DNA from: an uncultured Rikenella sp. | GTDB taxonomy: Bacteria; Bacteroidota; Bacteroidia; Bacteroidales; VadinHA17 | Reading direction: 5' to 3' | NCBI GenBank assembly: GCA_964411345.1 | Contig: CAYPKP010000001.1 | Coordinates: 85,906 to 149,905 of the forward strand | Length of the DNA stretch: 64,000 nt | Part shown: positions 1-64,000 of the stretch, piece after piece | Numbering within the stretch: position 1 is the stretch's first letter | Layout: each line of letters starts with the position of its first letter | The notes under the pieces: generated by a model | What the model was told of the DNA's origin: nothing | The model's input: only the letters and a program-made list of their open reading frames with translations | The model's database searches: none | Translations under genes and position numbers: made by a program

Positions 1-1265
1 ACCACAGCGTGGAGATATTCTATGATTACATCAAGATCAACCGTGAGCTCAGGGATCTCGATCTCAAGAAGAACCTGGAGGCGAAGATCCTTCTGTGTGA
101 GAAGGCTGAGGAGTTGCTGACAGAGCCCAATGCCGTGACGGCGTTCAGGCTTCTGCAGGAGTTTCACGATCAGTGGCGTGAGATAGGCCCGGTACCTCAT
201 GAGAACAAGAACGATGTCTGGGAGAGGTTCCGCGAGGCTACCTCCCAGATCAACAAGCGGCATCATGAGTACTTTGAGTCGCAGAAGGACGAGCAGAGAA
301 AGAATCTCGAAGCAAAGACAGCCCTGTGTGAAAAGGTTGAGGAGATTGCCGGGAGTGAGATACTGACCTTTGCCGATTTCAGGGAGAAGTCGGATGCCAT
401 TATTGAATACCAGAAACAGTGGCGTGCACTCGGATTCGCTCCGAAAAAGCACAACAACAAGATATATCAGCGGTTCAGGACCGCCTGTGACAGTTTCTTC
501 GAGAAGAAGCGTGCTTTCTTTGCAGAGAGCAAGGAGACACAGATGAACAACCTGCAGCTTAAGACCGAGCTCTGCCTGAAGGCTGAGGCCCTGCAGGAGA
601 GCACGGACTGGAAAGAGACATCCGATATGCTCATCAGGCTTCAGAAGGAGTGGAAGGAGATTGGCCCCGTGCCCAGAAAGTATTCCGAAAAGATATGGAA
701 ACGGTTCCGCAAGGCATGCGACACTTTCTTTACCCGCAGGTCGGAGTTTCTTGCCGGCAGGGAGACCTCCTACGAAGAGAACCTGCAGGCCAAGCTTGCG
801 CTCCTCGAGGAGCTTGAGGCGTTTGATCCGGGTGATGACAGCAAAGCCGCCTTTGAAAAGCTGAAGGAGATTCAGAAAAGCTGGATGGAGATAGGGTATG
901 TGCCCATCGACAGGAAAGATGAGATCGCACACAGGTACAAGGATGCCCTCAACAGGCAATTTGACAAGCTCAAGCTTGATGACGAGGACAAGAATATTCT
1001 GAGATACCGCAGCAAGGTAGACAGTGCCAGGTCAAACCCCAGGGCAGCAAGAAAAGTGCGTGCAGAGCGCGAGAAGTTCTACAGCAAGATCAAGCAGCTT
1101 GAGAGTGACATTGTACTTTGGGAAAACAATATCGGATTCTTCGCCAAGTCAGCGAACGCTGACACCATGATCAAGGAGGTGGAGGAGAAGATTGCTGAGG
1201 CAAAGAAGAACATCAAGATACTCGAAGAGAAGATGAAGCTCATTGACAGCTCGATTGATGAGTAA
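1..1265 (+). CDS. DUF349 domain-containing protein (5'-truncated by window edge)
   Basis: The reading frame is open back to the first bases of the window, so the GTG at 9 is probably internal. The protein consists of about 75-aa repeats with a recurring W(K/R)EIGPVP...W.RF(R/K).ACD.FF pattern typical of DUF349. Confidence 0.8.
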   Translation, partial: HSVEIFYDYIKINRELRDLDLKKNLEAKILLCEKAEELLTEPNAVTAFRLLQEFHDQWREIGPVPHENKNDVWERFREATSQINKRHHEYFESQKDEQRKNLEAKTALCEKVEEIAGSEILTFADFREKSDAIIEYQKQWRALGFAPKKHNNKIYQRFRTACDSFFEKKRAFFAESKETQMNNLQLKTELCLKAEALQESTDWKETSDMLIRLQKEWKEIGPVPRKYSEKIWKRFRKACDTFFTRRSEFLAGRETSYEENLQAKLALLEELEAFDPGDDSKAAFEKLKEIQKSWMEIGYVPIDRKDEIAHRYKDALNRQFDKLKLDDEDKNILRYRSKVDSARSNPRAARKVRAEREKFYSKIKQLESDIVLWENNIGFFAKSANADTMIKEVEEKIAEAKKNIKILEEKMKLIDSSIDE

Positions 1266-1292
1266 GCCTCCTGACTCCCCAAACCATGATAA

Positions 1293-2942
<1,650 letters not shown>

Positions 2943-2944
2943 TA

Positions 2945-4924
2945 ATGGACAGGAATACAGTAACCGGCATCATTCTGATCTTTGTTATCTTTCTGGGATT
3001 CAGCCTGTACAACAATCACAGGACAGGCAAGTTCTTCGAGGCAGAGACCGAGTATGCCGACTCATTATATAATGCCGGCAATTATGACGAGGCCAGGGAG
3101 GCCTATATCAGAGCCCTGGGCTACAGGCCCAAGGATGAGGCCACAAAAGGAAAGGTGATAGAGCTCAACAGCATGCTGGGACTCGGTGGAGCAGCCCGGG
3201 AAAGTGCGGATGTCACGGCGCCTCCCGACAGTTCATCACTGACGGCAGCGGGCAGGGAACAGGCAGAGGCTGATGCCGCTGCTGCCGGTGCATTTGCCAC
3301 GGCTGTTGCCGAGGAGAATGAGTTTTATGTCATCGAAAACGATCTGATGGTCATGACCCTCTCCGCCAGGGGAGGGAAAGTCTATTCCGTTAAGCTTAAA
3401 GAGTATCAGAGGTATGACTCCCTGCCTGTTGTGCTGTTCAACGGCGACTCCACAGTCTTTGGGTATAAATTCTTTACCCTCGACAATAAGCCTGTCATCA
3501 CTGATGCCCTGACGTTCACTCCGCTGGAGTATGACGGGCCGCTCGTTGCCGATGAGGAACCGGTCAGCCTGACAATGAGGCTTGATGCCGGCAACGGAGC
3601 CTGGATCGACTATATATATACGGTTCAGCCGGATGATTACATGATCGGCTTTGAAACCAGATTCAACGGAATGGGCTCAGTAATTCCGGCCAATACCACT
3701 TCACTGGCACTCGACTGGAAGATGTACCTGCCCCAGCAGGAGAAGGGCAGACAGAACGAGGATATGTACACCGGCCTGAAATACAAGGTCTACCAGGAGG
3801 GTGTGGAGGATGTAGGAGGAGCAAGGCAGAGGCAGAAGAAGGATGTGGTGACCGAAAGCCTGATGAGGACCGACTGGATAGCCTACAAGGATCAGTTCTT
3901 CTCCTCGGTACTCATTGCCGACGGATTTTTCCTCAATGCATCGGTTTCATCAACAAATGCCGATCCCACCTCCAGGTATCTCAGGTTCTTCGAGTCGGAG
4001 ATAGGAGTTCCCTATACCCATGGTGACAGCACTTCGGTTAAGATGAGGATGTACTTCGGCCCCAACAGTTTCACCCTGCTGAAGAAATATGACCTGCAGC
4101 TGGAGGAACTGGTGTTCCTCGGGAGGAATATCATCAGGTGGATCAACCAGTTTGTCATCATCCCGATATTCAACCTTCTGGATAATTTTATTGTCAACTA
4201 CGGACTCATCATCCTCATTCTTACACTGCTGATCAAGATCGTACTCTTTCCCCTGACCCACAGGTCGTTCATTTCCCAGGCCAAGATGCGGGCCCTGAAG
4301 CCCATGATTGACGAGATAGGGAAGAAGTTTCCCAAGCAGGAGGATGCCATGAAGAAGCAGCAGGCGACAATGGAATTCTACAAGAAGGCCGGCGTCAGTC
4401 CCATGGGAGGCTGCCTCCCGATGCTCCTTCAGATGCCCATCCTCTTCGCCATGTTCCGCTTCTTCCCGACATCCATCGAACTGAGGCAGGAGTCTTTCCT
4501 CTGGGCGAAGGACCTCTCCACCTATGACAGTATCCTTGACCTGCCGTTTACCATACCGATGTACGGCGACCATGTGAGTCTCTTCACCCTTCTGATGACT
4601 GTCTCCACAATCATCTCCACGAAGTTCACCAATCCTTCCGGCGGACAGGAACAGATGCCCGGAATGAAGACCATGATGTACATGATGCCGGTCATGTTCA
4701 TGCTAATCCTCAATAACTTCTCTGCAGGGCTTACCTACTACTACTTCCTTGCAAACGTTATAACCATTATTCAGACTCAGGTGTCGCGCAGGTTTGTGAA
4801 TGAGGCCGAAATCCTGAAAAAGATAGAGGAAAACAAGAAGAAACCGGTGAAAAAATCGAAGTGGCAGCTGAGACTTGAGGAGGCACAGAAACGAAGCGGG
4901 TACAAGGTTCCTAAAAAGAAGTAG
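2945..4924 (+). CDS. yidC: membrane protein insertase YidC (long Bacteroidota form)
   Basis: 659 aa with an N-terminal TM helix and a large periplasmic domain. The YidC/Oxa1 core follows (PMGGCLPMLLQMPILFAMFRFF, multiple TM helices) and the tail is lysine-rich. Confidence 0.93.
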   Translation: MDRNTVTGIILIFVIFLGFSLYNNHRTGKFFEAETEYADSLYNAGNYDEAREAYIRALGYRPKDEATKGKVIELNSMLGLGGAARESADVTAPPDSSSLTAAGREQAEADAAAAGAFATAVAEENEFYVIENDLMVMTLSARGGKVYSVKLKEYQRYDSLPVVLFNGDSTVFGYKFFTLDNKPVITDALTFTPLEYDGPLVADEEPVSLTMRLDAGNGAWIDYIYTVQPDDYMIGFETRFNGMGSVIPANTTSLALDWKMYLPQQEKGRQNEDMYTGLKYKVYQEGVEDVGGARQRQKKDVVTESLMRTDWIAYKDQFFSSVLIADGFFLNASVSSTNADPTSRYLRFFESEIGVPYTHGDSTSVKMRMYFGPNSFTLLKKYDLQLEELVFLGRNIIRWINQFVIIPIFNLLDNFIVNYGLIILILTLLIKIVLFPLTHRSFISQAKMRALKPMIDEIGKKFPKQEDAMKKQQATMEFYKKAGVSPMGGCLPMLLQMPILFAMFRFFPTSIELRQESFLWAKDLSTYDSILDLPFTIPMYGDHVSLFTLLMTVSTIISTKFTNPSGGQEQMPGMKTMMYMMPVMFMLILNNFSAGLTYYYFLANVITIIQTQVSRRFVNEAEILKKIEENKKKPVKKSKWQLRLEEAQKRSGYKVPKKK

Positions 4925-4925
4925 C

Positions 4926-4953
4926 AAAAAAAAATGCTATTCAGCATTTTTTT
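4926..4953 (+). terminator. putative intrinsic terminator after yidC (AT-rich hairpin)
   Basis: aaaaaaaaATGCT-attc-AGCATttttttt lies 2 nt after the yidC stop. The stem is extended by pairing between the A run and the T run. The GC core is weak. Confidence 0.45.
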
Positions 4954-5026
4954 AAAAAATTGGGTTTCTAAAACAATTTTTTAAACTAATTTAGTCCTGA
5001 ATTAGTTCTTTAAATATTTTTTTAAA

Positions 5027-6067
5027 ATGGGGAAGAAGGTAAAAAACAAAGACATTGCCGCAAGACTTGGTCTTTCGGGCACATTGGTATCATTGGTGCT
5101 GAACAATAAGGCCGATCAGCACGGAATCAAGAAAGAGACACAGGAGCGGGTTCTTGCAGTTGCAAGGCAGATGGGCTATTTCAGCGCAGCAGCCGAGAAG
5201 GGCGAAACAGTTCCGGCGGAAGAGAAGCCGGGCATCATCGGGATGATCGTACCCTCCATGAATGATCCTTTCATTTATGAGATCACTCCCTATCTTCAGA
5301 AGGCATTCTCGAGCATAGGCCTCGGGTTCTCGGTCTTCACCAGGGATCCTGACGACATGCGTTTCAACAGGCTTACAACCTCGCTGAAGAAGTTCTTCAG
5401 CGGGATGATTCTTGTTGGCAATGCTGCCGATGACAGCGTGGTGAGGGCTCTGAGCAGGGATTCATACCCGATTGTTCTTCTTGAAAAGCGGATGAGAAGG
5501 ATGAGGGTAAACACCGTATGCACTGACAGGATAGCCGGTGCCGGCCTGATGACGCAGCATCTCACCTCGCTCGGGCTTAAGAACCTGCTGATTGTTTCGG
5601 GTGAAGATACGGCATCCTATGACAAGGAGATGCTTGATGAGCTGAAGGCAGCCACAAAGAAATCGAAGAATTATGATTCGGTACATTTTACGGTTGCCCG
5701 GCTGCCAAAGGCTGGAGAGAAGTTTGACTTCGCCTCCATAGAGAATTTTCTGAGGCCGCCGCACCGCAGCGATGCGATCATGGTCATCAACTCTCCCCTG
5801 GTCTTCCCGCTTTACCAGGCATTGCAGGAAAAAAACATCCGCATACCTCAGGATGTTGCGCTGGTATCGATGGAGGACGGCATTGGGTTTGACCTCATCG
5901 GCACCCCGGTGACAAGACTGCGCAGGCCTCTCTCTGCAATGTCTCTGAAGGTTGCCAATATTGTCTGGTCAGAAGTGAAAAACCAGGGTAAGAGCAAATA
6001 CAAGCGCCAGGTGAACATGTCTCCGGAGCTTGTCGTCAGGAGCAGTTGCGGCTCTTACGCAAAATAG
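5027..6067 (+). CDS. LacI family transcriptional regulator
   Basis: N-terminal HTH (IAARLGLSGTLVSLVLNN) followed by a periplasmic-binding-protein-like sugar-binding fold. The 346-aa length is typical of LacI/GalR regulators. Confidence 0.9.
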   Translation: MGKKVKNKDIAARLGLSGTLVSLVLNNKADQHGIKKETQERVLAVARQMGYFSAAAEKGETVPAEEKPGIIGMIVPSMNDPFIYEITPYLQKAFSSIGLGFSVFTRDPDDMRFNRLTTSLKKFFSGMILVGNAADDSVVRALSRDSYPIVLLEKRMRRMRVNTVCTDRIAGAGLMTQHLTSLGLKNLLIVSGEDTASYDKEMLDELKAATKKSKNYDSVHFTVARLPKAGEKFDFASIENFLRPPHRSDAIMVINSPLVFPLYQALQEKNIRIPQDVALVSMEDGIGFDLIGTPVTRLRRPLSAMSLKVANIVWSEVKNQGKSKYKRQVNMSPELVVRSSCGSYAK

Positions 6068-6073
6068 ACTTCA

Positions 6074-8683
6074 ATGAAACGGATCTTCAGGCTGCAGGCG
6101 CTGATCGCCATGGCAGTGTTGCTCTCTTGCAGCAACGGCAACCTTATTGTCGACAAGTCACTGATGGATGAGCTCGCTGCTGATTACGGCGCCCGCGCGG
6201 AAACATACTCCTCAACCCGCGGCGATCTCTTTGCCATGGCTGACACCCTCAGTAATGATGCATTGAAGGTTGCCGTTCAGTTCCTTCTGGCATACATGCC
6301 GCTGAGTGACCTCTCTGCCGTTGAACCCGGATATGTGGTGGATAATGCCGCCGTCGCCCTTCGCACCAGGGAGGAGATGCCCTGGGGGCCGGGTATCCCG
6401 CTGGATGTTTTCCTCCATTTTGTCCTGCCTCCGAGAGTAAACAATGAAAACCCCGACAACTTCAGGCAGGTATGTTATGACGAGCTGAAAGAGCGGGTCT
6501 CGGGTCTGGACATGATTGAGGCTGCCCTGGAGATAAACCGGTGGTGCCAGGAGAAGGTCTCGTACCAGGCTGCCGACTCTCGCACTTCAGCACCACTGGC
6601 AACGATGCTCTCCGCCCGCGGGCGCTGCGGCGAGGAGTCTACTTTGACTGTCTCGGCCCTGCGCACTGTGGGCATACCGGCACGGCAGGTATACACTCCC
6701 CGGTGGGCCCATACTGACGACAACCATGCCTGGGTGGAGTTCATGGCTGAAGGAGAGTGGCATTATCTGGGGGCCTGCGAACCTGAACCGGTGCCTGACA
6801 GAGGCTGGTTCACCGAGCCGGCGAGAAGAGCCATGCTGGTTCATACCAAGGCCTTTGGCAGGTACAGGGGCAATGAGAAGGTGATAAGGGAAGAACCTCT
6901 CTTTGCGGAGATCAATACGCTGGACAGATATGCAGTGACCAGGGAACTGAGAGTATTGGTGACTGACAGCGCAGGCTTGCCGGTACCGGAAGCTGAGGCA
7001 GGGTACATGATTTACAACTATGCTGAGTTTTATCCGCTGGCCAGGCTGAAATGCGACCGCTCGGGAGAGTGCTCACTGACAACGGGAATGGGGTCACTCC
7101 TCATCTGGGCCGGTGACGGAGAGCGTCACGGATTCGCTCTTGCCTCCCCGGCGGATACACTGGCAGTAGTCTCCATATCATCAAGGCAGAAGGAGGAGAC
7201 GGTCAGTCTCGACATCTCGGTGCCGCCGGCCCTGACACCCCTGCCTGGCATTGACGGGGAACTGGTGCGGCAGAATAACATTGTCGTAAGAAGAGGAGAC
7301 AGCATCCGAAACGCTTATATCAGCTCATGGATGAAAGATGTGTCAGTGGAAGAGCTGGCTGCCGGAGCCGGAGTGACTCCCGAAAGGGTGAGGGAGATCC
7401 TCACTGCCTCAATGGGTAACTACAGGTCCGTCGCTGACTTCCTTGCCTCATCTGATGACAGGGGAGAGCTGGCAGTGAGCCTCCTTGAGAACATCTCTTC
7501 CAAGGACCTGCGTGACACACCGGCAGAGGTGCTCTCAGATCATCTTGTGAATGCGCCGGAACCGGATCCTGGTATTGACACAGGGATATATTACAGGTAT
7601 CTGCTGTCACCCCGTATCTCCACGGAGATCCTCTCTCCCTTCAGGAGCGCCCTCGGGAATATCCCTTCTGCAATGATGGAGAAATTCAGGTCTGACCCTT
7701 CCTGCATAACCGGGTGGGTCGATACTGTCATCACAATCACCGAAAGTGAGAACCACTACGGTACTCCTCTCACACCCGGAGGAGTGGTGAGATTGCGTCG
7801 TGCTGACAGTCATTCGCGAAGGATCTTTGCGGTGGCCCTCTCCAGGAGCGCCGGTGTCCCCGCCAGGCTGGAACCGGGTACGGGGAGGCCTCAGTACCAT
7901 GCAGACGGAGTATGGCATGACATGTGGTTTTCAGATGAAGTAAAGCCATCAGGATCAGTTGGTTACATTACCTTTAGTTCTGACCGCGATGATCCCGTAC
8001 CGGAATACCACGTCCATTTTTCCCTGGCAAGGATAGAGGATGGCAAGTATAATACCCTCGATTACGGGTACGGGAGAAAGTTGACTGAGATACCAAAGCT
8101 TATTCCCCTCGATCCCGGAATGTACATGCTTACTACAGGCAACAGGGATGATGACGGTAATGTGCTGGCGTCGGTAACCTTTTTCTCCCTGGCCCCGGGT
8201 GAGGAAAAGACGGTCGCTGTCCGGCCCCGTGAGCTGGAAGAGGTATCTGCACCGTCAGGCAAAGCAGACCTCACGGGTAAGTTGCGTCTCATCAGCGGCG
8301 AGCTGGTCACACCTCTCTCCGTGGCAGATAAGGGTTTGGTATTCATATGGATAGAACCGGGCAGGGAGCCTACGCGCCACATACTTAATGATCTCCCGCG
8401 TCTGAAGAGTGAGTTTGATGCCTGGGGCGGATACTTCATCATACTCACTGACCCTGATCGCACACCGCCCGGATTCGTCGCGGACCAGATCAGCGGCATA
8501 CCTGAGAGCACACTGTTCGCGGAAGACAGAGAGATGGCCTTCATGAGATCGGTGTTTGGCGGTGGCAGTGTCGAAAGACCCCTGCCTGTGGTTCTGTGCT
8601 GCGACAGCGAGGGTAATATACTCTTCTCCTCGGAGGGCTACCGGATAGGTACCGGAGAACAGATACTGAAGAAAATAAGATAG
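6074..8683 (+). CDS. transglutaminase-like (Png1/NGLY1-type core) lipoprotein with a degenerate second core and a C-terminal thioredoxin-like domain
   Basis: Lipoprotein signal (AVLLSCSNG). Papain-like transglutaminase core RGRCGEES...DDNHAWVEF...GEWHYLGACE. A second similar segment (ADSHSRRIFAVALSRSAGVPARL...GVWHDMWF) has Ser where the Cys would be. The C-terminal roughly 130 aa resembles a TlpA/redoxin fold without a CxxC motif. Confidence 0.75.
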   Translation: MKRIFRLQALIAMAVLLSCSNGNLIVDKSLMDELAADYGARAETYSSTRGDLFAMADTLSNDALKVAVQFLLAYMPLSDLSAVEPGYVVDNAAVALRTREEMPWGPGIPLDVFLHFVLPPRVNNENPDNFRQVCYDELKERVSGLDMIEAALEINRWCQEKVSYQAADSRTSAPLATMLSARGRCGEESTLTVSALRTVGIPARQVYTPRWAHTDDNHAWVEFMAEGEWHYLGACEPEPVPDRGWFTEPARRAMLVHTKAFGRYRGNEKVIREEPLFAEINTLDRYAVTRELRVLVTDSAGLPVPEAEAGYMIYNYAEFYPLARLKCDRSGECSLTTGMGSLLIWAGDGERHGFALASPADTLAVVSISSRQKEETVSLDISVPPALTPLPGIDGELVRQNNIVVRRGDSIRNAYISSWMKDVSVEELAAGAGVTPERVREILTASMGNYRSVADFLASSDDRGELAVSLLENISSKDLRDTPAEVLSDHLVNAPEPDPGIDTGIYYRYLLSPRISTEILSPFRSALGNIPSAMMEKFRSDPSCITGWVDTVITITESENHYGTPLTPGGVVRLRRADSHSRRIFAVALSRSAGVPARLEPGTGRPQYHADGVWHDMWFSDEVKPSGSVGYITFSSDRDDPVPEYHVHFSLARIEDGKYNTLDYGYGRKLTEIPKLIPLDPGMYMLTTGNRDDDGNVLASVTFFSLAPGEEKTVAVRPRELEEVSAPSGKADLTGKLRLISGELVTPLSVADKGLVFIWIEPGREPTRHILNDLPRLKSEFDAWGGYFIILTDPDRTPPGFVADQISGIPESTLFAEDREMAFMRSVFGGGSVERPLPVVLCCDSEGNILFSSEGYRIGTGEQILKKIR

Positions 8684-8689
8684 AGTGCC

Positions 8690-10885
8690 ATGATAAGAAA
8701 AGCTTTCCTGTTTGCGGCGCTGCCGCTTCTGATTGCCGTCGGATGCAGCTCTCCTTCACTGGATGATGTTACCGTATGGGTCGATCCCTTCATCGGTACC
8801 GCAGCACACGGGCACACCTTCCCGGGTGCCGCCACACCCTTCGGCATGGTGCAGCTCAGTCCTGACAACGGCACCTCCGGCTGGGACTGGTGTTCAGGAT
8901 ATCACTGGTCTGACTCGGTGATAGCCGGCTTCAGCCACACCCATCTGAGCGGCACCGGTATCGGGGATCTGTGTGACATTCTGTTCCTTCCTTCGATGCA
9001 TGAATTCACCCTGGAGCTGCCTGACAGCACGGCATCACTTGCAAAGATCAACAGGAGTCTCTTCTCTCACGAAGCTGAGCAGGCAAGACCGGGCTACTAT
9101 GCAGTAGCCCTTGCCAATGGTGTGAATGCAGAGCTTACCGTAACACCCCGGACCGGCATACAGCGATATACGGCCGTCGGTGCCGGGACAATGTATGTTC
9201 TCGTGGACCTGGGGTTTGCCATCAACTGGGACCGGCCTGCCGCTTGCAGCCTGCGATGGAACGGCTCTGCCCTGTCAGGCATGCGCATCTCCCAGGGGTG
9301 GGCTGAGAGGCAGTACCAGTACTTCTGGTCTCTCTTCTCGCTGACACCTGATTCCGTCGTTATGCTCAACGCGGGTATCCCGGCAGGTGATACGGCGGTT
9401 AGCGGGAGAAACATCGCTGCTATTCTCGCCTTTGATGTCCAGCAGGGAGATGAGTTGCTGATCAGGACCGGCATCTCGGCCGTCGATGAGGCCGGGGCAT
9501 CGGGCAACCTGAAAGCCGAATCTGAAGGCCGGGATTTTAATGCCGCAGCCGCAGCCGCCCGACAGGCATGGCAGAGAAGACTGAATGTCATAAGGGCAGA
9601 ATCGTCAGACAGCTCCGTGATGAAGGTATTCTACACCGCTCTCTATCATTCAATGATTGCACCGTCACTCTATTGTGACAGCGACGGCAGGTACAGGGGC
9701 ACCGACGGAGAGGTGCACACGGCGGAAGGGTTCACAAACTACAGTGTCTTCTCACTGTGGGATACCTACCGTGCAGCCCATCCGCTCTTTACCATCACGG
9801 CACCGGGAATGGTCCCTGACTTTATCAATACCATGCTCACCATCAGGGACCAGCAGGGCAAACTGCCCGTGTGGTCACTGGTAGGCAACGAGACGAACTG
9901 CATGATTGGCTACCATGCCGTACCTGTGCTGGCCGATGCGGTACATAAAAGAATGACGGGATTTGATTACGGGAGAGCCCTGGACGCTGCCATACACTCT
10001 GCCTCACTTGATTTCCGGGGCCTTGACCATTACAGGAGCTACGGCTATATACCTTCGGAGCTTGAGAATGAATCGGTGGCAAAAACCATGGAATATGCCA
10101 TTGACGACTGGTGCATCTCCCAGATGGCCGGTGACCTTGGGCAGCCAGATGTTGCCGGGGAGTTCCTTCTGCGGTCGCAAAACTACCGCAACCTGTTTGA
10201 CACAACCATCCTGTTTGTGCGCGGACGGATGAGTGACGGCAGCTGGCGGCCCGGGTACGATCCGCTCTATTCCCATCATACACGGTCGGATTTCACCGAA
10301 GGCAACGGCTGGCAGTACACATGGCTTGTGCCTCATGACGTGGAAGGCCTGTTATCTCTCTTCGGCAGCAGGGAGATATTCCTTGAGCGCCTCGACAGTC
10401 TTTTCAACGTGAACGAGGAGGTGAGGGGCGAAAATGCCTCACCTGACATCAGTGGCCTCATAGGCCAGTATGCACACGGTAATGAGCCATCCCACCATAT
10501 AGCCTATCTCTTCACCATGGCCGGTGAGCCGGAGAAGACTGAAACTACCGTTCGCAGGATAATGGATGAGATGTACACCGATGGCAAAGACGGGCTCTGC
10601 GGTAACGAGGACTGCGGACAGATGTCTGCATGGTATCTCTTTTCCGCTATGGGTTTCTACCCCGTCAACCCTGCTGACGGCAGGTTTATCCTGGGCAGTC
10701 CTGCGCTGGAACGGGCGGAAATCTCACTGCCCGAAGGAAAAATATTCACAGTCGTTGCTGAGAACAATTCAGCAACAAGGATAAATGTCGGTGACGTTTT
10801 CCTGAACGGAATAAAACTGGACCGTAACTATATCACCTATGAGGAGATAATGTCGGGAGGAGAGCTGAGGTTTACAATGAAATGA
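8690..10885 (+). CDS. glycoside hydrolase family 92 alpha-mannosidase (lipoprotein)
   Basis: Lipoprotein signal (LLIAVGCSS). GH92 signature stretches are present: FSHTHLSGTGIGD, GNEPSHHIAYLF and LCGNEDCGQMSAWY. The 731-aa length fits the family. Confidence 0.92.
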   Translation: MIRKAFLFAALPLLIAVGCSSPSLDDVTVWVDPFIGTAAHGHTFPGAATPFGMVQLSPDNGTSGWDWCSGYHWSDSVIAGFSHTHLSGTGIGDLCDILFLPSMHEFTLELPDSTASLAKINRSLFSHEAEQARPGYYAVALANGVNAELTVTPRTGIQRYTAVGAGTMYVLVDLGFAINWDRPAACSLRWNGSALSGMRISQGWAERQYQYFWSLFSLTPDSVVMLNAGIPAGDTAVSGRNIAAILAFDVQQGDELLIRTGISAVDEAGASGNLKAESEGRDFNAAAAAARQAWQRRLNVIRAESSDSSVMKVFYTALYHSMIAPSLYCDSDGRYRGTDGEVHTAEGFTNYSVFSLWDTYRAAHPLFTITAPGMVPDFINTMLTIRDQQGKLPVWSLVGNETNCMIGYHAVPVLADAVHKRMTGFDYGRALDAAIHSASLDFRGLDHYRSYGYIPSELENESVAKTMEYAIDDWCISQMAGDLGQPDVAGEFLLRSQNYRNLFDTTILFVRGRMSDGSWRPGYDPLYSHHTRSDFTEGNGWQYTWLVPHDVEGLLSLFGSREIFLERLDSLFNVNEEVRGENASPDISGLIGQYAHGNEPSHHIAYLFTMAGEPEKTETTVRRIMDEMYTDGKDGLCGNEDCGQMSAWYLFSAMGFYPVNPADGRFILGSPALERAEISLPEGKIFTVVAENNSATRINVGDVFLNGIKLDRNYITYEEIMSGGELRFTMK

Positions 10886-10940
10886 ACAGCACCGGCCGGT
10901 TTGTTGATAATTATCATCTGTCACTGATGATCTAATTCAT

Positions 10941-10948
10941 TACCTTTG
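10941..10948 (+). promoter_or_regulatory. Bacteroidota -7 promoter box (TACCTTTG) for the riboswitch-led B12 operon
   Basis: Exact match to the TAnnTTTG consensus. It lies about 6 nt upstream of the first base of the riboswitch P1 stem. Confidence 0.6.
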
Positions 10949-10953
10949 TATCA

Positions 10954-11138
10954 TTCTGGTGCTGCCGGTTTTTTCCGGCAGTGAAAAGGGAACCCTGTTG
11001 GAATCAGGGACAGTACCCGCTGCTGTGAAGCCTGTTCCGCCGTTTGCGGATCATTACAGCCGGAATTCCCGCCACTGTCTGCCAGCTGGCGGACGGGAAG
11101 GCCCGGTGAGTAGGGATAAGTCAGAAGACCTGCCAGAA
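10954..11138 (+). promoter_or_regulatory. cobalamin (AdoCbl) riboswitch
   Basis: The conserved core elements occur in order: AAAGGGAACCCTGTTGGAATCAGGGACAGTACCCGCTGCTGT, GCCACTG, GGGAAGGC, and the B12 box AGTCAGAAGACCTGCC at 11119-11134. P1 closes by pairing TTCTGG (10954-10959) with CCAGAA (11133-11138). It sits immediately upstream of a TonB-dependent receptor. Confidence 0.92.
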
Positions 11139-11175
11139 CGTGTCCTGTAACAGGGAGCTTTCGGGAATAAAAGTT

Positions 11176-13167
11176 ATGTTCAAAAGGTCATCTGCCTATA
11201 TTGTCCATTTAAAGGTGAGCCGCAATGCCCTGCATGCTGCACTGCTGTCACTGTCATTGTCCGTGGCAACGCAGGCCGGAGCACAGGATATGTTCACCGG
11301 AGATACCATTACCATCACCGCTGTTACTGTAACTGCTACTGCTTCGGAAAGGCAGACACCCTACTCCGTTTTTGTGATTGATTCTGCCCTTATGGCCGGT
11401 CATATGGAGAGTGACCTGGCGTCACTGCTGATGTACGCCACTCCCCTGGCAGTAAAGCGTTACGGAAATCATGGTCTCGCTTCCGTGTCGGTGAGGGGAT
11501 TGCCCGGCAGTCATACAACGGTGAAATGGCATGGACTTACTGTCAATGCTGCAGGCAACGGATACACTGACTTTGCTCTCATCCCGCTCCAGGCAGCCTC
11601 ATCAGTGAAGATCACCCAGGGCGGCTATGACCTTAACGATGTATCGGGATCCATAGGAGGTAAGGTGGAACTCTCCTCAGAGCCTCTCTTTCAGACAGGG
11701 CTATACGGTTCAGTTGCGGCAGGGGCAGGCAGCTACGGTGACTACAGTGCTTCGGCAGTCACAGGCACAGGCAGTGAGTCCCTCTCGGCAAGGATGAGTC
11801 TGTGGGGCGAAAAGGCGAAGAATGATTTTCTCTTCATAAACGACAATAGCCCTGAAGGAGCTAAGGAGGAGCGAAGGGTCAACTCATCCTGTGCCTCGGG
11901 AGGCGCAGTTACAGACCTGGCATACAGATCCGGCAGCTCCACTGTTGCCGCGCACCTCTGGTACAGCAACTCGGAGCGGGAACTTCCGGGCCCGGTGACC
12001 ACTGTTCAGCAGGATTTTGGCGAGCGGCAGAGCGACAGGTCATTTCGCAGTGTGATCAGCTACTCCCTGGAGAAGGGAAAGGTTTCGGCGAGGGTAACAG
12101 CCGGAGGAGCCTCTGATGTAAACCTCTATTATCATGAGATTCCTGACTACAACGGTGACAACAGGTCGTCACTCCTGATGTTCAGCACCGCTCTTGCATA
12201 TCGTCTGAACGGAAAAGCCGAATTCGGCATCAATGCGGGAAATGAATACCAGAGCGCCCGGTCGCTTGGTTACTCAGACACCGAACGACGGAACCTCTTT
12301 TCAACATCTCTCTCCGCCAGGATCAATCCGGGAACAAGGGTGAGACTGCTGCTCCAGGCACGGCAGATGATAGTCACAGGAATGGTCATAAAACCGGAGT
12401 TTACGGCCGGGGCTGCAGTGGCACTCTCACCGGACGGCGCCCACCTGCTGAAAGCCAGCATTAGCCGCACTGCAAGGCTGCCGTGCCTCAATGACCTGTA
12501 TTGGGTTCCCGGCGGCAACAGCAGCCTGAGACATGAAAATGCCACAGGAGGTGAGGCATCATACTCTTATGTGATTATTGCCGCGTCAGGAATGAAGAAC
12601 AGCCTTGATCTTGCGCTCCACGCCAAACGGGTCAATGACCTGATACAATGGATCCCGGGTGTGACCGGAATATGGAGTGCCGAAAACGTCCGCAGTGTAA
12701 ATGTATACGGACTGGAGGGCAGAATAGGCTCTGAAGTGCCTTTTAATGAGCTGGTAATATCCTCTTATCTGAACTATGGCTTCACGCGCAGTGTGGTCGC
12801 CGCCTCTGAGATACCCAATGACAATGCGGTGGGAAGCCGGCTGATATATGTCCCGGGCAACCTGCTTAATTTGAATCTGGGAGTGCGCTGGAAGATGCTC
12901 AGGGCAGGAGTGACAGCGCTGTATCAGGACAGGCGCTTTACCACCTCGGACAACAGCGAATGGCTGCCCCCATCATTTCTTGCTGATGCAAAGGTGGGAG
13001 CAGTGCTCCCCGCAGGCAAGACAATAGTAGGAATAGAGCTTGGCACAAAAAATATCTTCAACAGCTCTTCGGAGAGTGTCCGCAATTACCCGATGCCGCT
13101 CCGGACCTTCAGCCTTAGATTAACCGTAAGTTTTACCGATAAAAACAAGAGCAATGAACAAGATTAG
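11176..13167 (+). CDS. btuB: TonB-dependent receptor, BtuB-like (vitamin B12/corrinoid)
   Basis: I chose ATG 11176 because the ORF-track GTG at 11140 abuts the riboswitch P1 stem. It has a signal peptide ending AGAQD, a plug domain (AVKRYGNHGLASVSVRGL) and a roughly 660-aa barrel of the small BtuB class. It is the first gene after the cobalamin riboswitch. Confidence 0.88.
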   Translation: MFKRSSAYIVHLKVSRNALHAALLSLSLSVATQAGAQDMFTGDTITITAVTVTATASERQTPYSVFVIDSALMAGHMESDLASLLMYATPLAVKRYGNHGLASVSVRGLPGSHTTVKWHGLTVNAAGNGYTDFALIPLQAASSVKITQGGYDLNDVSGSIGGKVELSSEPLFQTGLYGSVAAGAGSYGDYSASAVTGTGSESLSARMSLWGEKAKNDFLFINDNSPEGAKEERRVNSSCASGGAVTDLAYRSGSSTVAAHLWYSNSERELPGPVTTVQQDFGERQSDRSFRSVISYSLEKGKVSARVTAGGASDVNLYYHEIPDYNGDNRSSLLMFSTALAYRLNGKAEFGINAGNEYQSARSLGYSDTERRNLFSTSLSARINPGTRVRLLLQARQMIVTGMVIKPEFTAGAAVALSPDGAHLLKASISRTARLPCLNDLYWVPGGNSSLRHENATGGEASYSYVIIAASGMKNSLDLALHAKRVNDLIQWIPGVTGIWSAENVRSVNVYGLEGRIGSEVPFNELVISSYLNYGFTRSVVAASEIPNDNAVGSRLIYVPGNLLNLNLGVRWKMLRAGVTALYQDRRFTTSDNSEWLPPSFLADAKVGAVLPAGKTIVGIELGTKNIFNSSSESVRNYPMPLRTFSLRLTVSFTDKNKSNEQD

Positions 13168-14179
13168 GTTGATGGCCTTCCTGGTGCCGATAATATTCAT
13201 TTCCTGCGAGGGAAACAATGTCGAGCCAGGGCTCTTTCCGCAGGGAGAAGGAATGTTTATTCTTAATGAGGGCAATTTCATGGCCGGTAACGGGACAGTC
13301 TCCTTTTACAGCCTGGAGACGGGTGAGATCTACAACGACCTCTTCAGGACCATGAACGGCAGACCCCTGGGGGATGTTCCCACCTTCATCGCAACAGACG
13401 GCACCACAGGATACATCATAGTCAACAATTCAGGTACCCTGGAGGCTGTTGACATGCTTACCATGGAGAGTCTCGGTACGGTTACCGGACTCAGCTCTCC
13501 CCGGCAGATGGCAATCAGCGGTCGTAAAGCCTATATCAGTTCCATCGCCTCCGAAGAGCTGACCGTCATTGACCTTGATCTTCTTGAGGTGACCGGTTAC
13601 ATTGATATCGGATGCACCAGCGAGGCAACAGTTATCTCTGGCGGGGTACTGTTCGCTTCAAACTGGGTGGCCGGTGACCGGATTGTGGTTGTCGATCTTG
13701 AAACCGAAGAACTCATTGGCTCTGTGACGGCAGGAACAGAGCCGGAGAGCATGGTGATTGACAAAAACGGCAAGCTATGGGTGCTCTGCACAGGCGGATA
13801 TATGCAGGATCTTCCAAAATTAGTCAGGATAAACAGCGTTACCTATGAAAAGGAGAGTGAAATGATCTTCGGTTCAGTGTCGGACTATCCTGCTTCGCTG
13901 ACCCTCAACGGCACCGGTGACACCCTCTACTGGCTTCATGAAGGTGTCAGGAGGATGCCGGTCAGCGCCGCCTCACTTCCCGCTGAAGCTTTCATAGAGC
14001 AGGGGGAGAGGCTCTTCTATGATCTTGCGACAGCACCCGGCGGGCGGGTTTTTGTCACAGATGCCATTGATTACCAGCAGAAGGGCGACCTGCTGATTTT
14101 CAACAGCCTTGGGGAACTTGTAGATACTGAAAAGGCAGGAATTATCCCCGGTTTCATGCGCTATATGAAGGAGTGGTAA
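13154..14179 (+). CDS. surface beta-propeller lipoprotein (YncE/DUF5074-like), B12-locus accessory
   Basis: Lipoprotein signal (PIIFISCEG). About 45-aa blade repeats are visible (G.LxVxD / G.xxV.D patterns). It overlaps the receptor gene by 14 nt. Confidence 0.7.
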   Translation: MNKIRLMAFLVPIIFISCEGNNVEPGLFPQGEGMFILNEGNFMAGNGTVSFYSLETGEIYNDLFRTMNGRPLGDVPTFIATDGTTGYIIVNNSGTLEAVDMLTMESLGTVTGLSSPRQMAISGRKAYISSIASEELTVIDLDLLEVTGYIDIGCTSEATVISGGVLFASNWVAGDRIVVVDLETEELIGSVTAGTEPESMVIDKNGKLWVLCTGGYMQDLPKLVRINSVTYEKESEMIFGSVSDYPASLTLNGTGDTLYWLHEGVRRMPVSAASLPAEAFIEQGERLFYDLATAPGGRVFVTDAIDYQQKGDLLIFNSLGELVDTEKAGIIPGFMRYMKEW

Positions 14180-14193
14180 GTTTTTGACTATTT

Positions 14194-16389
14194 TTGGTAA
14201 TACAATATAACAGATTGAAGGAAAGAGTATTCATAGCAGCGTTGTTCCTGTTCTTCTCCCTGGCACTCAAGGGTCAGATGGAATTTCCTGTTGGCAGTGC
14301 ACTCTATCCCGACATACGTAACTGGCATGAGATATCTGTTGATCCCCTGGAGGTGGAGGTGCTGCGGTCACTTGACCAGCCAAAGGATCAACCGTACAGG
14401 TTTGCCATCCCGGTGCCTGTGAATTTGACTCCGGAGAATGCGGGTTTTATAGTTCAGAGAGGCAATGAGACCGTATGGGTCATGCCTCTCTCATCAAAGG
14501 GAGCCCTGTCTCTCAATCTCATCCTGTCACCTTTCAGACTTCCCGAAGGATCATATATCTATGTATATGACCTCGAACGGAGGGTGGTCAGGGGGGCATT
14601 TACGGCAGAGAGCGGTGCGGGCAGGGTGACTATGCCGGTTATGCCTCTTCCGGGTGACAGGATGGTCCTGGAGTGTCATTTCCCGGGCGGTTCAGTTCCT
14701 GCCGGTGCCATTGGAATCAAGCAGGTGGCGCATGACTTTGCGGGCTTTTTTGAGCTTGATGGTGTCAAGGATATCTATTTCGGCCGGTCAGGAAGCTGCG
14801 AAACGGATCTCAGATGTTCCACCAACAGTACCTACCTGACCGCAAGCCGGTCAGTGGTGCGGCTGCTGGTGGCAGGCGCAGAGCTGTGTACGGGTGTGAT
14901 GGTCAACAACACGGGAAGTGAGTACAAGGCCTATGTGCTCACTGCCAACCACTGCATTGACACCCCAACCCTGGCAGATGAAACGGTATTCGTTTTCAAC
15001 TATGCCAGTCCCTGGTGTGACGGTCCTGACGTTACAGGCGCACACTCCCTGACGGGGTCGATACTGCGTGCAACAAATCCTGATGTTGACTTCACCCTGG
15101 TGGAGCTGCTGCAGTTTCCTCCGCTGGTTTACAGGCCCTGGTTCGCAGGATGGGACGTAACCGCCTCAGTCCCCTCCAGCACCTTTACCCTTCATCACCC
15201 TGAAGGTGATGTCATGAAGATTACCATTGATGACAACAGTCCTATAACTGCCTCTTATCCTGTATCAGGGTATGCAGTCAACAGTTTCTGGCGCATTCTG
15301 AGATGGGAGCTGGGGGCAACAGAGCCCGGCTCATCAGGAGGGCCGCTCTTTGACCAGAACGGCAGGGTCCGGGGGACTCTCACCGGCGGAAGTGCCACAT
15401 GTGCGGAACCGACAAATGACTTTTATGCAAAGATCAGCCGGATGTTCAATATCACCACCATCACCTCCACCCATCTCAGGCCCTGGCTCGATCCCGTTTC
15501 ATCAGGTGCCACAGTAGCCGGGGGACGCGATCCGTATGCCTACAACCTCTCTCTTGCTGACACGCTCAATAATTTGCCTCTCTCAGACCCCGGCACTGCC
15601 GATACCTATGTCCCACCCGGTTGGGGATACTCAACCGGCAATAACTCTGACGGACTCAGGAGATATGCTGAATATTTCCCATTTGTCGGAACAGGTGAGA
15701 TAGCATGGGTACAATTGAAGGTGGCTGCGGTCTCCTGGCTCTCGTCGGTTGACTCGCTGCGTGTTTTTGTCCTGGGCGGCGGCGGCGTTCCCGGAGCAAC
15801 TATGGCCTCACGCACGATCCGGTTGACAGAGGTGAAGGCCAGTGCAGAGCTGCAGATCGATTTCGGTCAGACGGTAAAGGTCACCGGACCCTATTATACC
15901 GGTTATGAGGTGTACTACAGGAGCGGCATGATGCTGCCGCAGCCTCAGTTCGCCGTGAAGCATTCAGATGCATGGCCTCTCGATTCATACAACACGGCGT
16001 GGTTCAGCAACGGAACCTCCTGGCTGCCGTTCACACAGCATCCCACATTCCCGAAGCCAGTATCACTGGGCATCAGTGTGGTGATGGTTGACAATACGAT
16101 CCTTAACAATATTGAGGATCCCGAAAAGGAGACACCCCCCCTGAAGGTCTTTCCAAACCCGTTCATCTCCGACATCTGTTTCGAGCTTGACGGGAGAGGC
16201 GTGACTGAGACTTCGTTAAGCCTGTGGGACAACTCGGGGAAGGTTGTCTATGCCGGAGAATACCGCAACATATTCCCGGGGATCCTTCCCGTGGAGCTCT
16301 CCTGGCTTACCGCCGGCATATATCACTACAGTCTCAGGAACGATTCGGTTCTTTATACCGGCACACTGATAAAGGCCGATTCCAGGTAA
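14194..16389 (+). CDS. secreted S1-family (chymotrypsin-fold) serine endopeptidase with T9SS C-terminal sorting domain
   Basis: Signal peptide (FIAALFLFFSLALKGQ). The catalytic triad context is LTANHCID, DVDFTLVEL and TEPGSSGGPLF. The last roughly 80 aa match the Por secretion tail pattern (KVFPNPFISDICFEL...GIYHYSL...LIK). The start is TTG at 14194, and an alternative TTG lies 8 codons downstream. Confidence 0.8.
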   Translation: MVIQYNRLKERVFIAALFLFFSLALKGQMEFPVGSALYPDIRNWHEISVDPLEVEVLRSLDQPKDQPYRFAIPVPVNLTPENAGFIVQRGNETVWVMPLSSKGALSLNLILSPFRLPEGSYIYVYDLERRVVRGAFTAESGAGRVTMPVMPLPGDRMVLECHFPGGSVPAGAIGIKQVAHDFAGFFELDGVKDIYFGRSGSCETDLRCSTNSTYLTASRSVVRLLVAGAELCTGVMVNNTGSEYKAYVLTANHCIDTPTLADETVFVFNYASPWCDGPDVTGAHSLTGSILRATNPDVDFTLVELLQFPPLVYRPWFAGWDVTASVPSSTFTLHHPEGDVMKITIDDNSPITASYPVSGYAVNSFWRILRWELGATEPGSSGGPLFDQNGRVRGTLTGGSATCAEPTNDFYAKISRMFNITTITSTHLRPWLDPVSSGATVAGGRDPYAYNLSLADTLNNLPLSDPGTADTYVPPGWGYSTGNNSDGLRRYAEYFPFVGTGEIAWVQLKVAAVSWLSSVDSLRVFVLGGGGVPGATMASRTIRLTEVKASAELQIDFGQTVKVTGPYYTGYEVYYRSGMMLPQPQFAVKHSDAWPLDSYNTAWFSNGTSWLPFTQHPTFPKPVSLGISVVMVDNTILNNIEDPEKETPPLKVFPNPFISDICFELDGRGVTETSLSLWDNSGKVVYAGEYRNIFPGILPVELSWLTAGIYHYSLRNDSVLYTGTLIKADSR

Positions 16390-17522
16390 TGAGAGTTTTC
16401 TGTTTCATCACAGCATTGGCACTGATCCTCTTTTCATGCCGCAGCGGCAGTGAAAGCAGGGTAAAGCAGAACACCCGGCTTTCTCCTGCCTCTTCCAGGC
16501 TCATCATTGAAGAGAAGGAGAATTATTACAGGGTGGTGATACGTGATCCGTGGCAGAATACCCGGGGGACTGAGCTCGAATATTTTCTTCTTGCGCGCGG
16601 AGAGACCCTGCCCGGGACTCTTGACACGGCAAGGGTGATCCGCGTGCCGGTTGAGAGGATGATCTGCATGTCAACCACCCATGTTGCCATGCTCTCCGCG
16701 CTTGGTGCAACTGATCTGCTGGCAGGCATTTCCGGTGCAAACCTGCTCTATGATACCCTTATCCGTGAAGCCGTCGCCAGCGGGTCGGTACGTGATGTCG
16801 GATACGAGGGAAATCTCAACAATGAACTGATCGTTGCCCTCAAGCCGGACCTGGTGATGGCCTACGGTGTTGCGGATCCGTCGGCGGGTCAGCTGGGGAA
16901 GCTCTCATCGCTTGGTGTCAGGGTGATATACAATGCAGATTACCTGGAGGAGCATCCGCTTGCACGTGCTGCCTGGATAAGGCTCTTCGGCCTGCTGACA
17001 GGCCGGAAGGAGAAGGCTGACAGTCTGTTTGCCGAAGTATCGTTACGATACACCGATCTCGCGGCAAGAGTCGGGGAGAATGCAGGTCAACGGCCTTCCG
17101 TGCTGCTGGGCGCACCGTGGGAGGATGTATGGTATGTCTCACCTGCCAACTCATACACCGGGAGGCTTATAGAAGATGCCGGCGGTGACTATCTCTTCTC
17201 TGACCTGACCGAAGCCAATTCGGTTCCCTATTCAGTGGAAGCTGTATTCAGGCGTGCCGCTGATGCTGACTTCTGGATAAATCCAGGTACTGCGGAGAGC
17301 CTTGAAGATATCAGCGCTGCCGACCACCGTCTCAGCCGCCTGCCGGTATGCCGTGAAGGGCGGGTGTGGAACAACAGGAAAAGGATGACACCTGCAGGAG
17401 GCAATGACTACTGGGAGACAGCCGTAGTTCGTCCTGACATCCTGCTAATGGATATGGTTTCCATCCTGCATCCTGAGATGCTTCCCGGCTACGTGCACTA
17501 CTTCTACAGGAGGCTGGAATGA
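16389..17522 (+). CDS. btuF: ABC transporter periplasmic substrate-binding protein, BtuF/FecB-type
   Basis: The ATG sits in a TAATG overlap with the protease stop codon. Lipoprotein signal (LILFSCRSG). It has a class III (helical backbone) PBP architecture and lies next to FecCD-type permease and ATPase genes. The ORF-track extension to 16224 is rejected. Confidence 0.85.
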   Translation: MRVFCFITALALILFSCRSGSESRVKQNTRLSPASSRLIIEEKENYYRVVIRDPWQNTRGTELEYFLLARGETLPGTLDTARVIRVPVERMICMSTTHVAMLSALGATDLLAGISGANLLYDTLIREAVASGSVRDVGYEGNLNNELIVALKPDLVMAYGVADPSAGQLGKLSSLGVRVIYNADYLEEHPLARAAWIRLFGLLTGRKEKADSLFAEVSLRYTDLAARVGENAGQRPSVLLGAPWEDVWYVSPANSYTGRLIEDAGGDYLFSDLTEANSVPYSVEAVFRRAADADFWINPGTAESLEDISAADHRLSRLPVCREGRVWNNRKRMTPAGGNDYWETAVVRPDILLMDMVSILHPEMLPGYVHYFYRRLE

Positions 17523-18559
17523 GAGACCGGTTACCATCCCTTAATCTTTCCCTGACGATGACCGGGTTGTTGCTGGTCACACTGCTGCTCTTCTGTGCTG
17601 ATCTTCTTTTTGGAGGCACGCCTGTTGGGGCTGCGGATGTTGTCAGGGCTCTTTTTGGAGCGGGGTCACCGGAGAGTGAGATCATAGTGATGGAGTTTCG
17701 CCTTCCCAGGGCCCTCACGGCAGTCATTGCCGGGGCTGCGCTATCTGTCAGCGGGCTGATTATGCAGACCCTCTTCCGCAATCCTCTTGCCGGTCCTGAT
17801 GTGCTGGGCATAAGCTCAGGCGCCGGCCTCGGCGTAGCAGTCACAGTACTTACCCTCTCGCCTCTGTTTGCCTTCTCTGCAGGCAGCCCCCTGCAGGGAT
17901 GGAGCATGATCCTTGCTGCCTGGGCCGGCGCCGGGACGGTGATGGTGATCATCATGGCGGTCTCCTCCCGCATGCGTGACATAATGACGGTGCTGATTGT
18001 CGGTCTGATGCTCGCCAGTGCCATCTCTGCCGTGGTGAGCCTGATGCAGTATTTCAGCAATGAGGCGATGCTGAGGACATACGTGATATGGACAATGGGC
18101 AACCTTGGCAATATATCATGGCAGCAGCTCAGGGCATTGACCATAGCTGTCCTGGCAGGCATGATGCTGGCCTTTGTGATGGTCAAGTCCCTGAATGCAA
18201 TGCTGATGGGAGACACCTTCTCCCGTACCGTTGGCGTGCCCATGCGCAGTACGAGGCTGATGCTTCTTGCTGCAGCCAGTATTCTGGCCGGCAGCGTAAC
18301 GGCATTCTGCGGGCCCCTGGCCTTCATAGGAGTTGCGGTGCCTCACGTGGCACGACTGCTCTTCAGAACAACCGATCACCGCACACTCATGCCCGGTACG
18401 GCACTCTGCGGTGCTGCGATACTGCTGGCGAGCGACCTCATCTCCACGGCACCGGGCGGCGGGCGCATCATTCCGGTAAACACCGTCACATCACTGATCG
18501 GGATACCTGTTGTGCTGTGGATAATACTCGGCAGGAACGCAATGGGAGGGAGGCGATGA
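17519..18559 (+). CDS. btuC: FecCD-family ABC permease (B12/iron-siderophore type)
   Basis: 346 aa with about 9-10 TM helices. The start overlaps the upstream stop by 4 nt. The conserved FecCD region is RLPRALTAVIAGAALSVSGLIMQTLFRNPLAGPDVLGISSGAG. Confidence 0.92.
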   Translation: MRDRLPSLNLSLTMTGLLLVTLLLFCADLLFGGTPVGAADVVRALFGAGSPESEIIVMEFRLPRALTAVIAGAALSVSGLIMQTLFRNPLAGPDVLGISSGAGLGVAVTVLTLSPLFAFSAGSPLQGWSMILAAWAGAGTVMVIIMAVSSRMRDIMTVLIVGLMLASAISAVVSLMQYFSNEAMLRTYVIWTMGNLGNISWQQLRALTIAVLAGMMLAFVMVKSLNAMLMGDTFSRTVGVPMRSTRLMLLAAASILAGSVTAFCGPLAFIGVAVPHVARLLFRTTDHRTLMPGTALCGAAILLASDLISTAPGGGRIIPVNTVTSLIGIPVVLWIILGRNAMGGRR

Positions 18560-19563
18560 AGGAAAGAGGAGTTGTGGTTGCCGAGACCCATGATCTTACA
18601 ATCGGTTACTCATCGCGCCGCCGGTGCGTCAGGGTCATGGAGCATCTCTCCGTCAGTGCAGGAGCAGGTGAGCTCGTGGCTCTCATAGGCCGTAACGGTG
18701 CCGGCAAGAGCACTCTGCTGAGGACCCTGGTGTCACTACAGCCTCCTGTTGAGGGAACCATCCGGCTGAACGGAAGAGACCTCCAGGCAATCGGCAGCGC
18801 CATGCTGCCCAGGATGGTCAGCTTCACCTCCACAGAGCCTGTGGCTGAGCGTAATATTACGGTACGCGAGGCAGTGTCACTGGGACGTTTTCCCTATACC
18901 AACTGGATCGGCACCATGACGGCCGCTGACAGGGAGGCGGTTGACCTTGCTCTTGAAGACACCGGCATGCTGGCGCTTGCCGGTCGCAGGCTCGACAGCA
19001 TTTCCGACGGCGAGAGACAGAGGACACTCATAGCACGGTCGCTGGCACAGGATACTGATTTGCTGGTCATGGATGAACCAACGGCGTTTCTTGATCTGCC
19101 TTCGCGATATGGCATCGTAAACCTGCTGAGAAAGCTGACCAGGGAAAAGGGTAAATGCGTTGTCTATTCTACCCATGACCTCGACACGGCACTCAACGAG
19201 GCTGACAGGATATGGCTTATGCACGGCGACGGCATCACTGAAGGCGCCCCGGAAGACCTGATACTGTCGGGCACCATGGCTCATGCCTTTGAGAGCCCCC
19301 TGCTCGCCTTCAGCAGCAAGGAAGGCACCTTCAGCTTTGTAAGAGGAAAGAGGAGCGGCATAGCGCTCACGGGCGAGGCCCCTGCCCTGAGCCTTACAGA
19401 AAAGGCTCTTGGCAGATGTGGATACACCGTGGATCAGAAGGCCCCTGTGAAGATTACGGTCAGCAGAGAGAACGAGGGTTGGCAATGGACGCTTACAGAA
19501 GGCCCGGAATCAATATGTTATCATACATTGTATGATCTGATGGTTCACCTGTCTGAAGAGTGA
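18556..19563 (+). CDS. btuD: ABC transporter ATP-binding protein (BtuD/FepC-like) with about 80-aa C-terminal extension
   Basis: ATG 18556 forms an ATGA overlap with the permease stop. Walker A is GRNGAGKST, the ABC signature is ISDGERQR and Walker B is LLVMDEPT. The upstream 156 codons of the track ORF overlap the permease out of frame and are rejected. Confidence 0.9.
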   Translation: MKERGVVVAETHDLTIGYSSRRRCVRVMEHLSVSAGAGELVALIGRNGAGKSTLLRTLVSLQPPVEGTIRLNGRDLQAIGSAMLPRMVSFTSTEPVAERNITVREAVSLGRFPYTNWIGTMTAADREAVDLALEDTGMLALAGRRLDSISDGERQRTLIARSLAQDTDLLVMDEPTAFLDLPSRYGIVNLLRKLTREKGKCVVYSTHDLDTALNEADRIWLMHGDGITEGAPEDLILSGTMAHAFESPLLAFSSKEGTFSFVRGKRSGIALTGEAPALSLTEKALGRCGYTVDQKAPVKITVSRENEGWQWTLTEGPESICYHTLYDLMVHLSEE

Positions 19564-19640
19564 TTCACATATCATTTCCGAATGCTCACCTGTCTGAAGA
19601 GAGGTTTGCCTGTCATCTCCCTGGCTCACATGCCTGAATG
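19545..19640. repeat. degenerate ~20-nt tandem repeat array (TCACMTG-YCTGAAKR units)
   Basis: An exact 16-mer, TCACCTGTCTGAAGAG, occurs at 19545-19560 and 19586-19601. A related TCACATGCCTGAATG lies at 19626-19640, with weaker units in between. The array spans the btuD stop codon and the convergent intergenic spacer. Confidence 0.7.
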
Positions 19641-19646
19641 CCGGTA

Positions 19647-21074
19647 TTACTTACCGCTGAATTTTCTGTATGTTTCAATGAATGATGAAACATCTTCGGC
19701 AGCCAGCCGTTTGGCTATGATCTTCTTCTCCCTGTCGAGAATATAGATGAGAGGAGTGGAATCGACATTGTAAAAATAGTCAAACCGGCTCATCCGTTCA
19801 GGATCCCAGCCGTTTATCCAGCTGAGTCCGTGGTCAACAATGTACTTCTCCCATTTTTCCCTGTCGTGCTGGGTGCAAACGGCGAAGACCTCTATGCCCT
19901 TGTTCCTGTTCGCCTTGTAATAATCGCGCAGAAGGGGTGTGGCCACCTTGCAGTGGCCGCAGTCAGGCTCCCAGAAGTAGACTATTGTATAGTCAGCCTC
20001 AACGTCATAAAGAGAGACGTAATGGCCGGCAAAGGAGTTCATAAGAAGTTCCGGCGCCTTTTGTCCAATCAGGTTTGGTCTCAGCCTGCCGACTCTCTTT
20101 TCCAGTTCTGCAAGGTACTCCTTCGTTGCCCACGGGGCCTTGCCGGCCAGGTATACTTTATCTGCCAGGTGTACTACAACCGCGTCATGACCCATGATCT
20201 CACTTGAAGCGTACCTGTTCATGATCCAGACGGTCACGTACTGGTAGACATCGTCATTCACGGCGCTCTTTCCGAGGAGCCTGTCGGCCTCCATGATGAT
20301 GGAGTCGGGCATCTGGATGACCACCTGTCTGAAAAACTGCTCGAGCCTGCCGCCCAGTATCGGACTTCTTATAAGTCCGGGTTGGGTGAGGTCGACGTTA
20401 TCGAAGAAATGATCCTTATAATGGATGTACGAAAGCAGCCTGCTTACCGAGTCGCGGTTGGCCGTGCCGGGGGGGAGCACAGGAACATAAGGCTCGGGAG
20501 GAATGATTGATCTGGCGATTGCACCGAGAAGGGTTCCCCTGTTGGTTTCCGCAGTCTGATGAAGATACTCTTTCATCCTCTTCTCCTGGGCTGCAAGTTT
20601 CTCCTTCCGCAGAGCAGCCTCCTTCACGGAAAGGCTCGAATCCCTTAGTCCGGATGAAAGACTGACTGCCTCTTCCTGAAGCACCTTCCATTTTCTCTGA
20701 TATTCAAGGAACCTCTGGTTTTCATCTGAACCTTTGAAGGAGAGTGTCGCTCCCGGGTTTTTTACATCACATCTGATATCAAAATGCTGGTCCTCTCCCA
20801 CGAGGAATTCGAAGAAGGTATTTTGAGGAAGGACGATCATATAGACGCCGGGAGGCAGGCGGTCAGGACCTGTGAAGTTGCATCGGCCGCCATTGTCGGC
20901 AACCAGGCTGTCTCTGACATACTGCTGGGCTCCGACATGATATGCCAGTCTGATGCCGGAGTGCGGAGCACCGTCGACCGTTACGCTGATTGAGTGGCCG
21001 GGCTGCCCGTTCAGGACTCCGGCAAGAGAGATGAAAGCAATGATATATGTTGCTGCGAGGTGTCTGATGTTCAT
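19647..21074 (-). CDS. TlpA-family thiol:disulfide oxidoreductase (thioredoxin-like) with N-terminal accessory domains
   Basis: Signal peptide followed by a C-terminal redoxin domain with WEPDCGHC (a CxxC motif). The 475-aa length is typical of Bacteroidota DUF4369/DUF5106 plus thioredoxin fusions. Confidence 0.85.
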   Translation of the reverse strand: MNIRHLAATYIIAFISLAGVLNGQPGHSISVTVDGAPHSGIRLAYHVGAQQYVRDSLVADNGGRCNFTGPDRLPPGVYMIVLPQNTFFEFLVGEDQHFDIRCDVKNPGATLSFKGSDENQRFLEYQRKWKVLQEEAVSLSSGLRDSSLSVKEAALRKEKLAAQEKRMKEYLHQTAETNRGTLLGAIARSIIPPEPYVPVLPPGTANRDSVSRLLSYIHYKDHFFDNVDLTQPGLIRSPILGGRLEQFFRQVVIQMPDSIIMEADRLLGKSAVNDDVYQYVTVWIMNRYASSEIMGHDAVVVHLADKVYLAGKAPWATKEYLAELEKRVGRLRPNLIGQKAPELLMNSFAGHYVSLYDVEADYTIVYFWEPDCGHCKVATPLLRDYYKANRNKGIEVFAVCTQHDREKWEKYIVDHGLSWINGWDPERMSRFDYFYNVDSTPLIYILDREKKIIAKRLAAEDVSSFIETYRKFSGK

Positions 21075-21135
21075 TGGTTGAGTGGTTGATCCTTTTCAGT
21101 TGTACAATTTTCCTGCCATAACCGGGAGATACAGG

Positions 21136-21837
21136 TCAGTGGTTGATGTCCATCCGCAATATCTCCGCCTGGCCGGGGCCTGTCATTACTGCCCTGAGCA
21201 CGAAGTTGAAGCGGTTCAGATCGGTACAGAGAAAGAAATCCGTTGGCGGACTGAAGTTGATATTGGCAGGGTCAAAGAACCTTCTTCCCGAATCTTTTCT
21301 CAGTGCCTCAATCTCCGGTGAGATATCTCTTTCGTGACCCATTAGCAGGTCTTTGATATAACGGGCGCACAACAGGTCTTCTGCCGCTGATTCGACGGCC
21401 CTGTAACCCATGGCCACAAGTGTCACTTGATCAGGATTCAGCATTGTGATGTATGAGGCCACTGCCCCTGCATTGACAAGTCCTGCGCCAAATACCCAGG
21501 TGGCACCTGACGCATTGACAATGCCGTTTGTTCCGGCGGTGGTGCAGTGTATCATGGTTTTTCCCTCCAGCCGGCCGGTGAGCATCTCTGTGGGACTGTT
21601 GCCGAGGTCAAATCCCTCAGGTTTCATTTCATTCTGTTCTCCTGCAATAATTGTGTCTGCCCCAAGTTTATCCCTTAGGGCAAAGGCTTCATCAGGTGTT
21701 GCCACGTCAATCAGGCGTTTTATTCCGCTGTCAAAAGCATAGCATGCCGTACTGAATGCGCGGAAGACATCGATGACAACTGTCACACCCTGAGCCTCCT
21801 GAGCCCCCTTGACGAACTCTTTTATGGTGATTTCCAT
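21136..21837 (-). CDS. comB: 2-phosphosulfolactate phosphatase family protein (ComB-like)
   Basis: 233 aa. The N-terminal VVIDVFRAFST motif and the overall length match the ComB family. Confidence 0.75.
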   Translation of the reverse strand: MEITIKEFVKGAQEAQGVTVVIDVFRAFSTACYAFDSGIKRLIDVATPDEAFALRDKLGADTIIAGEQNEMKPEGFDLGNSPTEMLTGRLEGKTMIHCTTAGTNGIVNASGATWVFGAGLVNAGAVASYITMLNPDQVTLVAMGYRAVESAAEDLLCARYIKDLLMGHERDISPEIEALRKDSGRRFFDPANINFSPPTDFFLCTDLNRFNFVLRAVMTGPGQAEILRMDINH

Positions 21838-21888
21838 CTGTTAAAGTTCAAAGTGTGAAGATAACAATACTGTTTGAAGATGATTTCT

Positions 21889-21896
21889 TAAATTTG
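21889..21896 (+). promoter_or_regulatory. -7 promoter box TAAATTTG upstream of the yihY-like gene
   Basis: Exact TAnnTTTG match, 28 nt before ATG 21925. Confidence 0.5.
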
Positions 21897-21924
21897 CTTT
21901 CCGTGAGTTGAGGACCAAAAACCG

Positions 21925-23259
21925 ATGAGATCGCTCGATAAAATAAGCCAGGCAATCCGGCAGAGATCCCGACAGGTCTGGAATATCCTTGCAGGCAGCA
22001 TCAGGAGTTCCAAGCCTTACTGGGTGAGACAGGGGAGGATCATCTATCTCCTTTACAAGGGAATAAAGAGAGATAACATATACATAAAAGCCTCTGCGCT
22101 CACCTTCTTTTCAATCCTGTCCGTCATACCCCTTGTAGCCCTGGCATTTGGCATTGCCAAGGGTTTCGGGCTCCATGATGAGCTGAGGGCTCAGATCATC
22201 ATGCAGTTCCATAACCAGGAGCAGGTGATGAACTGGATACTTGATTTTGCCAACAACACCCTTGAGCAGACCAGTGGCGGCTGGCTCGCAGGTATCGGGG
22301 TGGCTTTTCTCTTCTATACTGTAGGACAGCTTCTAAGCTATGTTGAGAGCACCTTCAACTCCATCTGGAAGGTGGAAGAGACGAGGGTATGGTACCGTCA
22401 GCTGACCGACTATCTTGCCATCATCTTCCTTGTGCCTGTGATCTTCATTGCCTCCAGCAGTGTAACGGTACTGGCAACCACCAGGCTGAACGAACTGCTC
22501 AGCAGGTCTGACATGCTTGAGGGACTGAAGCCGGTTGTCTCATTCCTTGTTCAGCTCCTTCCCTTCATCCTGCTCTGTCTTGTATCGACGGCTGCATTTC
22601 TTGTGATGCCCAACACCCGGGTCAAGGTCAGGTCAGCAATCATCGCAGGCATAATTGCAGGCATAGCCCTGCAGCTCATCCAGATACTCTATGTTGAAGC
22701 GCAGGTTGGCCTCACCAGGCTAGGTACCCTCTACGGTAGCTTTGCGGCCATTCCGCTGCTGATGATATGGATGCAGATGAGCTGGGTTGTACTGCTGATG
22801 GGTGCCCAGCTGTCATATTACATGCAGAACATTACCCGGTATGAGTTTGAGTTTGACGTACAGAATGTATCTCCCCGTCAGAAGAAGAGGCTCTCGCTGC
22901 TGGTGATGCATGCGCTTGTCACGGATTTCATCCGGGGAGCCAGGCCCAAGGCCCCGGAAGAGATATCAGAGCAGCTGAGCCTGCCGGCGCGCACGGTGCA
23001 TGAATGTCTTGATCTGCTCAGGGATTCGGGGATGGTGACAGAAGTATGGGATGATGCCGGGGAGAGATATATCTATCAGCCCGGCACGGACATCAACAAG
23101 ATGACACTCTCGTTTCTGCTGGAGAAACTTGAGACATCAGGTTCCATGCACAAGATCGTCATCAACAACTCCGAATACAGGAAGATTGATGCTGCCCTGA
23201 CCAGATTCGAGACACTTGTTGCATCATCCGAAGGCAATGTTCTGTTGCGGGACCTCTGA
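21925..23259 (+). CDS. YihY/BrkB family membrane protein with C-terminal soluble extension
   Basis: Six predicted TM helices and the family region ASALTFFSILSVIPLVALAFGI. A roughly 130-aa C-terminal cytoplasmic domain follows. Confidence 0.85.
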   Translation: MRSLDKISQAIRQRSRQVWNILAGSIRSSKPYWVRQGRIIYLLYKGIKRDNIYIKASALTFFSILSVIPLVALAFGIAKGFGLHDELRAQIIMQFHNQEQVMNWILDFANNTLEQTSGGWLAGIGVAFLFYTVGQLLSYVESTFNSIWKVEETRVWYRQLTDYLAIIFLVPVIFIASSSVTVLATTRLNELLSRSDMLEGLKPVVSFLVQLLPFILLCLVSTAAFLVMPNTRVKVRSAIIAGIIAGIALQLIQILYVEAQVGLTRLGTLYGSFAAIPLLMIWMQMSWVVLLMGAQLSYYMQNITRYEFEFDVQNVSPRQKKRLSLLVMHALVTDFIRGARPKAPEEISEQLSLPARTVHECLDLLRDSGMVTEVWDDAGERYIYQPGTDINKMTLSFLLEKLETSGSMHKIVINNSEYRKIDAALTRFETLVASSEGNVLLRDL

Positions 23260-23263
23260 CAGG

Positions 23264-23965
23264 TCACTTGTTGCGAAAGGGAGAGAGGCGGAACCGTCTG
23301 ACATACCGTATCAGCTCTTCCAGTGAATTCCAGTTGTCAAAGAGATAATGTGGCGCATCAACTATTATCTGCCTGGTCTCGGGGTGCATGGACCAATAGC
23401 TGATCAGGTTTGACGCCCTGAAGACCCGGTCCTCAGAGCCTATCAGCGAATAGTCCCATGCAAATCCTGTCTCCACCGGTTCCATCATCCTGTTGTAGAG
23501 CCATCTGAGCTCATCATGCAGCGATTTTTCCGAACGTGACGGGATATTCTGCCTGTTCATCTCGAACCGGCTTCTGGTGCCAAAAAGCCTGAGATAGAAC
23601 TTTCCCATACTGTAGTTCGATATATTCTCCAGTGTTGCTTCAAATATCCTGAGAGGGATGCCGTATTTGTCATCGGCAGCCACCGGAGTGCCGTTGATGG
23701 CAATTGTAAGGTCAGGCTTGATCCCCATCTTGCGGCTGTAATATTCGGCTGCCCAGACTCCCAGTGACCATCCGATGACAGTCACCCTGCGGTAGGTCTT
23801 CATCTCCGGAAGAATAAGCGGCTCGTCGGCGGAATAGTTGTAGAACAGGATGAAATCAAACCTGTCGGTACAAAGATTTGAAAATGCTTTTTCATCAATA
23901 CCCCACGTCCCGAAGAGAATTACCAGGTCCCTGTTATTCTCAAATCTTCTCAGGAAAGTTTTCAT
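23264..23965 (-). CDS. bioG: DUF452 family alpha/beta hydrolase (BioG-type pimeloyl-ACP methyl ester esterase-like)
   Basis: The sequence has LVILFGTWG...FILFYNYS...VIGWSLGVW, a GxSxG nucleophile elbow. I chose ATG 23965 (MKTFLRRF). The ORF-track start at 23977 is a TTG four codons upstream. Confidence 0.7.
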   Translation of the reverse strand: MKTFLRRFENNRDLVILFGTWGIDEKAFSNLCTDRFDFILFYNYSADEPLILPEMKTYRRVTVIGWSLGVWAAEYYSRKMGIKPDLTIAINGTPVAADDKYGIPLRIFEATLENISNYSMGKFYLRLFGTRSRFEMNRQNIPSRSEKSLHDELRWLYNRMMEPVETGFAWDYSLIGSEDRVFRASNLISYWSMHPETRQIIVDAPHYLFDNWNSLEELIRYVRRFRLSPFRNK

Positions 23966-23976
23966 TGGCAGGTGCA

Positions 23977-24164
23977 AAAGAAAAAAGAGGAGAGGGTTAC
24001 CGTGGTACTTTAAGGAACGGGCTTATGAGATAATCCCGGAATCTACTGTCTGATAAAAGGAAGTAACCTATGGTAGTCAGCCTATAGGTCCATGTGAAAG
24101 TCAATGTCTGCAATACAATCCTATTGATTCCCACAGGTAACCCTTACTCTCCTCTTTTTATTTT
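23977..24164. repeat. about 185-nt element bounded by an imperfect ~28-bp inverted repeat (structured RNA or MITE-like)
   Basis: The left arm AAAAGAAAAAAGAGGAGAGGGTTACCGTGG (23977-24005) pairs with the right arm CCACAGGTAACCCTTACTCTCCTCTTTTTATTTT (24131-24164). The paired blocks are 13, 7 and 4 bp plus an A/T extension, with two bulges. An internal hairpin ACCTATGG-tagtcag-CCTATAGGT lies at about 24065-24089. Confidence 0.6.
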
Positions 24165-24331
24165 AAAGCATTAGCTTTTGACAAATATAACACTTTATTT
24201 TTCACAAAGCAAATTTTTGAATTATTTGTGAATCTATCTCTAGGAGGGCGGATTGCCATCTCATTTAGTTTGCTTATTTTTATTCGGGATATCGGATCAT
24301 TACCAGGCACTGCACCAAACAGATATTTTTT

Positions 24332-25180
24332 ATGATACCTGAAATAATTACCATCAGGCACGACGACGGCTCAGGCTTCAGGGCCGGGTGGATTGACAAT
24401 GAGAGCAGCTTTCTTCATGTCCATCCTGAATATGAGATAGTTTTGAATATCACCGGAAACGGCACCCGTGTTGCCGGAGACTCCGTTGAGATTTTCGATC
24501 ATTATGACCTGGTCTTCTACGGTCCCGACCTCCGTCACTTCTGGAATTTTTACGACAACGGCGGGGACGACCGGGAGAAGCATGCCATTATGTGCCATTT
24601 CAGGCGTGAGTCATTGGGAGAGGCTCTTCTCTCTCAGTTTGAGATGGTCGATTTGCGCCGTCTGCTTGATGAGGCGGGAAGAGGCATAGCATTCACTGCC
24701 GAGACCGGCAGGGCTGCCGAAGAGCCGATGCGAAGGCTTCTCTCCGATACCGGAATGAAGAAGATGGTGAGCCTGTTCCGGCTCTTTGAGATTCTCTCGT
24801 CGGCGGAGAAATACAAGTTTCTGGCAGGAGATGCTGCCGCCGGCACCCGTGATATGACTGACAGCAGGCTCACCGCCGTCTGCGCATTTGTGAGGGATAA
24901 CTTCTTCCGGCCCATACCCGTAAAAGAGGTCGCAGCCATTGCAAAGATGAGCCCTCATTCCTTCAGCCGCTTCTTTTCGCGCAGCACGGGCAGCGGATTC
25001 GTCGATTACGTCAACCAGGTGCGAACCAACAAGGCCTGTTATCTTCTTCGCGAGACTGACCATCAGATAAACGAGATAGTATTTGAATGCGGCTTCGCCA
25101 CAGTGTCAAACTTCAACAAGCAGTTCCGCAAACATGCAGGCATGTCGGCGCGCGACTACAGGGCGCAGTACCGGAGCTGA
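24332..25180 (+). CDS. AraC family transcriptional regulator (cupin sensor plus HTH)
   Basis: N-terminal cupin-like domain and a C-terminal double HTH (VKEVAAIAKMSPHSFSRFF...INEIVFECGFATVSNFNKQFRK). Confidence 0.9.
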   Translation: MIPEIITIRHDDGSGFRAGWIDNESSFLHVHPEYEIVLNITGNGTRVAGDSVEIFDHYDLVFYGPDLRHFWNFYDNGGDDREKHAIMCHFRRESLGEALLSQFEMVDLRRLLDEAGRGIAFTAETGRAAEEPMRRLLSDTGMKKMVSLFRLFEILSSAEKYKFLAGDAAAGTRDMTDSRLTAVCAFVRDNFFRPIPVKEVAAIAKMSPHSFSRFFSRSTGSGFVDYVNQVRTNKACYLLRETDHQINEIVFECGFATVSNFNKQFRKHAGMSARDYRAQYRS

Positions 25181-25255
25181 TGCCCTGCAACGAACCGGTG
25201 CCCTGAATTGACAAACCAGATGACTTTTTTCATGCCGGCACTGGTTCCTTAATGC

Positions 25256-25263
25256 TAAATTTG
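25256..25263 (+). promoter_or_regulatory. -7 promoter box TAAATTTG upstream of the first aconitase-family gene
   Basis: Exact TAnnTTTG match, 32 nt before ATG 25296. A canonical AGGAGG at 25284-25289 follows, 6 nt before the ATG. Confidence 0.5.
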
Positions 25264-25295
25264 CAGTTAAACAATCAAAAAACAGGAGGCTTACT

Positions 25296-27113
25296 ATGGG
25301 AATGACCATCACTGAGAAGATAATTGCATCACACTCCAAATATGAGACGGTAAGACCGGGAGAGATCATAGACATTACGATCGATGCGCGGGCTGCGCGG
25401 GATTTCGGAGGCGCCAATGTGGTCAGGAATCTGACCGAATACGGTCTGGCGGTAGCTGACCCGGAAAAGACACTCTTTACTTTCGACTGCAACCCTACGG
25501 GGTCAGACCAGAAATATGCCGTCAATCAGCATATATGCCGGCAGTTTGCACGTAACAATGATATCCCACTGTATGATATTGATGCCGGCATCGGAACTCA
25601 CCTGCTGATTGAAGAGGGGTATGTATGGCCCGGAGCCACTGCCGTATCCACCGATTCACATGCCAACATCCTGGGAGCCGTAGGTGCCTTCGGTCAGGGC
25701 ATGGGAGACATGGATATTGCAGCCACCTGGAACAGTGGCAAAGTGTGGTTTAAGGTGCCGGCCTCGGCAAGGATAAACCTGGTCGGCAAGCTGCCCGGCA
25801 ATGTTACCGCCAAGGATGTCATCCTGAACCTCTTAAGCATATACGGGGCCAATACGTTACTGGGATACAGCATAGAGCTGTACGGAGAGGTTGTTGATGC
25901 CATGCCTCTGGATGAGCGCATCACCATTGCCTCAATGGGAACGGAGATGGGAGCCATCATCATCCTTTTCCCCCCGTCGGAGGAGATCATAAACTATTGC
26001 CGTACACGCGCCAGGTCATCATTCGAACCGGTATATGCTGATGCTGATGCCAGCTATGAGCTCACTGCTGATATCGACGTGAGCAGGTTCGTGCCAATGG
26101 TGTCGCGGCCTGGCGAGCCTCATGATGCTGTGCCGGTAAGGGAGCTGCCTCAGACAAAGATTGACTCTGCCTTTATCGGCAGCTGTACCAACGGCAGGAT
26201 GGAGGATATGCGAATTACGGCGGCTATTCTCCGTGACAGGAAGGTGGCGCCGGGAGTTGTGCTGAAGATAGTGCCCTCCACGGATGCCGTCTGGAAGCAG
26301 TGTCTTGATGAAGGTCTCCTGACCGTCTTCAAGCAGGCCGGAGCACTGGTTTCCAATGCCGGATGTGCCGGATGTGCGGCAGGGCAGGTGGGACAGAACG
26401 GGAAAGGAGAGGTGACCGTCAGCACCGGCAACAGAAACTTCCCCGGCAAACAGGGCCAGGGAAGCGTCTTCCTCGCCTCTCCGGCCGTGGTGGCCGCCTC
26501 GGCAGTGGCAGGTTACATTACAACTCCTGACGCAATACCTGACGAACCGGCGAAGTTCGCAAGGACAGCCTCACGGAAGGAACCTGCTGACAGCAGCCAC
26601 AGGCAGACAGGTGAAGAGAAGCCGACAGTGATAAGAGGAAGGGTATGGCTGATAGAACGCGACAATATTGATACCGACATGATCTTCCATAACCGGTACC
26701 TGGCCATTACCGACATTCGGGAGATGGGACAGTATGCCTTTGACAATCTGGAAGGCTACAGGGAGTTCGCAAAGCGAGCAGAGCCGGGCGACATAATCGT
26801 CACCGGCAAGAACTTCGGCAGCGGAAGCTCACGTCAGCAGGCTGTGGACTGCTTTGTTTCACTGGGAGTGCAGGCGGTTATGGCACGATCGTTCGGGGCT
26901 ATCTATGAGCGCAATGCCATCAATGCTGCATTCCCCGTTCTGACCTATGCCTCGCTGGAGGAGATCGACCTCGCGGATCATGACATCATCGCGGTGAATC
27001 TGCTGACCGGGGATGTCATCAATGAACGGAACGGACTGACCACCACCGTCAATCCTTTCTATGATGCACAGTATGAGATATATGTCAGGGGCGGTTTATT
27101 GGGAAAAATCTAA
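25296..27113 (+). CDS. aconitase-family hydro-lyase, fused large (LeuC/HacA-like) and small (LeuD/HacB-like) subunits, copy 1
   Basis: The N-terminal roughly 415 aa carries Fe-S ligand motifs (DSHANILG, FIGSCTNGRMEDM, NAGCAGCAAGQ). A roughly 45-aa linker follows, then a roughly 165-aa swivel domain (DNIDTDMIFHNRYLAIT, GKNFGSGSSRQQA). Confidence 0.88.
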   Translation: MGMTITEKIIASHSKYETVRPGEIIDITIDARAARDFGGANVVRNLTEYGLAVADPEKTLFTFDCNPTGSDQKYAVNQHICRQFARNNDIPLYDIDAGIGTHLLIEEGYVWPGATAVSTDSHANILGAVGAFGQGMGDMDIAATWNSGKVWFKVPASARINLVGKLPGNVTAKDVILNLLSIYGANTLLGYSIELYGEVVDAMPLDERITIASMGTEMGAIIILFPPSEEIINYCRTRARSSFEPVYADADASYELTADIDVSRFVPMVSRPGEPHDAVPVRELPQTKIDSAFIGSCTNGRMEDMRITAAILRDRKVAPGVVLKIVPSTDAVWKQCLDEGLLTVFKQAGALVSNAGCAGCAAGQVGQNGKGEVTVSTGNRNFPGKQGQGSVFLASPAVVAASAVAGYITTPDAIPDEPAKFARTASRKEPADSSHRQTGEEKPTVIRGRVWLIERDNIDTDMIFHNRYLAITDIREMGQYAFDNLEGYREFAKRAEPGDIIVTGKNFGSGSSRQQAVDCFVSLGVQAVMARSFGAIYERNAINAAFPVLTYASLEEIDLADHDIIAVNLLTGDVINERNGLTTTVNPFYDAQYEIYVRGGLLGKI

Positions 27114-27130
27114 CAACTATATCATTGCAC

Positions 27131-28906
27131 ATGAAACCACGTACATTCATAGAGAAGATCCTCGGAGCGCCGGAGGGAGCCGTTGTATTCAGGAAGCCTG
27201 ACATTGTGCTCACCCATGACAACACTTCCAGTATCTATCAGACCTTCCGCAAGATGGGGGGTGAGAAGGTAGCTGACCCCCGGCAGATGCTGGTAGTCCT
27301 GGACCACAATGCCCCTCCTGCCGATGCAAAACTGGCAACACAGTACCAGTCCATACGGGATATAGTGGCAGAGCAGGGCATAGGCAGCTTCTATGACTCG
27401 GGAATGGGTATCTGCCACCAGATGATGTCATATCACGCCAGGCCCGGAATGATAATCGTCGGGTCTGACAGCCACACATGTACTGCCGGTGCCTTCAATG
27501 CGCTGGCTGCGGGTATTGACCGTACTGAGGCTGCAGGCATCTGGAAGCGTGGTGAGACCTGGTTTCTTGTCCCACCGTCGCTGCGGATCGACCTGACAGG
27601 CAAACTTAATCCCGGCGTCAGTGCAAAGGACCTGTCGCTCTGGATAATAGGCATGCTGGGCTCTGACGGAGCCAATTATATGTCAATTGAATTTCACGGC
27701 GACGGAGTATCAACCCTGGGTATAAGCGAGAGGATGACAGTGGCCAACCTGGCCTCCGAGATGGGTGCCAAGAATGCCGTCTTCCCGGCTGACGAGGTGC
27801 TGAAGAAGTTTATCGGCTCCGACACGGAGGGTGTGTGGGCTGATGAGGAAGCTGAGTACAGCTGTCGAATCTCGATAGATCTTTCCACGGTGTTCCCGCT
27901 GGTTGCTGCCCCCCACCACGTTGACAACATAAAATCAGTTGCTTCCGTGGCCGGAACGGTGGTACATGAAGGCCTTATAGGCACCTGCACAAACGGCAGG
28001 ATAGAGGATCTGCGTATCGCTGCCGGCATACTCAGAGGCGAAAGGATAAAGCCGGGATTCCAGCTGCACATCATCCCTGCCTCAAGGGATATCTACCTGC
28101 AAGCGATCAGGGAAGGCATCATCACTGACCTTATTGAGGCCGGGGCCAACATACTCAGTCCCTCCTGCGGGCCGTGCCTCGGCACCGGCCAGGGAATACC
28201 CGCCAGCGGCCATACGGTAATCTCCACTGCAAACCGCAATTTCCTGGGAAGGATGGGCAACAAGGAGGCCTCCATCTACCTGGCATCACCCGCAACAGTT
28301 GCTGCCTCAGCACTGACGGGCGTCATCAGTGACCCGAGGGCGAGGAAGGGAGAGGAGATATTTCCTTTTAATCCTCCGCAGAGCAAGACCAACACCATAA
28401 GCGAGGGTGAAAACAGGAGGGAAGGCATCGTCTGGAACTATTCCGATGTTGACAACCTCAACACCGACCAGATGTTTGCCGGAAAGCATACCTACAGTGT
28501 CATGAGTTCTGATGCGGATGCAATTATGCCTCTGCTCTTCAGCGACTTCGATCCGTCGTTCAGCAAGAATGCCCGTGCCGGCGATATCATCATAGCCGGT
28601 GACAACTTCGGCTGTGGCAGCTCACGCGAGCACCCCTCGGTCGGACTGGCTCACCTGGGTGTCAGGGCTGTCATCATCAAGTCGGTGAACCGCATCTTCT
28701 ACCGATCCTCAATCAATCAGGGGCTGCCTCTGATAGTTCACCGTGAGGCCGTTGAGGCTTACAGACCGGGAGACACTGTTGAAATCGACTTTGACAGCGG
28801 CATAATGACGATAGGTGAACGGGAATTCAGGTTTGAACCGCTGCCTCCTGAGCTGAAGCAGATAATCGAAAAGAAGGGTCTTGTCAACTGGATCAGGAGC
28901 GTGTAG
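27131..28906 (+). CDS. aconitase-family hydro-lyase, fused large and small subunits, copy 2 (paralog)
   Basis: I chose ATG 27131 (MKPRTFIEKILG); the track TTG at 27125 is 2 codons upstream. Motifs are GSDSHTCTAG, LIGTCTNGRIEDL and SPSCGPCLGTGQG. The fused LeuD-like domain has GDNFGCGSSREHP but a divergent specificity loop (GKHTYSVMSSD). Confidence 0.88.
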   Translation: MKPRTFIEKILGAPEGAVVFRKPDIVLTHDNTSSIYQTFRKMGGEKVADPRQMLVVLDHNAPPADAKLATQYQSIRDIVAEQGIGSFYDSGMGICHQMMSYHARPGMIIVGSDSHTCTAGAFNALAAGIDRTEAAGIWKRGETWFLVPPSLRIDLTGKLNPGVSAKDLSLWIIGMLGSDGANYMSIEFHGDGVSTLGISERMTVANLASEMGAKNAVFPADEVLKKFIGSDTEGVWADEEAEYSCRISIDLSTVFPLVAAPHHVDNIKSVASVAGTVVHEGLIGTCTNGRIEDLRIAAGILRGERIKPGFQLHIIPASRDIYLQAIREGIITDLIEAGANILSPSCGPCLGTGQGIPASGHTVISTANRNFLGRMGNKEASIYLASPATVAASALTGVISDPRARKGEEIFPFNPPQSKTNTISEGENRREGIVWNYSDVDNLNTDQMFAGKHTYSVMSSDADAIMPLLFSDFDPSFSKNARAGDIIIAGDNFGCGSSREHPSVGLAHLGVRAVIIKSVNRIFYRSSINQGLPLIVHREAVEAYRPGDTVEIDFDSGIMTIGEREFRFEPLPPELKQIIEKKGLVNWIRSV

Positions 28907-28954
28907 AAGTTATTTCAGCTGTTGCCGCAGGGTTGGCAAACGGAAAAATGTGAT

Positions 28955-28962
28955 TATATTTG
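28955..28962 (+). promoter_or_regulatory. -7 promoter box TATATTTG upstream of tRNA-Arg
   Basis: Exact TAnnTTTG match, 26 nt upstream of the mature tRNA 5' end. Confidence 0.5.
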
Positions 28963-28988
28963 CGGCGGTTTTTTAAAAACCGCTCAAC

Positions 28989-29062
28989 GGTTCCGTAGCT
29001 CAGTTGGATAGAGCAACAGCCTTCTAAGCTGTGGGTCGAGCGTTCGAGTCGCTCCGGAATCA
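28989..29062 (+). tRNA. tRNA-Arg (anticodon TCT)
   Basis: The cloverleaf was folded by hand. The acceptor stem is GGTTCCG/CGGAATC and the D arm is TAGCTCAGTTGGATAGAGCA. The anticodon stem is ACAGC/GCTGT with loop CTTCTAA. The T arm is GAGCG-TTCGAGT-CGCTC and the discriminator is A. No CCA is encoded. Confidence 0.93.
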
Positions 29063-29105
29063 CAACGGTTCTGGTGTCAGCTTACCGCTGGCACCTGGCA
29101 CGTCA

Positions 29106-30551
29106 ATGAAGACCATCAATTTCAAATCGGTACTCAGGATTATCGGACTCACCCTGATGATCACTGCAGCTTTCATCCTCTTCTGCATCCCTGTGGCAAT
29201 TATATATTCCGAGCCACTGTCTCCCTTCCTGCTGGCATTTGTCACGGCAATGACACCAGGAGCGACGCTTTACTTTCTTATACCCAGCCAGGTACATGAA
29301 AAAATAACCATCAGGGAAGGCTACATGAGTGTCACCCTGGGGTGGATTGCGCTGGTGCTGGCGGGATCCCTTCCCTTATTTTACAGCAACACATTCGACG
29401 GGTTTACCAACAGCCTGTTCGAAAGCGTATCAGGATTTACAACTACAGGAGCATCAATACTTACTGATATAGAAAGCATGCCCAGGTCAATACTCTTCTG
29501 GAGGAGTATGACGCACTGGATAGGAGGAATTGGGATCATACTGCTTGTAATAATAGTCCTCCCCACACTTAAAGTGGGAGGCTACAGCCTCTTTTCACTG
29601 GAGTCATCGCTGAAGCATAAAATCCTGCCGCGCACTAAATCAGTGGCAGGAGTGATGCTGATGATCTACGTGACACTTACGGTTGCAGAGATAATCCTGC
29701 TCACTGCCGGTGGCATGGAGCTCTTTGACAGTATCTGCCACTCCTTCGGTACTGTGGCGACAGGGGGCTTTTCAACAAAGAACGACAGCATTGCAGGATA
29801 CTCGGGCTACATTCAGTATGTAATCACGATCTTCATGTTTCTTGCTGCTACCAGCTATGTGGTGTTCTACTATATTGTCAGGAGAAACTTCAGCAAGGTG
29901 ACCGGCAATGAGGAGTTCTGGTTTTACCTGTTCTTCACGACGGCTTCCGTGGTGTTGGTGACCATGATACTCCTGACGGGTACCGAAAGATCATTTGAAC
30001 TGGCATTCCGTCATTCGCTTTTCGAGGTCGTCTCAACAGTTACGACGACGGGCTATGCCACCAGCGACTACACTTTGTGGCCGCAGGCAGCGTACATGGT
30101 TATCTTCCTGCTCATTTTTGCAGGCGGCTCCACGGGGTCGACAACCGGAGGAATAAAGATGGCCAGGCATCTGATAACCATGAAAAACCTGCGAAACACC
30201 GTCATCAGGCTGCAGCATCCCAATGCCGTCACACCCGTAAAGCTCAATCACAAGGTGGTGCCTGACAGCATCAACAGCCTGATGTCTGTATTTATTCAGC
30301 TCTATATCATTCTGTTCATCGCTGGCACCCTGATCATGGTCATCACAGGCATTCCTGCCGAAGAGGCTGCAGGTGCTTCCGCGGCTTCAATCTCATGTGT
30401 GGGCCCCGGCCTCGGTGCGTCAGGCAACATGGGCAACTTCGCCCATTTCAACAGCGTCTCCAAGTATACCATGATGCTGCTCATGATAATCGGACGTCTT
30501 GAGATCTTCACCTTCATAGCACTGTTCACCGGTTCTTTCTGGAAGAAATAG
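29106..30551 (+). CDS. trkH: TrkH/KtrB family potassium transporter membrane subunit
   Basis: ATG 29106 (MKTINFKSVLRIIG); the track start at 29031 overlaps the tRNA. It has multiple MPM repeats with selectivity-filter-like segments (SGFTTTGAS, VATGGFST, TTTGYAT, STGSTTGGIK). Confidence 0.9.
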   Translation: MKTINFKSVLRIIGLTLMITAAFILFCIPVAIIYSEPLSPFLLAFVTAMTPGATLYFLIPSQVHEKITIREGYMSVTLGWIALVLAGSLPLFYSNTFDGFTNSLFESVSGFTTTGASILTDIESMPRSILFWRSMTHWIGGIGIILLVIIVLPTLKVGGYSLFSLESSLKHKILPRTKSVAGVMLMIYVTLTVAEIILLTAGGMELFDSICHSFGTVATGGFSTKNDSIAGYSGYIQYVITIFMFLAATSYVVFYYIVRRNFSKVTGNEEFWFYLFFTTASVVLVTMILLTGTERSFELAFRHSLFEVVSTVTTTGYATSDYTLWPQAAYMVIFLLIFAGGSTGSTTGGIKMARHLITMKNLRNTVIRLQHPNAVTPVKLNHKVVPDSINSLMSVFIQLYIILFIAGTLIMVITGIPAEEAAGASAASISCVGPGLGASGNMGNFAHFNSVSKYTMMLLMIIGRLEIFTFIALFTGSFWKK

Positions 30552-30624
30552 GGCAGATGAAGCCTGAAGGCCCAATAAATATCATAAAAATCATGAAAAA
30601 GGATAATAAATAGAAAAACTACCT

Positions 30625-30632
30625 TACCTTTG
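30625..30632 (+). promoter_or_regulatory. -7 promoter box TACCTTTG upstream of csp
   Basis: Exact TAnnTTTG match, 23 nt before ATG 30656. Confidence 0.55.
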
Positions 30633-30655
30633 CAGCCAAATAAAAATCATCAGTA

Positions 30656-30847
30656 ATGAATAAAGGAATTGTTAAATTTTTCAACGTATCCAAAGGTTTT
30701 GGATTCATCAAGGACGCTGACTCTGACAAGGAGTATTTTGTGCATTCCACAGGCCTGATAGACAGGATAAAGGAGGATGACGAGGTTACTTTCGACCTTC
30801 AGGAAGGCAAAAAAGGTTTAAATGCCGTTAATGTAAAGCTAGCATAG
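30656..30847 (+). CDS. cold-shock domain protein (CspA family)
   Basis: 63 aa. The RNP-1-like motif is KGFGFI and the RNP-2-like motif is FVHST, within an OB-fold cold-shock domain. Confidence 0.95.
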   Translation: MNKGIVKFFNVSKGFGFIKDADSDKEYFVHSTGLIDRIKEDDEVTFDLQEGKKGLNAVNVKLA

Positions 30848-30878
30848 TTAACAACAGAGTGCATTACCAATGACCTTA

Positions 30879-30910
30879 GTCCCGGCATAAGATGCCGGGA
30901 CTTTTTTTTT
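30879..30910 (+). terminator. rho-independent terminator of csp
   Basis: A perfect 10-bp GC-rich stem, GTCCCGGCAT-aag-ATGCCGGGAC, is followed by T9. Confidence 0.9.
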
Positions 30911-30931
30911 GCCGCAGAGAGGGATGAAGTG

Positions 30932-31708
30932 TCAGACGGTGTCAAATTCGATCACGTAGCCATATCCCCGCCAGATCGTCTCCATGGCGATGTTTTTCAT
31001 GCTTTCGGGTATCAGATCGATTGGGGGGATTATCCTGTCAGCGGGACCGGTGAACAGATTGAATAGCCTTCCTGCCTTCTCCGTCTCGTCGGCGATAACA
31101 ATATGTGTTCCCGGCTTTGAAACTCTTATCATCTCTTCGATGGCACTCTTTTTATCGCTGAACAGATTGATGGCTCCAAGATGGAATACCACGTCAAAGG
31201 TGTTATCCCTGAAAGGCACCTGCACTGCGTCAGCCCTTACGATTCCTGCCCTGATACCCCAGCGGTCCAGGTTTCTGGCACAGTTTGCCATCATCTCCCG
31301 CTGAATGTCCAGTCCGAACAGGTTCGGACTTTCCATGTGCCGTTTGAGCCAGAGAAAATTCTCCCCGTAACCCATACCTGTCTCCAGAACATATGCGCCG
31401 GATTTTAGTTTTAGCCGGCGCATAACCTCATTCCTGGCGCTTGCTGCACCGCCGCAGAAAAGAAACATGAAATTGGTCACAGGAGTGTATGTACGGGCAT
31501 AAACTGTCCTGATGAATTTGTCACGGCGGCTTCTGTAAAGGAGCCCTGATCCGTCGAGAAAATTGGGGTAACCGTCGTTGCAGTCATAGTGCCTGCCGCA
31601 TCTGTAACAGGTAAGCCCGGCACTGCTTCCGGTCTCCTCATTCCGGCCGGAAGCAAGATCTCCCCTGCAGTGAGGACAACAGAGTAATCCGGCAATGATT
31701 TCTTCCAT
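30932..31708 (-). CDS. class I SAM-dependent methyltransferase with N-terminal Trm112-like zinc ribbon
   Basis: Two CxxC pairs (CPHCRGDL...CYRCGRHY) precede SAM motif I (VLETGMGYGENF) and an acidic motif II. Confidence 0.8.
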   Translation of the reverse strand: MEEIIAGLLCCPHCRGDLASGRNEETGSSAGLTCYRCGRHYDCNDGYPNFLDGSGLLYRSRRDKFIRTVYARTYTPVTNFMFLFCGGAASARNEVMRRLKLKSGAYVLETGMGYGENFLWLKRHMESPNLFGLDIQREMMANCARNLDRWGIRAGIVRADAVQVPFRDNTFDVVFHLGAINLFSDKKSAIEEMIRVSKPGTHIVIADETEKAGRLFNLFTGPADRIIPPIDLIPESMKNIAMETIWRGYGYVIEFDTV

Positions 31709-31730
31709 CAGGACCTCCTGCTTGTAATCA

Positions 31731-31738
31731 CAAAATTA
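31731..31738 (-). promoter_or_regulatory. -7 promoter box (TAATTTTG on the minus strand) for the methyltransferase gene
   Basis: Plus-strand CAAAATTA is the minus-strand TAnnTTTG. It lies 22 nt upstream of the start codon at 31708. Confidence 0.5.
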
Positions 31739-31873
31739 AATAATTATTCCTAAAAATTCCTTATAAATTAAAAATATAATTTATATTTGTTATTATATTT
31801 AATAATATATAGCTGACCGAATGAAATAACAGATTGGCTTATCGTCATTGGCTCGTTGTTAAGAATTGCGAAA

Positions 31874-32830
31874 ATGAGCATTCTGATAACCGGATCGTCG
31901 GGCTATTTTGGCAGGCTCGTTGCAGGAGACCTGATCAGCGCAGGCAGGAGAGTGGCCGGGATTGACATTAAGGAGAATCCATGGATAACGGCAGGAGAAC
32001 AGTTTCGTTTCTTCAACTGCTGCATTACTGACAGGAGATCTCTCTCAAGAATCTTCCGGGAGGTACAGCCAACAACCGTCATTCATTTTGCCTGCAGCTT
32101 CAACAAGGTCAGGGACAGGAAAAAAGAGTACGAGATTGACGTTGCCGGATCGCACAACGTAATGGAACTGTGCAATGAGACCCTCTCGGTCAGGAAGCTC
32201 ATCTATTCCAGTTCTGCCGCCATCTATGGTGCCTGCCGGAGTAACGGCTCATGGCTAAGTGAAACAGCTGTGGTCAATCCCGGTAAATACAGGTACGGCA
32301 TCAACAAGAAGCTGATTGAGCATGACCTTTTTACATTCGTGAAAAGGAAAGATCTGCAGGTGATTTCACTGAGGATATGTACTGTAGTGGGACCTGAATA
32401 CTGCAAGCCCAGGTCAGTTGTCTCCATTCTGCTTTGCCTGCCATTTCTTCCAGGCTCCTTTCATGACAAAAAGGTGCAGTTCCTTCACGAATCTGATTTT
32501 GTGAACCTTATCCGAAGAGTGGCTGATGACCCCGAAATTGAAGGGGTGTACAATCTGGCAGCAGACAGCTGCTCGGTTGTCGGAGAGTTGTTGCCGGGGA
32601 AGAGATATGTTGATTTTCCCGTTCATGCACTCAGGCCGATGCTCTGGATACTGTGGAACCTTCGTATTCTCAATCTGCAACCGTGTTCCCTTTCATACAG
32701 CCTTTACCCGGTACTGATTGATCCTTCAAAAATCAGAAGCAGGTATGGTTACAGCTACAATTACACCTCGTCGGAAGCACTGTCAGACACCATGAGGAAC
32801 AACAAACTGCCGGCAGGAACCCTGTTCTGA
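31874..32830 (+). CDS. NAD-dependent epimerase/dehydratase (extended SDR) family protein
   Basis: ATG 31874 gives the canonical Rossmann N-terminus MSILITGSSGYFG. The YxxxK catalytic motif is YGINK. Confidence 0.82.
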   Translation: MSILITGSSGYFGRLVAGDLISAGRRVAGIDIKENPWITAGEQFRFFNCCITDRRSLSRIFREVQPTTVIHFACSFNKVRDRKKEYEIDVAGSHNVMELCNETLSVRKLIYSSSAAIYGACRSNGSWLSETAVVNPGKYRYGINKKLIEHDLFTFVKRKDLQVISLRICTVVGPEYCKPRSVVSILLCLPFLPGSFHDKKVQFLHESDFVNLIRRVADDPEIEGVYNLAADSCSVVGELLPGKRYVDFPVHALRPMLWILWNLRILNLQPCSLSYSLYPVLIDPSKIRSRYGYSYNYTSSEALSDTMRNNKLPAGTLF

Positions 32831-32837
32831 TAACCTG

Positions 32838-33473
32838 TCAGGGTTTGCCCGCAATGTTGAACCTCGTACGGGCAACTCCGCTTATCATCCTGACAGTTTC
32901 GTCCATGCCGAGAAGAGACGAGTTGACGCAGAGATGATATGATGTGGCGTCGCCCCATTTCTTGCCGGTGAAATAGTTGTAATACGATGACCTTCCCTTG
33001 TCCGTCTTCTCAATCAGGTCTCTGGCCCTGGCCTCGGTGAGGTCATGTGTTCTGGCAATTCTTGCGATGCGGTCATCAATGTCAGCGCTGATAAAGATAT
33101 TCAGGCATTCAGTTCTCTCCTTCATGACATAGTCGGCGCATCTCCCCACAAAGAGGCAGGACCCTTCATCTGCCAGCCTGCGCATAACATCGCTCTGTAT
33201 CTTGAAAAGGGTCTCATTGCTCAGGTAATAACTAGAAAAGAAATCTTCGGTGATCGAATTCCGAATACCAAACAGGCCCGGAAACAGGCTGAAGTGTTTC
33301 TGCTCATCCACTCTTTCGAAGAACTCCTCGCGGAGGCCGCTATCCTTTGCAGCAAGCCTGATCAGTTCCTTGTCGTAGAAAGCGATGCCCAGGACGGCAG
33401 CCAGCTTCTGACCTGTCTCCCTTCCGCCGCTGCCAAGCTGCCGCCCGATGGTGATTATATATTTGCCTGTCAT
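32838..33473 (-). CDS. cytidylate kinase-like family protein
   Basis: ATG 33473 gives MTGKYIITIGRQLGSGGRE, a P-loop variant typical of this family. The track start at 33542 adds 23 unsupported residues. Confidence 0.75.
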   Translation of the reverse strand: MTGKYIITIGRQLGSGGRETGQKLAAVLGIAFYDKELIRLAAKDSGLREEFFERVDEQKHFSLFPGLFGIRNSITEDFFSSYYLSNETLFKIQSDVMRRLADEGSCLFVGRCADYVMKERTECLNIFISADIDDRIARIARTHDLTEARARDLIEKTDKGRSSYYNYFTGKKWGDATSYHLCVNSSLLGMDETVRMISGVARTRFNIAGKP

Positions 33474-33624
33474 CTGTATTACTTTTTCCCTGTGTAAAAT
33501 TAATTTTTTATTCTTACATGCGGTATAAACACTCTGCTGCACGCCTGTTTGGAAGAGGCCTTAAAAAGAGTTATTTTGTGGTAATCAATCATGAGTATTT
33601 TCAGATGATTAAAAACCCTTAACC

Positions 33625-35124
33625 ATGTATAAGTACATTCTTGCGCTTGACCAGGGAACAACCAGTTCCCGGGCGATAATCTTCGATCATATGGGGCAGC
33701 CGCTAGCATCGGCCAGGAAGGAGTTCACGCAGATCTTTCCGCAGCCCGGGTGGGTTGAGCATGACCCGGAAGAGATATGGTCATCACAGGCAGGCGTTGC
33801 TGCAGAGGCTATGGCCAGGGCCGGCATCGACAGCTCACGCATTGCGGCTATTGGCATCACCAATCAGCGTGAGACGGCAGTCGTCTGGGAGAGAAAGAGC
33901 GGAAGGCCGATCTGCAACGCCATCGTCTGGCAGGACCGTCGTACATCCGGATTTTGTGACCGGCTCAGGAGAGAAGGCCTTGAGGAAGTAATAGCCGGGA
34001 AGAGCGGGCTCATAATTGACGCCTACTTCTCTGCCACCAAGGTAAGATGGATACTGGACAACATACCGGGAGCCAGGGCCATGGCCGACAGGGGAGAGCT
34101 GGCTTTTGGCACCGTTGACTCCTGGCTAATCTGGAACCTCACTGCAGGAAGGATGCATCTCACGGATGTCACCAATGCCTCGCGCACCATGCTCTTCAAC
34201 ATCCATACACTGGAATGGGACGACGAGCTGCTTCGCATCTTCAATATTCCTGCATCAATGCTTCCCGAGGTACGCTCTTCCAGTGAACTCCTCGGCCATA
34301 CCCAGGGGCTGTTCTCCTCAGCAGTACCCGTCGCCGGAACGGCAGGCGACCAGCAGGCGGCTCTCTTCGGACAGATGTGCATCGAACAGGGTATGGTCAA
34401 GAATACCTACGGCACCGGCTGCTTTATGATGATGAATACCGGACCTGAACCGGTAATGTCCGGCAACAGGCTTCTCGCCACGGTGGCGTGGAAGATCGGG
34501 AACAGGACTGATTATGCCCTGGAAGGCAGCATCTTTATTGCCGGTGCAGTCGTCCAGTGGCTTCGCGACGGACTTGGAATCATAAGATCATCCGGCGAGG
34601 TGGAGGAGCTGGCCTCCTCTGTTCTTGAGAGCCAGGGTGTATATTTCGTTCCCGCCTTTGCCGGCCTTGGTGCACCCCACTGGAACCAGGATGCCAGGGG
34701 AATGATCACCGGCCTTACCCGTGGCATCTCCGCTGCACATATTGCCCGTGCAGCACTCGAGAGCATTGCCTATCAGACACATGATGTGTTGCTTGCGATG
34801 CAGCATGATTCCAGGCAGAAGATAAGGGAGTTAAGAGTTGACGGCGGCGCCACCGTGAACAACCTGCTGATGCAGTTCCAGGCTGACATCCTGCAGGCGG
34901 ACGTAGTACGCCCGAAAATCACCGAGATCACTGCCCTGGGTGCTGCATACCTTGCGGGACTGGCAACAGGCTACTGGAACAGCATTGATGAAATGAAAAG
35001 TCAGTGGCAGGTTGACAGAACCTTCTCACCGTTGATGCAGCCGCGTGAGGCAGGCATTCTTGTTGGCGGCTGGCACCGTGCGGTAAGGGCATCGGCGGCA
35101 TGGGCTGATGATGCCCACACCTGA
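33625..35124 (+). CDS. glpK: glycerol kinase
   Basis: 499 aa. The FGGY-family N-terminus is [29 protein letters not shown] and [11 protein letters not shown] motifs are present, and the length fits full-length GlpK. Confidence 0.96.
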
Positions 35125-35271
35125 CGATTGGTTCAACAGTTCCCGAAAGGAGCCGTCTCTTCAACTGTTTTCCGCTGATAAAGGATAATATATTGACACT
35201 GGACGGTTTATATGCCACGAATCATGCAGCGAATCTGGCATATCCACTGTCTTTTTGCAAAAGACCGGGAA

Positions 35272-36651
35272 ATGAAAACGCACTGTATTCTGTTCATCCT
35301 TCTGGCATTCGGGATAAAGTCAGCACATTCCCAGAACCCCGCTTCTGAAGGTGTCGATCGACTGCAATTCTGCAAGGGCACCGAAATCAGCTTTGATGTC
35401 TCGGCAGTGGAGACTCTGTATCATCAGCCTCATGAGGTGTTGCGCAATGTTGATTCATTCTGGAACAGCAACCAGGGCTACCGGCTGACCGTCCAGTACC
35501 ATAATAACAACCGCGTTCCACTGGATTTGGAAGAATGGAAAGCAAGAACCCGGGAGATAGCTGCCCTTACGGAGTCGGAGGCAAACGAACAGCCGGCTAT
35601 GCTGACAGTAAGGGGCATCGAAGAGCTGATACCGGTCCTGATGGAAAGAGGAATTAACCATATCAGCTCTTTTCTTCCGGCAGATGCTCCCCCCGTCAAA
35701 GTACCAGTCTACCTTATCTCTGATATAAAACCTGCAGCCTTTGCCTATCCGGGAGGGATTCTGATGAACGTCAACTCACCTCGCTTTAACGGTGATCCCT
35801 CAGTCATAATGAATATAATCACCCATGAGGTCTATCACTGCGGTTTTGCGAATACTATTGCATGCCGGACCGAATATGAGCTTGAAAGCGAACCCCTGGA
35901 TTTTGTTCTGAGCTTTCTCCTCAATGAAGGCATGGCAACATATGTCTCATTTTCGGCACGTGATTTTTTTCCGAACGATTTCGTGCCTGACTACAGGATG
36001 ATGGAAGACCCTGAACAGGTCAGGAAGAACATTGAGAAAGTGGATAACCTCTTCGAACAGGCAGAATATCTCTCCTCTGACAGCATCAGGAAGGCGGCAT
36101 GGCAGACCGGGATCATAGAGAGATCGTTTTACATTGCCGGAGGTTATATGGCGTGGTTCATTGAGCAGAAGAGGGGCCGGGAAGCCCTGGTGGAAGCAAT
36201 GTGTGCCGGTCCGCTCAGCTTTATACGTTTGTACAACTCGCTGGCAGATGAAGGGATGAAGATGAAGGAGCCTCCGCTGCCGGAGAAGATCTCGCCTCAT
36301 CAGGATCTCAGGCTGGCCCTGGCCGGAAACGATACCACTGAATTCATGAGGATTGCCAATGAGATGATGCGGCCGGGAGAACAGGCCGGTGAACATTGTG
36401 AGCAAGCCATAAACAGGTACGGGTATACCTTCATGCGTACTCATGATGGCATTGAGAATGCCCTCAGGCTTTTCAAGCTGAATGTCAATCTGTTTCCAGC
36501 TTCATACAGGGCATATGACAGCCTTGGCGAAGGCTTCATGGTGGCTGGCAACAATGAGCTGGCAATAGCAAACTATGAAAAGTCGCTGGCACTCAACCCG
36601 GCAAACAAAAACGCGCAGAGGATTCTGGAAAAACTCAGGCAGCAGAAATGA
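35272..36651 (+). CDS. putative secreted zinc metallopeptidase-like protein (HExxH) with C-terminal TPR
   Basis: ATG 35272 gives a signal peptide (MKTHCILFILLAFGIKSAHSQ). An ITHEVYHCGF HExxH motif is present. The C-terminal repeats are TPR-like (AYDSLGEGFMVAGNNELAIANYEKSLALNPAN). Confidence 0.6.
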   Translation: MKTHCILFILLAFGIKSAHSQNPASEGVDRLQFCKGTEISFDVSAVETLYHQPHEVLRNVDSFWNSNQGYRLTVQYHNNNRVPLDLEEWKARTREIAALTESEANEQPAMLTVRGIEELIPVLMERGINHISSFLPADAPPVKVPVYLISDIKPAAFAYPGGILMNVNSPRFNGDPSVIMNIITHEVYHCGFANTIACRTEYELESEPLDFVLSFLLNEGMATYVSFSARDFFPNDFVPDYRMMEDPEQVRKNIEKVDNLFEQAEYLSSDSIRKAAWQTGIIERSFYIAGGYMAWFIEQKRGREALVEAMCAGPLSFIRLYNSLADEGMKMKEPPLPEKISPHQDLRLALAGNDTTEFMRIANEMMRPGEQAGEHCEQAINRYGYTFMRTHDGIENALRLFKLNVNLFPASYRAYDSLGEGFMVAGNNELAIANYEKSLALNPANKNAQRILEKLRQQK

Positions 36652-36761
36652 TTCAAGATGCAGAAAGGTTGTTGACAGGTTGAGATGCCTTCCTGATTAC
36701 TATTATTTTACCATTTTTTTATCACGGAATTTTAAGTAGGTTTACGCCTCAAATCAGAGGC

Positions 36762-37925
36762 ATGAAGAAGATCATTTTTGTTGTTGCGGCACTTCTGTTG
36801 CTGCAGTTCAGCGGGGCAGGTGCAACCGTTGCTGACAGCACGGATGTGTACATCATCACCTGCGCTCCGGGTACTGAGAGCTACTCGATATACGGCCATA
36901 CGGCCTTGCGCATTGTCGTCCGTGGTACAACCATTGACAGGGTCTACAACTGGGGTATATTTGACTTTTCGACTCCCAATTTTGTCTACCGGTTTGCCAA
37001 GGGAAGACTTGACTACATGCTCGGAGCCTACGGATATGAGGATTTTCTTATGGAGTATATCTCCGAAGGCCGGTCAGTGTGGTCTCAGAAGCTGAACCTG
37101 ACCAACACGGAGAAGGAGAGACTCTTCGAACTGCTAAATGAAAACCTGAAGCCTGAGAATGTCAAGTACAGGTATGACTTCTTCTTCGACAACTGTGCCA
37201 CCCGCGTGCGAGACATAGTAGCGGCTGCTGCAACCGATACAGTAATATTTCCTGAGAAGGAGAGGCGGAGGCAGAAAAGTTTCCGGAGACTTGTCGATCC
37301 AAAACAAAAGGTACTGCCGTGGCTCGACCTGGGTGCTGACATGCTTCTGGGACTGCAGGCCGACAGAAAGGCCACACCCTTCGATGAAATGTTCCTTCCG
37401 GACCATCTGATGAACAACATGCTGAGTACAGTCATTGTACATGACGGCGTTGAGGAAGCCCTGACAGGGCCTGCCGAGATTGTTGCCGATTTCTCCGAGT
37501 CTGTCAGGCCGGCAGCAAAGGCCTGGGTGCCGCAGACTATCTTCTGGCTTCTGCTGCTGATCGTTCTGTTGATGACATTTTTTATCAGGAGGCCGAAGCT
37601 GGAGAAAGCGGCAGATTTTGTGATTTATTTCATCTATGCAGTCATAGCACTGCTGCTGGTTTTCACCAATCTCTTTTCCGAACATGATGCACTCCATTTC
37701 AACCTCCTTTTTCTTGGGATAAATATCCTCATCCCTGTGCTGTTCGTGCTGCTCTTCACACGAAACAAGGCAGTCCTGCTGAGCAGGACAGCTTTTTTCA
37801 TCTCCCTCTCATGGCTTCCGGTGTCACTCATTGCCGGCCAGGGGATCAATCCGGCCCTCATACCCCTTGTGCTGATAATAACTGTGAGACTCTACAGTCA
37901 CTGCGGATTTGGAAAGGAGCTTTAA
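36762..37925 (+). CDS. DUF4105 domain-containing membrane protein
   Basis: Signal peptide, then YIITCAPGTESYSIYGHTALRI, which is characteristic of DUF4105. The C-terminal region has about 4-5 TM helices. Confidence 0.75.
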   Translation: MKKIIFVVAALLLLQFSGAGATVADSTDVYIITCAPGTESYSIYGHTALRIVVRGTTIDRVYNWGIFDFSTPNFVYRFAKGRLDYMLGAYGYEDFLMEYISEGRSVWSQKLNLTNTEKERLFELLNENLKPENVKYRYDFFFDNCATRVRDIVAAAATDTVIFPEKERRRQKSFRRLVDPKQKVLPWLDLGADMLLGLQADRKATPFDEMFLPDHLMNNMLSTVIVHDGVEEALTGPAEIVADFSESVRPAAKAWVPQTIFWLLLLIVLLMTFFIRRPKLEKAADFVIYFIYAVIALLLVFTNLFSEHDALHFNLLFLGINILIPVLFVLLFTRNKAVLLSRTAFFISLSWLPVSLIAGQGINPALIPLVLIITVRLYSHCGFGKEL

Positions 37926-37948
37926 CACTACTTTAACAACCTTTAACA
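37920..37948 (+). repeat. three direct CTTTAACA repeats at 10-11 nt phasing
   Basis: Exact 8-mers lie at 37920-37927, 37931-37938 and 37941-37948. The first overlaps the DUF4105 stop codon, and the set is 69 nt upstream of the moxR start. Confidence 0.7.
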
Positions 37949-38016
37949 AGGATTTTTAATATCAGAAATGATCTTTGCGGGTAGTTTTTTCGCGGAGATA
38001 AACAATACTATACAAA

Positions 38017-39012
38017 ATGGAACACACAACAGATATCAGGCTCCTGAATGAGAAGATCGAAAGGGAGAGTGCCTTTGTTGACCTTGTCAGGCAGGAGATC
38101 AACAAGGTGATCGTGGGGCAGCGCCACCTTACTGACTCGTTGCTTATCGGCCTCCTGTCAAACGGGCATATACTGCTTGAGGGTGTGCCGGGACTGGCAA
38201 AGACTCTTGCCATCAAGACGCTGGCGTCGGTCATCGACACAAAATTCAGCCGTATACAGTTCACTCCCGACCTGCTTCCTGCGGACCTGATAGGCACCAT
38301 GATCTACAGCCAGAAGAAGGAGGAATTCATCGTACGCAAGGGTCCGATCTTTGCCAACTTCATCCTTGCCGATGAGATCAACAGGTCGCCTGCCAAGGTG
38401 CAGAGCGCACTGCTCGAGGCCATGCAGGAGCGTCAGGTGACCATCGGTGAGCACACCTACAAGCTTGATGAGCCCTTCATGGTGCTGGCAACGCAGAACC
38501 CCATAGAGCAGGAGGGGACCTATCCGCTGCCCGAGGCACAGGTTGACAGATTCATGCTCAAGGTGGTTATTACCTATCCCGACAAGGAGGAGGAACGGAT
38601 GATCATACGTGAGAACCTCGCCAGTCAGTTCCCCACGGCCAACACCATACTGAAGCCTGATGATATTCTGAGAGCACGGAGCGTGGTAAAGGAGGTCTAC
38701 CTCGATGAGAAGATCGAGAATTACATCCTCGACATTGTCTTTGCGACCCGCAGCCCGGAGAAATTCGGACTGGAAAAGTTCTCCCCCCTGATTTCATACG
38801 GGGCATCTCCAAGGGCCGGCATCAACCTTGCCATGGCTGCCAAAGCCTACGCCTTCATCAGGAGAAGAGGCTTCGTGGTGCCTGAGGATGTGAGATTTCT
38901 ATGTGCTGATGTGCTCAGACACCGCATAGGCCTGACCTATGAAGCCGAGGCAGAGAACATTACGCAGGACAATATTATTTCCGAGATACTCAATACTGTT
39001 GAAGTGCCATAG
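38017..39012 (+). CDS. MoxR-family AAA+ ATPase (first gene of the Bat locus)
   Basis: Walker A variant LLEGVPGLAKT, Walker B ILADEINR, and a typical MoxR length of 331 aa. Confidence 0.93.
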   Translation: MEHTTDIRLLNEKIERESAFVDLVRQEINKVIVGQRHLTDSLLIGLLSNGHILLEGVPGLAKTLAIKTLASVIDTKFSRIQFTPDLLPADLIGTMIYSQKKEEFIVRKGPIFANFILADEINRSPAKVQSALLEAMQERQVTIGEHTYKLDEPFMVLATQNPIEQEGTYPLPEAQVDRFMLKVVITYPDKEEERMIIRENLASQFPTANTILKPDDILRARSVVKEVYLDEKIENYILDIVFATRSPEKFGLEKFSPLISYGASPRAGINLAMAAKAYAFIRRRGFVVPEDVRFLCADVLRHRIGLTYEAEAENITQDNIISEILNTVEVP

Positions 39013-39017
39013 TAGCC

Positions 39018-39458
39018 ATGAAAAGGATCCTGCTGGCAACTCTGCTCTTTTTCTGCATGCTCTCCCTTAAATCCCAGGGATACATAGGGCTCCATGAGCG
39101 TGATATCATGCATTCAATGGATATGGAACACCCGGGGTTGGTGCTGCAGAGCGACGTCAGGAACAGCAGTGTAAGGTATCTGAAGTATCTGTCCGGGGAC
39201 AATCAGGAGACCTGGGTTATTTTTCTTGATGAGCAAGGGATCTGCAAAGGGGTAAGGATAACGTGTGCCAACAGCCGTTATGACAGCAGGATCAGGGAAC
39301 TTAATGAGATGTATCAGCCCGGCCTGCTCAACATGTGGAGCTACACGGAGAAAAGCGGGAAGATAGATGTCAGCCTCAGGCGTGACGATTACTATTTTAC
39401 AGTCACCTGGGAGAGGGCAAAGAAGAGAGTGAAAAGTGGAAACGACAGAGCTGCTTAA
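39018..39458 (+). CDS. small secreted hypothetical protein inserted between moxR and the DUF58 gene
   Basis: 146-aa ORF with an N-terminal signal peptide (MKRILLATLLFFCMLSLKSQG). It starts 5 nt after the moxR stop, and its last 23 nt overlap the DUF58 start. I recognise no family. Confidence 0.55.
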   Translation: MKRILLATLLFFCMLSLKSQGYIGLHERDIMHSMDMEHPGLVLQSDVRNSSVRYLKYLSGDNQETWVIFLDEQGICKGVRITCANSRYDSRIRELNEMYQPGLLNMWSYTEKSGKIDVSLRRDDYYFTVTWERAKKRVKSGNDRAA

Positions 39459-40299
39459 GAAAGTAAGGAAGATCGAGATAAGATCGAGGGGTCTTACCAG
39501 GCAGATTTTTGCCGGTGAGTACCACAGTGCCTTTCGCGGCCGGGGAATGGCATTCAGCGAGGTCCGCGAATACCAGTTCGGGGATGACATCCGCAACATC
39601 GACTGGAATGTCACAGCCCGGTTAGGCCATCCCTACATAAAGATATTCGAGGAAGAACGCGAGCTGACGGTCATGTTGCTCATGGATGTCAGTCGCTCCG
39701 GTGATTTCGGTACCTCAGCTTCAACGAAGAGAGAGCTGATGACGGAGATAGCAGCCGTGCTGGCCTATTCGGTGATTGCCAATAATGACAAGGTGGGACT
39801 GATGCTTTTCTCTGACAGGGTTGAGAAGTACATACCTCCCAAGAAAGGCAGGGCACACATGTTGCGCATTATCAGGGAGATGCTCAGCTATGAACCTGCC
39901 GGCTCAGGCACATCCCTGTCAGAACCGCTGAGGTATCTTACAAATGTCATCAGGAAAAGGTGTACGGCATTCATCCTCTCGGACTTCATGGCGCCACCCT
40001 TCACCGAGTCGCTGCGTATTGCATCGGGCAAGCATGATGTTGTGGCCCTGCGTATCAGTGACAGGAGGGAGAGGGAGATGCCTGACATAGGCTTTGTAAA
40101 GGTTGCTGACCCGGAGACGGGGAAAGAGGATTGGATCGACACCTCTTCCGCCCGAATCAGAAGGGAGTATGCCGAACGGTGGAAGAGGCACGACGAGTCC
40201 GTCAGCAATACATTTGTAAACTGCGGGGTGGATGTGGCCACCGTCACTACGGGCGCTGACTACATCAAGCCACTTATATCACTCTTCAAGCACAGGTAA
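39436..40299 (+). CDS. DUF58 domain-containing protein (VWA-like, MoxR partner)
   Basis: GTG start. The sequence has GEYHSAFRGRGMAFSEVREYQFGDDIRNIDW, the DUF58 hallmark. Confidence 0.9.
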   Translation: METTELLKKVRKIEIRSRGLTRQIFAGEYHSAFRGRGMAFSEVREYQFGDDIRNIDWNVTARLGHPYIKIFEEERELTVMLLMDVSRSGDFGTSASTKRELMTEIAAVLAYSVIANNDKVGLMLFSDRVEKYIPPKKGRAHMLRIIREMLSYEPAGSGTSLSEPLRYLTNVIRKRCTAFILSDFMAPPFTESLRIASGKHDVVALRISDRREREMPDIGFVKVADPETGKEDWIDTSSARIRREYAERWKRHDESVSNTFVNCGVDVATVTTGADYIKPLISLFKHR

Positions 40300-40302
40300 G
40301 GC

Positions 40303-41271
40303 ATGAAAAGGATTTTAACCCTCATATCAGCCTTGTGCCTGTTACATGCTGCGGTATCTGCCCAGGAGGTGACGGTAACCTCCGTGCCTGACACCACAGC
40401 GATTCTCATTGGTGACCAGACCGGGTTTACCGTCTCGGCGGTGATGCCCGCCGGCACGGCGGCAGGCCTCAGCGAAGCAGGAGACACCCTCGCCGGCAAG
40501 ATCGTTATACTGCGCAGAAGCCCCAGGGACAGTGCTGCAGGACCCGACGGGAAAATCATAATCACCGACAGGTATCTGATAACGGCATTCGATTCGGGAA
40601 CTTACACCATACCTCCCTTTTATGCGGAAGTGGCCTCCGGAGATACCCTTCTCAGGTACTATTCGGATGACTCATTCCTCAGGGTCCTGCGACCCGACGT
40701 CACGCCTCCTGACAGCACCGAGGTGATATTCGATATCATTCCTCCGCGCCGGGCGCCGGTGACTTTTGCGGAGATATTGCCGTGGCTTGTGATAGCCTTA
40801 GTGGCTGCAGTACTTCTATATCTCCTGGCCCGATTCCTGCCACGAAACCCTCTCAGGAGATTTGTGAGGCCTCTTCCCCCTCCGGAGCCGGCCCATGTTA
40901 TTGCACTGCGGGAGCTGTCGGTTCTGAGATCCGAAGAGTTGTGGCAGAAGGGAGAGGTCAAGGAATACTATTCACGGCTGTCGGATATCCTGCGCCGGTA
41001 CATCGATAACCGCTACGGCATCAGTTCCCCCGAACTGACCACCGATGAAACCGTGCGGATGCTTCAAAAGGCAGCTGTTACCACAGGCCCGCAGATGTCA
41101 GTGGTCAAAGAGATACTGTCTCTCTCAGATATGGTGAAATTCGCCAAATATGTTCCTGAGACCAGCTTGCATGAGAAATGTTATGAGGATGCCCTGAAGT
41201 TTGTAGAAGAGACAAAAAAGACGGAAGAGACTGCCGGAGAGATGGCAGGGGAAGGAGGCAGTCATGCATAA
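40303..41271 (+). CDS. Bat-locus membrane protein (DUF4381-like)
   Basis: Signal peptide, one central TM helix (ILPWLVIALVAAVLLYLLARF), and the conserved position between the DUF58 gene and batA. Confidence 0.6.
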   Translation: MKRILTLISALCLLHAAVSAQEVTVTSVPDTTAILIGDQTGFTVSAVMPAGTAAGLSEAGDTLAGKIVILRRSPRDSAAGPDGKIIITDRYLITAFDSGTYTIPPFYAEVASGDTLLRYYSDDSFLRVLRPDVTPPDSTEVIFDIIPPRRAPVTFAEILPWLVIALVAAVLLYLLARFLPRNPLRRFVRPLPPPEPAHVIALRELSVLRSEELWQKGEVKEYYSRLSDILRRYIDNRYGISSPELTTDETVRMLQKAAVTTGPQMSVVKEILSLSDMVKFAKYVPETSLHEKCYEDALKFVEETKKTEETAGEMAGEGGSHA

Positions 41272-42256
41272 CATCGTCTTTGAAAACGGATGGTTCCTGT
41301 GGTTCCTCCTTGTCATACCTCTGCTTCTGGCATATTATCTCTACCGCCAGAACAGATCACATGCTGCACTGAAGCTCTCCACTGCCGGTTTTTTCGGAGA
41401 GAGCCGCAATACCTTCCGCCATTGGCTCAGGCATGTTCTTTTTGCCATGAGACTGGCAGTCATCGCACTGGTGATCATCGTCATTGCCAGGCCTCAGAAC
41501 GTCGATAAATGGCAGAGTTCCACAACCGAGGGCATCGATATTGTGCTGGCTCTTGACGTCTCAGGCTCCATGCTGGCCCGCGACTTCAGTCCAGACAGGC
41601 TCGAGGCCTCAAAGAATGTTGCCACCGAGTTCATCAGTGGCAGGCCCTATGACCGCATAGGACTGACGGTATTCAGCGGGGAGAGCTTTACACAGTGCCC
41701 GCTGACCACTGATCATGCCGTGCTGATAAACCTTCTGAGGGAGATAAAGAGCGGAATGATAGAAGACGGGACTGCCATAGGTGTCGGACTGGCGACGGCC
41801 ATCAACCGGATCAAGGACTCGGATGCAATAAGCAAGGTCATCATCCTGCTTACCGACGGTGTGAACAATATGGGATCTATAGACCCAATGACCGCTGCCG
41901 AAATAGCACACACCTTCGGCATAAGGGTCTATACCATCGGCGTAGGTAGCAGGGGTTACGCCGATTACCCGGTGCAGACCCCCTTTGGTATGCGTTATCA
42001 GAAGATGCAGGTGGAGATAGATGAGGCGTTGCTGAAAGAGATAGCTGACCTGACCGGAGGCAGGTATTTCAGGGCTGTCGACAACAGCAGTCTGCAGCAG
42101 GTTTACAGCGAGATAGACAAGCTTGAGAAATCAAAGATAGAGACCAGGGAGCACAGCAGACGCGAGGAGGTATTCATGCCGTGGGCACTGGCGGCGGCAA
42201 TCATCCTCACCCTCGAATTGCTGCTCAGGTATCTCTTCCTTAAAAATATGTCATAG
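41264..42256 (+). CDS. batA: VWA domain-containing aerotolerance protein BatA
   Basis: N-terminal TM helices, a VWA MIDAS motif (DVSGSM) and a C-terminal TM helix. It overlaps the upstream gene by 8 nt. Confidence 0.88.
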   Translation: MHNIVFENGWFLWFLLVIPLLLAYYLYRQNRSHAALKLSTAGFFGESRNTFRHWLRHVLFAMRLAVIALVIIVIARPQNVDKWQSSTTEGIDIVLALDVSGSMLARDFSPDRLEASKNVATEFISGRPYDRIGLTVFSGESFTQCPLTTDHAVLINLLREIKSGMIEDGTAIGVGLATAINRIKDSDAISKVIILLTDGVNNMGSIDPMTAAEIAHTFGIRVYTIGVGSRGYADYPVQTPFGMRYQKMQVEIDEALLKEIADLTGGRYFRAVDNSSLQQVYSEIDKLEKSKIETREHSRREEVFMPWALAAAIILTLELLLRYLFLKNMS

Positions 42257-42262
42257 CAAGCC

Positions 42263-43318
42263 ATGGATACTTTCAGATTCGCCAATCCCGATATTCTTTA
42301 CCTGCTCCTACTGGTGCCGGTACTGATCCTTATCTGGGCTGCAGGCAACAGGCGAAGGAGACTGGCAAGGGATCGCTTTGGCGACCCCGGGCTTGTCAGA
42401 AGGCTCACTCCCGATTATTCGCCGGCGCGTATGGCTGTGAAGTTCTTCATAAGGCTGACGGCATTTGTTCTTGCACTGCTGACGGTGGCAAGACCCCAGT
42501 TCGGTTCGAGGCTCGAGGAGGTAAGGCGCGAAGGTGTTGAGGTTATTATAGCACTGGATGTCAGCAACTCAATGCTGGCTACCGATATTAATCCTTCAAG
42601 GCTTGAGCGTGCCAGGCAGGCTATCTCGCAGCTGGTTGATCAGCTCAGGAATGACAGGATAGGGCTGATACTCTTCGCCGGTGATGCCTACACGCAGATA
42701 CCGGTCACGAATGACTATCTCTCCGCCAAGATGTTCCTCGCCTCCGCCGGCCCTGATGCCGTTTCAAAGCAGGGAACGGCAATAGGTGCAGCGATAGAGC
42801 TTGGGATCAGGTCATTCACTCCGGAGAGCGAAAAGAGCAGGGCGCTGATAATAATAACCGACGGAGAGAACCATGAGGATGATGCAGTGGAGCAGGCCCG
42901 CCTGGCAGCCGAAAAGGGCATTACTGTCCACACCATAGGCATAGGCTCGCCGGAAGGCTCTCCGATACCGGTAACGGCAGGCGGCAGGACCGACTACCTC
43001 AGGGACAGGGAGGGCAACACCGTCATCTCCAAGCTTGATGAGAAGACGCTCAGGGAGATAGCATCCGTTACGGGAGGAAATTATGTCAGGGCCAGCAACA
43101 GCAGCATTGGCCTGAATGAGATTTACAATGATATCGGCCGCATGAAGAAGAGCGAAACGAATACGGTGATGTATACCGAATACAATGACCAGTTCCTGGT
43201 GCTGGCCGTGCTTCTCTTCCTGCTGCTGGTTGCCGATCTGCTTCTTGCCGACCGCAGGAGCCATCTTATGAGGCGGCTTGGGATAGTGGCATCAGATTTG
43301 AAAAAGGCTGAGAGATGA
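42263..43318 (+). CDS. batB: VWA domain-containing aerotolerance protein BatB
   Basis: Same architecture as BatA (FANPDILYLLLLVP..., MIDAS DVSNSM, C-terminal TM helix). Confidence 0.88.
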   Translation: MDTFRFANPDILYLLLLVPVLILIWAAGNRRRRLARDRFGDPGLVRRLTPDYSPARMAVKFFIRLTAFVLALLTVARPQFGSRLEEVRREGVEVIIALDVSNSMLATDINPSRLERARQAISQLVDQLRNDRIGLILFAGDAYTQIPVTNDYLSAKMFLASAGPDAVSKQGTAIGAAIELGIRSFTPESEKSRALIIITDGENHEDDAVEQARLAAEKGITVHTIGIGSPEGSPIPVTAGGRTDYLRDREGNTVISKLDEKTLREIASVTGGNYVRASNSSIGLNEIYNDIGRMKKSETNTVMYTEYNDQFLVLAVLLFLLLVADLLLADRRSHLMRRLGIVASDLKKAER

Positions 43319-44055
43319 GAAACAGGGTAAACATAGCAAGGATCATTGTGACTGCGATGGGGATATTACTCGCACTTCCTTCACTCTCCGCACAGGATGA
43401 GCGTGAATATATCAGGAAGGGGAACAGGCTGTACAAAAAGAGCGAGTTTGCCGGCAGCGAAGGCATGTACCGAAGGGCGCAGGAGCAGGAGCGGTCAACT
43501 GAAGATGCCGGTTTCAACCTGGGGAATGCCCTTTACAAGCAGAGCAGGTACGGGGAGGCTGCCGACGAGTTTTTGAGGTCGGCAGTTGAAGGTGAATCAG
43601 ACACGGTCAGGACGGCACAGAGCCTCTATAACCTCGGGAACTCACTGATCAAAGAGCAGAAGTATGAGGAAGGTATCAGGGCCTATATCAACTCCCTGAA
43701 GCTCGATCCCGGCAACATGGAGGCCAAATACAATCTCGCCTGGGCGCAGGATCAGCTGCAGCAGCAACAGCAGCAGGAGCAGAATAAGGATCAAAACCAG
43801 GATCAGCAGGACAAAGACAATAAGAAGGAAGAAAATCAAGACCAGCAACAGCAGGAGCAGAACAGGGATCAGCAGCAGGAGCAGCCACAGGATCAGGAGC
43901 AGCAGCAACAGCAGCAACAGCAGGAGCAGTCAATAAGCAGGGAAGATGCAAAGCGACTCCTTGATGCCCTGGCGGCCAACGAGAAGGATACGCAGGAGAA
44001 GGTACAGCGTGAGAAGGCCGCAAAGGCGAGGGTAAGGGTGATTAAAAATTGGTAA
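43315..44055 (+). CDS. batC: TPR protein BatC with Gln/Asp/Glu-rich low-complexity C-terminal half
   Basis: Signal/TM segment, then TPR repeats (NLGNALYKQSRYGEAADEF; YNLGNSLIKEQKYEEGIRAY), then a QQQQQEQNKDQNQDQQ... tract. The start overlaps batB by 4 nt. Confidence 0.85.
   Translation: MRNRVNIARIIVTAMGILLALPSLSAQDEREYIRKGNRLYKKSEFAGSEGMYRRAQEQERSTEDAGFNLGNALYKQSRYGEAADEFLRSAVEGESDTVRTAQSLYNLGNSLIKEQKYEEGIRAYINSLKLDPGNMEAKYNLAWAQDQLQQQQQQEQNKDQNQDQQDKDNKKEENQDQQQQEQNRDQQQEQPQDQEQQQQQQQQEQSISREDAKRLLDALAANEKDTQEKVQREKAAKARVRVIKNW
43747..43930 (+). repeat. imperfect CAG/CAA/GAC trinucleotide-rich tract encoding the BatC poly-Q/E/D region
   Basis: Runs such as cagcagcaacagcagcaggagcag and gagcagcagcaacagcagcaacagcaggagcag are visible. 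Confidence 0.8.
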
Positions 44056-44066
44056 TTTTGGCGTTG

Positions 44067-45905
44067 ATGAAGAGATATATCCTGACATTGTTTAGTCTTC
44101 TGGCAGCACTGACACTCTCTGCCCAGGAGGTTAATCTGACTGTCGATGCTCCTGCGAGAGCCGTGGCAGGAGAGCGTTTCAGGATAGTCTATACCGTCAA
44201 CGCAACAGGGGGTCAGTTCAGTCCACCTGCCTTTGATCCCTCTTTCAGTGTCTCCGGCCCGCAGCAGTCTACAAGTAGAAATGTGCAGTGGATCAACGGT
44301 GAGATGAGCTCTGTATCGACAACAACACTGATTTATTATGTTGTTGCCACCGTGCCGGGAAGATATACCATCCCTGCGGCGAGTTTCGAGAGCAAAAATG
44401 TATCGGTCACCGCTCCGGCGAGGGAGATTGAGGTAGTCGCAGGCGGCAGTGCCCCTACACAGGGTCAGGGGCAGGCCCAGAGTCAGGTGCCGGCTCAGGG
44501 GTCAGGGCAGCCTTCAGGTTTGCAGGCCGCAGACGGGGGCACGGATATCTCACTGAGGCTCCAGGTCAGCACCCGGGAAGTATACGTAGGACAGCCTGTC
44601 GCGGCCACCCTCAAGCTCTATACGCGGGTGAACCTGTCGGGCATCAATGAACTGAAGTACCCCGACTTCAAGGGGTTCCTCAGGGAAGACCAGGAGACAC
44701 CGGAGCTCAGAAGCCTTGAAAATGAAGTAATTGACGGAGTACAGTACGGGACAGGGGTACTTCAGCGCTTTCTCCTCTATCCGCAGATCTCAGGTGAGAT
44801 TCGCATCGAACCGGTGCAGATGACTGCCATGGTGCAGCAGCGCACGAGCATGCGCGATCCCTTCTTCGACGACCCGTTTTTTGACAGCTTCTTTTCCGGC
44901 GTCTCAACAGTCCCGCGATCGGTCTCCTCACAGCCGGTTACCATCAGGGTAAAGCCACTTCCCGAACCACGACCTGCCGACTTTCACGGTGCTGTCGGCT
45001 CCTTCACCCTCACCTCCGATATGTCGAAATCAGAGGTTGAGGTAAATGATGCTGTTGATCTGATAATCAGCATCAAAGGATCTGGTAATCTCAACCTCGC
45101 AGGAGAGCCTGTGATCAACTTCCCGCAGGGAATTGAGAAGTATGATCCTGAAGTCACAGTCAGGAGTTCCGGCACTGCCTCCGGAAGCAAAACCTTTAAA
45201 TACCTCCTCATTCCGAGGAACAGCGGCACTTTCGAGATACCTCCGGTATCATATACGGTTTTTGACCCGCAACAGCAGAAATATGTCACGCTGAGAAGTG
45301 AAGGATACAGCATCACCGTCACCGGCAGCGGTGATCAGGCAGAGGTTGCAGCGCCGGTCTATATTCCTGGAGAGGATGTGAAGTACCTGGGGCAGGATAT
45401 ACGCTTCATCAGGAGCGGCAGCGGTAACCTGACTGTCATCAGGCAGCCCCTGGTGAAGACATCATACTACTGGCTCTGGTTTGCCCTCGCGCTCTTTGTG
45501 GCATTGGTGGTGCTTCTTCTGCGGCGCGGGCAGATGCGCCGTAACGCTGACCTTACGGGCTTGCGGAACCGCAAGGCTGCCAGAAATGCACGCAGAAGGC
45601 TGGCGAAGGCCAGGTCGCTGCTTGGCTCTGGCATGACGGAACAGGCCGGCTCCGAGCTGGCAAAGGCCCTGTGGGGTTATCTTGCCGACAAACTCTCAAT
45701 GCCACAGTCGCAGATCACAAGGGAAAACTGCCATGCAGGATTGAGAGCCAGGAATGTGGATGAAGGGTTGATCACGGAGTTTGACAGCATAATATCTGTC
45801 ACCGAGTATTCGCAGTATGCACCCAGGAGTGAGGGAGAGAGTCCTGCTGCACTGCTTGAGAGGGCCTCCCTGCTTATCGGCAGGCTTGACAATGTGCTGG
45901 ATTAA
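44067..45905 (+). CDS. batD: BatD family oxygen-tolerance protein
   Basis: ATG 44067 gives a signal peptide (MKRYILTLFSLLAALTLSAQ). It has repeated BatD beta-sandwich modules, a TM helix near residue 470 and an Arg-rich segment. The track TTG at 44049 is rejected. Confidence 0.85.
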   Translation: MKRYILTLFSLLAALTLSAQEVNLTVDAPARAVAGERFRIVYTVNATGGQFSPPAFDPSFSVSGPQQSTSRNVQWINGEMSSVSTTTLIYYVVATVPGRYTIPAASFESKNVSVTAPAREIEVVAGGSAPTQGQGQAQSQVPAQGSGQPSGLQAADGGTDISLRLQVSTREVYVGQPVAATLKLYTRVNLSGINELKYPDFKGFLREDQETPELRSLENEVIDGVQYGTGVLQRFLLYPQISGEIRIEPVQMTAMVQQRTSMRDPFFDDPFFDSFFSGVSTVPRSVSSQPVTIRVKPLPEPRPADFHGAVGSFTLTSDMSKSEVEVNDAVDLIISIKGSGNLNLAGEPVINFPQGIEKYDPEVTVRSSGTASGSKTFKYLLIPRNSGTFEIPPVSYTVFDPQQQKYVTLRSEGYSITVTGSGDQAEVAAPVYIPGEDVKYLGQDIRFIRSGSGNLTVIRQPLVKTSYYWLWFALALFVALVVLLLRRGQMRRNADLTGLRNRKAARNARRRLAKARSLLGSGMTEQAGSELAKALWGYLADKLSMPQSQITRENCHAGLRARNVDEGLITEFDSIISVTEYSQYAPRSEGESPAALLERASLLIGRLDNVLD

Positions 45906-45917
45906 AATTGTAATGAG

Positions 45918-46676
45918 ATGCGAAGAGCGATTGCCATAATTGTTGTTCTGATCTGCAGCCTGCCGACCGTTACGGCACAGTCGGCCGATGAGAGATATAT
46001 CCAGGCAGGCGAGCTTTACGGTTCAGGAGACTACTCCGGTGCAGCTGCCATCTACAGGAAGCTTTATGAGGAGGGTTACAGGAGCGGGGACCTTCTCTAC
46101 AATGCCGGCAATGCATTTTTCAGGTCAGGAGACAATGCCTCTGCCATCCTCTTTTATGAGCGTGCGAAGCTCAGGGCTCCGGCCGATGAGGATATAGAGT
46201 ATAATCTGCAGATCGCAAGGAGCAGGGTCACTGACAGGTTTGAGACCGTCCCGCGCCTTTTCTTTGCGAGGTGGTTTGATTTTCTCTCCCTTCTAGCATC
46301 CACAAACAGCTGGGCCACGGCAGCATTGGTGATGTTTGTCGTCTCACTGTTGCTGGCACTTATCTTCCTTACCAAATCAAGGGCCCGGGGCCGGCTCCTC
46401 TCTTTCTGGCTGGCACTTACGGCGCTGATGCTGTCGGCAGTGATGATATCGCTCGCCATACGCAATAACTCACTTGTCAACAACAACAAACGGGCCGTTA
46501 TCACCTGCAGTATCGTCACCGGCCGCAGTGCCCCCGGAGAAAACGGCAGCGAGCTGTTTGTCCTTCATTCAGGAACTGCAGTAACCGTTGAACAGGAGCT
46601 GGGCAAATTCTTCGAGGTGAAGCTCCCGGACGGCAACAAGGGGTGGGTGAGAGGCGACTGCATGGAAAAGATATAG
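45918..46676 (+). CDS. batE: BatE-like TPR plus SH3 domain protein
   Basis: Signal peptide, TPR repeats, two TM helices and a C-terminal SH3b-like domain (GTAVTVEQELGKFFEVKLPDGNKGWV). Confidence 0.82.
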   Translation: MRRAIAIIVVLICSLPTVTAQSADERYIQAGELYGSGDYSGAAAIYRKLYEEGYRSGDLLYNAGNAFFRSGDNASAILFYERAKLRAPADEDIEYNLQIARSRVTDRFETVPRLFFARWFDFLSLLASTNSWATAALVMFVVSLLLALIFLTKSRARGRLLSFWLALTALMLSAVMISLAIRNNSLVNNNKRAVITCSIVTGRSAPGENGSELFVLHSGTAVTVEQELGKFFEVKLPDGNKGWVRGDCMEKI

Positions 46677-46731
46677 CCTGTACAGACAATTTTCGTATCT
46701 TTTCTGCCGGTTTCAGAAACATTTAGAACCT

Positions 46732-47118
46732 ATGAAAAGAATCCTCCTGGCGTTATGCCTGCTTGCCGTTGTTACAGCATGCAAAAAGACTGAAATTGAA
46801 CCGGAAGGTCCCACGGATGTCAGGGTTTACAACAACACTGACCAGCTCTTTGAGAATGTTGTTGTAAATACCTCAGGCGGCGAATATAATTTCGGAACGG
46901 TCACCCCGGGAACATACTCTGCGTACCACAGGTTTGACAAGGCTTACCCAAAAGCAGATATTTCTCTCAATATCAGGAGCTACAGCTATGCAACGCTGAA
47001 GCAGGATTACACCTATATGCAATATATGGGTCGCATGAAAATCACCTACAAGATTTTCATCAGCAATGAATCACGTAGAGAACTTGACACCGACGTAGTG
47101 CCGGAGGGCGCTCTCTGA
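46732..47118 (+). CDS. small hypothetical lipoprotein
   Basis: 128 aa with a lipobox (LLAVVTACKK). I recognise no family. Confidence 0.55.
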   Translation: MKRILLALCLLAVVTACKKTEIEPEGPTDVRVYNNTDQLFENVVVNTSGGEYNFGTVTPGTYSAYHRFDKAYPKADISLNIRSYSYATLKQDYTYMQYMGRMKITYKIFISNESRRELDTDVVPEGAL

Positions 47119-47138
47119 GTTTTCGCGAATCAAGGCAT

Positions 47139-49256
47139 ATGAAGGAGTTTATCACTGTCTGCCCGCGGAACTGTTACAGCACCTGCACATTCAGGGTATT
47201 CACCGATGAGGGCAGGGTGGTACGGATCCTTCCGTATGAGGGTAACCTGGCGACACCGGAGGGGCCGTGCATCAAGGGATTATCGTATCTCGAACGTGAA
47301 TATTCGCCGTCACGGATCACCAGGCCGTTGCAGCGGCAGCCGGACGGTTCATTTGTTCCGGTTGGAATGGAGGAGGCACTGGGGATCATTGCAGGCAAGC
47401 TGCTCTCTGCCAGGGAGAAGCATGGTCCGCACTCGGTTCTTTTCTACAAGGGCAGCGGATACTCCGGCCTGAGCAATGATATTGCAGGCAACTTCTGGAG
47501 GCGCTTTGGCGGCGCCACCACCACCTACGGCAATCTATGCTGGCCGGCAGGCCTTGAGGCCGTAAGGCTTACCCTGGGGGAGGTGAAGCACAACGTGCCA
47601 TGGGATCTTGCCAATGCACGGCTCATAATACTATGGGGCAAGAACTCTGCAGAGACCAACGTGCAGGAGATGATACACATCGACCGCGCCAGGAAAAACG
47701 GCGCAAGGATAATTGTTATCGATCCGCGGCGAACCCCCACGGCTGACAAGGCTGACATACTGCTCAGGCCACGGCCCGGCACCGACGCAGCACTGGCACT
47801 GGCGATGGCAAAGGTGATTATAGACAGGAATCTTGTCGATAAAGAGTTTGTCAGTAAGAATGTAGCGGGTTTTGAAAAGTTTGCAGCGTCACTTAAGATA
47901 ACACCTCTCAATGCACAGGAGATCACAGGTATACCTTCCGAAACAATTGAAGAGATTGCAGTGATGGCCGCGGGGGCCGGGCAGCTAACGGTTGTGGCCG
48001 GCTACGGGCTGCAGCGTTATACCAACGGCGGTCAGACTATCCGTGCCATTCTTTCAATACCTGTCATCACAGGCATGATAGGCCGGCCAGGCTGCGGCTT
48101 CAACTTTGCCAACCTTCAGAGCTATATCTTTGATGAGGTGAAGGAACCGCTGAGCTATTATCCTGACAAGGAATCAGATAAACCTTTCCGGCGTGCCATC
48201 TCAATGGCAAGGTTCGGTACCGACTTTTATGCACTCCCGGAGCCCGGTATAGAGGTGGCCTGGATCGAACGTGGCAATCCTGTTACTCAGCTTCCCGGAA
48301 GCAGTGAAGTAACAGATGCCCTGAAGTCGGTACCCTTCAAGGTTGTCATTGAACAGTTTATGACAGACACAGCGGCCATGGCAGACATCATTCTGCCCGC
48401 AAAGGGTCTCTTTGAACAGTCTGATATAGTGGGATCATACTGGAACCCCTATGTGCAGTACAAGCCTGCTGTGGCTGACCCTCCCGGTGAGGTGCTGCCG
48501 GAGAGTGAGGTCTACTGGCGCCTGGCGCAGATGATGCGGTTAACAGCAGGAGGCAGTGGAGACGACTCGGTGCAGCCGGGCGTGAAGAGGCAACAGGGTG
48601 AAGCGGCTCTCACGGTGCAGGGGGAAGTCAGTGAGCAGAACAGTGCATCCGTTATTCCTGCTCCCGGTGATTACAACAGATGGCTCACGGAGCGCATCAG
48701 CAGCACGCCGGGGTTTGATCGTGAGGAACTGCTGAAGCATCCCGTAGTCCCTGAACAGAATGAGAATCCCGCATATGCCGACGGGCGTTTCAACACCCCT
48801 TCCGGCAAGATTGAGCTCTGGTCAGAGAGTGCGGTGAAGCTCTGGGGCGTCAACCCGCTGCCCAGCTATGAACCACTTGAAGATTTCGGTGAGGCGCATC
48901 TTCCCTTCAGGCTCATGACTCCCAATATAGCTTCCCGTATTCACTCTCAATTTGGCAACCTTGAGGTTGTCAGGAGTGTGATTGAAGCTCCTGCCTGGGA
49001 GGTCTCCGTTGCCGATGCCCGCAGGCTTCAGCTGAAGAGCGGTGACACCGTCAGGGTATTCAATTCGCTTGGTGAAGTACAAGGCAAAGTGAAGGTTACC
49101 GCACGCGTCAGCAGCGGGAGCATTGTTTACCCGAACGGCATATGGTTTGCCGAAGGTGGCGGAGTAAACAGGCTTATCCATCCGGCAGAGACTGACATGG
49201 GCTACGGAGCAGCCTTTCATAATACCCGGGCAGACATCGAAAAGGTAACGCCATGA
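47139..49256 (+). CDS. molybdopterin (bis-MGD) oxidoreductase catalytic subunit, DMSO-reductase superfamily, no Tat signal
   Basis: The N-terminus begins directly with the FS0 4Fe-4S motif CPRNCYSTC...C (CX2CX3C...C). The MGD-binding domains follow, with a C-terminal beta-barrel (GDTVRVFNSLGEV). No twin-arginine leader is present. Confidence 0.85.
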   Translation: MKEFITVCPRNCYSTCTFRVFTDEGRVVRILPYEGNLATPEGPCIKGLSYLEREYSPSRITRPLQRQPDGSFVPVGMEEALGIIAGKLLSAREKHGPHSVLFYKGSGYSGLSNDIAGNFWRRFGGATTTYGNLCWPAGLEAVRLTLGEVKHNVPWDLANARLIILWGKNSAETNVQEMIHIDRARKNGARIIVIDPRRTPTADKADILLRPRPGTDAALALAMAKVIIDRNLVDKEFVSKNVAGFEKFAASLKITPLNAQEITGIPSETIEEIAVMAAGAGQLTVVAGYGLQRYTNGGQTIRAILSIPVITGMIGRPGCGFNFANLQSYIFDEVKEPLSYYPDKESDKPFRRAISMARFGTDFYALPEPGIEVAWIERGNPVTQLPGSSEVTDALKSVPFKVVIEQFMTDTAAMADIILPAKGLFEQSDIVGSYWNPYVQYKPAVADPPGEVLPESEVYWRLAQMMRLTAGGSGDDSVQPGVKRQQGEAALTVQGEVSEQNSASVIPAPGDYNRWLTERISSTPGFDREELLKHPVVPEQNENPAYADGRFNTPSGKIELWSESAVKLWGVNPLPSYEPLEDFGEAHLPFRLMTPNIASRIHSQFGNLEVVRSVIEAPAWEVSVADARRLQLKSGDTVRVFNSLGEVQGKVKVTARVSSGSIVYPNGIWFAEGGGVNRLIHPAETDMGYGAAFHNTRADIEKVTP

Positions 49257-50593
49257 GAAGGGGATTTGCATTCGACGCTTCACTCTGTGTCGGCTGCGGG
49301 GCCTGCAGCGCTGCCTGTATTCTGGAGAACGGACTGCAGGCCGGTACGAGAAGAATATTTACCTGGAACGACAGAGCCCTGCCGTTGATGAGGGTGATCA
49401 GCCTCTCACTGGCATGCAACCACTGTGAAGAACCGGCATGTGCGGAGGGGTGTCCGGCAAAGGCCTACACCGTTGAGGACAACGGGGTGGTGATCCACCA
49501 TGCCGACAGGTGCATGGGATGCGGTTACTGCACCTGGAGGTGTCCCTACGATGCACCGAAGATCAATGAGGCCAAAGGCTATATTGAGAAATGTCACCTC
49601 TGCGTTGAGAGAGCAGGCGAAGGCATCGATCCGGCCTGCGTTACAGCCTGTCCGACAGGCGCTCTCAGGTTTGCAGGGCAGGAAAAGTTTGAACCTGTCG
49701 GCATAGGGTGGTTCCCTGAAACTGGTATAGGCCCTTCGCTGGTACTTAAAGAGGCTGCAAGCTTAAAGGGACCGTCAGTCATCCCGTCGGAAGAGGCGGA
49801 TGATACAGAGGATGAACTGCCGCCGGCAGGGCTGCCCGAAAGGATAAAGAAGGAGTGGAGCCTGATCCTCTTTTCTCTCCTGCTGATATCTGCTTCCGCC
49901 ATGATGATAATCACCGGCTTTTCGGATACAATAATCCCGGCGTTAATACCTTTTCTGCTTCTCACGTCGGCAATGGCTGTGTCTGTGGCGCACCTCGGGG
50001 TGCCGGCCAAAGCCTGGAGGGCAGCAATAAACATCACCTCCTCACCGCTGAGTCAGGAGATATTGCTGACAGGCCTGCTAACCCTTATCGCACTTCTCAA
50101 CTGGATATCTCCGGGGCTTATTCCGCCACGAGTGGGGGCAATCACCGCGCTGCTGGCACTTATATCCGTCGACCGCGTCTTCTTTGCTGCCCACAGGAGC
50201 CTGTCACTGAAACTGCATTCCGGCCAGGCTTTCTTTGCAGGTATATTTGCCGTGTCATGGTTCCGGGAGCCGGCAACGCTCTTCCTCCTCTTCTCCATGC
50301 TGGCTGCAATTTCGGTGGTTCTGAGATACAGGTCTGCAGAAGGAGCTCCCTTTGTGCGGAATCTCTATTATTTCAGGGCACTGGTGCTGCCGGTCGTCTT
50401 TATGCTGCTCTACCCTGACACTCCTGTAGCCGACGGTGCGGCGCTGGTACTGTTCCTGGCAGGAGTCGTGGCAGACAGGCTGCTTTTCTACTGCGATTTC
50501 AATCCCGTTAATATTAAAAACACAATTAAAGAACACTTTGCAAAAGAATGGGAAACCAGCATGAGCAATAGCTCAAATAAGGATGAAAGATAG
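49253..50593 (+). CDS. fused 4Fe-4S ferredoxin (DmsB-like) and DmsC-like polytopic membrane anchor
   Basis: ATGA overlap with the catalytic subunit gene. The N-terminal roughly 170 aa has several CxxCxxC(xxxC) cluster motifs (CVGCGACSAAC, CNHCEEPAC, CMGCGYCTWRC, CHLCVERAGEG...C). About 7-8 TM helices follow. Confidence 0.82.
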   Translation: MRRGFAFDASLCVGCGACSAACILENGLQAGTRRIFTWNDRALPLMRVISLSLACNHCEEPACAEGCPAKAYTVEDNGVVIHHADRCMGCGYCTWRCPYDAPKINEAKGYIEKCHLCVERAGEGIDPACVTACPTGALRFAGQEKFEPVGIGWFPETGIGPSLVLKEAASLKGPSVIPSEEADDTEDELPPAGLPERIKKEWSLILFSLLLISASAMMIITGFSDTIIPALIPFLLLTSAMAVSVAHLGVPAKAWRAAINITSSPLSQEILLTGLLTLIALLNWISPGLIPPRVGAITALLALISVDRVFFAAHRSLSLKLHSGQAFFAGIFAVSWFREPATLFLLFSMLAAISVVLRYRSAEGAPFVRNLYYFRALVLPVVFMLLYPDTPVADGAALVLFLAGVVADRLLFYCDFNPVNIKNTIKEHFAKEWETSMSNSSNKDER

Positions 50594-50736
50594 AATCTTA
50601 TGCGGGTTGCACCGGTACAGGGTAGAAACTGACTTACACGAATGAAACTTGCATGAGCAGCAACTCACAAGCGGTTATGATTATCTGGTTTCATGCAAAT
50701 TCCATTGGAACAATAAAGTGAAAAATCAATAATCGA

Positions 50737-51906
50737 ATGAAAAAGAGAGAGATAAACAGTGTCAGGACTCCGGTATACCGTGATGCCGGCTTTGAGCTGC
50801 CAACGGCCGCTACAACATCGGGCGCCTTTACCGCGGAGACAGCTCATGAGAGGGAGCCCGATCTCTACATCTATTCCCGCTACCGCAATCCAACCGTGGT
50901 GGCAGCTGAGGAGGCCGTCATGGCCGTTGAGGGCTCACGGTGGGCTCTGCTGGCTCAGTCGGGCATGGCAGCCATAGACATTGCACTCTCCATCTTCCAG
51001 GAGGCGGAAAGCAAGGGTAGCTGGCTCTTCTTCTCGGAGATATACGGAGGTACTCTTTCGTACATCAACAGCATACTGATAAGGCGCAGGGGCCAGGGAG
51101 TAAGCTTCTTCAGCCCGACGGGGAACGACTATGACTATGAGATGCTTGAGAGGATGCTGGCTGAGATGAAACCTGATATTGTCTACTTTGAAACCATCTC
51201 CAATCCGCTTCTGATTGTTGCCGACGGACGCCGCATCATTTCCATGGCAAAAAAACAGGGTGCCCGGGTCATTGTTGACAACACCTTTGGCACACCCCTG
51301 TTGTGGAAGCCACTTGATGACGGCGCCGACCTGGTGATCCACAGCGCCACAAAGTACCTCTCGGGCCACGGCAATCTCACAGCCGGGGTTATCTGCGGCA
51401 ATGACAGTGATCTGTTGCACAGTGCAGTAGAGTATCGCAAGTTCATAGGTCATATGCTCTCTCCGGATGATGCATACAGGTTGCAGACACAGCTGGCCTC
51501 CCTGGAGCTGCGGTTCATGCAGCAGTGCGAAAATGCCCTGGCCGTGGCAGAGATGCTGAGCTCTTCAGAGCGTGTCGGCACGGTTCTGTATCCGGGACTG
51601 GCAACACACCCTACCCATAACGTATGCAGGGAGATTACAGGGGGCAAGGGATATGGTGCGATGGTCACATTCGACCTTGCCGGTGACACTCCCGGTGAGA
51701 AGAGAGAGAGTCGTGACAGGTTCATAGCCGCTGTCTGGCCCGACATCAGGCTTATACCCACACTTGGGGATTCCCACACCATACTTATGCCTGTAGAGCC
51801 CGTCTGGGGCGTCAAATACCCGGAACCGGGAATGATCAGGATGTCAGTCGGTTTTGAGTCCCGCGAGGTTATCTCGCAGGTTATTGAGCGCGGCTTGGGT
51901 TCCTGA
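50737..51906 (+). CDS. Cys/Met-metabolism PLP-dependent enzyme (cystathionine gamma-synthase / gamma-lyase family)
   Basis: 389 aa. The PLP-lysine motif is HSATKYLSGHGN, and the YSRYRNPT N-terminal motif is present. Confidence 0.88.
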   Translation: MKKREINSVRTPVYRDAGFELPTAATTSGAFTAETAHEREPDLYIYSRYRNPTVVAAEEAVMAVEGSRWALLAQSGMAAIDIALSIFQEAESKGSWLFFSEIYGGTLSYINSILIRRRGQGVSFFSPTGNDYDYEMLERMLAEMKPDIVYFETISNPLLIVADGRRIISMAKKQGARVIVDNTFGTPLLWKPLDDGADLVIHSATKYLSGHGNLTAGVICGNDSDLLHSAVEYRKFIGHMLSPDDAYRLQTQLASLELRFMQQCENALAVAEMLSSSERVGTVLYPGLATHPTHNVCREITGGKGYGAMVTFDLAGDTPGEKRESRDRFIAAVWPDIRLIPTLGDSHTILMPVEPVWGVKYPEPGMIRMSVGFESREVISQVIERGLGS

Positions 51907-52575
51907 TCACCACTGCACCGGCTCAATGCCCCTGGCGGTTAGCCACTGATTGCACCTGCTGAAGTGCGAGCATCCGAAGAAACCGCGTGAGGCGGAGAGG
52001 GGTGAAGGATGTACGGTCCTTAGGATCAGATGCTTTGCGGGATCAATTGATGCGCCCTTGTTCTGGGCATAGTTGCCCCATAACATGAATACCAGGTTTT
52101 CACGCTCACGGTTCAGCGCGCTGATGGCGGCATCGGTGAACCGTTCCCAGCCTTTGTTCTGGTGTGACAGTGCCTGATGTGCCCTCACGGTCAGAATGGC
52201 ATTGAGCAGTAGCACACCCTGTCTTGCCCATCGCTCAAGGTTGCCCGATATGGGCAGAGGCACTCCAATATCCCTGTTGAGCTCCTTGAAGATATTCACA
52301 AGGCTGGGAGGAAACTCGGTGCCGTCGGTGACAGAGAAACAGAGTCCGTGTGCCTGGCCAATATTGTGATATGGATCCTGGCCGATAATCACAACCTTAA
52401 CCCTGTCAAAAGGACAGAGATCGAAGGCATTGAATATCTTTCCTGCAGGCGGGAAGACCTGGCGGGTACGGTACTCTTCCCGTACGAAATCGGTCAGTGA
52501 TGCAAAATAATCGCTGCTGAATTCATCTTTCAGCTTCTCCTTCCATCCTGCTTCGATCCTTACCTGCATTGTCAC
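51907..52575 (-). CDS. ung: uracil-DNA glycosylase (family 1)
   Basis: The motifs GQDPYH, HGLCFS, LLLN and HPSPLS are all present. Length is 222 aa. Confidence 0.96.
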   Translation of the reverse strand: MTMQVRIEAGWKEKLKDEFSSDYFASLTDFVREEYRTRQVFPPAGKIFNAFDLCPFDRVKVVIIGQDPYHNIGQAHGLCFSVTDGTEFPPSLVNIFKELNRDIGVPLPISGNLERWARQGVLLLNAILTVRAHQALSHQNKGWERFTDAAISALNRERENLVFMLWGNYAQNKGASIDPAKHLILRTVHPSPLSASRGFFGCSHFSRCNQWLTARGIEPVQW

Positions 52576-52716
52576 CGGGTATACTGTACGAGCATAAATA
52601 TATCCATTTTTCGGAGAACTGCCTTATCTACCGAATGACGAGACACTAAACAGATATTTTTCCTTTAAATATAGGATCGATCAATATTTGCCCATGCAAC
52701 ATCAGGCGTTTTTATG

Positions 52717-52724
52717 TAAGTTTG
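52717..52724 (+). promoter_or_regulatory. -7 promoter box TAAGTTTG upstream of ltaE
   Basis: Exact TAnnTTTG match, 21 nt before ATG 52746. It overlaps and argues against the track TTG start at 52722. Confidence 0.5.
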
Positions 52725-52745
52725 AACCTCATTATTTTAGTAGCT

Positions 52746-53762
52746 ATGATTGACCTGAGAAGTGACACCGTAACAAAGCCTTCCCCGGGCATGCTTGAGT
52801 TCATGATGAAAGCCAGCGTGGGAGACATGATTTTCGGTGAAGACCCGATGGTGAATGAACTTGAGGAGATGTCGGCTTCAATGTTCGGTGTGGAGGCAGC
52901 TCTCTACTGTCCTTCGGGAACGATGACAAACCAGATTGCAATCAAGGCTCATACCCGTCCCGGTGATGAGGTCATATGCAGCCGGATGGCACATATCTAC
53001 CAGTTTGAAGGGGGAGGAGTGGCCTTCAACTCGGGTGCTTCAGTGGCGCTTATTGACTCAGAAAACGGCACCTTCACCGCTGAAGAGGTGGCACGGCATA
53101 TCAATAATCCCAACGACTGGCACAAAGCCCGTACACGTCTGGTAGAGGTGGAGAACACCGTCAACAGGGGTGCCGGGGCATGCTGGGACTTCAGGGAGCT
53201 CGTGAGGATCAGGGAGCTGTGCGACAGTCATGGCCTGGGTTATCACCTCGACGGTGCCAGGCTTTTCAACGCCATGACTGCCGACGGCAGGAAGCCTGAG
53301 GAGTACGGTGCACTGTTTGATTCGGTCTCGATATGCCTCTCAAAGGGACTGGGGGCGCCGGTAGGTTCCGTGCTGCTGGGAGACAGGGATTTCATCAGGC
53401 TGGGGCAACGGATCAGGAAGGTGCTGGGTGGAGCCATGCGGCAGGCCGGATATATTGCCGCGGCGGGTATCTATGCTCTCCGCAACAACCTGGAGCGTCT
53501 TTCAGAAGACCACCGCAGCGCTGCAGCAATCACGGGGGCCCTGAAACAGTGCAGTATGGTAGAACAGGTCAGTTACGGAGGAACCAACCTCATCATTTTT
53601 ACACTGGTGCCCGGAATGAAAGCCACGGATTTCCTTGATAAGCTGAAAGAGCACGGTATCCTGGCTCTGAAGACAGGGGAGAGGAGCATAAGGTTCGTTA
53701 CTCACCTCGATCTGAGCGAGGATGATATACGAAAAACCTGTGATGTGCTGGTTAGCCTCTGA
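52746..53762 (+). CDS. ltaE: low-specificity L-threonine aldolase
   Basis: ATG 52746 gives MIDLRSDTVTKPS, the canonical threonine aldolase N-terminus. PLP fold type I with a SICLSKGLGAP lysine motif. Confidence 0.9.
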   Translation: MIDLRSDTVTKPSPGMLEFMMKASVGDMIFGEDPMVNELEEMSASMFGVEAALYCPSGTMTNQIAIKAHTRPGDEVICSRMAHIYQFEGGGVAFNSGASVALIDSENGTFTAEEVARHINNPNDWHKARTRLVEVENTVNRGAGACWDFRELVRIRELCDSHGLGYHLDGARLFNAMTADGRKPEEYGALFDSVSICLSKGLGAPVGSVLLGDRDFIRLGQRIRKVLGGAMRQAGYIAAAGIYALRNNLERLSEDHRSAAAITGALKQCSMVEQVSYGGTNLIIFTLVPGMKATDFLDKLKEHGILALKTGERSIRFVTHLDLSEDDIRKTCDVLVSL

Positions 53763-54120
53763 AGGTGAAGTAGACAGCACCCAGAATACAGAGGAAGGCG
53801 AAGAGATGATTGAGCCTGAAAGATTCTGTCCGGAAGAAGAGCAGGGTAAAAACCACAAATACCGAAATGGAAATGATCTCCTGGATCAGCTTAAGTTCAA
53901 CCAGAGAGAATGGACCTCCCGTACCGCGGTAGCCAATCCTGTTGGCCGGCACCTGGAAGAAATATTCAAACAGGGCTATTCCCCAGCTGGCCAGTACAAT
54001 GCCCGCAAGACCCAGCAACGCATTCTTTGAAATGTTCTGGTATTTAAGGTGCCCGTACCAGGCAACTGTCATGAATGAGTTGGAGACAATAAGCAGCAGG
54101 ATTGACCAGAGACCTTTCAT
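53752..54120 (-). CDS. DUF486 / small DMT-superfamily membrane protein
   Basis: 122 aa with 4 TM helices. The N-terminus LLLIVSNSFMTVAWYGHLKY is typical of DUF486. The start overlaps the GNAT stop codon by 4 nt. Confidence 0.8.
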   Translation of the reverse strand: MKGLWSILLLIVSNSFMTVAWYGHLKYQNISKNALLGLAGIVLASWGIALFEYFFQVPANRIGYRGTGGPFSLVELKLIQEIISISVFVVFTLLFFRTESFRLNHLFAFLCILGAVYFTFRG

Positions 54121-54617
54121 AATACCTTGCGGTAGACAAGTTTATCGTCACCGGGACCGTAGAACTCACGCAGTGTGGCCGCAAGCTCATAACCGTTCCT
54201 GAGATAAAAGTGCCTTGTCGGTTCGTAGAGAGGCCTGCCCGAGGTCTCGATCCAGACAATTTTTCCTTTCATTGAGCTGATTCGCTCTTCGGCGTTCTTG
54301 AGAATGACAGACCCGTAGTGCTTCTGTCTCTGTTCTTCCTGGATGGCTATCCAGTAGAGATCCCATGAGTGCACCGAAGACGGGTTGGGACCAAAACATG
54401 CAAAACCGATAACCTCACCGTTATCAAGGAGCCGCACCCAGTAGTAACCGCTGCTCTCCTGGCCTTTTTCAGCCGTTTCATCAGCCAGGGAGAGAGCTAC
54501 CTCTATCTCGAAGTCATAGAAGTATCCGGATGATGAAAGTATCTTTTCCAGAGCGGGCCTGTCGGCATGTGTTATCTCAAAGGAAATTTCCGTCATGGCT
54601 TCAACGGTTAAGGTCAT
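54117..54617 (-). CDS. GNAT family N-acetyltransferase
   Basis: 166 aa. The acetyl-CoA motif A region is WIAIQEEQRQKHYGSVILKNAE. An alternative ATG at 54596 would remove the 17-nt overlap with the upstream gene. Confidence 0.85.
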   Translation of the reverse strand: MTLTVEAMTEISFEITHADRPALEKILSSSGYFYDFEIEVALSLADETAEKGQESSGYYWVRLLDNGEVIGFACFGPNPSSVHSWDLYWIAIQEEQRQKHYGSVILKNAEERISSMKGKIVWIETSGRPLYEPTRHFYLRNGYELAATLREFYGPGDDKLVYRKVL

Positions 54618-55569
54618 TGATTATATCACCGATTATCTCCTCATGCGTCTGTCCGGCATGAAGGGCTGCCGCTATAAATCCGCCGTCGGGAGAGATGCAG
54701 GGGTTTGCATTGACCTCCAGCACGTAAACGTTTTCCCCGGCGTCAACACGCATGTCAACCCTTGCATAACCCCTTAGTCCGAATGTAGTCCAGCATGCCA
54801 GTACCGTTTTCTTCAGCTTCTCCAGAAGGTTGCTGCCCAGGTCATCAGGAAAGTGTCTCCTGCTGCTGTGGTACTGAAAGGTATCCTCCTCCCATTTTGC
54901 CTTATAGCTCACTATCCGGGGCAGATCATCAGGGTAATCGTGAAAGATAATCTCTGCCGGTGGCAGCATCACGGGGCCGTCAGGGCCCGATTTGACACTT
55001 ACATTAAACTCTCTGCCCTCGATGAACTCTTCGATGAACCAGTGGCTGTCATCCTTGCCTTTCAGGATATCAGGCATGGAGCCGTCAGAGGTAAAGACCG
55101 ACTCTTCCGTGATACCCAGTGAGCCGTCTTCCCAGACCGGCTTGAGAATATATTTTTTTCCCGGTTTCATGGCAGCCGCTTCGGATATTTTGTACCCGTC
55201 TGCAACAGGTATTCCGTGGGCCTTCATCATCTGCCGTGCGAGCACCTTGCTGCCTGAGAGAAAAGCGGCCTCCACGGAGCATCCAGTATAGGGTATATGA
55301 TGCATGTTGAGCAGGGCGGGGATGAAATAGAGTATCTCAGCCCTTTTTCCGACCGCCTCTGCCAGGTTGAAGACAAAGTCAAAATCCTCTTCTGCAATAC
55401 GTGCCATCTCGCTGAAGAAATTCTCGGTGATGCCTCTGCGCTGCGCATTGATGCCTATTTTTGTCAGGGTCGCCTCAATGAAATGGACCTGGTCGATGAC
55501 GTCAAGCTCGTCCGGCAGGGCGTCCGGTGCAGGTTCATTGTAGATAATCAGGCATTTTCGGTCCATCAT
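54601..55569 (-). CDS. ATP-grasp ligase, D-Ala-D-Ala ligase-like (copy 2)
   Basis: 322 aa. The ATP-grasp core has KYILKPVWEDGSLGI, FIEEFIEGREFNVSV and ARVDMRVDAGENVYVLEVNANP. Confidence 0.85.
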   Translation of the reverse strand: MMDRKCLIIYNEPAPDALPDELDVIDQVHFIEATLTKIGINAQRRGITENFFSEMARIAEEDFDFVFNLAEAVGKRAEILYFIPALLNMHHIPYTGCSVEAAFLSGSKVLARQMMKAHGIPVADGYKISEAAAMKPGKKYILKPVWEDGSLGITEESVFTSDGSMPDILKGKDDSHWFIEEFIEGREFNVSVKSGPDGPVMLPPAEIIFHDYPDDLPRIVSYKAKWEEDTFQYHSSRRHFPDDLGSNLLEKLKKTVLACWTTFGLRGYARVDMRVDAGENVYVLEVNANPCISPDGGFIAAALHAGQTHEEIIGDIINDLNR

Positions 55570-56540
55570 GCAAGTCCGTAACGTTTTTTTGCCGAGTCCA
55601 TTATCAGCTCAATAAGAGTTTCAAAGCCCATGCCGTTCATACGTGAGAGCATGGGAAGGTCGGAGTGTACCGGGTTCAGTCCGGCCAGCGGGTTCGCCTC
55701 TATGAAGCATATCCTGCCGTTACGGTCGGCCTTCATGTCGACGCGGCCGGCATCCACGGCGCCAAGAGCATTCCATGCTCCGAGCGCCACCGCATTGCAC
55801 TCATCGCGCACACTCTCGTCATACACTTCGTACCTGACATAGTCCTCATAATTCTCCTTCACCTCGACGGAATAGGGCAGGTCATCCCTGCATATCACCT
55901 CCATGCCGCCCGTTACCCTCGCTTCGCTGCCTGTGCCGGTGACACCGACGGTGAACTCCCTGCCGGGAAGGTATTCTTCAATAAGTACCGGCTGATGATA
56001 GGTCTCCAGCAATCCGGTTACAGCTGTCACCAGGGAATCAAGGTCGCGCAGCACGCTTTTTGAATTGATGCCCTTGCCTGTCCCCTCTGCCACAGGTTTG
56101 ACAAAGAGGGGATAAGCCAGTGAGGCGGCCCGCTCAAGGTCTTCGACAGAGGCAGCAATGATGCCGGGACATACCGGCACGCCGGCAGCTTCAACCACCA
56201 GGCGTGCCAGGTATTTGTTGAGTGAGACGCCCATTACCACCGGGCCGCTGAAGACATAGGGTATCCGGTACTGGTCGAGCAGTGCCGGAACGGCCGACTC
56301 ACGTCCGTCGCCGTGGAGTCCTTCGGCAATATTGAATACCATATCCCATCTGTGTCCGGCGGCCAGCCGTGGCACAAGCTCAAAGAGATTTCCGATGCGT
56401 TCCGTTTCGTAGCCGAGGGTGCGCAGGGTTGCCTCGAGGGCAGCCACCGTCTCCTCCTTGTCAAACTCGGCAGTCTCATCCATGGTATAGCCCCGTTCAA
56501 GGTACCAGGAACGGAGATCATAGGTAAGGCCTATCCTCAT
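55566..56540 (-). CDS. ATP-grasp ligase, D-Ala-D-Ala ligase-like (copy 1)
   Basis: 324 aa, starting MRIGLTYDLR. The core has YPLFVKPVAEGTGKGI, LIEEYLPGREFTVGV and GRVDMKADRNGRICFIEANPLAG. It is clearly divergent from copy 2. Confidence 0.85.
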   Translation of the reverse strand: MRIGLTYDLRSWYLERGYTMDETAEFDKEETVAALEATLRTLGYETERIGNLFELVPRLAAGHRWDMVFNIAEGLHGDGRESAVPALLDQYRIPYVFSGPVVMGVSLNKYLARLVVEAAGVPVCPGIIAASVEDLERAASLAYPLFVKPVAEGTGKGINSKSVLRDLDSLVTAVTGLLETYHQPVLIEEYLPGREFTVGVTGTGSEARVTGGMEVICRDDLPYSVEVKENYEDYVRYEVYDESVRDECNAVALGAWNALGAVDAGRVDMKADRNGRICFIEANPLAGLNPVHSDLPMLSRMNGMGFETLIELIMDSAKKRYGLA

Positions 56541-56547
56541 CAGTCAG

Positions 56548-57792
56548 TTACTTTTTATTGGGATAGGTATACCTGTTGTTTTTGTAGTTCCTGAGCACCC
56601 ACTTTTCGGGACCGCTCTCTACGACGTAAGATGGCAGGATGGGTATCTTGCCTCCTCCGCCGGGAGCATCAATGACAAACTGAGGCACTGCATAACCGCT
56701 GGTGTGACCCCGCATGTTCTCTATAATGTTTATCCCTGATTCCACTGTGGTACGGAAGTGGCTTGAACCGGGAATGAGGTCGCACTGGTAGATATAGTAG
56801 GGTCTCACGCGCACTGTCAGCAGCTTGTGCATCAGATCCTTCATCGTTGCGGGATCGTCGTTTATCCCCTTCAGCAGCACCGTCTGACTCCCCAGGGGTA
56901 TGCCTGCATCGGCAAGCATCTCACAAGCCCTGCGCGTCTCTTTCGTCATCTCGTCGGGATGGGTGAAGTGCAGACTGAGAAAGAGCGGGTGATATCTCCG
57001 GAGCATTGACACCAGCTGAGGGGTTATCCTCTGCGGGAGCACGGCAGGTATTTTGGTTCCTATCCTCAGTATCTCAATATGTCTTATGGATCTAAGCCGT
57101 GAGAGCAGGTAATCCAGCCTGTTGTTGTTCATCGTCAGGGGATCGCCTCCGCTGATAATGACATCACGTATTTCGGTATGCTCCTCAAGATACCTGAAGG
57201 CGATCTCCCATTCGTCCTTTGTCAGGTGTCCCAGCTTACCGACCGAATGCGACCGTGTGCAGTACCTGCAGTATGATGAGCAGAACTGCGTTACGGTGAA
57301 AAGCGCCCTGTCGGGATACCTGTGGATTATACCCGGTACGGGGCTGCTGCCTGTCTCGTCGAGCGGGTCTGCCTTCTCGGCCTCGGTGATAATCATCTCT
57401 CCCGAGGTTGGTATCATGGTGCGTCGAATCGGTGCGTCAGGTTCGGCATCATAGATGAGAGACATATAGTAGGGGGTGACGCGCAACGGCAACCTGTTCT
57501 TCAGCCTGTGAAGAGTACTCTTCTCGTCGTCGGTGAGCGTCATGACGCGCGACAGGGCTTCGGCCGTGGTGAAGGAATTGCGAAGCTGCCAGCGCCAGTC
57601 ATTCCAGGAATTAACATTTGTTAGTGGGAAGTAGCGGCGTATGAATTCCGAACTCCGGTTGCTAACTGCCTGATCGTGGGATCCGATCTGCGGGAAGATC
57701 ATGGTACCCGCGCCAGGTTCTTCGTCAGAAGAACAGCCCATGAGGCGGTGCTCATAACGAGTCACCGTAGCCTCTTTTCTGTTAGCGTTCAT
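56548..57792 (-). CDS. kamA: KamA-family radical SAM aminomutase, predicted lysine 2,3-aminomutase
   Basis: The motifs are WNDWRWQLRN, the cluster motif CSSYCRYCTR, YYIYQCDL, and FVIDAPGGGGK with the PLP lysine. An alternative start, Met31 at 57702, is possible. Confidence 0.9.
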   Translation of the reverse strand: MNANRKEATVTRYEHRLMGCSSDEEPGAGTMIFPQIGSHDQAVSNRSSEFIRRYFPLTNVNSWNDWRWQLRNSFTTAEALSRVMTLTDDEKSTLHRLKNRLPLRVTPYYMSLIYDAEPDAPIRRTMIPTSGEMIITEAEKADPLDETGSSPVPGIIHRYPDRALFTVTQFCSSYCRYCTRSHSVGKLGHLTKDEWEIAFRYLEEHTEIRDVIISGGDPLTMNNNRLDYLLSRLRSIRHIEILRIGTKIPAVLPQRITPQLVSMLRRYHPLFLSLHFTHPDEMTKETRRACEMLADAGIPLGSQTVLLKGINDDPATMKDLMHKLLTVRVRPYYIYQCDLIPGSSHFRTTVESGINIIENMRGHTSGYAVPQFVIDAPGGGGKIPILPSYVVESGPEKWVLRNYKNNRYTYPNKK

Positions 57793-58038
57793 ACTTCGGT
57801 AAAATAATTTACCTTCTTTGTCTGGTTGTTGTTTCTAATTGTTTTTAGTGAATATTTTATTTCAAAAATTTCCGCTAAGATATCAAATGGAACAGGTGCG
57901 AAAATTATGGCCGGGGAAAGATATCAACAGGGATTGTCCGCCTGTTGCTGCCTGACAGTCAGATTAATAACTATTATGGCGGGAAGTTATTCACTGTTCC
58001 TTTTTGGTCCTTTGAAGTGATGGCCTTCAATTGAGGCG

Positions 58039-58046
58039 CAAACATA
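58039..58046 (-). promoter_or_regulatory. -7 promoter box (TATGTTTG on the minus strand), the only consensus box upstream of kamA
   Basis: Plus-strand CAAACATA is the minus-strand TAnnTTTG. It lies about 246 nt upstream of the kamA ATG, directly after the GH130 stop codon. Confidence 0.35.
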
Positions 58047-58048
58047 TA

Positions 58049-59248
58049 TTAAATTTCAATATCCGGATACTTCTGAGCAATTATTTTCAGATTATTTTTC
58101 ACCATCTCATCACGTTGGGCAGCACACAGCTGGGTGCGTCCCGCGTCTTCCGGTGTATTCATCACATAATCAGTCAGTTTGTCCATTGTTGTTGTTGCCA
58201 CATGCATCCTGGTGTCTGAGCTTGCATAGTAGACAAATACCGTGCCGTCTTCATCTGCTATCCAGCCGTTGCTGAAGACTACATTGGATACGTCGCCTAC
58301 CCTCTCTTCATCAAGCGGTTCCAGGAAATGACCTGAGGGTCTTCTGATCACTTTCCAGGGCTCCTCCGGTGATGTGAGGAAGAGATAGAGGGTATAGCGC
58401 AAACCGGCTGCCGTCCTTCTCACTCCATGTGCAAGGTGAATCCACCCGTGCTCACATTTCAGCGGCGCAGGACCCTGACCGTTCTTAACCTCCCTGACAG
58501 TATGGTATTGCCTGGCATCCACAAGCACCTCCTCTCCCAGGACGGCATGCTCCATGCTGTCGCAGAAGCCTGCCGAAATACCGCTGTCGCCTGTCTCAAT
58601 GAATCCCGACTGCGGCCGGGTATAGATCATATATCTCCCTTTGACGAATTCCGGGTGCAGCACGCAGTTTCTCTGCTGCGCTGCTGACGACCTCAGATCA
58701 TCAAGCCTCTCCCAGTTATCGAGGTCCCTGGTCCTGGCTATGCCGCAGCTTGCAAGAGCGGCTGATGAATCATCCGGCTTGCTCTTATCCTTCCGCTCTG
58801 CACAGAAGAGGCCGTAGATCCATCCGTCTTCATGTCTGGTGAGACGTATATCATAGACATTCATCTCGGGATCATCCGTGACGGGCATCACTATGGGGTG
58901 ACTGCGGAAACGCCAGTTGTCGATGCCGTTGGGGCTCTCCGCTATGGCGAAGAACGACTTCACGTCGAACCCTTCGGTTCTGACAGCCAGGCAGTACTTG
59001 CCGTCATGTTTTATCGCCCCTGCGTTGAAGGTGGTGTTGATGCCCAGCCGTGTCATGAGGTGCGGGTTGGTCATGTAGTTGAGGTCATACCTCCAGAATA
59101 CCGGTGTATGATCGCGGGTTATGATAGGGTACAGATAACGGTCATAGATTCCGTTGCCGTCTGTTCTCCTTTTGTTCCGCCGGCTGACAAGAGCAGAGTG
59201 CTCTTCAAAGAGTTGCCTGACCCTGCTGTCAAAATCCTTTTCTGTCAT
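58049..59248 (-). CDS. GH130 family beta-mannoside phosphorylase (mannosylglucose phosphorylase-like)
   Basis: ATG 59248 (MTEKDFDSRVRQLFEEHSALVSRRN) gives about 399 aa, the GH130_1 size. It has the five-bladed propeller motifs (FNAGAIKHDGKY, RDLDNWERL, VFVYYASSDTRMHVA). The start is supported by a -7 box 23 nt upstream. The track start at 59365 is rejected. Confidence 0.85.
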   Translation of the reverse strand: MTEKDFDSRVRQLFEEHSALVSRRNKRRTDGNGIYDRYLYPIITRDHTPVFWRYDLNYMTNPHLMTRLGINTTFNAGAIKHDGKYCLAVRTEGFDVKSFFAIAESPNGIDNWRFRSHPIVMPVTDDPEMNVYDIRLTRHEDGWIYGLFCAERKDKSKPDDSSAALASCGIARTRDLDNWERLDDLRSSAAQQRNCVLHPEFVKGRYMIYTRPQSGFIETGDSGISAGFCDSMEHAVLGEEVLVDARQYHTVREVKNGQGPAPLKCEHGWIHLAHGVRRTAAGLRYTLYLFLTSPEEPWKVIRRPSGHFLEPLDEERVGDVSNVVFSNGWIADEDGTVFVYYASSDTRMHVATTTMDKLTDYVMNTPEDAGRTQLCAAQRDEMVKNNLKIIAQKYPDIEI

Positions 59249-59271
59249 TGTCTCCAGGTATATATCCGGAA

Positions 59272-59279
59272 CAAATATA
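59272..59279 (-). promoter_or_regulatory. -7 promoter box (TATATTTG on the minus strand) for the GH130 gene
   Basis: Plus-strand CAAATATA, 23 nt upstream of ATG 59248. Confidence 0.55.
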
Positions 59280-59469
59280 ACGGATAACGCAAAGTCTGCC
59301 CGGGGATTGTATTCCATATTCCGGCATTTGTTGAAACTTTTATATATTGCTCTCAGTAATCTCATAAACGTAGAAGCGAAATTTGCATGTCAAACAGCTC
59401 ATTGCGTTGACAGTTAATAAATTGAATATAGCTTTCATTGCACTTCTGTAACAACTGAAATTCAAGCCG

Positions 59470-60615
59470 ATGAAAAAAATGATCCTCCTTTTTGTTTCCG
59501 GGTTTATGCTCTTCATGATGTCATGCGGCAGCAACACTGCCATCACTGAGCATATGGTGGTCGGGTATGTTGCCGGTTTCAGGAATTATGACTTCAGTAG
59601 AATTGACGCCACAAAGCTCACACACATCAATTACGCGTTTGCCAACATAATTGACGGGAGGGTGGCATTCGGCAGTGACATGATTGACAATACCGACAGA
59701 GACATTGAAGACATCAAAACCCTGCTGTCACTCAAGGAGGTCAATCCAGACCTGAAGATACTTGTCTCCGTTGGCGGATGGGGCTGGTCGGGTAACTTCT
59801 CCGATGCAGCACTTACTGACTCGTCACGCAATTGCTTTGCTGCCAGTGCGGCTCAGTTTATCCTTGACCACGGGCTTGACGGCATCGATCTCGACTGGGA
59901 ATACCCTAACCAACCTGGTGCCGGCAACATCTACAGGCCTGAGGATGTGCATAACTTCACGCTGCTGCTTGAAAGCGTCCGCAGGCATATTGACTCCCTG
60001 GCTCTGTCACTTGGCCGGACGGAACCGTTCCTGCTCACCATTGCTACAGGCGGCGACTCGGTATATGTTGCAAATACGGAGCTTGGCAAACTTGCAAAAT
60101 ATCTTGATTTCATCAACATCATGAGCTATGACTACCATAACGGGCTCACATCGCAGACCGGTCATCACAGCAACCTCCGGCTCTCAGCCTCGGATTATCC
60201 TTACGGCGATGCCACAGTGCGCAGCGTCAGGATGCATATTGACGCAGGGGTGAGTCCGGCAATGCTGAACATCGGTGTTCCTTTCTACGGCAGGCGCTGG
60301 AAGGGCGTTGAGCCGGCAAACAGCGGCCTGTACCGCGAGGCGGCAACCACCGGTGAGAGTATCCCTTTCAGTGATGTGCTGGCTGCACTGGCTGACACCG
60401 GTTTTGTGCGGTTATGGGACACGGCTGCCGTGGCACCGTTTTTATGGAACGAGCGTGATTCCGTCTTCATCTCATACGACGATGTGGAATCGTTAAAGGC
60501 AAAGATGAATTACGTGAGGTCCATGGGACTGGGCGGAGTCATGTTCTGGGAATATACCGAAGATATTGACGGCATGCTCCTGGATGCCCTTCTTGAGGGG
60601 TTGAAGGCTAAGTGA
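59470..60615 (+). CDS. GH18 family glycoside hydrolase lipoprotein (chitinase / endo-beta-N-acetylglucosaminidase type)
   Basis: Lipoprotein signal (FMLFMMSCGSN). The catalytic DxxDxDxE motif is DGIDLDWEYP. SVGGWGWS and MSYDYH motifs are also present. Confidence 0.9.
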   Translation: MKKMILLFVSGFMLFMMSCGSNTAITEHMVVGYVAGFRNYDFSRIDATKLTHINYAFANIIDGRVAFGSDMIDNTDRDIEDIKTLLSLKEVNPDLKILVSVGGWGWSGNFSDAALTDSSRNCFAASAAQFILDHGLDGIDLDWEYPNQPGAGNIYRPEDVHNFTLLLESVRRHIDSLALSLGRTEPFLLTIATGGDSVYVANTELGKLAKYLDFINIMSYDYHNGLTSQTGHHSNLRLSASDYPYGDATVRSVRMHIDAGVSPAMLNIGVPFYGRRWKGVEPANSGLYREAATTGESIPFSDVLAALADTGFVRLWDTAAVAPFLWNERDSVFISYDDVESLKAKMNYVRSMGLGGVMFWEYTEDIDGMLLDALLEGLKAK

Positions 60616-60630
60616 TTTTGTGCAAGAGTT

Positions 60631-61536
60631 CTAAATAAAGAACATTGCCACACCGGCTACACTGATCACTGCACCCAGGATCTCGGCAGGTGTCAGCTTC
60701 TCCTTGTATAACCAGACTGCCGGCGCTATTATCAGGATAGGCACTATTGCCATGATGGTAGAGGCAATGCCTGTCTCGGTATGCCTCACGGAGAGCAGGG
60801 AGAAGGAGATCCCCAGAAAGGGACCGAAGAAAGCGCCAAGTGCAAGGGCCTTCATTGCCGGCACATCGCGCAGGGACCCCAGTGTCTGTCTCCACCTTCC
60901 CGTTACTGTAATTATGAATGCGAAGCCAGCTATTCCGGCAACAATTCTGATGTGGGTGGATGCAAACGGATCATATGAGCCCATTCCGTATTTGCTCAGC
61001 ACTATTCCAAGGCCCTGTCCCAGGGCACCGATAAACGCAAAGAGGAGGCCTTTGGGAGAGAGCTTGAAGGAGAGCCTCTCACCTTTTACAGGTCTGTTGA
61101 AAATAGCCAGTGCTATGCCGGTGAGAACGATTATCATCCCGGCAAACTGCATGAGCGTGAGCCTCTCATCCAGCATCAGGTAACCAAAGAAGGCAGCCAT
61201 GGGTGGTGCCAGGGTCATGATGAGCATGGCAAACCTGGAGCCGATAAGGGCATAGCTTCTGAAGAGGAAGTAATCGCCCAGAACAAGTCCTACCAGCCCT
61301 GAAAGCGCCAGCCATATCCAGTTGTGAGTTGTGGCGTCCGCCGGAAAGAAATGCCCCCTGGTGAACAGGGTGAGAATGCCAATAAAGAAGAAAGCCAGCG
61401 AGAGCCTGAAGATGTTCACAGTGAGCGAGCCCACCTTTTTGCTTGCCGACTCGAAGGCCAGGGCGGTGATGGTCCAGAACAGCGCCACCGCAAGAGCGGC
61501 AAATTCTCCGGTATGAGCAACAATATAATCAGCCAC
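60631..61536 (-). CDS. DMT superfamily (EamA-type) transporter
   Basis: Ten TM helices in two EamA repeats. I prefer GTG 61536 because a -7 box lies 21 nt upstream at 61558-61565. The track TTG at 61560 lies inside that box. Confidence 0.85.
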   Translation of the reverse strand: MADYIVAHTGEFAALAVALFWTITALAFESASKKVGSLTVNIFRLSLAFFFIGILTLFTRGHFFPADATTHNWIWLALSGLVGLVLGDYFLFRSYALIGSRFAMLIMTLAPPMAAFFGYLMLDERLTLMQFAGMIIVLTGIALAIFNRPVKGERLSFKLSPKGLLFAFIGALGQGLGIVLSKYGMGSYDPFASTHIRIVAGIAGFAFIITVTGRWRQTLGSLRDVPAMKALALGAFFGPFLGISFSLLSVRHTETGIASTIMAIVPILIIAPAVWLYKEKLTPAEILGAVISVAGVAMFFI

Positions 61537-61648
61537 GTTAAGAAATATTTCAGGGCACAAAAATATGCAAAGCAGGCAACACTGTTGTGTCGGGTTAATA
61601 TCTTTTGCCTAATCCGTCAAAAAATTTCGCCGGCACGGGCAGAATTCA

Positions 61649-61656
61649 TAAATTTG
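61649..61656 (+). promoter_or_regulatory. -7 promoter box TAAATTTG upstream of the small membrane protein gene
   Basis: Exact TAnnTTTG match, 23 nt before ATG 61680. Confidence 0.55.
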
Positions 61657-61679
61657 AATGAACCATAAAAACTGAAACC

Positions 61680-61991
61680 ATGAATGCGAAGACAAAGGCG
61701 ATCGTCTCACACCTCTTTGTAATAGGCTGGATCATAGCACTTGTTGTCAATATGAACAAAAAGGAGGAGTATGCCAGCTATTATATACGGCAGAATCTGG
61801 GATTCATAATAATAAGTATAGCGCTGTCGGTACTCAATGTCATCCCGGTGCTGGGTCAGGTTATATGGTTTATAGGAGGCATCCTGCTGTTCATATTCTG
61901 GCTCATGAGTCTGATATGGTCGGCACAGGATGTCATGAAGCCCGTTCCCTGGCTGGGAGAGCAGTTTCAAAGCTGGTTCAGGGGATTTTGA
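61680..61991 (+). CDS. small integral membrane protein (3 TM, DUF4870-like)
   Basis: 103 aa with three hydrophobic helices. It has its own promoter box, and the sulfatase gene starts 4 nt after its stop. Confidence 0.65.
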   Translation: MNAKTKAIVSHLFVIGWIIALVVNMNKKEEYASYYIRQNLGFIIISIALSVLNVIPVLGQVIWFIGGILLFIFWLMSLIWSAQDVMKPVPWLGEQFQSWFRGF

Positions 61992-61995
61992 TTTC

Positions 61996-63525
61996 ATGAA
62001 GACCTGTCTCCTTGTCGGGCTTCTTGTTGCCTCTTTCGCACTGGCCAACACAGGGTGCAGTGGCGGTGAGCCTGCAAAGCCCAACATAATTATCATCCTT
62101 GCCGACGACCTGGGATACGGAGATACGGGGCCCTACGGGCAGGAGAAGATTGAGACTCCCAATATAGACCGTCTGGCTGAGGGTGGCATGCGGTTCACCC
62201 GTCACTATGCCGGTTCAGCCGTCTGTGCCCCTTCGCGATGCGTTCTGCTGACAGGCATGCATACGGGGCATGCCCAGGTCAGGGGCAACGATGAATGGGC
62301 CGAAAGGGGAGAAGTGTGGAGCTACCGCGCCATGATAGCAGATTCGACACTCGAAGGGCAAAAGCCGCTGGCCGAGGGTACACAAACCATAGCTTCACTG
62401 TTGCAGAAGAAAGGTTATGTCACCGGCGCCGTTGGCAAGTGGGGCCTGGGTGCTCCCCATACGGAAGGCAGACCCGGCAGCCAGGGATTTGATTTCTTCT
62501 ACGGGTACAACTGCCAGCGCATGGCTCATACCTACTACCCTGTACATCTGTGGCGCAACAGCTCCCGCGTGTGGCTCGGGAACGATACGGTGGCTCCCCA
62601 CACCGGGTTTGGTCCCGGGGAGGACCCCTATGACCCGTCAAGCTATGAAAGGTTCAACATGAGAGACTATTCTCCTGAACTGATGTTCAGAGAGATGATC
62701 TCATTCATTGACTCCTGCGGCCCGAATCCGTTTTTCCTATACTGGGCAACGCCCATACCGCACCTCGCCCTTCAGGCTCCTGATGAGTGGGTCCGCCGCT
62801 ATGTTGACAAGTTCGGAGAGGAGGAACCCTATACCGGCGAAGAGGGTTACTTTCCGGTGCGATACCCGCATGCAACCTATGCTGCCATGATCTCATACCT
62901 TGATGACCAGATCGGAAGGCTTGTATCGCACCTTAAGGAGCTTGGCATCTATGACAATACCCTCATCCTCTTCACCAGCGACAACGGTCCGGCATGGAAT
63001 GCCGGCACCGATCCCGAATGGTTTGGCAGTGCAGCTCCCTTCAGGGGCAGTTACGGCTACGGCAAGGGCTTTCTCCATGAGGGAGGGATACGCGTTCCGA
63101 TGATAGCTTTCTGGCCCGGTGTGATCAGGGCAGGAGGGGTCTCTGATCATCTGTCGGCCTTCCAGGATATCCTGCCGACACTCTGTGACATCACCGGCAC
63201 GGAGCTTCCGCAAGGCACGGACGGCCTCAGCTTCCTGCCTGAACTGAAGGGCGGAAAGCAGCAGCAGCATGAGTACCTGTACTGGGAATTCCCTGAATAC
63301 GGCGGGCAGCAGGCTGTGATGATCGGCAACATGAAGGCACTGCGCAGGGATATGCACAAGGGAAATGAGAGGTTCGAACTCTTCGATCTCGCAGCTGATC
63401 CGCAGGAGATGCATGACCTTGCTGCGGAGAACCCTGAGCTTATCAAGAGGGTCAGCGCAATTGTGGAGAAGGAGCACAGGAGCTCGCAAAATCCACGGTG
63501 GAGGTTCGGCCTGATGGATAACTGA
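61996..63525 (+). CDS. arylsulfatase-family sulfatase (formylglycine type) lipoprotein
   Basis: Lipobox (ALANTGCSG). The sulfatase signature is CAPSRCVLLTG (CxPxR) after IIILADDLGYGD. FTSDNGP and GGIRVP motifs are also present. Confidence 0.92.
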   Translation: MKTCLLVGLLVASFALANTGCSGGEPAKPNIIIILADDLGYGDTGPYGQEKIETPNIDRLAEGGMRFTRHYAGSAVCAPSRCVLLTGMHTGHAQVRGNDEWAERGEVWSYRAMIADSTLEGQKPLAEGTQTIASLLQKKGYVTGAVGKWGLGAPHTEGRPGSQGFDFFYGYNCQRMAHTYYPVHLWRNSSRVWLGNDTVAPHTGFGPGEDPYDPSSYERFNMRDYSPELMFREMISFIDSCGPNPFFLYWATPIPHLALQAPDEWVRRYVDKFGEEEPYTGEEGYFPVRYPHATYAAMISYLDDQIGRLVSHLKELGIYDNTLILFTSDNGPAWNAGTDPEWFGSAAPFRGSYGYGKGFLHEGGIRVPMIAFWPGVIRAGGVSDHLSAFQDILPTLCDITGTELPQGTDGLSFLPELKGGKQQQHEYLYWEFPEYGGQQAVMIGNMKALRRDMHKGNERFELFDLAADPQEMHDLAAENPELIKRVSAIVEKEHRSSQNPRWRFGLMDN

Positions 63526-63639
63526 GAAGGAGAAAGCAGCGTCCCTCATCCGGTTTCTTTATTCGACCCGACATGAAATATCACGTCGCCGGTCAGCGTT
63601 ATCAGAATGCATCTGTGAGTGCAGACCGGCGGTCTTGCC

Positions 63640-64000
63640 ATGACTGAAAAGTCTGCTATCTTTACGGCTTCATTATTTGCGGGTTTGACTAAACTGAATG
63701 ATATACTGCAGGGTTTTGAGCCGGTAGGTCTTGACGGGACATATATTGTCAGGTATATGAACCGCATTGACACCAAGTACCTCTTCCCGGTAAGCAAGCT
63801 GCCGCTGCTCCTGCAGAGTGTACGGTCGCTGTACTCTGCGCTCGAGATAGAGAACGAACGTGAGTTCTGCTACAAGACGGTTTACTTTGATACTCCCGAC
63901 CTGATCTTCTACCTTCAGCATGTAACGGGAAAACTGAACAGGACAAAAGTCAGGGTCAGAAGCTATGAGAGCAACGGTCTCACTTTTCTTGAGGTCAAGC
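63640..64000 (+). CDS. VTC (polyphosphate polymerase-like / CYTH-like) domain protein, 3'-truncated by window edge
   Basis: Not in the ORF track because it has no stop codon within the window. It runs from ATG 63640 with 120 open codons. The translation reads MTEKSAIFTASLFAGLTKLNDILQGFEPVGLDGTYIVRYMNRIDTKYLFP...YKTVYFDTPDLIFYLQHVTGKLNRTKVRVRSYESNGLTFLEVK, which resembles the N-terminus of bacterial VTC-domain proteins. Confidence 0.7.
   Translation, partial: MTEKSAIFTASLFAGLTKLNDILQGFEPVGLDGTYIVRYMNRIDTKYLFPVSKLPLLLQSVRSLYSALEIENEREFCYKTVYFDTPDLIFYLQHVTGKLNRTKVRVRSYESNGLTFLEVK

Follow-up and report, generated by a model that had tools for sequence, protein, structure and literature searches.

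The gene at positions 14,194 to 16,389 of the window (the whole 64,000-nucleotide stretch of Rikenella sp. DNA that was analysed) lies inside a riboswitch-led cluster of genes for the uptake of vitamin B12. Its sequence and a structure model place the encoded protein among the lysyl endopeptidases of the Achromobacter protease I / Lys-C type. I propose that the peptidase is a Lys-specific accessory component of corrinoid uptake, a tentative proposal in which belief and doubt are nearly balanced, doubt weighing slightly the more.

The locus

In the list of open reading frames, the riboswitch is followed by btuB, btuG, a gene for a 731-aa peptidase, btuF, btuC, and btuD, all on the + strand:

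10940..11151, +, cobalamin riboswitch aptamer (RF00174, 93.2 bits, E 7.5e-22, full-length model match)
10941..10948, +, candidate Bacteroidetes-type -7 promoter box TACCTTTG, read from the sequence
11176..13167, +, btuB, TonB-dependent corrinoid receptor (the frame opens at GTG 11140; likely start ATG 11176)
13154..14179, +, btuG, surface lipoprotein with a beta-propeller fold and lipobox ...FISC (DUF5074 and phmmer)
14189..14196, +, TATTTTTG, possible internal -7 box directly 5' of the peptidase start, read from the sequence
14194..16389, +, peptidase gene, 731 codons from TTG 14194 (likely start TTG 14215)
16389..17522, +, btuF, periplasmic binding protein with lipoprotein signal ...LFSC (Peripla_BP_2)
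17519..18559, +, btuC, ABC permease (FecCD)
18556..19563, +, btuD, ABC ATPase (ABC_tran)

That the peptidase gene stands within a riboswitch-led cluster running from btuB and btuG to btuFCD had been claimed from the sequence alone, and the claim is borne out by the match to RF00174 (gathering score 31.5), by the identities of BtuB and BtuG, and by the order of the reading frames. BtuB contains a plug domain and matches the Bacteroides BtuB structures 8bmx_C (8e-45) and 8p98_A (1.6e-39). The product of 13154-14179, previously described just as a propeller lipoprotein, is by sequence a clear homologue of BtuG itself, matching the BtuG chains of the Bacteroides structures 8bmx, 8bn0, and 8bmy/8bmz with phmmer E values of 7.6e-64 to 2.4e-63. 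In the literature search, DUF5074, the domain it carries, turned up in just two papers, both unrelated.

The genes of the ABC importer match general families well: btuF to Peripla_BP_2 at 1e-19, btuC to FecCD at 4.5e-77, and btuD to ABC_tran at 4e-29. BtuF structures match weakly (1e-5), and the best NCBIfam match of btuC is the BtuC model, at 1.2e-57 but under that model's cut-off, so the assignment of the importer to corrinoids rests on context.

The genes are tightly packed. btuB and btuG share 14 nt, the stop codon of the peptidase gene runs into the start codon of btuF as TAATG (16387-16391), and ATGA overlaps join btuF to btuC and btuC to btuD. Measured to TTG 14194, the gap between btuG and the peptidase gene is also 14 nt, but the actual gap is probably 35 nt, because it is TTG 14215 (MKERVFIAAL...) that aligns with the initiator methionine of most homologues. 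Every structural statement made in the sequence-only reading, concerning gene order, junctions, riboswitch, -7 box, and motifs, could be reproduced.

Expression of the cluster

The riboswitch is found upstream of btuB in all 14 of the btuB-carrying loci tested (the window and 13 others). The clades in which the peptidase gene accompanies btuFCD without btuB (L072, L085, L094, and L097) present the opposite picture: none of the eight such loci tested has it. There is also one clade in which a gene on the opposite strand splits riboswitch-btuBG from peptidase-TPR-btuFCD. Expression of the peptidase only when B12 is scarce, as had been suggested, is plausible in this genome, where the enzyme is probably made at low B12, because its gene lies behind the riboswitch in the same direction as btuB, btuG, and btuFCD, closely packed and presumably co-transcribed with them. 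The suggestion does not extend to the family as a whole, since in several clades peptidase-btuFCD comes without a riboswitch.

The sequence TACCTTTG fits TAnnTTTG, the consensus of the Bacteroidetes -7 box. A TAnnTTTG motif also stands just upstream of the peptidase gene and could be an internal promoter; it appears at the same site in 14 of 62 homologous loci and so is not conserved across the family. The full Bacteroidetes promoter (TTTG-N17-23-TAnnTTTG) has one match in the window, distant from the locus and at the level expected by chance. A sigma-70 promoter scan was uninformative, because its model describes a type of promoter that does not apply to this phylum. No terminator-like site falls between the peptidase gene and its neighbours on either side, and the sole nearby match on the + strand (14035-14049) falls within btuG; that scan too is uninformative, with 10 such sites in the region against a shuffle mean of 5.6 (sd 2.4). 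Folding of 11085-11200 in search of the riboswitch's expression platform (z -0.58) gave no clear terminator or start-sequestering hairpin.

The peptidase

The protein divides into the following parts, with the codons of the key catalytic-domain residues listed separately:

14194..14274, +, signal peptide, residues 1-27, followed by invariant Gln28 (hydrophobic helix in the model, by inspection)
14275..14781, +, N-terminal beta-sandwich pro-domain, residues 28-196, with conserved K192-D193 at its end (pLDDT 85-96)
14782..15531, +, lysyl endopeptidase catalytic domain, residues 197-446 (phmmer, family profile, Foldseek)
14950-14952, +, H253; 15088-15090, +, D299; 15334-15336, +, S381; 15418-15420, +, D409
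15532..16143, +, beta-sandwich accessory domain, residues 447-650 (pLDDT about 90)
16144..16389, +, T9SS type A C-terminal sorting domain, residues 651-731, and stop (family profile, fold match)

By phmmer, residues 197-446 of the catalytic domain match residues 1-262 of the mature enzymes, Lys-C (4nsy) at 7.9e-32 and protease I (1arb) at 3.7e-28, and a profile of the family finds lysyl endopeptidase in the PDB at E 3.3e-49. In the alignment, the motifs LTANHCID, DVDFTLVEL, and GSSGGPLF carry the counterparts of the His, Asp, and Ser with which lysyl endopeptidase performs catalysis, and H253, D299, S380/S381, and D409 are invariant in all 80 full-length homologues. D409 (in TNDFY) is aligned to the Asp in the RSDQY segment of 1arb. 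It corresponds to Asp225 of protease I, which lies in the S1 pocket for lysine and is the basis of lysine specificity, and by this reasoning the enzyme probably cuts after lysine.

The disulfides tell the same story. C202, C208, C232, C254, C275, and C403 align with the six disulfide cysteines of protease I, paired there as Cys6-216, 12-80, and 36-58. C202, C208, C275, and C403 are invariant in the 80 homologues. The C232-C254 pair is changed in three (both cysteines replaced in L074 and L075, C254 alone in L080), leaving all three disulfides intact in 77.

An AlphaFold2 model built from 75 sequences (mean pLDDT 87.6, pTM 0.79) leads Foldseek from the catalytic domain to 4nsy_A (TM 0.87, rmsd 2.2, 262 columns) and to 1arb (TM 0.86). 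It replaced a first model built from 30 close sequences, which had a pLDDT of 58 and an unusable catalytic domain and matched generic beta-sandwiches. The earlier assignment of an S1 serine endopeptidase with its catalytic features intact can thus be upheld, the triad being invariant in 80 of 80 homologues, and sharpened to the Lys-C type. A pseudo-protease was considered and rejected, every catalytic residue being invariant in the 80, and the protein is predicted to be an active peptidase.

The remaining parts of the protein bear on its export. The signal peptide was judged by inspection rather than by a dedicated predictor: the model has a hydrophobic helix at residues 2-21, and Q28 is invariant in 75 sequences. 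Secreted proteins of Bacteroidetes are habitually cleaved before Gln. At the end of the pro-domain, D193 is invariant and K192 at least 90% conserved (Arg in seven distant loci, a gap in three); the mature N-terminus of protease I aligns at G197. The domain at 447-650 is a generic module of T9SS cargo, because it recurs in unrelated T9SS cargo proteins of the Peptidase_C10, PKD, and Cleaved_Adhesin kinds. The idea that the parts outside the catalytic domain conceal one for binding corrinoids was rejected on this ground and because Pfam and NCBIfam find none.

The C-terminal sorting domain that had been claimed from the sequence alone, together with the signal peptide, finds its support at the level of the family. 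In the single sequence from the window, the domain scores below curated cut-offs (PF18962, 16.6 bits against 27; TIGR04183, 20.3 against 23). Precomputed hits record PF18962 on most homologues, however, and the profile of the family finds a T9SS C-terminal domain, chain 8glj_D, at E 2.3e-7. In the model, residues 650-727 have a pLDDT of about 90, and the C-terminal part, with the beta-sandwich fold typical of T9SS sorting domains, matches the C-terminal domain of mirolase (8qb1_A, TM 0.75, rmsd 1.8). No gene for T9SS machinery (porK/L/M/N, sprA, porU/V) was found among the ten other proteins of the window that were scanned. Secretion and autoprocessing of the peptidase are predicted from these features.

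Conservation of the linkage

How widely the arrangement occurs in other genomes was the first test offered with the sequence-only reading, and on running it the arrangement proved to be conserved. In a comparison set of 95 related loci (31-89% identity), whose counts are not phylogenetically independent, btuF lies directly downstream of the peptidase gene in 62 of the 74 loci with enough downstream sequence and btuG directly upstream in 49 of 67. In 48 of 70, the peptidase gene overlaps the btuF start or ends within 10 nt of it. Btu-linked members occur in at least 11 of 15 clusters drawn at about 55% sequence identity, and the linkage persists at about 30% identity despite insertion of a TPR gene or of an oxidoreductase gene on the opposite strand.

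It is not the entire cluster that is kept. Six loci have btuB and the peptidase gene without btuG, and several have the peptidase gene and btuFCD with neither surface gene. The tie is firmest to btuFCD and less firm to the surface part, btuBG. In at least two clusters (2 and 3) and in some members of a third, the peptidase gene stands alone amid unrelated genes (L083, L084, L086, L089, L091, L092). Two loci, L037 and L038, have lost btu genes on both sides and kept the peptidase gene intact, so the enzyme is evidently of value without adjacent btu genes. Genes for LacI, transglutaminase-like, thioredoxin-like, and glycosyltransferase proteins are syntenic across many of the loci. The relatives are without exception uncultured, being MAGs or metagenome contigs; the complete genome CP070654.1 (L097), too, is annotated as a MAG. 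Where a record title gives the source, it is sediment, fermentation, marine, or biofilm.

A proposed role in corrinoid uptake

On the model proposed here, the pre-pro-enzyme would cross the inner membrane through Sec and lose its signal peptide by cleavage before Gln28. The protein would fold with its N-terminal pro-domain in place, be exported by the T9SS by virtue of its C-terminal domain, and end up either anchored to the surface or released. Cleavage after the conserved Lys192 would activate it, by its own action. Once outside, it would cleave corrinoid-carrying proteins after lysines, the most likely targets being corrinoid enzymes and binders that other microbes have released. BtuG would then capture the freed corrinoid or corrinoid-peptide and hand it on to BtuB, and BtuFCD would complete the import.

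Of these steps, the choice of substrate is the most conjectural. The sequence-only reading had named haptocorrin and intrinsic factor among the candidates. They are unlikely ones: the record titles of the relatives indicate habitats outside a host, so microbial corrinoid proteins are the likelier substrates and the better fit.

Several considerations weigh against a role in releasing corrinoids. The linkage is firmest to btuFCD, which serves the inner membrane and periplasm, and not to btuBG, which catches corrinoids at the surface. The clades without a riboswitch, the standalone homologues, and the loci L037 and L038 also count against it. Then there is the reported ability of BtuG-type binders of gut Bacteroides to take B12 from carriers by affinity alone (PMC6143338), so that a protease is not obviously needed.

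An alternative view is that the enzyme is a general extracellular protease, nutritional or housekeeping, which adjoins btuFCD through inherited synteny and has no functional tie to corrinoids. The standalone homologues, the two loci that kept the peptidase after losing btu genes, and the generic nature of the 447-650 domain all fit this view, as does the synteny of the flanking LacI, transglutaminase-like, thioredoxin-like, and glycosyltransferase genes, which would have the whole neighbourhood vertically conserved. Against it, the peptidase gene stays beside btuF or btuFCD down to about 30% identity, through insertions of TPR and oxidoreductase genes and through the loss of btuG or btuBG, and the stop/start overlap with btuF seen in the 48 loci is typical of genes that are co-translated and functionally tied. 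I consider this view unlikely. A protein that retains the protease fold as an adhesin or binding protein, without catalysis, is scarcely credible: large beta-sandwich domains without catalytic function do flank the protease domain in the model, but all 80 homologues retain the triad, the S1 Asp, and four of the six disulfide cysteines, and 77 keep the third pair as well; pseudo-enzymes normally lose such residues.

The peptidase might instead act on the Btu proteins, trimming BtuG, the loops of BtuB, or other surface lipoproteins, or clearing them of bound protein, and so serve the maturation or turnover of the cell's own uptake machinery at the surface. T9SS proteases of P. gingivalis process other surface proteins, and in most loci the peptidase gene is indeed found with btuG and btuB. 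Yet the six loci with btuB and no btuG, and those with neither surface gene, speak against this, and BtuF, BtuC, and BtuD are out of reach for an enzyme exported by the T9SS. Furthermore, the well-studied BtuBG complexes of Bacteroides do their work with no protease of this kind, nor does the 2026 review mention one. I judge this idea rather improbable. There is a slimmer chance that the enzyme is a weapon of interference, destroying the surface or vesicle-borne corrinoid binders of competitors (BtuG, BtuH, and the like). All the evidence for a role in corrinoid uptake applies equally to it, and Bacteroides do compete for B12 by means of surface binders of very high affinity, as two reports document (PMC6143338, PMC10404256). 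This idea is, however, a special case of the proposal that carrier proteins are cleaved, and the evidence does not distinguish competitors' binders from other corrinoid proteins. The reading I prefer remains cleavage of corrinoid-carrying proteins ahead of uptake.

Comparison with known systems

As an enzyme, the peptidase resembles Achromobacter protease I and Lysobacter Lys-C, with about 30-32% identity across the mature domain, the same triad, S1-pocket Asp, and three disulfides, and a common fold (TM 0.86-0.87). The precursor of protease I likewise consists of an N-terminal pro-region, the protease, and a C-terminal extension. The extension in the present protein differs, combining a beta-sandwich with a T9SS sorting domain and implying another route of export. 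Unlike its counterparts, moreover, the gene belongs to a B12 uptake cluster, and its lysine specificity is predicted.

As a locus, it resembles those for B12 in Bacteroides thetaiotaomicron, which are also led by a riboswitch, encode BtuB, a strongly homologous BtuG (E 1e-63), and BtuFCD, and carry variable accessory genes between the core genes. There the accessory genes encode binders, the corrinoid-binding lipoproteins BtuH, BtuK, and BtuJ; here the accessory gene codes for an enzyme that bears a T9SS signal. The 2026 review and the BtuH paper, when searched by word, contained no mention of a Btu-locus protease or of T9SS cargo. A literature search for a peptidase, T9SS, or lysyl endopeptidase linked to cobalamin uptake loci or to the riboswitch also returned nothing relevant. 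This agrees with the earlier statement that the described Bacteroides B12 loci are not known to carry a secreted protease: no such paper was found.

The nearest functional parallel concerns haem. In P. gingivalis, gingipains secreted by the T9SS, Rgp and the Lys-specific Kgp, free haem from haemoglobin for HmuY and HmuR (PMC3040768, PMC12094164). In both cases, a T9SS protease frees (here, would free) a tetrapyrrole, and a surface lipoprotein passes the cofactor to a TonB-dependent receptor. The gingipains differ in being cysteine proteases of unrelated fold, and their cofactor is haem rather than a corrinoid. To my knowledge, their genes do not lie within the hmu operon. The gingipain system has been proven experimentally, whereas its corrinoid counterpart is proposed from genes and their arrangement. 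Mammals, too, release B12 proteolytically, gastric and pancreatic proteases freeing it from food proteins and haptocorrin. Proteolysis of the carrier precedes hand-over to the next high-affinity binder there as it would here, but mammalian digestion is a host process with no genetic coupling to a transporter.

Implications

The family may be a protease dedicated to liberating corrinoids, in which case B12 acquisition would gain a component of a new functional class, equivalent for corrinoids to what gingipain-HmuY-HmuR is for haem. I hold this broader claim with somewhat greater reserve than the accessory role itself.

Most corrinoid in nature is tightly bound to protein, and current models of how bacteria scavenge B12 begin with the free cofactor or with binders that work by affinity only. 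If the proposal is correct, a protease linked to uptake adds a step upstream, the release of the cofactor from its carriers, and cells could harvest B12 and its analogues locked within the proteins of other organisms. Estimates of "available" B12 would then change for sediments, digesters, and other communities rich in corrinoid enzymes. The case is a tractable one, since the protease family is well understood and the partner binder BtuG can be made recombinantly. The peptidase family is widespread in uncultured environmental Bacteroidales, and the arrangement of its genes suggests that these bacteria may detach B12 by proteolysis from the proteins of other organisms and then import it.

A B12 uptake locus with one additional gene

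The peptidase gene sits in a Bacteroidetes-type B12 uptake locus, to which it is the one addition. A full-length cobalamin riboswitch (RF00174; 10940-11151, +; 93.2 bits against a gathering score of 31.5), with a -7-type box TACCTTTG at 10941-10948, is followed by six co-directional ORFs.

Genes downstream of the riboswitch in the window
11176-13167, +, btuB, TonB-dependent receptor (ORF opens at 11140; ATG 11176 is the likely start)
13154-14179, +, btuG, lipoprotein (overlaps the receptor gene by 14 nt)
14194-16389, +, peptidase, 731 codons
16389-17522, +, btuF, periplasmic binding protein (TAATG overlap with the peptidase gene)
17519-18559, +, btuC, FecCD permease (ATGA overlap)
18556-19563, +, btuD, ABC ATPase (ATGA overlap)

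The junctions described in the sequence-only reading all proved correct. TTG 14194 is the earliest possible start of the peptidase; TTG 14215 (MKERVFIAAL...) falls at the position of the initiator Met in most homologues, so the gap after btuG is probably 35 nt, not 14. What that reading called a propeller lipoprotein turns out to be BtuG: it belongs to Pfam DUF5074 and hits, at E 7.6e-64 to 2.4e-63, the BtuG chains in crystal and cryo-EM structures of Bacteroides BtuB-BtuG (8bmx_D, 8bn0, 8bmy/8bmz). For the receptor, the matches in those complexes are the BtuB chains (8bmx_C, 8e-45; 8p98_A, 1.6e-39). The three genes after the peptidase have the domains to be expected (Peripla_BP_2, FecCD, ABC_tran); BtuC and BtuF are among their closest named relatives, at scores below the equivalog cut-offs.

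Three genes lead up to the riboswitch: 5027-6067 encodes a regulator of the LacI family, 6074-8683 a protein of 869 aa with a transglutaminase core, and 8690-10885 a glycosidase of family GH92. Convergent to btuD is a gene (19647-21074, -) for a thioredoxin-like AhpC/TSA protein of 475 aa; this gene is also syntenic downstream of btuD in the related loci L014 and L015, where the product additionally matches DUF4369. Farther on, two adjoining aconitase-family genes (25296-28906; 605 and 593 aa) precede a tRNA at 28989-29062.

A lysyl endopeptidase with a T9SS export signal

As an enzyme, the protein adds a new member to the lysyl endopeptidases. Residues 197-446 (numbered from TTG 14194) align end to end with mature Lysobacter Lys-C (4nsy, E 7.9e-32) and Achromobacter protease I (1arb, 3.7e-28), and a profile of 30 family members improves the lysyl endopeptidase match to 3.3e-49. 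The serine-protease triad noticed earlier is indeed intact: H253, D299 and S381 fall on that of the lysyl endopeptidases. D409 aligns with Asp225 of protease I, the residue that gives that enzyme its lysine specificity, and six cysteines align with its three disulfides. Across 80 full-length homologues from related loci, the triad, D409 and four of these six cysteines never vary. The equivalent of the Cys36-Cys58 disulfide is lost in three homologues (both Cys replaced in L074 and L075, one in L080), which retain all other catalytic features. With 30 close sequences as input, AlphaFold gave a poor model (pLDDT 58); an input of 75 sequences at 28-85% identity gave a better one (mean pLDDT 87.6, pTM 0.79), which places the catalytic domain on Lys-C with a TM of 0.87 and an rmsd of 2.2 Å over 262 columns.

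The precursor of protease I consists of a pro-region, the protease and a C-terminal extension, and the window protein has the same layout. After the signal peptide comes Gln28, invariant in the family alignment, and a beta-sandwich (28-196) that closes with a conserved K192-D193 pair, four residues ahead of the aligned start of mature protease I. Position 192 is Arg in seven distant loci and a gap in three. Placed there, K192 is a plausible site of Lys-specific self-activation. A second beta-sandwich (447-650) is also present in T9SS-exported Peptidase_C10, PKD and Cleaved_Adhesin proteins, so it is a general cargo module rather than a binder specific to B12. The sequence-only reading also saw a C-terminal T9SS domain. 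Residues 651-731 of the window protein alone fall below curated T9SS-domain thresholds; it is the family-level evidence that identifies a sorting domain, namely PF18962 on most homologues, a profile match to 8glj_D (2.3e-7) and a fold matching the mirolase C-terminal domain (TM 0.75).

Conservation of the linkage

The family is large, two queries matching 566 and 1017 clusters at 90% identity. Source records, where they name an organism, give Bacteroidales or a Bacteroidia MAG, and the JGI protein label is often "lysyl endopeptidase". Homologues of the five Btu proteins were placed by tblastn in 95 loci (13 from reference genomes, 2 from exact look-ups, 80 from metagenomes; peptidase identity 31-89%). 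Although these loci are not phylogenetically independent, the arrangement is conserved elsewhere, as the sequence-only reading had asked: where at least 700 nt lie downstream, btuF starts within 400 nt of the peptidase in 62 of 74 loci, is farther off past an inserted TPR gene in one and is absent from 11, and in 48 of 70 the peptidase stop and the start of btuF overlap or are no more than 10 nt apart. With at least 1200 nt upstream, btuG directly precedes the peptidase in 49 of 67 loci and btuB without btuG in six, the remainder having neither surface gene. The peptidases form 15 groups at about 55% identity, at least 11 of which have Btu-linked members.

Six loci of one lineage (L021, L022, L027, L040, L052, L060; 63-68% identity) run riboswitch-btuB, a gap of about 95 nt, then peptidase, and contain no btuG. 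A second clade, whose peptidases are about 30% identical to that of the window, was seen through four further look-ups in two arrangements: riboswitch-btuB-btuG-(opposite-strand oxidoreductase in some)-peptidase-TPR protein-btuFCD and, in a complete genome, LacI-peptidase-TPR-btuF-x-btuCD. The TPR-repeat protein has 1000-1200 aa, and its stop codon abuts the start of btuF or overlaps it.

Additional genes in second-clade loci
L079, 10254-13922, TPR-repeat gene
L096, 10270-13296, TPR-repeat gene
L097, 10304-13438, TPR-repeat gene
L098, 10239-13898, TPR-repeat gene
L079, 6555-7874, -, GFO/IDH/MocA-family oxidoreductase between btuG and peptidase
L096, 6571-7893, -, GFO/IDH/MocA-family oxidoreductase between btuG and peptidase
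L088, 1545-2867, -, candidate oxidoreductase ORF, by position and size only

LacI, usually accompanied by a transglutaminase-like gene, also precedes the peptidase in other loci (L014, L015, L037, L072, L097), distant ones among them, even in L072 and L097, where btuB and btuG are absent.

Regulation

It had been claimed that the protease is made only when B12 is scarce. In the window, tight packing favours a single transcript, and a scan of the short gaps flanking the peptidase gene found no terminator-like sites. No clear expression platform was found for the window's riboswitch, and TATTTTTG at 14189-14196, just upstream of the likely peptidase start, fits the Bacteroidetes -7 consensus (a -7-like motif recurs there in only 14 of 62 loci). 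Expression confined to B12 scarcity is therefore a likely prediction here. It does not extend to the whole family: the riboswitch lies upstream of btuB in all 14 tested loci that have btuB, window included, but in none of eight tested loci without it (L037, L072, L085, L086, L089, L091, L094, L097). The opposite-strand gene in L079, L088 and L096 splits the locus into two transcription units, so peptidase-TPR-btuFCD cannot share the riboswitch transcript.

What the peptidase may do

I propose, as the best-supported reading of these sequences, that the protein would be exported, would activate itself and, held at the surface or secreted, would serve corrinoid uptake as a lysine-specific endopeptidase. 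In the simplest version, it would cut corrinoid-carrying proteins, and BtuG would take the cofactor. Where titles of relatives' records name a source, it is sediment, fermentation, marine or biofilm, which makes haptocorrin and intrinsic factor less plausible as targets than the corrinoid enzymes and binders of other microbes.

A rival is that this is a general protease whose place beside the btu genes is inherited synteny. Synteny extends to the flanking genes, so vertical inheritance accounts for part of the linkage signal; some homologues stand alone amid unrelated genes, and in L037 and L038 the peptidase was kept while the btu genes to either side of it were lost. The adjacency has nevertheless outlasted several rearrangements that altered everything around it. 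At about 5598-11680 in L037 and L038, an intact peptidase ORF of 64% identity has GH92 and thioredoxin-like genes as its direct neighbours; btuB and btuFCD have disappeared, and of btuG only a remnant of 57 aa is left. Alternatively, the enzyme might process the cell's own Btu surface proteins, or attack competitors' corrinoid binders. Besides the standalone homologues and the btu losses in L037 and L038, it speaks against a role in corrinoid uptake that the linkage is tightest to the inner-membrane importer, not the surface receptor, and that gut Bacteroides do without such an enzyme. A non-catalytic role is effectively excluded because the catalytic residues are conserved.

The closest functional analogue of the proposed corrinoid release is haem acquisition in Porphyromonas gingivalis, where gingipains exported by the T9SS, the Lys-specific Kgp among them, release haem to the HmuY lipoprotein and HmuR receptor (PMC3040768, PMC12094164). 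Gingipains, however, are cysteine proteases unrelated to this one. The accessory proteins described for Bacteroides B12 loci are corrinoid binders (BtuH, BtuK, BtuJ), whereas the window locus has a protease. The sequence-only reading knew of no secreted protease there; likewise, a word search of a 2026 review and of the BtuH paper found no Btu-locus protease or T9SS cargo, and targeted full-text searches found nothing tying a peptidase to B12 uptake. Corrinoid release is a reasonable predicted function, new as far as the searchable literature shows, and the system adds an accessory gene of a new kind to a locus of a known kind, riboswitch-btuBG-btuFCD.

Follow-up and report, generated by a model that had tools for sequence, protein, structure and literature searches.

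What does a bacterium make with a gene cassette in which two putative amide-forming ligases stand between a lysine-type 2,3-aminomutase and an acetyltransferase? We addressed this question for a locus in a 64,000-nucleotide window (the whole stretch of DNA that was analysed) from an uncultured Rikenella sp. An ORF check of the window found all five minus-strand ORFs at 53752-57792, encoding in order a KamA-family radical SAM/PLP 2,3-aminomutase, two ATP-grasp ligases (AG1 and AG2), a small GNAT N-acetyltransferase and a small DMT_6/DUF486 membrane protein. Successive genes are 7 nt apart at the first junction and overlap by 4, 17 and 4 nt at the next three. That is, the tight packing, coordinates, junctions and family assignments of the original prediction were all borne out by ORF coordinates and domain matches.

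The GC content of the cassette equals that of its flanks, which vary by lineage, contain housekeeping genes and are not genomic islands; plasmid copies of the cassette were not found. The 256-nt intergenic stretch 5' of kamA (57793..58048, minus strand) is the presumed promoter region. It yielded no Rfam family at E <= 1 and no excess of sigma-70-like matches over the shuffled expectation, and the region upstream of kamA held no conserved small ORF.

Conservation of the cassette

We gathered 80 genomic loci by AG1 alone, so that their neighbours were unselected. They hold the relatives closest to AG1 out of those in at least 594 species genomes, and neighbour counts refer to loci with enough flank. 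KamA lay directly upstream of AG1 in 55 of the 62 loci (not adjacent in 7/62), and AG2 was the next gene after AG1 in 72 of 73. The GNAT gene was present in 45/53 loci and absent from 8/53; KamA, AG1, AG2 and GNAT were all present in 36/47. According to record titles, the cassette occurs in Bacteroidota, Desulfobacterota/Syntrophales, Bdellovibrionota, Fusobacteriota and Aminicenantes, and further in Ignavibacteriales, Lentisphaerae, Planctomycetes (Pirellulales), Rhodospirillales and others. Its gene order is common to anaerobic bacteria of many phyla; Prolixibacter denitrificans DSM 27267 (L035) is one carrier. KamA and AG1 are fused in P0157/L085, while AG1::AG2 fusions comprise many proteins of 640-730 aa and also occur within an otherwise canonical cassette. 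Co-conservation of the ATP-grasp genes with kamA, on which the original prediction had staked itself, is thus kept across phyla and backed by both kinds of fusion.

A zinc-less KamA

The KamA-family protein (56548..57792, minus strand, 414 aa; LAM_C 7e-22, Radical_SAM 8e-15) aligned with C. subterminale LAM (2A5H) at E 7e-127. In LAM numbering, it keeps the CSSYCRYC motif (Cys125/129/132), Arg134, Asp293 (YQCD), Asp330 (VIDAPGGGGK) and the PLP Lys337. The zinc cysteines are lost (Cys268 is Asp and the CxCxxC tail is missing), and the N-terminus is extended by about 46 residues. The alignment thereby confirmed what had been read by eye from the letters: Fe-S motif, PLP lysine, both Asp residues, zinc-site loss and an extension then put at about 45 aa. 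Among 60 cassette-linked KamA homologues, the equivalents of the Fe-S Cys, Arg134, Asp293, Asp330 and Lys337 are invariant, and neither Cys268 nor the CxCxxC tail occurs in any; the two substrate-binding Asp residues, whose conservation had been named as decisive, held throughout.

The only model passed was that of the KamA subfamily (347 bits, cutoff 199). Scores fell below the cutoffs for AblA (470.6 < 525.4), Glu-2,3 (423.8 < 650), Arg-2,3 (380.7 < 600) and EpmB (249 < 369 bits). The enzyme is predicted to convert L-lysine into beta-lysine, a substrate specificity read from residue conservation only in a protein that scores below the AblA equivalog cutoff.

Two divergent Ddl-like ligases

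AG1 (55566..56540, minus strand, 324 aa) and AG2 (54601..55569, minus strand, 322 aa) both match Dala_Dala_lig_C (1e-22 and 2e-16) and share 28% identity, which upholds their description as two mutually divergent Ddl-like ATP-grasp ligases. Public records annotate both as "D-alanine--D-alanine ligase"; their best Ddl model scores are 125.6 bits (AG1) and 108.3 bits (AG2) versus a cutoff of 243. The AF2 model of AG1 (pLDDT 90.5) found only Ddl among its best PDB matches (TM ~0.79, ~25% identity).

Across 73 homologues of AG1, the equivalents of K97, K144, E180, E187, K215, R255, D257, E270, N272, G276 and S281 are invariant, Y216 is lost and an invariant Asp294 replaces Ddl L282. AG2 keeps the ATP/Mg core (K, K, E, K, R, D and N at 100%, E270 at 86%) with G276 changed to Cys (98%), L282 to Gly (100%) and Y216 to Trp (100%). 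Asp294 of AG1 also occurs in a sister module that has no KamA and is linked to an S58 peptidase, so it cannot be taken for a beta-lysine-specific determinant.

Acetyltransferase, deacetylase and membrane proteins

The GNAT gene (54117..54617, minus strand) encodes 166 aa, or 159 aa if translation starts at Met8 (54596), as it may, judging by the start called in the close relative L001; with that start, the AG2 and GNAT genes would no longer overlap by 17 nt but lie 4 nt apart. Matches to named families were weak only (rimI, 31 bits vs 86, and AAC(6')) besides Acetyltransf_1 (1e-10), and a profile search with the AblB model TIGR03827 gave no match. The closest solved structure is 2R7H, a 'putative D-alanine N-acetyltransferase' (E 2.4e-28). 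The earlier framing of this protein within AblA/AblB did not survive these results: since the GNAT is not an AblB/YodP homologue and is missing from 8/53 loci, 'AblA/AblB plus two inserted ligases' is an analogy, not homology. A GNAT::HDAC-type deacetylase belongs to the cassette in 13 loci, in some of them joined with the cassette GNAT in one protein (GNAT::HDAC::cassette-GNAT in Desulfobacterales, e.g. L067); its presence suggests reversible acetylation.

The DMT_6 gene (53752..54120, minus strand, 122 aa; PF04342 2.5e-40) was found in only 10/53 loci, all of them Bacteroidales close to the window. Elsewhere, the cassette holds a YitT/DUF2179 protein or an MFS transporter instead; one MFS gene lies between those of AG1 and AG2, and stop and start codons overlap there. 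The conserved unit is consequently not the five genes first proposed, but KamA-AG1-AG2, usually with GNAT. The DMT_6 protein is a lineage-specific accessory and putative transporter, and three unrelated membrane-protein families embedded in cassettes of different lineages fit a transported small molecule.

Proposed pathway and alternatives

We consider it probable, with clear room for doubt, that the cassette is a widespread, uncharacterised route to a short peptide or small amide that contains beta-lysine and in many cases an N-acetyl group; the searchable literature yielded no account of what it makes. Judging from its conserved active-site residues, the zinc-less KamA would convert L-lysine into beta-lysine. 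Each Ddl-like ligase would then form one amide bond via an acyl-phosphate, as their fold and fusions, the undamaged catalytic core and the order of the genes suggest, joining beta-lysine to one or two carboxylate/amine partners, perhaps common amino acids or more beta-lysine. These partners are guesses, because no cassette gene supplies a second building block; a conserved carrier or precursor peptide gene was likewise not found with the cassette. AG1 probably acts nearest KamA, since some genomes encode them as one fused protein. The small GNAT may acetylate an amine left free in the product or in an intermediate, a step taken as optional because the gene is absent in some lineages, and where GNAT::HDAC proteins occur the acetyl group could be removed again. 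DMT_6 might tentatively be assigned the membrane passage of the compound in this Bacteroidales lineage, and YitT-type or MFS proteins in others. The acetylated di- or tripeptide of the original prediction, acting as solute or antimetabolite, thus stays a predicted compound. For the physiological role, two possibilities lead: a protective solute that stays in the cell, or a metabolite that is exported.

The exported compound could be an antimetabolite or pro-drug, a variant to which we give a low probability: the ligases would make a toxic beta-lysyl peptide, acetylation by the GNAT would protect the producer, a membrane protein would export the product and a deacetylase or target-cell enzyme would reactivate it. 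ATP-grasp L-amino-acid ligases produce the dipeptide antibiotics bacilysin, tabtoxin and rhizocticin, and GNATs acetylating the beta-amine of beta-lysine give streptothricin resistance. Three unrelated transporter families within the cassette, including the MFS gene between AG1 and AG2, and the acetyltransferase/deacetylase pairs agree with such a role. It is opposed by the very broad, order-preserving spread in housekeeping contexts rather than islands, by a GC content equal to that of the flanks, by ligase-keeping lineages without GNAT, and by the finding that no transporter family is universal and no immunity or target-duplicate gene was seen.

The solute variant, in which an N-acetylated beta-lysine peptide would serve as an intracellular compatible solute like Nε-acetyl-beta-lysine or N-acetylglutaminylglutamine amide, appears similarly doubtful. 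Both beta-amino acids and N-acetylated dipeptides are known to serve as osmolytes (PMC1224877). The combination of aminomutase, GNAT and ATP-grasp enzymes follows the logic of osmolyte pathways, and the chromosomal housekeeping context agrees. However, the sources named in record titles are mostly non-saline (lakes, fens, groundwater, caves), the charge-neutralising GNAT is missing in some lineages, and embedded MFS, DMT and YitT genes are atypical of solute synthesis operons. The regulators seen near the cassettes, sigma-54 activators and a Crp-type protein, include none related to salt.

Improbable, by analogy with cyanophycin or the streptothricin beta-lysine chain, is iterative ligation to oligo(beta-lysine) or a mixed cationic peptide. 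The two ligases are often one fused protein of ~700 aa, KamA is the sole building-block supplier, AG2 has Gly and Cys at positions closing the second-substrate pocket of Ddl, and the sister double-ligase module is paired with its S58 (DmpA/BapA-family) aminopeptidase like a synthetase with a hydrolase. Yet that link belongs to a separate KamA-less clade, and the ligases have the plain fold of Ddl, which forms dipeptides, without additional domains or any domain for primer binding or polymer handling.

Very improbable, again by analogy, is that the ATP-grasp enzymes might put beta-lysine or a beta-lysyl peptide on a protein (compare EpmB/EpmA on EF-P and RimK on S6), with GNAT and HDAC acting on protein lysines as in AcuA/AcuC. 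EpmB is paralogous to KamA, paired GNAT and HDAC enzymes are well known as switches of protein acetylation, and the sole named GNAT family match counted here, a weak one, is RimI; but KamA scores 470 bits as LAM/AblA versus 249 as EpmB, the ligases are Ddl-like rather than RimK-like, the neighbourhood holds no conserved gene for a candidate substrate (efp, ribosomal protein, small ORF), and the cassette has embedded transporters. Hardly credible at all is plain Nε-acetyl-beta-lysine synthesis of the AblA/AblB type, or fermentation of lysine, with a pair of unrelated cell-wall D-Ala-D-Ala ligases in between by chance: AblA is the best model for KamA and the ligases are annotated as Ddl, but ligase-KamA co-conservation and fusion across phyla contradict it, the ligases score about half the Ddl cutoff with changed D-Ala pocket residues, the GNAT has no AblB match, and no kamDE, kdd, kce or kal lies near the cassette.

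Comparison with known systems

The proposed beta-lysine amide route shares with AblA/AblB (KamA/YodP) its starting enzyme, a lysine-type 2,3-aminomutase whose substrate-binding residues are identical, as well as an acetyltransferase in the operon and beta-amino-acid chemistry in anaerobes. It differs in a zinc-less KamA that falls short of the AblA cutoff, in a small GNAT (160 aa) unrelated to the AblB model and dispensable in some lineages, and in the two conserved ATP-grasp ligases between them. EpmB/EpmA of EF-P also use a KamA paralogue to provide beta-lysine for ATP-dependent amide ligation, but the cassette KamA misses the EpmB cutoff (249 vs 369 bits), efp linkage is absent, and EpmA is a lysyl-tRNA-synthetase paralogue whereas the cassette ligases are ATP-grasp enzymes.

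With Ddl/Van ligases, AG1 and AG2 have in common the fold (TM ~0.79) and the ATP/Mg/acyl-phosphate catalytic residues. They diverge in reaching ~25% identity and a score about half as high as the family cutoff, have Y216 lost or replaced by Trp, L282 by Asp (AG1) or Gly (AG2) and G276 by Cys (AG2), and are paired and KamA-linked outside any cell-wall gene context.

N-acetylated small peptides are made from amino acids by a GNAT and ATP-grasp ligase(s) in the N-acetylglutaminylglutamine amide pathway (Ngg, a GNAT plus ATP-grasp, and AsnO) and in mammalian NAA/NAAG synthesis (NAT8L and RIMKLA/B). Those ligases are RimK-like and the cassette's Ddl-like; moreover, the cassette has no amidotransferase, and its predicted building block, a beta-amino acid, is supplied by the cassette itself. 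Streptothricin-type beta-lysine chains are, unlike the proposed cassette product, made by NRPS-type enzymes in actinomycetes; the likeness proposed here, GNAT acetylation of a beta-lysine amine by NAT/STAT, is one of chemistry. The same holds for AcuA/AcuC and acetylpolyamine amidohydrolases, where HDAC-fold deacetylases act on N-acetylated aliphatic amines. Two-ATP-grasp routes to mycosporine-like amino acids (MysC and the Ddl-like MysD) and the L-amino-acid ligases BacD/YwfE, TabS and RizA concern other cores and other organisms; they are likened to the cassette by pathway logic rather than sequence-level membership, with successive ATP-grasp additions of amino acids onto a core from an enzyme of the same operon.

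Organization of the cassette

ORF calling recovered all five minus-strand genes of the cassette (53752–57792) at exactly the coordinates of the original prediction, which had been read from the sequence alone. They encode a KamA-family aminomutase (56548–57792, 414 aa), two Ddl-like ATP-grasp ligases, termed AG1 (55566–56540, 324 aa) and AG2 (54601–55569, 322 aa), a GNAT acetyltransferase (54117–54617, 166 aa) and a DMT_6/DUF486 membrane protein (53752–54120, 122 aa). The genes are as tightly packed as claimed, with a 7-nt gap followed by overlaps of 4, 17 and 4 nt, and Pfam agreed with the family assignments of all five proteins with strong E-values. The start of the GNAT gene is ambiguous: the ATG at 54617 yields 166 aa and the 17-nt overlap with AG2, while Met8 at 54596 yields 159 aa and may be the actual start, like the gene call of the orthologue in L001, a locus from a close relative.

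The GC content of the cassette region equals that of its flanks, which comprise GH130, GH18, threonine aldolase and UDG genes. The threonine-aldolase/GntG-family gene (52722–53762, plus strand) is convergent with the DMT_6 gene and their 3' ends overlap by 11 nt (53752–53762), as in L001. On the other side, the GH130 ORF (58049–59365) measures 438 aa from its first ATG, compared to 399 aa called for the L001 orthologue; its true start is probably located downstream, which would lengthen the gap next to the intergenic region upstream of kamA. Further away, positions 47139–50593 of the window are syntenic with L001 and carry a 705-aa ORF (47139–49256), a 446-aa iron-sulfur/membrane-anchor protein and a Cys/Met PLP enzyme gene; the L001 orthologues of the first two ORFs comprise Molybdopterin and Fer4_11 plus DmsC domains, that is, a DMSO-reductase-family complex.

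Upstream of kamA, an Rfam search gave no element for the window or for 11 diverse loci, and scans for sigma-70 promoters and terminators did not exceed shuffled expectation. In Desulfobacterota, genes for NtrC-family sigma-54 activators are located upstream of the cassette (L068, L069, L079, L082, L083), and a sigma-54-type motif, TGGCAC-N5-TTGCT, precedes kamA in L058, L069 and L076. Nothing like these Desulfobacterota motifs or activators was found in the window. A conserved small ORF encoding a LysW-like carrier or precursor peptide was also considered and rejected; the upstream ORFs of L082 have no relation to those of L083, and the window lacks any such ORF.

Conservation across genomes

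AG1 and ten relatives (46–53% identity) were combined into a profile, which was scanned against species genomes and matched in at least 594 of them. We surveyed the best 80 of these at least 594 loci by tblastn with the five window proteins. Since the loci were chosen on AG1 alone, their neighbouring genes provide an independent test. Among those of the best 80 with enough flanking sequence, KamA was located directly upstream of AG1 in 55 of 62, AG2 was present in 72 of 73 and GNAT in 45 of 53, and all four enzymes were found together in 36 of 47. DMT_6 was present in 10 of 53 only, and every one of these loci belongs to Bacteroidales close to the window. The five-gene set of the original prediction is therefore not conserved as a whole; the core consists of KamA, AG1 and AG2, usually with the GNAT, and the KamA-AG1-AG2-GNAT order is almost always kept. 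GNAT was absent from L006–L009, L011, L018, L029 and L039.

According to record titles, the carriers comprise Bacteroidota (Bacteroidales, Rikenellaceae, Prolixibacteraceae, Cytophagales, Chitinophaga, Ignavibacteriales), Desulfobacterota (Desulfobacterales, Desulfovibrionaceae, Syntrophales, Desulfomonilia, Desulfatiglans) and others (Bacteriovoracaceae, Ilyobacter, Aminicenantes, Lentisphaeraceae, Pirellulales, Rhodospirillales). One cultured carrier, Prolixibacter denitrificans DSM 27267 (L035), was identified among the best 80 of at least 594 loci, which makes the system experimentally tractable. The flanking genes vary by lineage and are ordinary housekeeping genes. No cassette member was detected on PLSDB plasmids, and loci that lack KamA or are interrupted revealed no gene for a second substrate, only unrelated or mobile genes.

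A zinc-less, probable lysine aminomutase

KamA aligns to the solved lysine 2,3-aminomutase of C. subterminale (2A5H) across residues 59–410 (E 7e-127), with about 46 residues ahead of the aligned core, in line with the predicted N-terminal extension of about 45 aa. The three CxxxCxxC cluster cysteines, Arg134, the PLP lysine Lys337 and both lysine-binding aspartates, Asp293 and Asp330, which had been read as conserved by eye, are kept (numbering of the clostridial enzyme). All 60 cassette-linked KamA homologues compared from other genomes share these catalytic and lysine-binding residues without exception. The clostridial zinc site is missing, again as predicted: Cys268 is replaced by Asp, there is no C-terminal CxCxxC, and none of the 60 homologues has either.

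KamA passed only the general KamA subfamily model TIGR00238 (347 versus a cutoff of 199 bits). It fell below the cutoffs of the AblA equivalog TIGR03820 (470.6 versus 525.4 bits), arginine 2,3-aminomutase (380.7 versus 600 bits) and EpmB (249 versus 369.3 bits). It also stayed under that of glutamate 2,3-aminomutase (423.8 versus 650 bits), and it retains both aspartates, which are reportedly replaced (Lys/Asn) in the latter enzyme. Since only TIGR00238 is passed, the residues are invariant and the zinc cysteines are absent in all 60 homologues, the cassette KamA is, judged by its sequence, a distinct zinc-less KamA subfamily. Its residues point to lysine as the most likely substrate.

Two Ddl-like ligases with altered pockets

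AG1 and AG2 share 28% identity, which bears out their description as mutually divergent Ddl-like ligases. Both match only Ddl-type models, at about half of the cutoff (125.6 and 108.3 versus 243 bits for PRK01372), and neither reached the D-Ala-D-Ala ligase family cutoff. Among solved structures, both come closest to Ddl enzymes (E 2e-22 and 3e-14), and with an AlphaFold model of AG1 (pLDDT 90.5) all PDB matches were Ddl (TM about 0.79, about 25% identity); this search revealed no closer characterised relative in the PDB.

We transferred E. coli DdlB numbering via HMMER alignments to 73 AG1 and 63 AG2 homologues. The ATP-grasp fold and the catalytic residues of Ddl are present, and both families keep the ATP/Mg/acyl-phosphate core (equivalents of K97, K144, E180/E187, K215, R255, D257, E270 and N272), so both ligases are probably active. 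The Ddl pocket set of Y216, S281 and L282 is retained in neither. In the 73 AG1 homologues, Y216 is lost and an invariant Asp takes the place of L282, with S281 kept; in the 63 AG2 homologues, Y216 is replaced by Trp, G276 by Cys and L282 by Gly, with Gly or Ser at S281. With scores under the cutoff and deviating D-Ala pocket residues, we rejected a cell-wall Ddl function. Named records in both ligase families (P0001–P0120, P0271–P0390) read "D-alanine--D-alanine ligase", "ATP-grasp domain-containing protein" or hypothetical. Given Ddl model scores of about half the cutoff and the changed pocket residues, the Ddl label seems to have been systematically misapplied to both families.

In a 50%-identity representative library, AG1 detected 501 cluster representatives at E <= 1e-30, many of which are 640–730 aa long and contain two ATP-grasp halves. 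Fusions also involve KamA. P0157 is a KamA::AG1 fusion of 746 aa; on its contig (L085, 6001–10666) the genes for an MFS/BT1-family transporter and then an AG2-like ligase come next, their ends overlapping, and transposase fragments flank this copy. L086 carries KamA, a fused AG1::AG2 and a gene joining a GNAT-like to a histone-deacetylase-family domain (GNAT::HDAC) in a row. Together, the GNAT::HDAC, KamA::AG1 and AG1::AG2 fusions tie all enzyme types into one process.

A KamA-less sister module consists of a fused double Ddl-like ATP-grasp protein with a Peptidase_S58 (DmpA/BapA-family) gene immediately after it (L087:2505–5310, L088:6001–9432, and the same arrangement in L089). The C-terminal half of its double ligase has the 'SDL' motif of AG1. 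Asp294 of AG1, the residue in place of L282 and an attractive candidate for contacting a cationic side chain, was considered as a marker of beta-lysine specificity and discarded because this module has it too. In L087, a sigma-54 activator is located upstream of the module.

Candidate acetylation, deacetylation and transport proteins

The GNAT protein did not match the AblB model TIGR03827 and matched RimI and AAC(6') weakly. Its single clear solved relative is 2R7H, an uncharacterised structural-genomics entry (E 2.4e-28). The GNAT::HDAC proteins do not match the AblB model either. The likeness to the AblA/AblB route is therefore one of analogy and not of homology, and an AblA/AblB pathway with inserted ligases was rejected, since the GNAT is not an AblB and some lineages do without it.

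In 13 related loci, the cassette encodes a protein that combines a GNAT-like domain at its N-terminus with a domain of the histone-deacetylase family (PF00850, E about 1e-74), for example at L023:4255–5997, L067:8218–10470, L083:10850–12646 and L086:2541–3929. The Desulfobacterales version additionally incorporates the cassette GNAT in one polypeptide (for example L067, 750 aa). Bacteroidales and Desulfobacterota versions share 53–60% identity, and NCBIfam holds no model for the protein. The fusions add a deacetylase that was invisible in the single-window view of the original prediction.

The DMT_6 protein matched no NCBIfam model, and nothing on its function came up in the consulted hits of a full-text literature search on DUF486, whose results included papers on DUF4861 and DUF4867. 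Other membrane proteins recur: a YitT/DUF2179 protein lies in or beside the cassette in five Desulfobacterota loci, and an MFS gene is located inside it in L085. The recurrence of membrane proteins that are not homologous to each other would suit a small molecule passing through the membrane, in one direction or the other. Directly after the cassette, on the opposite strand, the Desulfovibrionaceae loci L082 (9586–12056) and L069 encode a RimK ligase, an AstE/AspA-family deacylase and a RimB-like protein, another ligase/deacylase set, limited to these two closely related loci.

Proposed pathway and comparison with known systems

The enzyme families, intact active sites, conserved order and fusions suggest a pathway in which lysine would be converted to beta-lysine and then undergo two ATP-dependent amide ligations. 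An optional N-acetylation would follow, which in genomes with the HDAC-type protein could presumably be undone. No gene for a second building block that would point to the partner of beta-lysine is conserved. Tentatively, and with more doubt than belief, we propose that anaerobes of many phyla make an undescribed class of beta-lysine peptide metabolites, independent of ribosomes and NRPS, using two dedicated ligases derived from Ddl. The acetyltransferase/HDAC-type pair would switch its charge (cationic when deacetylated, neutral when acetylated), and lineage-specific transporters would move it.

Synthesis of an oligomer by the two ligases is a minor alternative to such a peptide metabolite. 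So is modification of a protein; of this kind, beta-lysylation of EF-P by EpmAB was set aside, as the EpmB cutoff was not reached and neither the window flanks nor related loci contain an EpmA-like or efp gene. A neighbour of about 187 aa in L041 and L048, considered as a link to EF-P, bears no resemblance to it and reads as flavin-reductase-like. Lysine fermentation (kamA-kamDE-kdd-kce-kal) can be dismissed, given the GH130, GH18, threonine aldolase and UDG flanks and no adjacent catabolic genes.

To our knowledge, few fates of beta-lysine are known: Nε-acetyl-beta-lysine, lysine fermentation, EF-P modification and actinomycete NRPS antibiotics. If the proposed peptide metabolite exists, paired Ddl-like ligases would constitute a fifth route, and with it a new metabolite class, in several hundred or more species of anaerobes from environmental and gut-related settings. 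Such a small-molecule system would be both new and widespread, rather than a variant of the methanogen osmolyte, and thousands of genes that now carry the name "D-alanine--D-alanine ligase" would gain a function; the name bears on cell-wall and vancomycin-resistance annotation. The cassette is widespread, coherent and directly testable, the enzymology comprising a defined substrate, two ligases and one acetyltransferase.

Full-text literature searches found the cassette nowhere described; an earlier in-silico mention is possible (2009 Iyer/Aravind amidoligase survey). A Pelobacter genome paper that touches on beta-lysine describes the classical ablAB pair alone. Nearest in logic are the synthesis of Nε-acetyl-beta-lysine and of the N-acetyl dipeptide solute NAGGN (PMC1224877). 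NAGGN itself, made by a fused GNAT/ATP-grasp Ngg plus AsnO, was rejected, with no amidotransferase in the window or related loci and ligases that are Ddl-like. Also near in logic are the mycosporine-like amino acids, a two-ligase small-molecule pathway, and the antibiotics made by L-amino-acid ligases. Clusters for the latter would hold self-resistance and export genes; the cassette has a GNAT and varied transporters, neither of them universal. Its combination of genes is present in none of these systems. The cassette joins two known kinds, a beta-lysine pathway and ATP-grasp peptide ligases, and is not categorically new.
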